Source of the DNA: Psilocybe cubensis
Taxonomy: Eukaryota
Direction of reading: 5' to 3'
Assembly: GCA_017499595.2 (NCBI GenBank)
Contig: CM039000.1
Coordinates: forward strand, 3,720,001-3,784,000
Length of the DNA: 64,000 nucleotides
Below are positions 1 to 64,000 of the stretch, piece by piece (the first letter of the stretch is position 1; every line of letters starts with the position of its first letter). The translations under genes were made by a program, and so were the position numbers. The notes below the pieces were generated by a model. It was not told where the DNA came from. It did not search any database and saw nothing but the letters and a program-made list of their open reading frames with translations.

Positions 1-2594
1 GACCACGACGCGTGCCGGATGGACGCTTTGTAGTGTACACTAACATAAGTACGATATTACTCAAAAAAAATTTTCGATTTCGATTTTCGATTTTTGATGC
101 TCTCAGTGGTTTTTACTTTACCTGATTTCTGGTTTCTGCTTCTGCTTCTGCTTCTCCTTCAGCTCCGATTTTCACCTTTTTGCGAGCCGGTCTAAATTTT
201 AACTTCAGACTACAGACTTCCAAAGCTTCAGACGTCTGATATAGTAGGCTTTGAATTTTGACTTGCTTCATAGAGCGTTTTAGCTTAGATATTTAGAAGC
301 TAGCTTGTATTGTTTTTCTTAATCCATACCGTGCTTGTCCCCAGCTTGAGTCTCCCTGCATATCCTACAGTCCAAGTATTCCATTTAACTGAACGTCTAA
401 ATTCATTCATCTTCATTAGATAGCTTACCTACACACTGTTCTCAGTTCCACCCATATTCAAGCAGACCGAACACAAAGGGGTAAAAAATTAACAATCCCT
501 CCTCATTTTCGAATCATGTCGATGATAACCGGGAAAGAAAATTACTAAATCTCCCCTGGTGCCTAGACTCCTCGACCAAAAGGTGTTCGATTCCCTTGTA
601 CCCTACACACTACATAAGCTTCAAACACACTCAAGTTAATTCTACACACATGTTAACTGACAGTGTATACCCACGGTATGCCAAATGAAAAGGAGAAAAA
701 CAGCCATCTACAAATTCCCCACTCGTCTTTCACGATCTCGTCAATCGACAGCCCCCCCCCCCCCCCCCTCAAGTTCGATCCTCCCTCCCGAGTTTCCGAG
801 TTTTCCGACTCTCCGACTCTCCGTCCGTCCATCCGGCATCAAAATTGAAAATCTGTTTTTCTTAATTTTAAACATTCTGTGTGAAGCCGTGCTATTTTTA
901 AAACCCAATAATGGCCCTTGGGGGAAAAAATAAATGGGATCAGGATCAGACATTTTTGCGAAGTCCTGAACGTTGAACTCCCATTGGCCCAACGGACTCT
1001 TTCAGTCAGCCGCGTCGATCAGAAAATCAGAGAAGGAATTTCGACGGGACGCGTATGTAAGTATAGATTATACGGACGGGTACACGTCCCATCACGATCA
1101 AGCATGTGTGTAAGCATGTGGTTAATTCTAATTAAACGGACAAAACGTCTTGAAGAACTTGGGCACAAGGATAAGGATGAGGAACAAGGACACGAACGAG
1201 GCGCGTGTGTAACGTCTATACAATCATCCCATAACTTTGTTGTCCGTGTTAGCGAGCGAGTGGGCCCACCAGCCCATACGACGCGCCGAATATCTTCACA
1301 CTTTGCATAGTTCTGCGACGGATGTACAGGGCTTGATAATCACAATCATGCATCAGTCTGGACGTTCTCTGAATCCGAATCCCATGTTTCATTGGCTGTA
1401 GCAAGGTTAGTGATTGAAGAGAAGCCTGAAAATTTACCGCACAATTTGCGCACCGCAGGGTGCAAAGAGGGGAAAGGACAGTGTGAGTTTGTGTGTATGT
1501 AAGGACCTTTGGCAGGTCATATCAGGCCACGGTGAAGCGAGGTGACACGACCGGGACAGATTCGAGTCCGGTGAGAAAAGATGTGAACCATCGAAAAGAA
1601 GAGGCCCTGAATGAACATTGCCGGGTGTAAGCATAGTACATTCAGAGTCAGAGTAATGCATACGCATAAGCTTCGTAGCTGACAGTGGCTGAGCAGTGAA
1701 ATGTAAATAGTAAGCTACGAGCCGAACAGCGGCTCCGCGAAGGAACGTATGATTCCCGTCAAATTAATGAACTGAAAAGGAATGAACAGAATGACAATAG
1801 GGCATTGCATTACTTAGCCAGGGCACGATATGTTAATCGAAGCGACATGTGCGTCAAAAAATAGCTCATGGCGTTCCTTGCCCAAACAAAACATAAGCGA
1901 TGGTGCCGTATGCTTTGGCGGTACCTGCAAATACCGCCCGCAAGTCAAACTCCCCATGTCCCTGGTGAGTTACCATTGTGCACGGATGCATGAATGGAAT
2001 GGTGCAATTTACGAGACAAGTTAGTCGCCTATCTGGCTGTCTGGTCTGACAAACTCAAACAGTTATTTGACGAGGGTCTGGACTGTACCAACAGTTGACA
2101 GATGATTCTGCATGATGCGAGAAGCATGGAGGACATTATCTGTGGTCAGTTGAATGAATGAATGAGTGAGAGAATAACGCTTTGAAAGGGATGTCCAGAC
2201 ACACCTTGTCCTGCAAGCCACGAAGCGCATTTTGATATGTCAGAAACATACAACCGTGACTCAAGCAAGGTAATATTTCCAGATGATCTTCTCCCCCGCC
2301 CAGTGACGGAAGCCAATTCCAGATATTGATTGTCAGTCCATGGCCACGGAATCGGGAGAATACACATGTCGGAATACACTTTGATCAACGGAAGAACTTC
2401 AAAGAATGCCTATGAATATCCCAGCGACAGCAAAGAGACATATTGCTGTGAACCGTTTGTGATGATCAAGTTACAAAGTTTGATGGGACGTGCACATACA
2501 CCTATGACTTCGGAGAGATCATGGTTTTCCCATATTGCAGAACACGTATGGCCAAATAATTATGCTGGGGTAACATTCATTATGAAATGATAAG

Positions 2595-3491
2595 CTATGA
2601 ATCGAGAGCAGGTGCTGCTGCATCCGAAATATTAACGATCGTCCCGTCATCACAGATGACACGGAATCGGACTGTCAACCAGAAAAAAGCGATGTGAAAC
2701 TCGACCATACCACTTAAGGATCATCAAAACTCACGAACGGTGAACGGTACGCCTTTTTCTTTTCGTATGCTCGTGAAGTACAAGGTTCCAGATCCTGTAC
2801 GTGTATTGAATTTGTATTAGTATATGTCCAATCCAAGAACAGGTTTGTTGACCAGCGGAACAACGCACCTTTTGAACCCCTAACTCTAAAGCTCACATCG
2901 ATGTTACCTTGCAGTTGGCTAATCTAATATAGCGTAAAAGGGCATTAGGATGTTCCTCCGAAGTGCATACAAAAACGAGTTCCACATGGAACTCAGAAAA
3001 AAACATAACTCACCCGTCCCTTTACATGTGGATCACCATTCAGATACCATTCAGGCTGAGGCCTGATGGCCTCACCCAAAACCTCCCGCAATTGAGAATC
3101 TGACTTCAAAGCACGGACAATACTTCGAAACACGGAACTGGACAGCTTCTCTTGGTTCGTAGCGAAGGTCATAAAAGCAGCCCAACCAGCCACACCTGTG
3201 ACCAGCAACCCGAGCGCGATTGGCCATTTTGACTGGCGATAGCAGTTAGCATCGCAATACCCAGGGATGCAATGTCAAACACTTTCTTACCTGTGCCCTT
3301 GGAAGTTCTCTGAATGGTGGGTGTTTCGCATAGTAAGGACGAGGCCTTGATGTATCCGAAAAAGTTTCAACTACAGGCTGTGATCTTGGTGGTGGTGGCC
3401 GTGGAAGTTCCGTGGCAAAGTTTCTTGCCGAATTTTTGAGTAGAAAACGCGTCGGTGCCACCCTAGGCCCCGCTAATCGTAGTGCAGGCAT
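2595..3491 (-). CDS. COA1: Mitochondrial cytochrome c oxidase assembly factor Coa1-like (DUF1783), multi-exon
   Basis: Arg-rich presequence-like N-terminus (ORF 3246-3491). One TM segment followed by NQEKLSSSVFRSIVRALK...LGEAIRPQPEWYLNGDPHVKG (2993-3208). Later exons read ISQLQGNIDVSFRVRGSK, LYFTSIRKEKG and RFRVICDDGTIVNI, with the stop at 2595-2597. Confidence 0.75.
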
Positions 3492-3854
3492 TACCGAAGG
3501 TGTAGAAACAAGATAAATAGCAAGTACAAGTCGCTGAAATGCCGGTCTTCAATCGGAAAACGCGTTGTCGGCTTTCCGTCACAGGACCGGTCACAAAGAC
3601 GCCCGACGAATTCACGTGCGTTGGTTGAACCCAATCTTATCTTATCTAGGCGAACCCCCGCTCGAACTCGTTCAACCATTGATACTACCATACATTTGTA
3701 AATTGTGGATCATTAGTGACCAACGGCAGATTCCACATAGATCCATATTAAATAATAAAATAGTCGCCACTAGATGCCTGAACACTAAAAGTACAAATGT
3801 CCCATCGCTATCGCACAACTCTCCATGTTTGACATATATAACTGCTTCCCCTAG

Positions 3855-6800
3855 CTATTCAGAGGATCTGTGTTGCGAAGCACCCTTTCTTCTCAAGATA
3901 CTCTTCGACAAAGAAAGCACATTTGATACAGATTCCTTCCCTTTGTTCGACGAAGACCGTCGCGGGAGGATGTTTTGCTTCGACATTCGCCGTTCGGATA
4001 GGTTGGTCTGAACACGCCGCATTTCCACCCCGTTCTCTTCTGTGGCAAAGTCGAAACCACGATCGACAGAGGTGAGGCCTGTAGACATATCTGTCCTACT
4101 GGCAGACCGGATATCCATAGAGGGACGAGGGAACCTGCGTTCCAAAGTGTCGACGCTGCTGGCACGAGAATTGCGTCGCGACATCCTCGATGGTCTGCGC
4201 TGAAGAGCAGAAAGATCGGAAGGCGGTTGATTGGAACGAGAAAACGAAGAAAAGTCACGATGTGGGTATAGCTTTTGCAGGTATTGAAAGGTTTCGAGGT
4301 CTCCAGGTTGAAAACTAGATCTCCAGAATTTGTACATGAAACGAGGAGTAAGGGCGAGAGTGAATGTCACAAGAATTGCCAGATAGAAGTAAGCAGAGGT
4401 GAAGAGATAGAAATAATTGCCGTATAGCATGGTGACGGCATAACCAGGAGAAACAAGAGAATATATAATCTGGTGTTGATATAAGAACAATAATCGTATT
4501 TAAATGAGCACCGAAACTCACCGTGAATGCCCATTGTATGATGATGCCAATGAAGATAGCAAAAACAAGCCACCATGTCCATGCGGTACCACTGAATCCA
4601 GTGAAGATGTTGGCGACGAGAACTCCTGAGAGAGCCATGGTCTACATCCACCAAAAAACTAATGAGGAAGGGGTAAATTTCAATAATGTTAAAAACCCAC
4701 CGTCGAAAATTCATGAAGATACACATCGTATCCATCCTTTCTTGATGAAGTTGACGTGTATGCGTAAAGGGTAATGAAGTAGATTATTGCTGACTGAAAA
4801 AAAGGAAACTAGTCAGGGGACGGAACAAGGCAAAATGACGTCAAAATACCTGAACAATTCCGTCTAATACATGGATCAAGAAGGACCGTAAGTTGAACCA
4901 AGTGCCTTCGCGACCATATCGATACAGTTCTGGAACTTCCATCAGGATACGGGAGTCTGCGGGCATTACTTCAGACTCGGAAATGCTGGGAGGTAGGACA
5001 CAATAGTGACTAACCAAGGAATCGATCGAAAATGCCAATGCCAACGACAGGTGCAATTGTCCATAACGAGTTCCAGAACAAAATGTATGTGTAATCGAAG
5101 ACACTGAGGGTACAATTTTACATCAGGATCAGCTAATATGTGAGGAACGAGAACGTACTAGTTTGCGCTCCATCCATCATATATCTGGAACCAGAAGAGG
5201 ATGCCTGTAGGAACAATGTTTTTGTAGAAAAAGTTGAGGATCCTGTAAGAAACCAAACACCGTCAGGGAACTAATTCGGCTGTGGCGAGTGGACGTACAT
5301 GACACCATTGCGAGCATAGGACCAATGTCCATGGACGAGGAGAAGTTTCTTCAGAAAGCGGAACTACTCCATTCAATCAGAATGGTTCCAATTATCTGCA
5401 CAAGTAAGAAGCTCACCTGTGCAATGGCATAATCGGAGGAGTTGACAGCCTGCAAACCTTCTTCTCCAGAGATACCCACACCAACATCTGCGGCTTGAAT
5501 CATACTAACGTCGTTGGCACCATCTCCGATGGCCAATGTCATCGCACCCAAGCCATCTTTGACGAGCTTTACCACTAATGCCTTTTGAAGCGGGGACACA
5601 CGACAACAAATTACACCATCGCATAGAATTGACAATTTGAGTAGGATGCCTTTGTTTACATCATCGGCAAACGCCTTCCAAAGATACTAATCAGTACTAA
5701 TGTTTTGAAGGAGAATAAAACGAGGCACTGACCTCGAGCAATGCAGCTCCATCAACAACGAGGATGAAGCCGCCTGGACGATCTCCGTTCTCTGGACCAA
5801 CAATGGAACTAACACCGGTGTTTATCCTTCGAAGGGGTATCTCGGGCAATGTCTCCTCATTTTTTGTTTGTTGCAAAGTTTCGTAATCCTGTTCTGGGAA
5901 GAATTGCGCAAGGGCATTAAGCATTTGAGTCTGTACCGGTCGAGAACTTCCTCCTCGAACAATGATGATGTTTGAATCATGGCTGATCAAATTAGTGCTT
6001 CGTCCGATGGCTACAAGTATATATACGAGCACAGTTAGTTTACGCTACAGAAATATATATTATTGGGACTGACCGACGGCCGTTTCAAGTTTGTCTCCTG
6101 TAGCCACCCAAATTTTGATACCCGCCTTCTTAAGGTCGGCAATCGTCTCTGGTACACCGTCCTGCAAACGATCTTCAATCGCAGTGGCTCCTAAAAGATG
6201 CAAGCTTTGTTCTAGTTCATTGGCGACGGATTCAACGCGTTCTTCACGGTTATCAAGAGCATTCAATGCGTCTTGATACCGAAGTCTCCAAGCGTTGTAT
6301 TCATCCTCTGCTCGTAATAGATCAGAAAGACAAAGAAAAATATTTGTTGTGTTACACACCTGGGATGGTTTTGTAGGCAAGAGTCAATGTTCGCAATCCC
6401 GTTGAAGCAAATTCACTCAAATGACTCTCCGTCTCTTCCTTCATTTCGTCTTCACCTGGTCGCAAACGTTCGAAGACGACATTATCGGCCCCTTTTGTGA
6501 GTAGCAGCAACTCACTTCCTTCAACGTCCAACCTCCGAAGAACAACACTCATGCGTTTACGAGCGCTGGTAAATTCCAATATCTCCAAAAGTTCATACTT
6601 CTCCACCTCCGCGGATCTTGGCGTCCTCAAAGATAAAACCTCCTTGTCTTTGCCGAGAAAAACGAAACCCATGTCTGCAGCCGCCTGGACAAGAGCAGAT
6701 TCGTCCGGTGATTGGGCCTTATACTCTATTGTACCAGTCTCTGGGTTGTTGGCCGCAATAACTGTGTGACACAGCGAGAGGACAGTGAAGAACGCATTGA

Positions 6801-8779
6801 TAATGGAAGCATCTGAGGATGAATCATGGTTGGCATTTGGCCTAGAAGCAGCTTCTATGTCGCTGGACAGAACTGAATCTTTGAATGTTTCGTCGTTGTT
6901 GGCCATTAAAGAATTCTTTTTACTCAAGGAGGCGTTGACGCTGTGAGAACTTGTGCTTGGCTGTGCGCTTGCCGCCCAAAGGTCAACTTCAACAGTTTCT
7001 TTTGTCGGTTCATTGACTATAGATGAAGGTTTATCTTCCATCTCGTCCTCGGCCAATGCATCGCTGTCACCTCTATAAGCCTTGCCTGCTATCGAGCACA
7101 TCCGAAATACCATGGAATTCTGCATATAAGTTTGTCATTGAGACGGAGATAGTTCTCATTATACAATCAAAACTGACCTGCGTCAGAGTGCCCGTTTTGT
7201 CCGAGAATATATACTGTATCTGGCCAAGGTCGTCAGAGAGATTCCAACTTCGCGCTTGAGTTGCTTGTCCGGTTTTTTGATAACATATATCCGAATCGAA
7301 GTAAATAAAGGCAGCTTGACAAGTGCGGACAACTTCAATGGATATGTATAGCGAGATGGGAACAATGTCTTGGAAACTGTAGCCACATAGTCAGAATGAT
7401 GATTAAACCCAATGCAGATAAGATGACGCACGTCAAAAGAGCGAACGCCCAAGTAATTAAACCATTGATCCTTGGATTATCATCACTCCTGTTATCCTCG
7501 AAAAGCCATGGTGCACCTAACGGGTAGAATTTAACTTCCAAGAGAGAGTCAGCGATTGCGCAAACTACAGCCATGGCAGCCAAGATGATGAGATTGACAA
7601 TACTAAAAATAAGCAAGAAATAAGGATCAATCGGAATGGAAACAGTCAGACATGGGACGTACACTTGTGGATTCATCTGCCTTTCAACCTTGCTTCGTTT
7701 ACTAGGAGTTCCACCTGAATTCATGACAATTTTGGAGTCAAGACCAGTGAAAAGAACAACACCAATTGCCCAAGCCGTGTTCTTCAAAACAGTTCCACGA
7801 AGGAGTGTCGTTGACAAGTCAACAGGCGAAGTATCGTTTCCTATTGTAACATTGCCGTTGAGCCTATACATGTCAGTGTCTGGGCGCTCGCACTGAATTC
7901 GAAATGAATTACGACCATCGGCGCAAGCTCTAGCGTTGTTAAGATGATTGAGAGCAGGGACGCCTCGACGCGACTTGAGGTTGGTCTCTCCATCTAGATT
8001 TTTTGTCTCGACGAATGCAACACTTTCGTCTTCGGAAGTAGAACATATCAGTATATCTGCCGGGAAGGCTTCGTGATCCATAATCTTCACAAAGTCGCCG
8101 ACTCGGACGTCTTCCCACAAGGTTTCTTTCCAATAAGGTAAATCTACTTCGTCAGAGTGTTCATAATCGTATTCGGCAGATTTGACTCCTGTCGTTATAG
8201 GTCTTGAGCGCATTGGAAGTATACCCCTGATAAACGTTTTGCTTTTATCTTCAGTCCTGTTTGGATTCGTCCAGTTCCCACCCGACAGAACAAAAACCTT
8301 GCTATAATTCACCCTTCTATCGGATTGATGCCGCTTGAAGTCTTCGTATCCATCCTTCAATGCAGTCACAGTTACAATAATGACCAACGGTAGGATGACA
8401 ACTCCAGCTGATAGTGTTGAAAACTTTGGGAAGAATTGAAGGACTGCAATACCTAGAAAGAAACTGAATGGATGATAAGAAGACGCATCTGAACGAGAAC
8501 GGAAACTTACATGTTCGCTACACGCCTGAACTGCTCGAACAGATTTCGAGGAATAAAGGTTATGAGAGTATACTTGGAGGTGATGACCTGGTTGGTAGTA
8601 TAAACGTGATCGCGCTTCACCCTGCCCTTGGGATCCAAGCATTCCTGAGGCAGCGGTTGGTTCACATATACGGTTCTTGGCGGTCCTGGCGGGCGTTTAC
8701 GAGTGAAGAGATCCTCCAGTTTAAAGGCAGCCAAGCGCGCAAGCAAACTGGGCTGCCCAGCTTTAGTGGACCCGGCCAT
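3855..8779 (-). CDS. DNF1: P4-type ATPase phospholipid flippase (Dnf1/Dnf2-like), multi-exon
   Basis: Contains [30 protein letters not shown], phosphorylation motif [11 protein letters not shown] (~7180-7210), [50 protein letters not shown] and [13 protein letters not shown]. Confidence 0.93.
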
Positions 8780-9432
8780 TGACGAGAGGAAAGACGTGGA
8801 AGTGACGATCGTCCGGAATGGCTCTGACCAATCTCTTCAGTGGCCACTGATAGTCACCCGGAGTTCCCAAGTCCTTTTTTTGGAATACTCGGACTATGAA
8901 TCAGCTGGTGAAGCGGCATGGTGATGTTTGATAGCGGCTTGAAACGCGTCTACGGTAAGTAGGACCCGATGAGAATCGTGGTGCCGCTCGCCATTGCGAT
9001 GGCGTATGACAAGGTACATTTGCACGTAGTATTGCAGCGGCTGGATGCGGGCATTGACGAATATATGGTAAGCTTCAAGCTAACGGCCTGAAGGTAAAGG
9101 ATCAGAGCAGAGAACAACTATGGGATAAAATCGACAAACCGGGAAATATCCAAAGCGTGACATAGAATAACCGGGTCCGAACATTCCGCGTCCTCAGTCA
9201 TGTTGTACATGTCATACCGCATCATGAAATAGGCGTGATAGATAAAGAGCTCACGAAAGTTGATGCGATAATATAAAATATAAGAGCTGCAGATTGAGAG
9301 TTTGGTATTACAAATGGACGAAAGAAGAGGGTATAATCCATGAGAAAAATGCCGAAGATAAAACGTATGAAATGAGGGATAAAATAAGGAACCAGGGCCC
9401 TTCGGAGCCCACATTCGTGACTCAAAACCGAA

Positions 9433-12400
9433 TCATGCATTCTCTACTTTTGTGGCCTTCGGTAAGCGAGAGGGAGACATGGCTTGTAATGATTGAGCCG
9501 TCACTGTGTTCGAGAATGGGAGCATTTCCAAGCCTTGTGGTAGTCCCAACGTGTATTTTCGAGGCGAAACTCTCCGACGTTTAAGTGAAATCTCAGATGG
9601 CGCAAGCGGTGATAAAAAATCTGCACCTTCTTCTGGCTCTGGGTCCAAAAGATCGTAGTCTTCCTCATCCGATTGGCTTTCAACTTTGGTTTGCTTCTTA
9701 CGCCTGGAAGGTCCGACACTCGCACTTGCTGTCCGAGCCTTCCGTTTCCTCGATGAATGAGCATTTGTCCCTACTTGCGGCTGGCTCTCGTCTTTGACCC
9801 AGCAAATTTCGACAGCGACCTTTGCACGATGGAGACAGTCAAACCAGACTTTCTGATTTGCTTGTGGAGAGTCGCCAGGACCTTTAACCTCCACAAATTT
9901 GCAAATGCCTCCGTGTTCCCCTTCCTGTGCTTTCCATATGAAAAGATCAGGACCCCCACTGCTTCTGCCTTTGTAGTCATCGCAGAAATGTTGGCATATT
10001 GTGGCCAACGAGTTCGCCCCAAAACACTGGATAGAAAATGAGAATGCATGAGATAAGCATTAGAAGCGAAAGCATACCTCAAGAATGTCAAGAAGCTCTT
10101 CTCTGGTACATAAATCCCAATTTACGCCAATGCACCACGTTTTCTTCTCTCGGTAAGCATTGTCGTGCTTCTCCGCAATATCGCGCCAGTTGCCATTCCT
10201 TATCTCATCTAACCTTCGATCGATGAGGTCTTTTCTCGCATCCTTGAATGTTTCTTCAAACATGTCAAGAGGAGCTTCTTGATACATTGTTTCGAATGCT
10301 CCTGGCACATCTGCGAAAATGATATCCCAGAAAAGAAGGGCAAATATGGTAGTAAGGATCCTGGTCTCGCAATGGAAACTGTCACATATATACCAATCAA
10401 TATACTTCTGTAATGGTCTGCAAAGATAGCGGAGACAAACCCTTTGAAACCCTGCTCCTCGTAATGTTCTAGCGCGCGTTGCTCGACATTGACGATCTCG
10501 CCATTCCTTCCTTTCCAGCTGGATTTCTGGCCCAACTTCTTTTTCGTGAGTTGCGCCTAATAAACAGTCAAAAAGGTTCAATTATGGTGCCCAGCAACTG
10601 ACCTCAGGAGGTTTGCTGTCATTAGTGGAATTACTCTTCACCCCAACGTAAGCGTATATTCCTCCTTGGGCATTTTCTTTCTGCAAGCCTTGTCTGTCGA
10701 ACTGTGGAGGATAAACCCTTGTCGCATAAAGCGTCGTCTCTGGAGCAGGTTCGAGTTTTCCTTCGGAACGAGACCGTTCGCTCGGTGGCACCCCAAGTTT
10801 GATTTCGAGGCTTAACAGTCGTTTGACGAGTCCAGGCCGGAAAACTGAAATGCTGTATCAACACTGTTCTTGTAATACAAAACCCGACGTACCCAAGGTG
10901 GTGTCTTCATCCTGGAGGGCCTCTTTGACACCTTCCAGTGTTTCTATCATGAGCTCTTGTTTGTCCTCCTTGGTTCCAGCTTGACGTGTAAGGTGACCCA
11001 AGATGATCGCTCGTCGTTCATACCACTGTGAGCGCTTTCCGCGTCTCCAAAATGTCTGGTTGAGCAAGTCGTTGATGATTTTAAGCTCCTGCTTATATTC
11101 TTTCAGAGGGCCTAGTGCTTTAGTGGCCTTGTGCAGCATGCGGGTGAAAACATGGCCTGTGTATGTTGAGTACAGGCTCTGCATTCCCAGGCAAAGGACG
11201 ACATACCGCTCTCAAATCGTTCCAGTCCCGGTGGTCTCAAGTTATCGATTTCAGCACGCCGCTTATTGATGCAGTTTTGCCATTCTGGATATATCCATTC
11301 ATCAAGATATTTTTTGATTTGCTCCTCCTTGCTAACCATACTAAGAGGTGATTCTTCTGCCTCCACACCTTTGGACTCGTCTTCTTCGTCTTCCGATTCT
11401 TCCTCTTTCTTTACAAAGGGCGTCTTGGACGCTTTGATGTTCGAAATGCTACCAGGTGTCTTCAGAGGCGTTGTACAGGGTGCCCCCGAGGCAGTGTTGA
11501 TAGGAGTGCTAAACTTGTCTTTCGCTCGGACAGAAGGTGCCTTTGTACTGCGGCGGCTAGACTTGTCTTCAATAGCGTCTATAAGCTCGTCCAAAATGCT
11601 GTTCAACTCCAAAGCACGTTCATATTCAAGAAGTTCATCCCTTGAGGACCAGATATTGTTGCTGCGGGCATATTGGTATCCGGTATAGTCTCTCTTCTTG
11701 AATCTGGTAAGTAGCGCAGGAAGTAAGAGGGCAGTCGGGTGTTCGGTTTCGCGGTAACAAATGATGTGTAGACGTCGGACGAGTCGATAAAATTCGTGTT
11801 TGACACGGACACATTTGCCTGGGGGTGCACACGTAAGCGCGCAGAATATTGACAAATCAGACACTTACCTAGCTCCTTCAAAGCCATTCCCTTGAGATGC
11901 TCCTCTTGTGTAATTTTTCCCTTCTTCCTGGGTCGAGTTCTGACAAAAGGGAGTTGGGATTGTTTTAGATGCTTGTCAATGGTCTTCCCTTTCCCCCTGT
12001 AGTCAGGAAGGATTGATTGAGTAGCTGCGCTACACTGAAGCATATAGATCATGTCGGATTTCTGCCATGTATCAGATAGACAATTCTGCGACAAAATTTG
12101 TGGACGACACCTTGCTGCCCGGTTTGAATTTGCACCTGAACCTTTTACCCAGCTCCTTCAGTTGAGGAATTGCAAGCCTTCCAAGAACTTCACTAGTAGA
12201 CATGCAGGACTCATCTTCGCAAAAGCGGTCGAGAATCCCTTCATCTTCCGGAGGTTGAAGAAGAGCATGCAGACGTTCCTCGGGGGTTAGTTCTCTTGAA
12301 ACCCTTGTTTCTTCGCGCGGATTACTCTCATCCGAGATTTCAGGTGACGATGGTATAACAACCGGTTTGACGTCCTCTTCGTCGCTGTACATAGTAAGGT

Positions 12401-13006
12401 CAATGATTTCATGCCCATCTGCTGTCCTCTCAGGGGGTATCTCGGTTTTCGCTGTCTCCTCCATCTTGGGTTCATACTTTTGATTCATAATTTGTTCGAT
12501 AGGTTGGCACAAATCCGAGATTGCATGTTCCACCGAACCAGGACCTAGTTCTCTCTCGTAATTTGTCAAGGCGGAGAGGGGGTGCCATTGATCTGCTTTG
12601 CGCAGAACGAGCCGCACCAGGCAGTACCGTGCGTTATCTAGCAGGTCGTAAATCAAAGTCAAAAAGGCTGAGGTGGCTGGCCTTACAAGACAGCATGCTA
12701 AAGTTTTGTAGCAGGTCAATTTCCTGAGGACTTAGTAAAAAAGGTTCGTCCTTTAATACCGTTGATATCATTTCTATCGGACAGGGTTATTACACGGAAT
12801 ACTATTTGGAAAAGAAGATTCAACACACCTTCAAATACGCTAACATATGCTGACGGCCATTGTGATTTGTCTTGACTGGGTCTGTCTTCCTCGACCTTGT
12901 CCAGCCTCTCCTCGAGAGAGTCCAGCGAAGCTTGAAGGGTATCGCCCCCACCAAATATGAGTTGCCATTCAGTTTGAAGTCTTCTAGAAAGCTTGAAGTT
13001 ATTCAT
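9433..13006 (-). CDS. FAN1: Fanconi-associated nuclease 1 homolog (VRR-NUC domain), multi-exon
   Basis: C-terminal VRR-NUC/PD-(D/E)xK core GGPDLFIW...KFVEVKGPGD...NQKVW. Also NVEQRALEHY, HCETRILTTIFALLFWDIIF...FET.YQEAPLD, the TPR-like RGKRSQWYERRAII and N-terminal CLVRLVLRKADQW. Confidence 0.9.
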
Positions 13007-13182
13007 AATCTTAAAATCAGTTCATTAAATAAAAAAAAGAGTATATGTTACAGAAAGTAGATGGATGTTGGTCAAGTTAGATTGACACTTGACCCGAGTG
13101 AACACAATTATTGCGTGTGACAATGTGCCCGTGGAAAAAATACACAGTGTCACATAGTAACTAAGCCACATGATTCGTCACA

Positions 13183-13198
13183 ACGCGTTTCAACGCGT
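13183..13198. promoter_or_regulatory. Tandem ACGCGT (MCB-like) boxes upstream of FAN1
   Basis: ACGCGT at 13183-13188 and 13193-13198, about 180 bp upstream of the predicted ATG at 13006. Confidence 0.4.
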
Positions 13199-13278
13199 TG
13201 TTCACAAAGCGTGACTGTCCTGGTGTACCAGATTGCTGTGAGTGTATACATATATGATATAATTAGACAGGATGGTAA

Positions 13279-14175
13279 GAACGATTAATTTGCTCTGCCA
13301 GTACCTGGCATGCTCTACTTAGTAGAATCTTGCAGCATCACAAAACACTTGTGGACCAAAGCTCCCCAATAACTACTCAGACATTGTATTGACAGTATAA
13401 CAATATTACAGAACGATTAATTTGCTATGCCAGTACCTGGCATGCTCTAAGATTGGGCTCATTAGGAACCAGCACCCCCTTAGGTAAGCAAAAGTTGGCT
13501 TACTTCTGCACTCACACTATTCTACATTTTTGAACCACAGATATGTAGATTATGCTTTTTTGAACACATCTGTGGTTTTTTTTTTCAAAAAAATTTCGAT
13601 TTCAAGAAGTTATAAAGATTTTAATTTTTTTCCCTTTTTTTTTACTCTAACACATCAGAAATGGTGTTTTCTCGAGTTTGGGAGATTTTCGAAAATTTGA
13701 CAATGTTCTTTTGGCCGCTTATATAATGATGCACGTGACTACACGTGACAGTAAGTCACGCCTAAGTAATACCTCTCAGACTCATTATGGACTTGCAAAG
13801 AATACAATTTGACCTCTGAGGTTTATTTCTATTATTGTGGGCATAAAGGCTAGTAGTAAGAAATGTATATGCACATTTATGAAATTTTTTTTCAAAAATT
13901 TTTTGTCTGAAAACATTTTCCGTCAACATAACTTTTGATTTTTTTTTTTCGAGCTGGATTTTGGCCGCTCTTGGCGCCAAGCCCGTTGATTACGTAAGGG
14001 TGCTGGTTCCTGCCCAATCTTAGTAGAATCTTGCCACATCACAAATGTCGGCAGGTCTCCCTGCTAGGTTCGCACGGGGTGCCATTTTCGCACGGGGTGA
14101 CAATCAAAACACTGGTGGATCACGTGTGCTTAAGCATTTTGGGTCCCCACAAAGGGGAGCAAGCTCCCCAATAAC
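13279..14175 (+). repeat. Local diverged tandem duplication (copy A ~13279-13373; copy B ~13411-14175, carrying the MITE and extra sequence)
   Basis: gaacgattaatttgct.tgccagtacctggcatgctcta...tagtagaatcttgc...aagctccccaataact occurs twice. Confidence 0.85.
13450..14020. mobile_element. MITE copy 1 (non-autonomous, Tc1/mariner-pogo-like, TA TSD)
   Basis: Left TIR AGATTGGGCTCATTAGGAACCAGCACCC; the right TIR has a 5-bp deletion. TA at 13448-13449 and 14021-14022. Near-identical inverted copy at 20963-21554. No transposase. Confidence 0.9.
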
Positions 14176-14575
14176 TTGGAAGCGCTATGTAATGGGTCAA
14201 TGTTAGGAATAAATTCACCCACCCGTTGTGACAGTGGACAAGTCAGAACGCATCATCAATCTCATGTACTTGAATGAATGTGTTGCAATGACAAGGCATG
14301 ACGAAAGAGAAACCTGCATGTACAAGCGCTCACATACGTCCAACAGTGTAACCCGGAGGAGGATCATCCGACAAGCCCTGCGCCCATGGTGATTGCTGCT
14401 GAGCCGTCAGATATTCTATCTGCTCTTGCATTATCTGTAATTGCTCTTTCATCTCCTCCGCGCTCATCTCTGCATCCTCAGTTCCAGTGGCAGTAGGATT
14501 GCCATGTGGTGATGGGTATTGTTGAGCGGATGTCCTCCTAGTTACTCGATTGTTGGATATATCGGCTGCCAATGT

Positions 14576-14895
14576 TGTTGAGCAGCATAATGTGCCCAAA
14601 ACTACTCTACACAGTCTATGTACGCAGTGGCTAAGGACTTGACTTAATACTTACCCTTTGGGTCGTGTTACTTGAGTTGTAGCTACTCGAGTGGGTTGTG
14701 AAAAACCGCTTGTCATTAGAGGGCACTAGCGTCGCCCTTATATACACCTAGAGTGCGTTACATGTGACTAGTGACAGTAACTACTGTATAGTACTTAGTC
14801 ATCTATCTACTTAGTAATCTATTCACATGACTTATCATATGACTCTGAGAGTCACACGGTCGATCGTGAACTTTATTAATAATAGTCGTTCAACA
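14576..14895 (-). repeat. 3' LTR (320 bp)
   Basis: TGTTGAG...TTCAACA. No differences seen by eye versus 20492-20811. Adjacent polypurine tract GAAGGGGAG on the minus strand at 14896-14904. Confidence 0.97.
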
Positions 14896-14954
14896 CTCCC
14901 CTTCAAGTGGTGCGCGTGCCATAAGGCGGGACTCTACTTGTTTTCATGAACGGA

Positions 14955-17900
14955 CTAATCTAGCGGGTAAAACTCAAGGCCAAGAGCGGATCTATGTTTC
15001 AAGAATAGATCAGGACCTAGATTCTTGGTAAACATATCGGCAACGTTATCAGCAGTCGGAACTGCATATAATTTGAGTGTGCCTTGCTCTATTTGTTCCC
15101 GTATGTAATGATAGCGAATCTCCACGTGCTTAATCCCTTTTTGTGTCACGGGATTCTGCGCGTTGAATATTGCACCATGTGAGTCCGCATAGACTGGGAC
15201 GTGAGAAATTGGTTTGGCCAGTTCCGCAAATAGATTTTTAATCCATGCGCAATCTTTGGCGCAGTCGGAGAGTGCCATGTATTCACTCATAGTAGACGAC
15301 GTCGAGACTAACTTCTGTGTCTGTGATTTCCACATGACCGCAGCATTTGCCAAGCTAAAGAAGTAACCTTGTGCAGACCGACGCTTAAGGTCGAGCTCTG
15401 ATTGGTCATCTCCATAAGAGGCGTCACAATAGGCATATAGGCCTGCGCGAGACTTCCCATCATAAACTAAGGCATATTTGCGTGTGCCAACAAGGTACCG
15501 CATAATATATTTAGCCTTGTTCATGTGGTCTTCAGACGGATTGGAAGCAAACTTCGCCATCTGAGTCACTGCATAGGCAATATCAGGTCTAGTTCCAAGC
15601 ATTAGGTAAAGCAAGGAACCAATCACTGATTGGTACTGCGAGCGAAGTTGTGCCGAACTAGTACCATCGAACGGTATTGGGCGATAGCCCGTGGGTAAGG
15701 GAGTTCTAGCAGCTTTAGCATCGCTCATGCCAAACCGAGTTAGAACCTTCTCCAAATAGTTGGCTTGACTCAAGAGGATTTTGCCGTCTTTATAATCAAT
15801 AGCCATGCGGAGAAACTCCCGTGATTCTCCGAGATCCCGGCAATCCCACTTCTTCATAAAGAGATCTTTCTTCTGTCGTGAGAGTTCGGAGTTAGGTCCG
15901 GTGATCTGGATGTCGTCGACATAGGCAAACATTATTGCTAACGTGCCGTCGGTATGACGTGAGATGAAGATGCCGGCGTCCGAGTATAGTCTGGTGAATC
16001 CAAGCTCTTTTAGACTTCTGTCTAGCTCGAACCACCATGCTCGTGCGGCTTGTTTGAGCCCATAAATTGCCTTTTTAAGCCGGAGTACTTTCTTCTCCTG
16101 TCCCTTTAGAACAAAGCCCTCAGGCTGTTCCATATATATCTCCTCGTCTAACGGCCCATAAAGGAAGGCCGATATGACGTCAAGGGACCAGACTTTCCAC
16201 CCTTCGAGTGCGGCAAGGGCAAATATTGTGCGAACACTTGGTAGCATGACCACAGGTGAGAATAACTCATCGTAGTCTAGGCCTTCTATCTGTAAGAAGC
16301 CTTTGGCTACCAGACGAGCCTTTTTCCGACCATCAGTTTTGATGTCGTAGACCCATCTGCATTTGATGGCTTTTCGGCCATTAGGGAGATCGACAAGCTC
16401 ATAGACCTCTCTTTTGACGAGGACCTCTAACTCGTCTTTCATGGCTTGTCTCCATTCCTTCTGTTGGTCAGCTGGTAATTTCAGCAAATCACGCAGGGTC
16501 CAGTCACGGACATCCTTTGTGAGACCATAATCAGCAGCGCAGATAATTTCGCAGACCCGTTTGGAAAGTAATGTCGCGAAAAGACTGTTTGCTACTCCCC
16601 CTTCCGTCCCTGAATTAGGGATACCAGATTCAACATTGCGATTGCTACTAGATCGAGTAAGTGGCACGTAATCAGGGACGGATGCCACTCCGTGTGAAAC
16701 AGTCTGCAGCTTCTTACGTCGATCTTTATCGGTTGTTGTTCCGGGTCGGTAAACATTGCCTTCCCGCTCTGGTACTTTCCGAGTTCTATCCGACCTTCTG
16801 GGCGGAGGCTTGACAAGTGTATCAGGCATTTTTGGTCTTTGATTTGACGTGGGAGGTGTTACGTATCCCTGATCGTCATCCTGATCATCGTCATCGTCAC
16901 GAGGAGGATGTGAACTAGGCCCTGGCATAGAACTTGGAGGACTGGCGGACCGTGGGCTCGGTTGATCGCCTGTCTCTTTCGGCAGAGGTGGCATTGGAAA
17001 GTCGTCGTTATCGGAATCTGTCGACTCACTTCCATAGCCGATTTCAAAGGAGGGTCCCTTTGGTTTTGGAGGATTAAAGTGTGTGTTGGGTGGAATCTTC
17101 CTCTTAGATTCACACTTTGGGAATAAGGTTTCATCGAATAGGGCCTTGTTCGCACGAAAGACCACATTATTCGGAGATCTCATAAAGATCATCACCGAAT
17201 TAGATTCGTAGCCAAGGAATGTCATCAACTCGGAACACGGTGATAACTTATTTTTACGCTGCTCCTTGTGTAGGTACACATAAGCTGCGCATCCCAAAGT
17301 TTTAATTTTAGACACATCAGGTAACTCCCCCTTAAGGGCCTGATGGGGTGTCTTCCACTCAATGCGTTTTACCGGAGTCCTATTGTATAGGAAGACAGCG
17401 TGGGCACAGCAAAATTGCCACCAGCTATCCGGTAGACAGGCGTAATGCCTCATCGCTTCAGACTTTTCCATAATTGTCCTGTTTAGTCTTTCAGCTCGAC
17501 CATTGCTCTGATGAGCATAGGGAGCTGTAAAGCAGGCACGTGTACCGGCATTTTGTAGCCGTTCCAAGAACTCGGTACTAACGAATTCTCCGCCATTATC
17601 AAAGAAGTATTCTTTGACGGAGGTACCGTACTGTTTTTCCACCATTTTCTCGAAAGAATTCACAGCCGCAGCGGCATCACTCTTCTTTTTAAGAAAGTAG
17701 AGCCATACGTGTGGGGTGTGGTCGTCCAAAAAGGACATGAAGTATTTACACTTCTGGTAGGAATAAACAGAAAATGTCTTGAGATCACAATGAATACGAT
17801 CAAAAGGCTTCTTCGCGCGTTTGGGGTTTTCGTCATATGACTTATCAGTCATTTTACCCTTCGCGCAGCCTTCACAGATATTTTTGTCCTTGGGTACACT

Positions 17901-20207
17901 TATTTTGGGAAAGTTCTTAGTGGAGTCCCTAAAATGTCTTAGAACATCGTCAGAGGGATGACCAAGGCGTCGATGCCAAAGGTCACTTGACTCTTGAAGA
18001 GTCGAAGATAACGTGCTAATGTTTTCTCCAGAGACAATGCGCGTATGCACCCAATACATTGGATGTCTGTTCGATTCAATTGAATCTGCCCTGGCCTGCA
18101 GGCCATATGATTTTTTAGGCAAATCAAAGAACCGAAGGACTTTAGCTGTTCCTTCTATGGTCATGCCGGATGACAGGAGTTGTCCCATCGACATTAATCG
18201 AACATGTAATTGTTCCATGTATAGAACAGGATGGAGTCGGCGGACTTCATGTCCCAGATCCTCGGAGTGGGAAACCACTTCTACAAAGACTGTTCCAAAA
18301 CCGGTGATAGGCACCGTGGTAGTGGCAGTTTGCGAAATAGGTCGATTATTCTCAGCAAAGTCTTGATAACTCGCAAAATCAGACTTATCGCCAGTAAAGT
18401 GCACACTAGCACCACTGTCCATTAACCAAGCCGTTATGACTTTTTTTCCCTTTTTGGGTTTTTCAGTTCCTTTTCCTTTGCAATCTGGACAACACGCAAA
18501 ATGAGATAGATATTTTTGGTATACATCATGTACAAATGAGTAGTAAATATCTACAGGGAACTCCTCCTCCTCCGGCCGGTCGACTGTTGAGTCGTTGTCG
18601 TCTCTAGATGGGGTAGTCCCTGTGGGAATCTCAGTGTTATTTATGGTCCAATTGCTAGAACTAGAACTTACTTGCCTATCAACGAAATGGTCATCGTAGT
18701 AACCATCATAGAGATCCTCATCATCTTCTCCGTAATCCACACGTTCCTCAATAGGAACATCAGGAGACCGTTCTCTCTGATCATCAAAGTTTGGGATATC
18801 ACCCCATTGCTTTGGTTCCGGTCCGAATAGCTCATTATTAAGCTTTTCGATCTCCGGAGATGTGATCTCACCATCAACGACCATGTGATCGTCAATAGTT
18901 TCAGAGTTGACGGGCGGAGTCTTCAACCTTTCTGCGAGGGAGACATCCGAAGGAATTTGTAAGCTGCTCGTGGCAACGCTTTCCATGATCTGGAGTGCCT
19001 GCGAAGTAGGCTTTACACCAATTCTGGAAGCTAGGCTGCGTGCGGCAGCAGGAGCCGGGTATGGCGCCATGCGTGTGTCCGGATTTCTCCAGGGCCCAGC
19101 CGGAGCAGAGGTACGGGAGGAGATACTTCCTCTACCGTTGATCTCGATGATCCTTGACGTGGTGGGAGCTGGAATTGCTGGTTCGAGAACCGTCAATGTT
19201 GATGCCATAAAGACATCATCCGCTAAGGCTGTATTGCCTTGTGCACGCTGCTTGCCTTTGCCTCGTGGGGCACGCTTACGAATCCTCTTCTCCTGATTAT
19301 CACCCTGAGACTGTCCCTGATTAGGGGTCTTCGAAGGATGATAGTGGGGGTGTTCCCCTTTTGGTCGGATCGCAGTATTGCGTTCAGCCGACTGTTGCGG
19401 TGCCCGGGAAGGGCCGGTCTTTGGTGCAGGCTTAGGGTCATATGTCGTACCCTTTTTAGGCTTTTGCCTGTCATCCAGATTACCAAACCGCGCTCCCCAA
19501 CGATTGCGGATATCAGCAGAGATAGCCTCCAGCTTCATGTCGTCAATCTTGGTCTTGTCTCCATAATCATTAATAAGGTCTTGATATATGGAGGGCGGTT
19601 GATTGGGCGATACCGCAAGGGGTAAACGTGAGAATAAGATGAGACATGCCATGGTCTCGGATACTAGATCCGCATTTTCGACCTTTTTGACATGCTCGTA
19701 GATGGCTCTGAAACGGGCCAGCTGAGGGGTAGGATCCGAAAGATCAAATTTGAAGGTGGTCAGACGTTTAAAGTCCTCCATCACTTCAACAAATTGAACT
19801 TTATCGTATTTTGCTTTCAGATCATCCCATGCCCCCTTCGCGGTCTTTCCCTTGACTGTTTCCCAAATAGATGGGATCAAGGAATTCGCGATGACACCTA
19901 GTGCCTTGGAATTCTGCTCCTTAAAGTCTTTCATCGTTTTTTCAAACGACGAAGATCTTTGCGACCAGCGTTGAAATTGGATTTTCCACAGCTCAATTTG
20001 AGCTGCGTTAACAGTTGTTGCCGGAGCAACAGGGGATGGGAATGCAGGCTCTCCTTCAATTGGAGAAGGGGCCACGACATCTCCAGAGATAACCCCATCA
20101 ACGCCAGTCAGGAGGAATATGGGAAGCATTTTGTCAGCCCATTTACGATAGTTGGAACCATCAAATTTGGGGAATTCGGAAACGGATACAGTTGCTTTGG
20201 AAGACAT
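14955..20207 (-). CDS. Copia Gag-Pol polyprotein (Gag, protease, integrase, RT, RNase H)
   Basis: Uninterrupted ORF with first ATG at 20207. Motifs in Copia order PR-IN-RT-RH: FDGSNYRKW (gag), WLMDSGASVH (PR), LWHRRLGHP..CEGC (IN zinc finger), SNGRAERLNRT, KARLVAKG, YGLKQA, YVDD, KHVEIRYH, ADMFTK. Confidence 0.97.
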   Translation of the reverse strand: MSSKATVSVSEFPKFDGSNYRKWADKMLPIFLLTGVDGVISGDVVAPSPIEGEPAFPSPVAPATTVNAAQIELWKIQFQRWSQRSSSFEKTMKDFKEQNSKALGVIANSLIPSIWETVKGKTAKGAWDDLKAKYDKVQFVEVMEDFKRLTTFKFDLSDPTPQLARFRAIYEHVKKVENADLVSETMACLILFSRLPLAVSPNQPPSIYQDLINDYGDKTKIDDMKLEAISADIRNRWGARFGNLDDRQKPKKGTTYDPKPAPKTGPSRAPQQSAERNTAIRPKGEHPHYHPSKTPNQGQSQGDNQEKRIRKRAPRGKGKQRAQGNTALADDVFMASTLTVLEPAIPAPTTSRIIEINGRGSISSRTSAPAGPWRNPDTRMAPYPAPAAARSLASRIGVKPTSQALQIMESVATSSLQIPSDVSLAERLKTPPVNSETIDDHMVVDGEITSPEIEKLNNELFGPEPKQWGDIPNFDDQRERSPDVPIEERVDYGEDDEDLYDGYYDDHFVDRQVSSSSSNWTINNTEIPTGTTPSRDDNDSTVDRPEEEEFPVDIYYSFVHDVYQKYLSHFACCPDCKGKGTEKPKKGKKVITAWLMDSGASVHFTGDKSDFASYQDFAENNRPISQTATTTVPITGFGTVFVEVVSHSEDLGHEVRRLHPVLYMEQLHVRLMSMGQLLSSGMTIEGTAKVLRFFDLPKKSYGLQARADSIESNRHPMYWVHTRIVSGENISTLSSTLQESSDLWHRRLGHPSDDVLRHFRDSTKNFPKISVPKDKNICEGCAKGKMTDKSYDENPKRAKKPFDRIHCDLKTFSVYSYQKCKYFMSFLDDHTPHVWLYFLKKKSDAAAAVNSFEKMVEKQYGTSVKEYFFDNGGEFVSTEFLERLQNAGTRACFTAPYAHQSNGRAERLNRTIMEKSEAMRHYACLPDSWWQFCCAHAVFLYNRTPVKRIEWKTPHQALKGELPDVSKIKTLGCAAYVYLHKEQRKNKLSPCSELMTFLGYESNSVMIFMRSPNNVVFRANKALFDETLFPKCESKRKIPPNTHFNPPKPKGPSFEIGYGSESTDSDNDDFPMPPLPKETGDQPSPRSASPPSSMPGPSSHPPRDDDDDQDDDQGYVTPPTSNQRPKMPDTLVKPPPRRSDRTRKVPEREGNVYRPGTTTDKDRRKKLQTVSHGVASVPDYVPLTRSSSNRNVESGIPNSGTEGGVANSLFATLLSKRVCEIICAADYGLTKDVRDWTLRDLLKLPADQQKEWRQAMKDELEVLVKREVYELVDLPNGRKAIKCRWVYDIKTDGRKKARLVAKGFLQIEGLDYDELFSPVVMLPSVRTIFALAALEGWKVWSLDVISAFLYGPLDEEIYMEQPEGFVLKGQEKKVLRLKKAIYGLKQAARAWWFELDRSLKELGFTRLYSDAGIFISRHTDGTLAIMFAYVDDIQITGPNSELSRQKKDLFMKKWDCRDLGESREFLRMAIDYKDGKILLSQANYLEKVLTRFGMSDAKAARTPLPTGYRPIPFDGTSSAQLRSQYQSVIGSLLYLMLGTRPDIAYAVTQMAKFASNPSEDHMNKAKYIMRYLVGTRKYALVYDGKSRAGLYAYCDASYGDDQSELDLKRRSAQGYFFSLANAAVMWKSQTQKLVSTSSTMSEYMALSDCAKDCAWIKNLFAELAKPISHVPVYADSHGAIFNAQNPVTQKGIKHVEIRYHYIREQIEQGTLKLYAVPTADNVADMFTKNLGPDLFLKHRSALGLEFYPLD

Positions 20208-20479
20208 TCTTAGTGCGCTTAAAGCTTGAGCCTGTGACAAAAATAAGTCAGCAAGGCTTTTTTCACATCCTGAACTTAAAATAGAAGGAAACAGTTGGGC
20301 TGGTCAGGCCCGATCAATCTCAAGATCAGATCTAAGATCCAATCGAGATTAAGATCTTTTGCACACTCATCTAGATTGCCAAAATAGGCGTTATCTTTCA
20401 GAGCAGCATGGGGCAAGTATTGTCCCTATGCCAGTGCCGTCGACAGCAAGGCTAACAAGCCTGCGTCGTTATGGCTACG

Positions 20480-20491
20480 GGGCCCATAACC
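20480..20491 (-). promoter_or_regulatory. Primer-binding site GGTTATGGGCCC (internal tRNA-iMet / half-tRNA type, as in copia and Ty5)
   Basis: Directly abuts the 5' LTR on the minus strand. Confidence 0.8.
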
Positions 20492-20811
20492 TGTTGAGCA
20501 GCATAATGTGCCCAAAACTACTCTACACAGTCTATGTACGCAGTGGCTAAGGACTTGACTTAATACTTACCCTTTGGGTCGTGTTACTTGAGTTGTAGCT
20601 ACTCGAGTGGGTTGTGAAAAACCGCTTGTCATTAGAGGGCACTAGCGTCGCCCTTATATACACCTAGAGTGCGTTACATGTGACTAGTGACAGTAACTAC
20701 TGTATAGTACTTAGTCATCTATCTACTTAGTAATCTATTCACATGACTTATCATATGACTCTGAGAGTCACACGGTCGATCGTGAACTTTATTAATAATA
20801 GTCGTTCAACA
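20492..20811 (-). repeat. 5' LTR (320 bp)
   Basis: Direct repeat of 14576-14895. Minus-strand TATA-like TATATAAG at ~20653-20660. Confidence 0.97.
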
Positions 20812-20962
20812 AATGTTGCCATTTCAAATTGTAACGAACGAAGGCGCTCATCGAGTTCTCTTTGTCGAGCATGTCGAATAACATCAACGGCCTTTCCACG
20901 ACCTATTGCTGAGACATTGCCATTTGGAGCAGATAAGTGATCCCCAGGAGTAACGGAAACTA

Positions 20963-21554
20963 AGATTGGGCTCATCAGGAACCAGCACCCTTACGTAATC
21001 AACGGGCTTGGCGCCAAGAGCGGCCAAAATCCAGCTCGAAAAAAAATCAAAAGTTATGTTGACGGAAAATGTTTTCAGACAAAAAATTTTTGAAAAAAAA
21101 TTTCATAAATGTGCATATACATTCCTTACTACTAGCCTTTATGCCCACAATAATAGAAATAAACCTCAGAGGTCAAATTGTATTCTCTGCAAGTCCATAA
21201 TGAGTCTGAGAGGTATTACTTAGGCGTGACTTACTGTCACGTGTAGTCACGTGCATCATTATATAAGCGGCCAAAAGAACATTGTCAAATTTTCGAAAAT
21301 CTCCCAAACTCGAGAAAACACCATTTCTGATGTGTTAGAGTAAAAAAAAAGGGAAAAAAATTAAAATCTTTATAACTTCTTGAAATCAAAATTTTTTTGA
21401 AAAAAAAAACTACAGATGTGTTCAAAAAAGCATAATCTACATATCTGTGGTTCAAAAATGTAGAATAGTGTGAGTGCAGAAGGGCTGAAAAGGTTCGGAG
21501 GTAAGCCAACTTTTGCTTACCTAAGGGGGTGCTGGTTCCTGATGAGCCCAATCT
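20963..21554. mobile_element. MITE copy 2 (592 bp, perfect 28-bp TIRs, TA TSD)
   Basis: AGATTGGGCTCATCAGGAACCAGCACCC ... GGGTGCTGGTTCCTGATGAGCCCAATCT, with TA at 20961-20962 and 21555-21556. Inserted in a coding exon. Confidence 0.93.
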
Positions 21555-23956
21555 TAGTGGCAGCTGACTTGTTGAATCATATCGCCGGCCAGAGCTTGAA
21601 GATAAGTCGGTATCTGGGCGTCCATTACTTGAGTTGTTGTCAGCAGCCCCACTATGTACAGTACTGATAGGGGTCTGCGGCGAGAATGCTCTTTGAGATA
21701 TCGATGCTTGTGGAGAATGGATGCCCTTGCGAACTGGGCTAAAAGAGTGTGGTGAAATATTGCCTTGGGAAGGTAGGGGCCTCAGAAAGGGATCGACCAA
21801 TCCACTTGGGCGGGGTGGACTCTGTGAAAGAGATGCAGGATTGAACTTCAACCATCATTTGAGGATCAAATCCAGGTTCGACTTTTTTTTCCTCTGTAGT
21901 CCGCCTGCGGCGCAGAACCCAATATAAAATGAGGAAAGCTAACGCCAGAAGCACAGCTATCCCTCCAATGACACCACCGACAATCGCACCGATAGGAGCA
22001 CTTTTCTTATGAGCAGAATTTTGGGTTAACGACTGTGTGTCATCTTCATGTCTGCAGATAGCTCATGTTAGACCTCGAATGTCATAGATACTGTGGATTC
22101 GCACGTATAAACAGCATAGTCAAAATTGATGTATGAATTAATGTGGACTTCTGAAGCTGATATGACCAGAGTGTGTTCGCTATTTGTCAGGTTCGTGAGG
22201 GAGAAGACGAGTTGGCCGTAGTTGAGGTCTTTTGTATTTGGATCGGGCTGGTGCGTAAAAAGCTGAGGCTGACCGCCATCCAGAGTAAAATTTGCCACCG
22301 TTTGGGTTATGATACCAGTTCCCATGTTGTTGGCAAGGATGAAAAAAACATAAATGGCTGTCCCTGTAATCAGTGTAAGTTGCAATAATACTACCTAAGA
22401 GCATAATCACTCACCATTGAACTGCATAGCGATAGAAGTCTCGCTCCAAGGGTCTCTGTATGTCGCTGCAGTGTAGGTGCTACTAAAACATTGGGTTGGG
22501 TCTCCAACGATGGCGCATCCACTACTTGTGAGGCAAGTCGCATCGTGCCATACACCCGACGCTGGGGTATAAGTGACCCTTTGCTTTGTCACAGAATCGC
22601 CAAACGTATCGTCAATTGTTCTGTTCACACCATCTGCGTCCACCCGCGGTACCCAGAAAAGGCTGAAAAAGAGAGCAAATCGAGCGAGTCTTGAGGGTTG
22701 AATACCGCAGGGGGACATGTTGGCGGCAAGGAAGAAGGCTATTGTTCTTGAAGCAATGATAAAGTGTAGTCATTGTGTACGTAAATTTACGAGACCAGTC
22801 GCACAGCCCGGTACGTCCTGTTAATCATGCTGTTTCCAGAATCAGAGGTGAAAAATGGTCGATCAATAAGCTTAAAGATGCATATTGTCCCTCCCAGGCC
22901 ACCTCCCTGTTTCAGGATTGGACTTCAAGTTCAACCAAGATACAGTCTTTAGGTCACGGTGATCAGACTTGAACTGGCCCGTAAGAACAAAGGAATGTAA
23001 GATCCCGATTCCGAAGCAACGTTTTCTAGTAGCCGGGCGTCAAACCGTAGATTAAGTGGGAAAAGCTGTCAATGATGCGTCAACGCTCAACGCTTCCGCG
23101 AAGGCCGAGATGTATCATAAATCGTACGTAGCTCTGAGTGACAATTTTGCCAAGACTCCCAAATCTTGGACGGGATGAACAACCATTTAGTAGACTCTCG
23201 AAGACACCCACTGAGCGCTTGAGCGCTAATGCTAGCAAAAGACTTCCCATGGGGCTAAAATTGGCGTTTGGCTCGATGCTGGATGTCGACCCGGTCATGA
23301 TGTGTAACAAAACTGGAACCTAAGATCAATTAAGTGACTGCCTCGTCACAATCAAGTCACAACGTGATTAGCACTGACAGAACTCTTCCGATCTTCGACT
23401 CTGACTATACATTGCCAACTTTCTGGACAAGTCGTCCTATAGTCATCTTAGTAATAACAGTAATAAACTCGTTTGCGTTTGGGTATATCGGAATTACAAT
23501 TTAGTACGTCTATTTTCTCTTATGCCATGACGTTTGGTTTTAGGAAGCACCTGGCGTGCAGTCTTTCAAAATAGGTCTCTAATCAGTCTTGTGAGGGTAC
23601 GTCCTCATTACTGAAATCTGGCTGGCCACTGGCCCTTGTGCCAAGTTTTGCTGATCGAGCTAACGAGCGTCCGATAGAGGCCCATTTCGATTCTACTCAA
23701 TTTCAAGAATGATGGGCCTCTGCCATTGGTGGCTCTGTTACCACCAAAACACGGTTTAACGAATAGGGGAAGAGTGCCATCCTCTGTTCAAGTTTATAAG
23801 CTCCTCGACTTGTCGATGAGTGTGACTCGATCCCTCATTCCCTCGATTACCTCACTGGATATATCTCAAATTTACCGACTCAGGTTTCTCGAAGTTTGCG
23901 TCGGTTCGCCTAACTCTCCGGTACTCGAAGTCATTTGAAATTGACAATTCCTCTCT

Positions 23957-25531
23957 ATGGAGAATCTCAACGAAGACATTTTATATTATATCTTCTCATT
24001 GAACGGACACGCAGATTCGTGCTATATCGACACCGGCAACCATGACATGTATACCAAGTTGAAGTATATAAGAGGACCAACCATTGAAGAGTCCGCGTTG
24101 ACAATCACACGCCATAGCTCACAGGTTTGCAGGGAATGGCGTTCCATCCTTCTAAGTGCACCTCAAATATGGGCTACCGCCATAGATTTACAGTGTCTCG
24201 ACCAACCTAGTGACCACTGGAGGAAAGAAGTACTCAGAAGGACAGGAGACTACTGCTTGTTCACGATTATCGGAGATTTGGTTGAAGAACAGCCTTCATG
24301 GAATTTTTTTCTTTCCCTATTGGAAAAACGTTGGACTCGGATACGTCGCTTGTTTGTACAGATCTGCGGAGGATTAAAGATGGAGTTTGAGGTATACAGC
24401 GCCCTCAAGAAAGCTTCACCCAATCTCGAGCTTTTAATCGTCGTCGACGCATGGCAGCGTGATACCAAACTTTCTGACTCTGCCGACATCCCGCTATTTG
24501 CCAATTATGCTCCTCGGCTTCTTGGGATTGAATGCCGATATCTGCGTTTTGACCCAACAGCCTGTTCCTGGGCTTCAAATCTGCGGCACATCTGGGATAT
24601 AAACATTGATCAATTCTCTCCTTCACGACTATTTGAGTGCTTGAAGCGGATACCTCACCTCGAAACTCTGGGACTGAGTTCCTTCTGGTATTCTAATGTT
24701 CATAACTCACTTGATTCCTTTGCTCGACTCAGCCCTGTCTACCTGCCCAGTTTGCGAAAGCTTAACATACAGGGCGATGTCATAAGCTTACTACCAATCT
24801 TACACTTCCTCGCACCCGGAGCAAATTGTTTATTAAAGATGAAATGCTTCTTCTCTGGAAACGCTGCTCAAGATGGTGTCCAAGCAGGGCAATCCGTTTC
24901 TGAAGCTCTCACAACTTTTTTCCGCCATTGCCCCCCGGTGAACTTGAACTCGCTGGTCTATCATCTATCAGGTGATTATATTCATATAGGCAATAACAAT
25001 TATTGGGTCATCGTCAACAAGAACAACGCTATATATTCAAGTGCTTGGGATGACTTGGTTTGCGGACTTTCGAGGGCGTTTGCTGGTTTTATTTCCCTTT
25101 CGCACACTGTCGATCTGACGTTGGATTTGTTCCACAAGCCAGAATGCAGAGCTTGCATTTTTAAACTTCTCAGCCAGTTCATATGGCTGAGATCTCTTAA
25201 AACTAGCTTGAAGACTATACAATATCTCAACGAATCACATGCCGTCAAAAGCTCGGGGTACCCTATCATATTCCCTTCCGGTTTAAATCGCCTTGATGTC
25301 TTCATAGACTATGCACATTGCGGCAACAGGATGTTGCACGAATTCGTCATTTTTCGCGATTTTTTAGGACTTCCTGTCAAAGAACTTCGCCTAGTATATC
25401 CCAACAAACGAAGGTTAAGAAAAGCGACTTCCACTTGGAAATCATTGGCACTTGACTTGAATTTCAAAGTCAAACTAGAAGATATTACTGAAATTTATAG
25501 GAATAGGAAGTCAAGCCGCATGGAATATTGA
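23957..25531 (+). CDS. F-box-like/LRR-like protein (agaricomycete expanded family), intronless
   Basis: 524-aa ORF with LNEDILYYIF...SSQVCREWRSILLSAPQIW and LxxLxL repeats. Paralog of 52707-54374. Confidence 0.8.
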   Translation: MENLNEDILYYIFSLNGHADSCYIDTGNHDMYTKLKYIRGPTIEESALTITRHSSQVCREWRSILLSAPQIWATAIDLQCLDQPSDHWRKEVLRRTGDYCLFTIIGDLVEEQPSWNFFLSLLEKRWTRIRRLFVQICGGLKMEFEVYSALKKASPNLELLIVVDAWQRDTKLSDSADIPLFANYAPRLLGIECRYLRFDPTACSWASNLRHIWDINIDQFSPSRLFECLKRIPHLETLGLSSFWYSNVHNSLDSFARLSPVYLPSLRKLNIQGDVISLLPILHFLAPGANCLLKMKCFFSGNAAQDGVQAGQSVSEALTTFFRHCPPVNLNSLVYHLSGDYIHIGNNNYWVIVNKNNAIYSSAWDDLVCGLSRAFAGFISLSHTVDLTLDLFHKPECRACIFKLLSQFIWLRSLKTSLKTIQYLNESHAVKSSGYPIIFPSGLNRLDVFIDYAHCGNRMLHEFVIFRDFLGLPVKELRLVYPNKRRLRKATSTWKSLALDLNFKVKLEDITEIYRNRKSSRMEY

Positions 25532-26026
25532 TCATGAGTAGTTATTATTATTACGGTATCTGTTCAAGTTGATATACACTTAATTGGAATATAGTATTGT
25601 ATCTGCACCTTACAATTGTGAATCCAGTCAACAAAGTGAGTATAACGATGGGATAAAAAGCTGCAACTGAGGCCGAGGTGTTGTATCAATCAATTAAACT
25701 TATATGAGCTGGGCCCGCCCTGTGGTAGATAGTCTCGCATATCGGATTTCAACATCATATGAGGACCTGTCAGAGGTCTGATGATGTACCTCCGTCACCC
25801 ATGGTAAAGGACGTGCAAATTTCATCAAAAAATGTGCCTGCGCCATTTTACATCTCCGTCCGCCAAAATGAACTCTGAGGCTCTGCCGCGAACGTCGTTA
25901 TAAAATTTCAAAAGGTTTTGTGAATAAAAAAAGATCGCCTTCATAATTAAGGAGCGTATAATGGTACAATACGTATTGGTGTAACGATGTTATCCAAACA
26001 AGGAAGGAAAAAGAGTCGGGCGCCAA

Positions 26027-27659
26027 TCATGTTGATGCAGGGGTATAACCTGGGGGTGGGTCGTCCGACAAGCCCTGTGCCCACGCTGATCGTTGCTGCT
26101 CCCTCAGATACTCAACCTGATCCCTCAGGAACCGCAATTGATCCTTCATCTCCGCCACACTCATCTCCTCTTCAACCTCAACCACCCCTGCGCCAGGCTC
26201 GGCGCCCTGTGACTGCTGCCCAAGTGTCCGCCGTCTCCTCACAGACCTATGGCGACCAGACTTCTCCCCAGACATGTCAGATGCTAAAAACGCCATTTCC
26301 TCTTGCACAGTGCGCAGACGAGCGTCCAATTCGTTCTGACGTGCGCGCCGTATGTCTTCAATGTTCCCGCTGTCGCGCACAGAGGTTGTGGCTGTGACAG
26401 CGCCTGGGTGCGGTGTGGTCGGCGATGCGGGTAGGTCGGGGGCGGTAACAAAGTGCAACATCCGGCGGCTGTTGTCGCTTCCCGAGGCGTATTGTTGTCC
26501 AGATCGTGACGGAGCAGCGTCGCTACTGCTCTTGCTACCAGCAATACTGACGTATGCGTCGTAGGGAGAGTCAGATTGTGACGAAGACGAAAGTGGGTGC
26601 GTGTAAGCGACGGAGGGTGCTGTTGTCGATGGGCCAAGTTCGCTCCTACTTCGAGAGTTGTATGAATCCAAAAACGGCTGCACAAAGCCAGGTGATCGAT
26701 GTTGGATACCAACGGGAGACCCGAGTTCTTCCATTAACGGAGGTGTGTATCCATCAGCCTCTAATCGACTGGCCTGCTGCCCTCGCCTTTTCCTACGAAT
26801 CCAGCAGAAGATGACAGTAGCAAGAATGGCTAATACTGCCAGGCCGCCTGCAACACCCCCCGCAATGACACCCGTCGACGTGCCTGTTTTTTCCGCAGAG
26901 GGTGAATTGTCGGATGGATTTTGTAATGGAGTTGGTGATGCTGTCGCTCCCTTTGTCTGTGATGACGATGAGGATGTGGAAGAGGATGTGGAAGAGGATG
27001 TGGAAGAGCTGCCAGGGGGTGGAAGTGGAAGTAAGGGAGCATCGTCATCGTGTCTGGTTACCAGACGCTTTAGCTACCTCAGATACTCGCTGCTGGATTA
27101 AAACTCACGTATAAATAGCATAGTCAAAATTGACGTAAACGTTGGTGTTCACACCCGAGGTTGATATTACCAGCGTGTGCTCTGCATTGATGAGGTTTGT
27201 CTGCGAGAAGACTAGTTGATTAAAATCAAAGCTTGTTGTCGTTAGGTCGGGAGCATGTTGGAACAACTGTGGCGAATTTCCGTCCAGCGTGAAGTTAGCC
27301 ATGGTCAAAGTGGTGATGCCATCTCCTTGGTTGTTCGCCAGCACGAAGAAGACATAGATGGCTGTTCCGTTGAACTTCATTGTGATGGATATGCTGCCGA
27401 GAGACGGCGCATATGTTGCTGCAGTATAAGTCCTTTTGAAAGTCTGTGATACATCGGGATTGATCGCACAGTCAAGACATGTTTCGTCCTTCCAGACGCC
27501 TACAGTAGTCGGTCGATAGGATGCAAGCAGGCCTGTCTGTGAATCGCCAAAAGTATCGTCAATAGTGCGGTTAACGATTCCAGCAACGACCAATAATGGA
27601 CCAAAACCAAGCAGCAAAAGCACGAAGAGAGCACCAGGCCCAATTCGGAGCATGGCCAT
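26027..27659 (-). CDS. Type I single-pass receptor-like protein (signal peptide, 'IDDT' ectodomain, Ser/Thr linker, TM, coiled-coil, PPGY tail)
   Basis: Exon 1 is ORF 27105-27659, followed by an intron at ~27055-27108. Exon 2 contains TM GVIAGGVAGGLAVLAILATVIFCW-IRRKRR and ends WAQGLSDDPPPGYTPAST. Confidence 0.85.
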
Positions 27660-28139
27660 GGTGAGAAGACGGTGATGGTCAGGAGAAACCCATGAACTGA
27701 GGCTACTCGGTCGGAATCAGGCTGTACATAATCGCTTGTAACATTGCCCCCTAGTTACGGCAATCAGAGAATGGATTTCCGCTCCATTCACAATCCATTA
27801 TTCACAACAGTAAGTATGATGGGAGATTTAGGTCCAGTCATGAATCATCTGGGGGCTTTTAACACTTGAGCAGCAGCACCAGACTACATCATAGGGCTAG
27901 CTGCGAGCCTGGGGAAACCAAAGGTTACAACACAAATACAACCTAATTGCTCATGGTTAAGAGAGCGGTAGAATATTTAATTCGACAGTAAGCTCACCGT
28001 ATTCTAGTTAAAACCAGAAAAATTCAACTCTTTCTACTTAGGAAAACTCGAGACTATTGGGTCGCTTGATAGGTGAGCTCAGGGCCTCAGGCTCTGCTGG
28101 CGTCCGTGTCGCAGTCGGTCGTCAGTCACGTGATTTCAA

Positions 28140-28168
28140 ACGCGTGTTGTTGGTCATTGTTGACGCGT
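28140..28168. promoter_or_regulatory. Two ACGCGT (MCB-like) boxes upstream of the NEDD1-like gene
   Basis: ACGCGT at 28140-28145 and 28163-28168, 55-85 bp before the ATG at 28224. Confidence 0.4.
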
Positions 28169-28223
28169 TTTAGTTGAAACCTCCTCGCCCAAAAGTTTAA
28201 ACATATCCACAACATATCTATTC

Positions 28224-30711
28224 ATGTTCGCTGCTACTACAACGGATGCTCTATGTCTATCAGATCCCGTAGCTCTCAAAAAATGTCCTTCTTCGATTCC
28301 ATCATGTTTGGACCTCCTACAAGCGCCCACATCAAGTTCATGGTCACCAGATAACACTTTTCTCTACATCTCCTCCTCCCACATTGTACACAGATATGAA
28401 CCAACATCAAACTCCCTGAAGGATGTATACAGCCATCCGAAAGCGATATCCAATCTCGTGGTCAAAGATAAAGATATTGTTATTTTTTCTTCCGAAGATA
28501 AAATTCATATTCTCGAATGCGAACCCAAACCATATATTGTGCAAACTTTCGACTCGCACAAGGAATCGATAACGTCGTTATCACTCTCAAATGACAACAC
28601 CTTGCTCTCATCTACTTCGGAAGGGGCCCTACACGTCTATAACCTTACACTTGGCTCGCACACGATAATGCGAGGACTTCCCTCTCAAGACATCACCACC
28701 GCACTTTTTCATCCACATACCAGGAACAAGCTCCTCGTGGCATCTGGGAAACAGTTAATGGTTTATGAAACAACAAGGCCATCTGGGCCGGTGAAGACAA
28801 TCGTGACGAATGAATCGACTTCGGGCGATATTACGTGCGTGGCTTGCAGCCCTTTCAGCAAAACATTGGTTGCTATCGCTACCCCGGCTGGCTTTGTTGG
28901 GCTCATCGACCTGGAAAAAGAGAAAGCGTAAGAAAGAAAGCATTACAAAGGGGATTATCTCATTTTTCAAATTAGACTCTTTCGAACACTTAATCTCAAA
29001 ACCCCTATAACGGCACTCGGGTTTTCTCCTGAAGGTGCAGCAATCTACTTAGGAACAAGTACCGGTAAACTCCAGATCCTCGACTTGCGATCACTCGATA
29101 AGCCTACGAAGAGCATTATCTTGAGCAACGTTGGTAGTCGCATCGAGACCATAAGCGTGCAGGTACCGATCTTTCAAAGTCATAGAGGCGTTGAACTGAG
29201 AACAAAGTCGCATCTAGAAAAAAGCAAAGACAGCAGAAGCATCCGTAAAGACACCAGCTGGTATGACTTCAAGGAAGGCTTCTGAAGTTCAAACTGTCCC
29301 GAGGCGTGCCACTTCTACGCAATCGTCTAAGCCAGGGTCCAAAACCGTATCTTCACCAGCGCGTGCTCGGCCGGGAGCAACTTCTACACTCAAAGAGGGA
29401 GGCTCTGTCACAACACCGAAGCGACCTACAGCTTCGAAAGTGTTATCCCCCATTCGAGATCCTTTGGGGAACAGTGCTAGCGGAGCAGGAGGAACAATAG
29501 CAAGTTGTACATCTTTCACTGTTGCTGAGAAAAGTACTAATTTTTGATCAGGCCAACTTGATGACCTTTCTGCTCATAGGAGAGACAAAACTGTTACCAC
29601 ACCAAGAAGACCGTCGTCGAAATCATCACCTACTAAAGCTCGTTCCGGCATTGGCGAACGCAAGTTGTCAATGAAATCCGACATCACAGAGAATCCAAGG
29701 AGAGCGCGGACCCTCCCTTCCTCGACCTCGACTTCTGCGCTAACTCATCGTAAACCATCTTCAAGTAGCATCACGGCGTCAGCCTCAGCAAGCGACCGTC
29801 TTGGAACTTACCCTACAGCGGGAAGAAGTCCCACGCAAAGGGCGCGCGCTATATCTTCAGCCTCTCGAGCTCCGGATCCCTCTGACACCATCTCTGGCAT
29901 CTCGCCAAAATCTGCAACCGCCACGTCGACTACGACAGGGACAATAACAACATCATCTCGTCCTTCCTCTGCATCGTCTCTTACTAGCAGATTTACGCGC
30001 GAGGGCACAGGATCCCCCACGAAGTCAAGCAAGCCCAACGCCTATCTGCGCTCAGAACCGAGCAGGACACCGTCGCCTGACCTGCCGGACATCCACCTCG
30101 AACCTGTCACCCCCGTACCTGCACACAAGCAAAAGAAGAAAAATTTGGGGGTTCTTGGGCTGGGGACTCCTGAAGTTGATCGGTGGATTCAAGCTGGGAA
30201 GGTGGAAAAGAGAGGAAATACGAGGGACACAAGAGGGAAAGGAAAGGTCGTCGGGTTCCAAGACGAGGAAGAGGAGGATGTGGAAAAACCAAACGGCTTG
30301 AATGAAGACGACGCCATGATCAAGGAGCGAGAGCGAACACTGTCAATGCAGATCTCGCCACGTCGCCCACTTCCAGGCGGTTCTGGCGGTGGCTCAAACG
30401 CCGCAGACTCATGGTCAGCGAGTACTTCAGTTCCTAACCCTCTTAATGCTGCAGGTACAGGAGCTAGTGGATCTGGCTCGTCAGCGGCGCAGGAGTTGCT
30501 CAAGACGATCGTCCAAGATGTCATGTACGATTTTCGGCAAGAAACCAAGGCGGAGATGATGGGTCTGCATTTAGACTTGTTGAGGATGGGCAGGGGTTGG
30601 AAAAATGAGCTACGAATGCTCATGGACGAGTATGTGGGTGATTTGAGAGAGCTGAGGGAAGAGAATCAGCGGTTAAGGCTTGAAAACGAGAGATTGAGGA
30701 GGGGCTATTAA
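28224..30711 (+). CDS. NEDD1: WD40-repeat protein, NEDD1/GCP-WD-like gamma-tubulin ring complex targeting factor, multi-exon
   Basis: N-terminal WD40 repeats, a Ser/Thr-rich linker, and C-terminal helices IVQDVMYDFRQETKAEMMGLHLDLLR...LREENQRLRLENERLRRGY resembling the NEDD1 gamma-tubulin-binding tail. Confidence 0.75.
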
Positions 30712-31259
30712 TTGTATGTCTTGCTTTCTGTGTTTTTGTAATCGTGTGCTTTGATTATTTATCCATGTTGTATTTTTGTTACGGTTTTCACCGTGTTCCA
30801 TATGATTGTGGTGTGCTAGTGAATACATTTTCCTGGAAGCGGTTTGTAAATCCTTCATCGCAGGATCAGGAATGACTGTCGAATGCGTCGAACGCTGGTG
30901 GGATTCGTAGTAACGGCGCTATGATTTAGTGTGGGTCCCCTTAAAGTACTTGACCTACGACTCGGAAAAATGCCAGATGAAAGCAGGGAAAGGAAGAGAA
31001 AGATCGTAGTGATGGAGTACGGAGTCTCCAGGTTCTTTTTCCTCCGAGGTCTTTCTCAAGAGTAAATTTCCTTTTTTGGCTATTAGGGTCGGACTTCAGA
31101 CTTCTTCACGATTTTGCATAATCATCCTCCGTTAATTCGTCAGTCTCAAAGTTCCCATCTTTGTAACTGCAATTTGTCTGTCTTACATGACCTGCGGATG
31201 TTGACCACTGCCGACGAGATGGCTTAGTACTACTAATAGTACTACATGTTGTGCTCTTG

Positions 31260-33219
31260 CTAAAACTTCCAGCCCCCTGCAAGCCCCATAACATCGTGAG
31301 GGTCCACTCTATTTTTCAGTGCACGGAGAGCTGGGACATTCCGTCCGTATATCTTTTCTATCGGAGTTCCAGCCAATCCATAGTTAGGATAGATAGGGGC
31401 GTTGACGACCTGAATCTGCCCCTCAGCAATTGCGGCTTGCTGAATATGTGCCGCGCTAGCAATAGCAGCTGCATGCATATCCGCATCAAAATCCGACGAG
31501 TTCCATGCATATGCCATCTCAAACGGCTGGGAGAATAGTTTGCGTGAAGGAGGGTATGCTGTCGGGTCAGGATTGTGAGAATAGATGGACGGTTGGAACA
31601 TTTCCATCGAGTAAGATATGGTGATTGCACTTTTGCTGGCTAATACTGGTCCCCAGAACTGAGATAATGTCAGATAAATGGCATTCATGTCTTAAACGAT
31701 GGACACTGTACCTTGGTTTCATTGACGAGCACATGCGAAAGATTAGCGGTCAGATTTAGGACGGGGAACCCGTTAAAGAAGGTCCTGAAAGTTTTGGTTC
31801 AGAAACCTTAATTATTGGCAGTATGGATTATTTTATAACCCACCGAACACCGCCAGACGCATCGGTCGGGCTTGCCTGTATGAGAGATAAAAAGCTTCGT
31901 GTAGAAATATCGCTTTCAAAAACTGGAGGGCGCAGGAAAGCGTCGAACATCCCCGGAGGTGGTGTAGGTCCGTTATAGAAGAGAAGTTGTGATACAGCAA
32001 TCTAAAACAGCTGAATAATTTCCAATCTACATACTATTTCATTCTTACCTGTTGCAGGCTAGGTAGGTAATTCCAAGCCATAACAATTGAAGCTTTTGGA
32101 TCTGTGACAGTCGCCTGGAAGTTCACGATGGCTGCCTCAAGGTCGGGTACAGAAGCCTCCAAGTTGGCCACAAACCCTCCCTATAACATAACAAATTGAA
32201 AACTACGTTCTTAACATTTGAATTGATCACGACTCACCCAAACCTGCCCTTGCGGAAACGTCTTTAATGTAAATTTGGTCACTATTCCCTGTTGCGTATG
32301 AGCATCAGAGACGGGGTAGTGGTTAGATTAAATAATTCACTGACAAAGTTATTCATTCCACCCTTTAATCCGAAGAAAAGTTTGGGATCTGATGCCTTGG
32401 TAACAATAGCAACTCTTCCATCTGGCTTAACAAGTTCAAACGCGATGATATTATCAATCGCCAGCCCATGCTCATTTGATTGCCAGGAATAGCCTTTTTT
32501 ACAAATCAATAGGTGCCTAGTCCGTGTGTAGAGTTTGCTCACCTCCTCCTAACAGGAATCCACCAATACCAATACCCGTCACTCTGGCACCTAATGCGGA
32601 GACCCCAAACGGCTCAAGAGCGGCGTAGACATCATCCCATACAAGCCCAGGTCCGACGTCCACCGTGGCTGATGTAGCATTGTATGTAATCCCTTTAAAC
32701 CGGGTGAGAGAGATATGAACACCAGTCGTCGACGAAAACCCTTTGTTAGTAGCATGACCACCGCTCTTGATCTAAAGAAGGTTTATTTATGCAGTGCGTA
32801 ACTTATAGCATAACGGCGATATGTTTCGTACCGCAAATGGGGTCCTCGTCTTTCCTAAAATTACGAGCTTGCAATAATGGATTCATTATTCCAATCCATA
32901 GAAACAAAAAACGATGAAATGCTCTCACTATTTTGCCAACATCTGTAGGATTGGTAGGCTCAACAACGCATTTTGAAAGCTGCGTGCTAGATGTTGCCCA
33001 GTGAGCAATTCCAGAGTCATATTCCGGGTCTCCTACACCAAAAAAATGAATGAAAATGATGGCCGAGAAAGGTGGAGTCATACCGGGATAAAACACGGAG
33101 TCTGTGGTAGAAAGTGATTGTGCAATGGTCTTGCATACCCTATCTAGAGTTTGTGATGAAGTACTTCCCGCAGCTCCGAGTCGAAAAAGTAGGAGCAAGT
33201 TGAAGGCTAGGAGTTTCAT
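31260..33219 (-). CDS. Secreted FAD-binding oxidoreductase (VAO/PCMH, BBE-like), multi-exon
   Basis: Signal peptide MKLLAFNLLLLFRLGAA. Motifs CVVEPTNPTDV, KSGGHATNKGFSSTTGVHISL, GIGIGGFLLGG, GLAIDNIIAFELV, LFFGLKGGMNNF and C-terminal YPNY...YGRNVPALRALKNRVDP. Confidence 0.9.
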
Positions 33220-34208
33220 GATCGAATGAGATTAGAGCATAACAAGCTTCTCCCTTTATAAAACAGCAACCAGGGTGGCTACACCTCCATCCACAAAGAT
33301 TGAGAGTCCGCATGGCTTCAGAATGTCAAACTTGGGAAGACATTTTGATGCTTATTGAATTCTGCGTGTCCCTAAGGAAATAGCCACCGCGAAACCGAGA
33401 TTCACAATATACAGGATATAAATAGGTGATGAAGGTTCCATGTCGTTGAAAGCAATCTTGGCGATGAAGCGATCGACAGTTCACGGTAAACGTATAGCCT
33501 AAGAAAGTTCTGGCCATGGGAGCTGACGTTTCACGACTCCAGATTGATCCTGAGAGCTTCACAGTGAGATAGGCGAGCCTAAAAACCTGAAAATCCGTGA
33601 GTATAAGGCGGACAATGCAAAATTCCACAAACGGTGCAAAACAGTGACGCTGCCTGTGGTGGTTTAGTCCAAGGCGGGACTCCACGGTCAGTTATGTGTC
33701 TCGGGAGTCGAAGATACATATCAAACGCCGTTGCAAGCTGGTATGGGCATTTGAGCTGTACAGTCAAAGCCAAGCACGGGGTGTGACAAGTCGGCCGGTT
33801 ATCTTCCGGAGTAAAGTTCGATCTCCGTCACCCGATCGGTAGATTTGAGGCCCAAAACAATGCGGATTTGAGGGCAAAAATCGGGCAAAAAAGCAATTAC
33901 CTATATTGTGACTAATTACCAGCTCTTTGTGGGACACTCAGAGTGCCATTTTAAACAGCGGGCCTCTTCGACTGATGAATCTGATATGACACCGTTACAG
34001 TGACAAAGATATCTGTTCCGTTCAGTGATTCTACTCCGAAGTACGCCATATAGAATTGCGATCCTGTATAGTGCAGTGGACGATAAATAGGTAGTTCAAA
34101 AGACCGCTTATGACAGGGGCGTGTGATGGCGTGCGAATTTGTCTGATCAACACCCGATAGAGACTCACAGTGGCAAATCTTTAACAGTGCCTGTTACGAT
34201 TACCACCC

Positions 34209-35717
34209 ATGTCCCTGGACACCAATATTGTGAATCTGCCCCTTGAGCTTGTGGATGAAATTATCTGTATGGCAGTACAAAACTTTGGACCAAAGACACA
34301 CTCGGCTATTGCGCTCACATCTCACCTCACCGAGGTCGTATGCGCACAAACAAGACGCGTTATTCCACAGTAAATTTCGGAAGATACACTATGTCCTACT
34401 CAGAGAGCGACGAGAGCGACACGGTGCCGAATTCCCTCAACAAGCGAGTATCGTCCTTTGCGGATTTGATTCGAGCTGGAGATGGAATACATAGTGTACG
34501 AGGGATTTGCGGGTTTATTCGGTCCGTCGTGTTGAGGATCAACGATTTGATGACAAGATATAGTCTAGGGTTTGATTGGATCTTCAGGGATGCTGACTTC
34601 CAGTTTATCCTGCAAAATATTTTTCGGATGTCGTCAGAGAATCCGACTTTTGATCTGGCAAACACTCCCCGTGTCGAATATTTGTTTACTTTGGGCTTGC
34701 GGCGTACGTGGACGCCTTCCGATATGGTGTTTAAATCACTTAAAAATTTTATAAACTCCTCGAAGCTTGACCATCTATCACTATATAATGTTCAAGGGTT
34801 GCAGAAGGGAATCCTTTCGCAAAGCAATGTCAAACACATTGTTCTATACCAGGCAAGGGCAGCATCAATAGATTCGAGTATAGTTGAAGATTTGGATAGC
34901 ATCACCAATTCAGAGGGGGAAGAAAAACGGCTCAGAATATGTCCGTTGGAGTCTCTTGAAACCGACATGAATATGACGCTAGCTGAACAGGTTTCTCTTT
35001 TCCACTCGCGCCCACACACCTCTAGTGTTGGACACCATCTACCAGGCGAAGCTATCTTTCCGTATCTTACCAAGTTGAGGCTGCATTGTAAGCGGATCCA
35101 TACTAGCGAATTCAACATAGCAGCCAACGAGATACTTTTGAATGCACCTGCCCTGGAAGATCTGTTTATATACAACGGGGATAAACTTCGTGAGTGTGTT
35201 GTCAAAGAGGGAGACTCTATATCTGATTTCTATTTTTGCCCTTTTATTTATTCCAGCAACTTCATATTGGCCAGAGCACAGTGTTTTGCCTCTGCGATAC
35301 AGCCATCTCACTAGGCTCCGGTCCTTCTCATTGGGCACGTACATACCAATTTATAAGCAGATAGAGATTCTCCAGTGTCTCTGCGCGGACGACCCTCCCC
35401 CAAGCTTGAGTGAGATTATCATGGAGGCCATGATAGACCTGCGCTACGGACTCTTGCGCGGTATCAAAGACGCAGTAAGGTATATCCAGTGGCTCAGTCT
35501 AGATAAATTGGACATGTTTTTGCGCCGAACGGGCTTTGAACGAGTGAAAAAGGTTGTTGTGAGACTCGGTATGGCTATGGATATATATGAACCAGAGGAT
35601 CTGGACAAAGAGGTGACTGAGGGGTTTGTGATTTTGTGGAGGACCACCATCAGGGATGCGGTAACCCGCCAATTGGAGATGAAGGCCGTAGAGGTGAATG
35701 TCGAATTGGAGTTGTGA
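34209..35717 (+). pseudogene. F-box-like protein gene with a 5-bp frameshifting duplication
   Basis: ATG 34209 opens NLPLELVDEII (F-box-like) out of frame with ORF 34340. Deleting one CTCAC of the tandem pair at 34321-34330 fuses them. An intron at ~35190-35256 joins to the exon ending at 35717. Confidence 0.65.
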
Positions 35718-37663
35718 GTGGTTATCAATTTGTATTTGTAGGGCTTACCGGCTGAGCCCGTTGGTATCTTTGCTTTTTTTTCATAGCTATGACCAGTGGC
35801 TTTATCCCGAAGAATCAATGGGAGTTTATCGTTTTAAGATTTAGCATGCAAAGGACCGAGCATTTTAACTTGTAAATTTGGCGGATTCGGTCAATGATAG
35901 ACAGATTGCGATTCCCAAAAATCAAAGTGTACTACTAATAGAACCGGCAAGTCACCATTGAATGTTAAACGTTGAACGCATACCAAAGCTTATGGGAAAT
36001 GATATATGGATTTAGGCAATCTGGACTGTTTCTCAATTCTCTCGTTTTGTGTCTCGATTCTCAAGCAGCTCTCGGGCGCCTGATGGGCGTATCTGAAATT
36101 TTGATTGCATTAAACATCCAAGCAGGTGCTTTGCCACTATGTAAAGTAAATGCAAACAGACAGAAAATAAACAGATGCCAGACTTTCACACTGTGGTATA
36201 CATTGGAGGAACTTCTACCACACCATTACTTGTAGAGAGTGGCAAACGAATCCCGCTATCCTCATGCATAACCAACCGTGAAGGCTCCACACCAGATGAT
36301 GCATTTTGCTCTGGTGACAGTACTGGCTGTGCAGCAAGCTGTGGCCGAGAAACTGCGACAGAAGCTTCATGCTCTCGTCTTGGGTAGCTGCTGCCCGCGT
36401 CCACCTCATTTGCTGGATTCGGAAGGACGCCTATGTCTGCCGCTCTGGAATGTGAAGAGGGAGTAATGCCATTGTGTCCCGTCGGAGACGGTGTCCCACC
36501 TGAAACCGAGGTCCGTGGCAAAGTGGAATTCAGGCTCTTGATGGTCTGATTGGGAACATTCCAATGTTGCGTCTGATTGTCTGCAGTATTCGGGACAGCT
36601 GAATACTGTGAATAGATGGTTGGAGCGGGAAAAATGCTGGGAGTAAGTTGGAATGGCTCGACAGCGTTGTCGGAATCGTGGCCGTGGTTATACAAAAGTT
36701 GTCGATCACGCTTCGGACCCCAACGGCAAAAATAGATTATAACAAGGGTAGCCAGGATGATGAACACTATTCCACCAACTACTGCACCAGCAATGTTGCC
36801 AACGTTGCTCGAGTGACTAGAACCTGCCGAGCCATTTGCATCGTTACCACCAGTAGTTGGCGACGATGAATTACCGGAAGGGAAAGTCCCATTTTGTACG
36901 ACAAGATACTCAAGAGTCAGAGGTGTTTTTGAAGAGTCTCCAAGGTATGTGACAACGATTGTGTGCGACCCCATAGGATATTCAGATGTTTCAAAGGTTT
37001 TTTGGTTGTACATAGTCGTAGAGGAATCCACCGGATGTCGGAATTTTCAGGAATGCCTTACAAGGCCGAAAAGGCCGGCAAGGCCCGGCTAGCCTTGTGA
37101 TGCCTCCCAATCTGAGAGCGTGCCTAAGAAGTAACCGTGATTGACCTTGTAAGGTAGTGGCTTAGAAGTCTATACATGCCTAGCAAGGCGTAGGGAATAA
37201 GATTAGATTAAAAGACCTTGCTAGGTTGGGCTTGATTCAAAGGGCATCTAACAAATTAAAAGGAAGATGAACGCACTGACATAGTTTCCAATTGATTAGT
37301 AGTCAACGATTGCTTTCAGTAGGAATTGTGTTGAAGTCAAACTTTTATGCACTTACCAAGAACCGAACGCCAGACCTTCAAGACAAGACAAACCTACCAA
37401 TAGCATTGTTACCACTAGACCAAACCTCCTTTCTTAAATTATAGTGTGGCGTTAATATGACACCACATTTTCTGTGCTTAGTCAACTGATGTAACCGATC
37501 GAGTCCAGAGTCGTCTACTCGGACTTCAATTTTTTCAGACAATCTCAATCGTGAGGGCCGTACTATGCATTGAAAAGCAAAGAAGTAATCAACCAAACAC
37601 AGTAGTATGTCCGCCATAATGAGATACACCGGAATGCAAAGTAGTCTAAGTACAGCGTGCCTA

Positions 37664-39662
37664 CTATAATGGTGTAATATTAGCACGCTTACTAGAGCGT
37701 GTGCTCCGTGTTTTGGCTACAACAGTTGCGTCAGGCTGCACAGGGGCCAACCCCTTCTTTCGACCACGTTTTGGCTTGATTACTGGTGCTTCAAGTGGAG
37801 AAATGCTTGTGGAAGCATTAGGAACAGAGACTGTATTGGAAGAAAGGGGAGGGCTTGTCGGAGTCTGAGTCTTCGGAACTGGGAGAAATACTGGGAGTGG
37901 AGCATTGACCGTGGTATTTGTAACATGGAGTGCAGACTCAAAGGCTGCCGGAGTCGGTTCTAATACCAATGATACATAATGGGCATGAGCTAAACGCGTG
38001 GGAATCAAAAGACAAGTACCTTCGTCAGTATCAGATCTATCTTCAGTAATATCCTGAGTATTAGATGGCAGGTTCCGAGTGCTTTGTAGTGGCGGCGCAA
38101 AGTCTTCTACATCAGAGTCGGTGTCACGGTCTTCCACATTAACGATAGGACCCGGAATAGAAGTTGTTGAACTAGGAGTTATGGTTGTTTGTCGACTAAA
38201 GTTGGCAATCATCTGATAAACCGGATGCGGAGATGGACTTGACTCGGAATCCGACATCCTGGAATGGCTTGATGTAAGGATTTCCGTAGGCTGCTGTGTA
38301 ATAGAAGTAGGAATAATGGGTTTTTGGTGTGGAAAGAGAATATTATCCCAATATTTGAACAGTGAAGCGAGTGATGACTGCTGTGTAATGAGATAATGCT
38401 TGTACATATCGTGTTGAGCAAGATAAAGCCTCCCTGTTGTTGGTCCTACACCACTACTGGTAAATTCACGGTCGTCGGATAAGATGTATATAGTCTATAT
38501 TAGTAGTCAATATCTAGCACTCAATTTATAATACATGTAATAACAAATACATACCGCTGTTGCAGACGCAGCTATCAAGCCTGGTGTTGTACAATTCATA
38601 CGACTATCAATATGGGCGCTTGGACTATCTTCCCGTGTTCGAGGCATAATCTCCGCCTTTAAGGCCGATGGCCCTAGAAGAATGATTCTTGCCGTCTAAA
38701 CTAGAGTTTTAGCCAGGTATTATGTATTTTCAGAATTAAATATACTGTACCTTCAAAAGAAAATCACTTTTAAAAAGTCCCAAAGCGTTGTTGGTGTCAG
38801 AATCTGCAAATAAAACTGGGGGAAATGTGTGCGCAGTGTCATTGGGATAAATGAGCTTCCAGATTTCCTTCGTTCCGGTCATCACTTTTACACGGTCCGA
38901 TGCACCAAGCAATGTTTGCACAACCGCATGGGAGCTTAGGCCAAAAGACAATGGTGAGGTGAACAGCTCAGATGGAATGTTTGGGAAAATAGAAGGCGCA
39001 GAGGTCCGAATCTTATTTAGTATTGTTGAACGGCCTTCCGACAAGCCTTTAACGAACTATAGAATAAAGATATATGAGCAAGATATCCTAAACTTGGAAA
39101 AAAGATATAAAACGCACCACATTAACTGCCATCTCCACATTCTCACTGATAATTGAATGGTACTTTGCTGGAAAGCATTCGTACAATTCCGCAATATTGC
39201 CAAGCTTGGATGTATTCTCGTCTTTGTACCGAGCAGATGCATTGTTAGAGCTGAACGAAGGCCTGGGATTTCCAAAGAGTGACTTGGGAACAATAATACG
39301 ATAGAAAATGAAATGATATTTAGCAAGACGAATAAGGTCCTTTCGGAGAGCTATTTCGGCTGCGCAATCCGATGTGTCAGAGACAGCAGGTCGAACAGCG
39401 CCTTTTTTGTTGATCAAGCGCATTTTCAAACTTGCGTTTTCCTCTTTAAGCTCCCGGACCTTTGATTCCAGATTAAAAATGGTATCTTGCTGGATCCGAC
39501 ACCTCTGTTTCTATTCATTAGAATCTAGAAAATGCAAAAATACATTAAAATATTACTTACTTGCTCAAGCTCGGCCAATGTTGCTCCACGGAAAAAAGAC
39601 GCGCCTGAAATGGATGACTCGCCTGCAACGGAGCTTGGAACAATTGACATTGATGAAGACAT
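37664..39662 (-). CDS. Transposon accessory protein (N-terminal coiled coil, DUF6698-like helical domain, Pro/Ser-rich region, basic PKRGRKK tail), multi-exon
   Basis: ATG 39662 then a GTAAGT intron. Exons read LESKVRELKEENASLKMRL, PPVLFAD...GLFKSDFLLK, TARIILLGPSA...TTPGLIAASATA and YILSDDREF...YWDNILFP. The DUF6698 resemblance is from memory. Confidence 0.6.
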
Positions 39663-39933
39663 GACCAAAGAGTTGTACCAGAGAGGATATGAGTTAGAAT
39701 ATCAGTGCTGCTACTCAGAAAGAAGAAATTTTGTGTCTTTTAAACAGAAAAGTGAGCCGCACCCTTTCCTCATGTTAAGCGCCGTGCTATAGCCTTGATA
39801 TAACATCATTTTCCCACTATGTAAAGGATCAAGCTGAAAATTTAATATAACGTGTACAAAACACAAAAATAGAGCACTATGCATGCTTGATTACACTCTT
39901 TATTGTATTCTGTTTAATATGTAACAACACTAG

Positions 39934-42900
39934 TTATAATAAAACATGTGTAGTTAATTTTATTGATTTTAACCGCCACCACATGTCCGGATCAAGTGAA
40001 TCCATAACAATAAACTCGTTTGCATCATTTCCAAAGTCTGGAATCAGAAGGCCACCGCGTACTATACTACGTACGTCAATAATTGCAGAGTTTGTTCGCC
40101 TTCGGGCTCGTACTCGGAGAAACTCTAAATCTTTATCACGCCTACGTGCCAAATTTGTGCGCTGATCAACCGGTTCATCAAGTGGCAGAATAAGAGCAAG
40201 CGGCCACTCTGTTTTGTCATCTAATGACACAATAAACATGAACAGAAGTTGTGCAAAGCAGTACTTCTGATGATCAAGTGCCAAAAGGACGTAATCATTT
40301 CGTGGCCGCTTGTGGAAACTTTTGCTAACTCGAACCATATCTCTTTGAGCCGACCAATCAATTTCCGACTGATAATGAATTCTTGCAAGCTCAAATGGTG
40401 TAATCTGTTACACAAGTAAGTTTTGACATGAAAAATAAATAATGCTTAAATTGTTCTTGTAACTCTTACCTTATGATTGGCTTTTAATCGGATAGTACTT
40501 CCAGAAGCTGCTGCAAGGTATTTTCCTGTTTTAATCCGGAAGCGTTCAAATGCCATGTTCTCTTTGAATTGTTTTTCCACATCGGCAAATGTGATTATTG
40601 CTTGAAGTGACCCAATTGAAATGTGACTTTGAGCTCTTTTCTCATTACTTGATCCTGTTAAATGTCAATTTAATAACATTATACATGTACAAACAAATAG
40701 ACCGTTACCCAATGAATTTCCAAGATTGGAAACTTGTGGTGTAGATATAAGTGATTCTTCGCCGTCCTCTTTGGGCATGTCAAGATCATCAATAGCATTG
40801 ATATCCATGCGAATAATCATTGCAATAAGATCATCGTGGTTCATTTTTAATATCTGTTAGAAGCAAATTTACTAGATCAGACAAATAATATTGTACACAT
40901 GAATTAAAGCACATTCCTGTGGCGCCACATCTTTGAAATTGGTGTGAAAGCGGTACCAGAGCTTAAGCAAGCCATGTGCCTTTTCATTGGGTTTAGTATT
41001 AGAGTTCCGAGTTGCACCTTTTGCAACAATATCTTGAATCATATGGACATGTGAATGGATTTTAGGAAAATTCCAATTTTTGTCTGGATGGAGTTGAATA
41101 TATTCCTGGAAATTTTATTGTTGAGAGAATTAATTGGGTCTACATATGAATTGGAGAATGCCTTACCTCAAGAATAGAACAGAACTTTGCAAGTTCTTTT
41201 TGTAACCCATGTAATGTTGTACTGCTATGAATAATCAAAGATGAATACATATCCAATTCTACAAAGCTTCGCATAAGCTTGAGCAGACAATATCCACGGT
41301 CTGACTTCTCTAGAACATTATGAGATGCATAACAAATGATCTAGAAATCACAGATATATTATATTCACAATTAGTGTCTAAAAAATGCATGTGTACCTTT
41401 GCTATATCTTCATATTTTGTTCCATCTGCAAATTCTCCTGTCTTAATTATAGATGCAAAGTGATTAAGACCACTCCATCGAGGAATTTGATCAAATCTAT
41501 AAAAGCATAAACCTTATTATTACTTATCCATCAAGAGGTTATATTATCAATGCTTACTGATTGTCAATAATCTCAGCATCTTTCCTTCCAGAGCTATCAA
41601 TAATAGCCTTAAATTCTGACCATAAATGATCAGAAAATAGTCCACCATGGTATGCATGTAGTCGATCCCAGGAAAGAGCTTTATATACATCACTCCCATT
41701 CATCATCCAAAATACATTCTGTAGGAAATATTAATCAAGAATAATGACATATATAATGCACTATACCTCTACATTTCGTAATCCATATTCTTTTAAATAA
41801 TTCTCCTTATCTTTAGCTGTAAAATTTTGTGCCTCTGTATATATGTGTTTCATTTCTGCTGATGTTCGATAAGGGTATACCGTGGTAAGATTTGATAAAT
41901 TTTCCTTTGGAACCAAGCATACAGGACACGGAAAGTTGCTTGTAGCACCACGGGTTAGGGCCATAACACATCTATAAAATAGGCGCCCAACAGTTTCATT
42001 TACTATAACAATTATATTGAAGTAAACTATTACTTACTGCTCTTCATAATCCGCTGATAAAATCAAAATAAAGAAGAATAGCCACCGGACAATGTTGTCT
42101 GCACACTGTGCATAGTATCCTGTTGTGGCATATTCTTGAACGGACTTAAGAATTTCGTGGAATCCTTTGTGCCAAACAATACGCTTGAAGTTTACAAAAA
42201 TTTTCTTTCCTGACTCGCCAGCATCTTCATCAACCTAGAAATCCATATTTGGAGTTTAATACTAAAAAAATTTATAACATTTAGAATGCTTACAATAGGC
42301 AGCCATCCAACTAGGATTCCCCCACCAATACCATCACTGTTTCGAAGATTTGCTGGAAGATTTGCACAGCGAGCAAGCACTGGATATGCCTTTGCAGTAC
42401 CAAAGGTGGATAGCCGAGTTTTGTCTGCATATAGGATAATAAAAAATGGTAATGCACCATTGGGAAGAAGGTTCTAAAGCAGAGTAGGATGATAAGTATT
42501 CTACATTTGTAAAAAGAAAAATATATACATCTACCTGGATGCTCCACCATTCATTTGCAGTCCATGGTTCTCCAATCAACCGGTCTCGTTTACCGTCATT
42601 TTGTTTATAATGCCTTTCAGCAATCCAATGAAACTGTGAAAGTAGAGAAGGATTCTGAAGAAGACTATTGCACCACTCAATTAGTGGCCGGATATACACT
42701 TCATACCCAATTTCATCATTTTGGTATGGTACAAGATATTCCTTTTTCTGGAACTGTACTCCATAGTATTAGTTAGTACAACTACAAAATAGAAAAAATA
42801 TTACGCACTCCAGTTGAACGGTAGCTACGAGCAAGCTCCCAGGTCTTCTCAAGCTCTGATACACTGTCAATTGTAAACTGCTCTGGCTTTTCTTTGATTC

Positions 42901-43595
42901 TGTCAATAAGGGTTAATAAAATCTGCTTTTGCTGCCTATTCATATGTGAGCTAAGTGCAAGTTCTGCCACTTCGAAGTCAAGACGTGTCCTAAATGGATG
43001 CCACGGGTTGGTACTGGTAGAATGGGGTGTTGGTGACGTTTGATAGGAATTTGGATTATATTGGTGTGTAGGAATGAATTTTGGTGGCATATTTGCACTT
43101 GGATGAAATTCAATGCAGATTTGATGTGGAAGCGGTGGGGGCAAATGATTATTTGAAATTTCATCAAGCATTTGAAGTATAGAGGATTGATTTGTGACTG
43201 GCTCAATTGAATCTTCCGGCTCCATTGAAAGGGAAATATGATGACCATTTAGAGAATCCTGTGTCTCCATTTGAGCCATATCTATAGCAGAATAAGAAGC
43301 GGTTGTAGAATCCTCATTTGGTATAGCTGGAGAGTGGCTAATAGCAGCATTTAAAATTGATGTATAATGTAGAGAGTCTGTATGAGTTTTGAATGGTAAA
43401 TGTCAATAATTAGATTATACACTATGACATACTATTTTCATAAACCCTATTTGCAAAATCTCCAAAAGCATTCTGTGCATCCAGACTTGGTGTTTTGCCA
43501 CTACATGATCGGATATGTTGAGCAATGCCTTGGATGCTAAACATCTTGTTGCATATTGGGCACAATTGGTCCTTTGGCTGGCGGCGGTTAGCCAT
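39934..43595 (-). CDS. Plavaka-family transposase, multi-exon
   Basis: N-terminal CPICNK...HIRSC zinc finger. Motifs PWHPFRTRLDFEVAE, EPWTANEWW, ILYADKTRLSTFGTAKAYPV, ILSADYEEQ, FPCPVCLVP, DRLHAYHGGLF and WNFPKIHSHVH...NTKPNEKAH. Confidence 0.85.
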
Positions 43596-46500
43596 GTCTT
43601 TGAAAGTAAAGAAGATATCAGAAAGAGGAGCAGATAAAGAATTAAATATGATCCAACTGCTTTTATACTATTTTACCAGCATCTAATATAGAGTGTGCTG
43701 GAGATTATTCGTCTCATAGGCCCTAGTTTCATCATTCTGCTGCGCTACATCACTAAGCTACCATAATCAGTTCATCAATTTAGTCTGCCAGAACATGTAT
43801 TCTAGTAACCATCTATCAAAATATGTCATAGTATCCAGCACAAAGGTCTTTAAGAGGTTAAAGATTCTCATTGTTGATGATTAAGGCAGTACTACCATAG
43901 TTGTACAGTGCAATATGCATGCAACATACAACAATCAACACCGAGTTACAATGCATCAACTTATGAGATATCAGTCAAATCATTCTTTCCCATGTATCAT
44001 GTTCAAAATTAGTCTCTCTTCGTGTGGAATTACTGATTATCCACCGTACCCTAGATTATTTACCTTTGTAGATAGCATGTGCTACATAAACAGTTACTTT
44101 GGTGAAGACGTAGACGATGTATGTGATTTTCTTCTAAGTCCACTGTGTCGCGTGATCCATGTGACATTCTTCTCACGGCCGTGACCCTTTGCTTACTTGT
44201 GCTCTATGGCGCACAAACTGCAGGGATATTGACACAGCACTAAAAGTACATAAAATAAAGTGTAAATGATCCACAATGACGTAGAAAATTGTCCAATTTG
44301 ATATATCTATACTGACCATCCCTTGAATGCCTGACAACTTTGCACTTGCTGTGTATGTGTGTGACGTTAGTCACAGTCAAGTTGTAAGGCCTCGTATGGT
44401 TGTAATATGGATCAACTTCAACTTCAGTAGGTTTCTTACGGTAGCTTGTACATTTAGCACTCACATTTTCTCAAAATAAATACGCATTTGGTCCTCTAAA
44501 TACATTCTATAAATCATTTTCATTTGCCCCTCTTTACAAGTGAGTGACACATGACTTCTATATTTATCTAATCCAACGCAAGGCAAAAGTCGGCATTCTA
44601 AGAGAGCCGAATCACATTAGAAGCCAAATTTTGGCCTAATCTAGGCCCCATCATTGTAAGGCTATCCCGAAATTTCCGACAGAAGACCATTCAATGAAAA
44701 TTGGATAGGAGCTTGATTATCGACGTAATAGCTACCAACAGTGGCGGCATGAGGAAGGTCTGGTGGGATTTGTGAGAACCAGCTTAAAGATACACCTAGG
44801 ATTGAGCACATGAGAAGATTACAACAGCAGTGCAAAAAGAAATGAATGTGTCGACATACCTATAAAGGAATACGTGAAAATGGAATTTGGAGTTTGCGTG
44901 AAAGTGGCCGTAGTCCCATCTAGATACGGGTTCCACCCAGACCCATATTGTAATTCAGGATCACGATGATCCAATTTAATGGCGGCATTTTCGAGAGATA
45001 CCGAGCTTGAAGGAACATACTGAATATTATCAAACCAGAAGGTCTGTTGGTTCTTAACAGTTACATTCACAGTAAGAATATGTGGTCCATCTAGTAGTGC
45101 ATCTTGGTCGCAAAACACCCAGTGGTTTTCTGTACCAAGAAATGAAGATGTGTTGCCAATACTCTTATTGTCGACAAAGCACTCCCAAGTGGGGTCCAGG
45201 ACTCCTGAATCGTTATGAACATTGCTTAAACCGTATACAGTCACTTGCGAGCCTGTGTGATACTGTCAGACCCAACAAGGTACAGAATTGTTAAACGGGT
45301 GCTTACCATTGAAAGCGAAGGAAAGACTTCCATCTGACCTTGTTCCATGCAAGGTGCTCTTGTACGCTGGTCCAAAATTCCCATCGTTATCATGAGTTCC
45401 TTGGTCTAGAAACCAACCTGAGCCAATGTAATTTATACTGGGATCCGTGTCGTCGACAAATATCTCTCGCCGAGACGTCATTTCAAGAGCTGTAGCACAA
45501 AAGGCACGGACAGAGAAGACCTAACGGAAGTGAAAGACGTGGGCATCCCTTGATGCTTTCTTTTCAAGATTACTCGTCGTCGAGACCGTGAACAGGCCTG
45601 ACATCAGATGCAAGAGATGGACAGATGGAATCATGGACAATCGATTGTGTTGCAACATTGCCAGGACTGGTCAATATGATGATGGTGTATCATGTATGGA
45701 TATCCTGAGATGTCCTTTCATGCAGGCGCATATGTTATGGTTTAGCCGCCAGCGTGAATGCCAATCTGTCCGAATCCGCTTCTTTCCTCAATTTGGGCCA
45801 CAAATGCACAAAGACGGGCAAATTGTGATCCTTCATCCCGATAATCAGTGAAAAGTAGATACATTAGCGTAGGATAGTAAGCAAAACTCACCCTTGCGTC
45901 TTCGCATTTCGGTTGCTTGTTGCAAGATAATAAACAAATTCCAAAAAGATTAGGATCCCTTCAAAATTAGGAGTTTTCTTTCCTCAACGGGATAGCACAC
46001 CCAGGTCGATTTCAGGCTCAGATATATTTCTATCCAACTGCCTGCTCGTCTAATCCCCAAAAATGGATTGCATCAGAGCAAGTCTCAAGAAACAGAAGCA
46101 GGATTTTCAATACCATTTGAGTATGAAGCATGGGGACGTCAAATCGCTCGTGTCGGCCAGTAGCGTCGAATGGGGCAAGTACTCCATGACGAGGCTAAAT
46201 TGAACGGTGTTAGGGGTACTTGTGAAGATTTTCAAAGCAGCCGCCCGGTTCTGATTTGAAAGCTATGCAACATGAATAGCACTACAAAGCTTCCAACTTG
46301 CTCAAACTGTCGCATAAATAATTAGTTGACTAATATTCACTATGTCAGATGGCAGTACATCATACCATCTCTAAGTTCGTTTTTGTGTTCTTGAGTCATT
46401 TTGGTGTTGTTGGTGTGGAAAGCAAGGAATCGAATTGGGTGGAGTAGCATAAGAGGTGCTTATTATTGGGGTATCACGCTGGTCATCTTTGATGTCGACG

Positions 46501-47310
46501 GGGAGTAGGATCATGACATACAACTGCCTCGCTACTTGTTGGGGCAGTGTAAAGGGGGTAGGGGCAATGAATCTAAACAAGCAGTGCAACATCCGCTCTT
46601 CTTCGGGGCAAAAGGCAGGGGCGCCGAGAGAGTGCAAAAAAACGCATGAGACCAAGCAGCGGACACGACGATCATTGAGGTAGTTTACAAGTCAGGGGGT
46701 TGGAAGAGACAGAGTGTGTGAAGAGCTTCTATCGATCTGCTCGCCAAGGTGATGGACGGCGGCAGCGGAGATGGGAACGAACGACATGATTCTGTTCGTT
46801 GTCGTGATGGAGGACAGCGAGCGAGGTCGGGCAGCTCGCGGTGATGGTAGGCCTGAGGTGCTATCGGTCATATGACTAGTCGCGCTGCCGGCAACCGGCC
46901 CGATCACTTGAACACCCAAAAAAGGCTTCATAGGGGCTCCATCCATCGAGGGGAGGACTGCTCGATATTTGTGTTAAAATTAAACGATAGCCTAGATGTC
47001 TGGTGTCTATGTAGAGGATACCAGAGATTCATGTGTAGACACTGGGAGAGCTGGTAAGGCACGACCTAGTTTTTCCATTAACAAAATAACCGCCTGTAAC
47101 TGCCAGTCACTGACGACTCACGAAAACAACTTCAAAAAATCTTGAGCAACGGATAGATCTGAACTTTGACAATTTGTAGAGTAAGATCTGCATCCTAACT
47201 TAGAGTATTGTCCTAAATATGAATTCTATCATCTATCTATGAGATATTGGCATGGTTTTTCAATTTAAATAAATAAAATGCTAACTGATAACGAGTAAAG
47301 CGAACCAGTC

Positions 47311-64000: not shown

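Follow-up and report, generated by a model that had tools for sequence, protein, structure and literature searches.

We have characterised, in a 64,000-nucleotide stretch of the Psilocybe cubensis genome (hereafter the window, i.e., the whole stretch of DNA that was analysed), a 7,646-bp element which we hold with high confidence to be an autonomous cut-and-paste DNA transposon of the PlavakaA type, recently inserted, flanked by a 2-bp GA duplication and equipped with two intact genes. It extends from 37036 to 44681 with GA adjoining both ends. Its termini, TGTCGG..CCGACA, stand on three bases: the terminal inverted repeats (TIRs), the empty-site joint and an independent contig in sequencing run X7. 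The features that define the element are:

37036-44681, minus strand: whole PlavakaA element, 7,646 bp (joint of 37033 to 44682 in four of four other runs; X7 contig)
37036-37063, plus strand: TIR at the 3′ end of the element (TGTCGGAATTTTCAGGAATGCCTTACAA), 28 nt, 86% complementary to 44654-44681
44654-44681, minus strand: TIR at the 5′ end of the element, reading inward TGTCGGAAATTTCGGGATAGCCTTACAA (inverted-pair search)
37034-37035, no strand: left copy of the target-site duplication (TSD), GA (the empty site in four of four other runs has a single GA)
44682-44683, no strand: right copy of the TSD, GA (same evidence)

The two 28-nt TIRs match at 24 of 28 positions (TGTCGG...CCGACA) and constitute the top inverted pair within 36500-45200; a binomial calculation puts the chance of at least 24 matches out of 28 at two fixed ends at about 2.4e-11. 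Both genes of the element are on the minus strand, so its 5′ end is the right end in the window. The original prediction of base-exact ends with TGTCGG TIRs, at a span of 37034-44683 that corresponds to the element plus both GA copies, is borne out by the TIR pair, the GA flanks and the empty-site joint, and so are its TG..CA ends, which are read at both termini in place of CACTA. Both TIRs accompany an uninterrupted 983-aa transposase frame, as in an autonomous element, the activity of the protein being predicted. No further copies of the PlavakaA element were found in the 64-kb window.

We read the element as carrying two intact, intron-rich genes on one strand, for a 983-aa Plavaka transposase and for a 570-aa coiled-coil/DUF6698 protein:

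39934-43595, minus strand: transposase gene, 13 exons, 983 aa; ATG at 43595, stop at 39934-39936 (spliced model, Plavaka PF18759)
37664-39662, minus strand: ORF2, 6 exons, 570 aa (exon borders from 39561 downstream as in the 100% identical P0002)
39662-39561, 39510-39118, 39056-38751, 38695-38555, 38494-38020 and 37959-37667, minus strand: ORF2 exons; stop at 37664-37666

The transposase model has zero in-frame stops, its introns are all 48-75 nt long with GT-AG borders, and exon 1 (43595-43433) encodes an N-terminal zinc-finger motif, C..C..H..C. The UniRef protein P0002 of Psilocybe cubensis, which is identical in 1444 of 1444 residues to a model of the locus with 18 exons and GT-AG introns, matches the Pfam Plavaka profile PF18759 with 185.7 bits (cut-off 26.3; E-value 1.7e-54; profile positions 38-322 of 325). 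The comparison of the spliced protein with this profile, proposed along with the original prediction of a complete Plavaka-type transposon, thus yielded a match above the gathering score; single exons of the locus also match PF18759. Motif inspection of the 983-aa model located YADKT at 332, SADYEE at 437, CPVC at 458, HAYH at 532 and NEKAHG at 696, from which D332, D437 and E696, chosen by motif alone, are candidate DDE active-site residues. The HAYH motif has two residues between the histidines, unlike the H(3-4)H in the available part of Kojima 2025 (PMC12730594). A profile search of PDB sequences with the transposase alignment gave 0 matches at E-values up to 10.

The ORF2 frame is equally free of in-frame stops, and its product consists of an N-terminal coiled coil, DUF6698 (1.5e-10) and, at the C-terminus, a basic tail. 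We ourselves placed the ATG at 39662, a reading backed by a stand-alone homologue, P0007, that starts at the equivalent Met. AlphaFold2 modelling of P0007 from a 6-row alignment resulted in a mean pLDDT of 34, with confidence confined to the coiled-coil helix (approximately residues 31-72).

It is unlikely that the locus instead specifies one long fusion of transposase and DUF6698 protein, like the public 1444-aa model, or that, as a variant of this, both forms arise by alternative splicing, in the manner of TnpA and TnpD from one transcript of En/Spm. The two parts are joined in P0002, in P0001 and in the paralogue model P0004; a 340-nt GT-AG intron in P0002 (39973 to 39634) takes out the stop at 39934-39936, and just 271 nt separate the two genes, which share one strand. 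All three proteins are, however, automatic gene models, the conserved zinc-finger exon is also absent from P0002, and P0003 (970 aa) ends like the unspliced reading, ..MWWRLK... Moreover, the stand-alone P0007 (618 aa) begins at the very Met that P0004 reads through, and in two metagenomic loci the ORF2 homologue is either on the opposite strand (L058) or upstream of the transposase (L005), arrangements that a fusion leaves unexplained. Measured against our two-gene model, the public model of the locus is wrong twice: exon 1 with the zinc finger is missing, and two separate genes have been merged.

The element interrupts a coding exon. The gene affected encodes a single-pass membrane protein, is tandemly duplicated and is represented in the window as follows:

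36186-37035, minus strand: host gene, part downstream of the insertion (frame open through the junction after in silico removal)
44684-45520 (upper limit approximate), minus strand: host gene, part upstream of the insertion (paralogue comparison and junction frame)
47311-48928, minus strand: intact tandem paralogue of the host gene, empty-site reference (73% identity across the junction, over 1,478 nt)

The product of the exon at 36186-37035 comprises a Ser/Thr-rich stretch, a single transmembrane helix and a tail, and it matched no Pfam family. After in silico removal of the element together with one GA, the flanks can be aligned with the paralogue (at about 47.9-48.2 kb) without gaps over 265 nt at 76% identity. 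The restored junction reads CCGGA/AGACC (slash at the join), where the paralogue has TCGGAAGACC, and the point equivalent to it in the paralogue is about 3.4 kb away. The rejoined minus-strand frame of 341 aa is open through the junction (..QFSLNG/LPVDSS.., versus ..QFSLNGLPTDSN.. in the paralogue), in keeping with the earlier claim that excision restores the host frame and matches a nearby intact paralogue.

The corresponding empty site occurs in all four of the other sequencing runs compared over 35000-47000. In these, 37033 is joined directly to 44682, skipping 7648 bases, with 2 letters at the joint that fit either side; X5, X6 and X7 have one contig each with this joint, and X10 has 22 raw reads with 15 start points. 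In X6 and X10, depth is 0 over 37406-40613 and 42619-44623, with the flanks covered. The 2-bp duplication is directly shown by the single GA of the empty site (four of four runs), with which the paralogue agrees. In addition, 37036-44681 is covered exactly, with 2 differences, by a 7,676-nt contig of run X7, in which the adjoining letters are unlike the flanks in the window. The insertion is real, recent and polymorphic between strains. The other runs lack the insertion, and at least one of them has a near-identical copy in another place, from which it follows that the family has moved recently, as had been predicted for this element. This amounts to base-exact, population-level evidence (intact copy here, site empty elsewhere, near-identical copy elsewhere) for recent PlavakaA movement. 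Published work on PlavakaA is, in its available part, based on consensus reconstruction (Kojima 2025, PMC12730594). In the literature searched, we found no report of Plavaka mobilisation.

We regard it as very improbable that the insertion is old and that the empty sites in the other strains are precise excisions, i.e., loss rather than recent gain. Excision is known for cut-and-paste elements and the other runs examined number only four, but DDE excision usually leaves footprints, while all four empty sites have exactly one GA, without a footprint and gapless against the paralogue. Furthermore, the X7 copy of the element differs at just 2 of 7,646 bases, and the host frame is otherwise intact on both sides of the insertion, so the disruption is young. 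Less credible still is an assembly artefact that placed the element in the host gene without a real insertion in the source strain. Runs X1-X4 are possibly the source data of the assembly, so that the support from independent reads for the insertion in this strain is indirect. A misjoin, however, would not make a 2-bp duplication just outside both TIRs where the empty allele has one copy, and of the 31-mers sampled from a stretch with both junctions in it, a share of 0.99-1.00 is present in X1-X4.

The element is a further member of the already described PlavakaA type. PlavakaA families have 2-bp TSDs and 5′-TGT..ACA-3′ termini (Kojima 2025, PMC12730594, section 3.2.2, within the available part of the paper), both of which are found at 37036-44681. 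Among the PlavakaA families compared from that part (PlavakaA-1_LB, PlavakaA-1_CCO and PlavakaA-1 to -4_SLL of Serpula lacrymans), the consensus sequences, like the insertion examples, start with TGTCGGAAA, the first 8-9 bases (TGTCGGAA/A) being the same as in the Psilocybe element, and the insertion lines of Figure S2 display, by our own reading, 2-bp TSDs. The one line of evidence that points to membership of the PlavakaA clade is the likeness of the termini to those of PlavakaA-1_LB from Laccaria bicolor, the consensus of which starts with TGTCGGAAAAATCCGTGATGCCTTACAA and has a second block, GCCTTACAA, at the same distance as in the Psilocybe element; by our own reading, this consensus also opens with an ATG followed by C..C..H..C, like exon 1 in Psilocybe. 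In size, the Psilocybe element (7.6 kb) resembles the 8-9 kb of the PlavakaA families in the available part of Kojima 2025 (PMC12730594). It represents another species and another family, with an insertion polymorphic between strains; the word Psilocybe occurs 0 times in the main text of that paper, and its available part has no discussion of a second gene in PlavakaA, which the Psilocybe element does have.

The cis-architecture had originally been put forward as rarely documented; this does not stand. TGT..ACA termini with 2-bp TSDs are already in the available part of Kojima 2025 (PMC12730594), and of the 23 Marasmius Plavaka families in Table S3 of Hiltunen 2021 (PMC8290104), 19 are marked 2 bp (one with a question mark), the TSD field being blank for the remaining 4. 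The architecture therefore adds no new principle. PlavakaB and the MarorPlavaka families, amongst which these Marasmius TSDs are recorded, have the Plavaka transposase domain in common with the Psilocybe element, but their termini are CATCAG../CACCA.. instead of TGTCGG (PMC12730594, available part; PMC8290104). Autonomous Marasmius members measure 11-13 kb, as compared to 7.6 kb here (Hiltunen 2021, PMC8290104), and the Plavaka elements that carry TET/JBP in the available part of Kojima 2025 (PMC12730594) are all PlavakaB, whereas no TET/JBP gene was found within the Psilocybe element.

With En/Spm (CACTA) of maize and the CMC elements, the Psilocybe element shares short TSDs and a transposase, here of the putative DDE kind, with, by motif inspection, a candidate C(2)C after the second D (CPVC at 458 in the 983-aa model). 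Like En/Spm with its TnpA and TnpD, it has a second protein gene on the strand of the transposase. En/Spm has CACTA termini and 3-bp TSDs, in contrast to TGTCGG..CCGACA and 2 bp in Psilocybe, where, as a further difference from En/Spm, no clear subterminal repeat array could be found. GCCTT/AAGGC words occur 6 times in the first 200 bp versus at most 2 times in any other bin, which amounts to weak subterminal repeats. With 1 mismatch allowed, GCCTTACAA has 18 matches in the window versus 13.6 expected, a non-significant difference; over the window as a whole the 9-mer is not enriched, and only a local excess is seen at the left end. That the element would be a canonical CACTA/EnSpm or a PlavakaB rather than a PlavakaA is scarcely believable: Plavaka transposases are recognisably similar to EnSpm (Kojima 2025, PMC12730594, available part), but the termini are neither CAC..GTG with a 3-bp TSD nor CATCA..TGATG as in PlavakaB and MarorPlavaka, and P0002 and P0003 have no match to EnSpm Pfam families at E-values up to 10.

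A transposition mechanism for this PlavakaA element, of a Plavaka group related to CACTA/EnSpm-Mirage-Chapaev elements, may be proposed. The transposase would recognise the conserved terminal block TGTCGGAAA and a second block some 20 nt further in, possibly by its N-terminal zinc finger; the putative DDE active site (candidates D332, D437 and E696) would cut at the TG..CA ends; and integration would involve a 2-bp staggered cut, the repair of which would create the duplication. Judged by its analogy in role with TnpA of En/Spm, the ORF2 protein probably acts as an accessory factor.

In Psilocybe, two families that have diverged from each other both have an ORF2-type gene after the transposase. 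Of the 17 metagenomic loci in which the downstream flank measures 1,700 nt or more, 12 have such a gene downstream of the transposase, and in eight of the 10 loci whose 3′ end is recognisable it is placed between the transposase and that end. The linkage was obtained with an HMM of our own, for which three Psilocybe proteins were the starting set (10 loci) and which was subsequently iterated (14 loci), the E-values of the iterated model being inflated because matches were added to it. Among 16 ORF2-like exon pieces from the metagenomic loci, only that of L053 passes the Pfam cut-off for DUF6698 (L013 is weak), so the linkage rests on this HMM. A phmmer search with one ORF2 exon against 1.84 billion representatives returned 3 matches, one of them an unrelated DENN-domain protein; single exons are too insensitive as queries because the ORF2 family evolves fast. 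Word-based searches with ORF2 pieces and P0007 gave nothing beyond Psilocybe cubensis proteins, and the protein-cluster atlas has DUF6698 clusters and Plavaka clusters in Basidiomycota, but none carrying both families. In the literature searched, there was no mention of DUF6698, and linkage of a DUF6698 gene to a transposase was not found in print.

We tentatively suggest, with somewhat more doubt than conviction, that PlavakaA elements could be two-gene transposons in which a fast-evolving protein with coiled coil, DUF6698 and basic tail serves as a conserved accessory transposition factor comparable to TnpA. If so, an uncharacterised Pfam family, DUF6698, would gain a function, and the accessory role could be put to the test in a live system, the Psilocybe family, which is intact and polymorphic among strains. 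The association of transposase and DUF6698 gene is the single lead that deserves pursuit.

As for the ends of the metagenomic relatives, two elements have both: L013 has a 2-bp duplication (TA), while L007 does not (CT versus AG). Flanks differ between copies of the same family (L028, L030 and L031; likewise L056 and L057). The motif TGTCG[GC]A[AG]A occurs upstream of the transposase in 23 of 80 metagenomic relatives, with 34 matches on the expected side and strand versus 9 elsewhere in 388,776 nt.

The two ends of the 7,646-bp PlavakaA transposon (37036–44681) form a 28-nt inverted repeat, 37036–37063 against 44654–44681, with 24 of the 28 positions matching. It ranks first among the inverted pairs of the region, and a match this good between two fixed ends has a probability of about 2.4e-11 by chance. 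A GA dinucleotide stands immediately outside each end. After in-script removal of 37036–44683, the joined flanks aligned without gaps over 265 nt to the host gene's paralog, some 3.4 kb distant, which has one GA at the position equivalent to the junction, and the minus-strand frame is continuous across the joint (..QFSLNG|LPVDSS..; in the paralog, ..QFSLNGLPTDSN..). The terminal repeats, the flanking GA and the boundaries claimed in the original prediction are, therefore, correct to the base.

The host gene (36186–37035 and 44684–45520) and its tandem paralog (47311–48928, minus strand) specify membrane proteins with one transmembrane pass and a stalk rich in Ser/Thr, for which no Pfam family was found. 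Another frame (26027–27073, minus strand), with a weak match only, to a transmembrane/juxtamembrane profile, may encode a protein similar to the host-gene product.

Public sequencing runs were searched with 35800–45700, and four of them (X5, X6, X7 and X10) were compared across 35000–47000; runs that hold all sampled words of 35800–45700 may be the source data of the assembly itself. All four compared runs contain the joint 37033→44682, by which 7648 bases are skipped and two letters fit either side, supported by a single contig in each of X5, X6 and X7 and by 22 raw reads with 15 start points in X10. This joint is the empty site, with exactly one GA; the read comparison covers the empty site in these four runs, and the filled junction is read from the assembly. 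In X6 and X10, depth is zero across most of the element and the flanks are covered. A 7,676-nt contig in X7 spans exactly 37036–44681 with two differences, its adjoining letters unlike the window flanks, and X5 has element contigs ending at 44681. Other strains thus carry this element elsewhere, with identical ends, and their site at 37036 is empty. The empty-site check, originally proposed as a PCR, was in this way made in silico, and the site proved empty with a single GA in four runs out of four.

Some further differences were seen in the same runs. X6 and X10 lack the element, yet they show low depth over the catalytic core (40614–42618) at 90–95% likeness. A joint skipping 147 bases (42212→42360) occurs in contigs of X5 and X6 only, X10 having only loose read ends, at 42212. 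The probable origin of these signals is related Plavaka paralogs, e.g., P0003 or P0004 (UniRef proteins named Psilocybe cubensis). In the X5 and X6 contigs that span the empty site, 148 other letters replace 156 bases at 46563–46720; this is allelic variation within or close to the host gene's upstream part.

Single minus-strand open frames of the element matched the Plavaka Pfam family, and the last transposase exon, used as a query, retrieved UniRef proteins labelled Psilocybe cubensis. One of these, P0002 (1444 aa), is identical over 1444/1444 residues to an 18-exon GT-AG model of the locus; it scores 185.7 bits against Plavaka PF18759 (cut-off 26.3), which bears out the predicted Plavaka identity, and 41.6 bits against DUF6698. 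P0001 is the same sequence under different splice choices. The genes of the element are read here as follows.

39934–43595, minus strand: transposase gene, with its stop at 39934–39936
43433–43595, minus strand: missed first exon of the transposase, from the ATG at 43595 to 43433, with a C..C..H..C zinc-finger motif
37664–39662, minus strand: second gene, with its own ATG at 39662

Both paralogs, P0003 and P0004, have a conserved counterpart of the first exon at their N-termini; in the element a 55-nt intron (GTATGT..CAG) follows this exon, the next exon being joined in frame. P0003 has the same type of end as the transposase frame, and the Met equivalent to the ATG of the second gene starts a stand-alone homolog, P0007 (618 aa, DUF6698). 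The missed exon and the separate stop and start codons thus lead to a two-gene model, with a 983-aa transposase (13 exons) and a 570-aa second protein (six exons), neither containing an in-frame stop. The public model P0002 (43279–37667, minus strand) omits the conserved zinc-finger exon and splices out the transposase stop codon, so that the two genes are fused. By motif inspection only, candidate catalytic or zinc motifs in the 983-aa model are YADKT (332), SADYEE (437), CPVC (458), HAYH (532) and NEKAHG (696). With both ends, the PF18759 match and the empty site in other runs, the element is confirmed as complete and recently mobile; no report of Plavaka mobilisation was found in the literature searched, and the sole Plavaka event in the available text of Hiltunen 2022 is a deletion without the look of an excision.

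Kojima 2025 (PMC12730594) gives PlavakaA families TGT..ACA termini and 2-bp target-site duplications, and PlavakaB families CATCA..TGATG ends. The PlavakaA consensus sequences in its supplement begin TGTCGGAAA; that of PlavakaA-1_LB (Laccaria bicolor), which starts TGTCGGAAAAATCCGTGATGCCTTACAA, closely resembles both element ends in the window. By our own reading of the Figure S2 text, each PlavakaA insertion line examined has a 2-bp duplication (TA, TT, GT, TT, TA, CA, GT, TA). Table S3 of Hiltunen 2021 (PMC8290104) gives 23 Plavaka families of Marasmius with CATCAG-type or CACCA-type ends, with a 2-bp duplication in 19 (one with a question mark) and an empty field in four. The ends and the 2-bp duplication are therefore already in print, and the original description of the architecture as rarely documented has been overtaken by these sources. 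The window element is a further member of PlavakaA; "Psilocybe" is absent from the main text of Kojima 2025.

One scan of metagenomes yielded 80 loci encoding relatives (29–57% identity). Hits to the strict 9-mer TGTCG[GC]A[AG]A number 34 where side and strand are as expected, versus nine elsewhere, in 388,776 nt, and 23 of the 80 loci have one upstream of the transposase. The consensus of 34 termini, the window's two included, is TGTCGGAAAtTT, with another block roughly 20 nt inward of it; sequences outside TGT are unrelated between the aligned termini, and the boundary is set at TGT by same-family copies whose flanks differ (L028, L030 and L031; L056 and L057). Both ends are present in two loci only: the 11.1-kb element of L013 has a TA duplication, and the 7.9-kb element of L007 is without a 2-bp duplication, its inverted repeat reaching 4 nt further out. 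In one family, three insertions (L028:12–745, L030:2339–3072, L031:11–744) with differing outer flanks share an identical further copy of the terminal motif (..CCCTTTCCGACA), which points inward and lies 734 nt from the 5′ end; it may be a nested miniature element or a binding site in the subterminal region.

An HMM built from three Psilocybe sequences of the second protein detected homologs in 10 loci and, once iterated, in 14. The flank downstream of the transposase reaches 1,700 nt or more in 17 loci; a homolog follows the transposase in 12 of these and was not found by HMM in five (L003, L021, L037, L055, L062), and L027 has one despite a shorter flank. Eight of the 10 loci carrying a 3′ terminal motif have the homolog between the transposase and that motif. 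The arrangement varies: the homolog is on the opposite strand in L058 (2515–9390), and upstream of the transposase in L005 (2650–8326), with a 3′ end 255 nt after the transposase. In L013 (1093–12199), some 5 kb separate the two genes inside the element, a stretch that may be cargo. The Pfam DUF6698 profile put one of 16 exon pieces resembling the second gene above cut-off, "DUF6698" was not found in the literature searched, and structure prediction for a homolog gave no usable fold (pLDDT 34). By analogy, the second protein could have an accessory, TnpA-like role.

Elsewhere in the window, one uninterrupted 1,782-aa frame (14955–20303, minus strand) with Copia-type gag, integrase and RVT_2 domains marks what looks like an intact Ty1/Copia retrotransposon, some 17 kb away from the Plavaka element; an AT-rich kilobase (13001–14000, GC 0.36) may belong to this retrotransposon.
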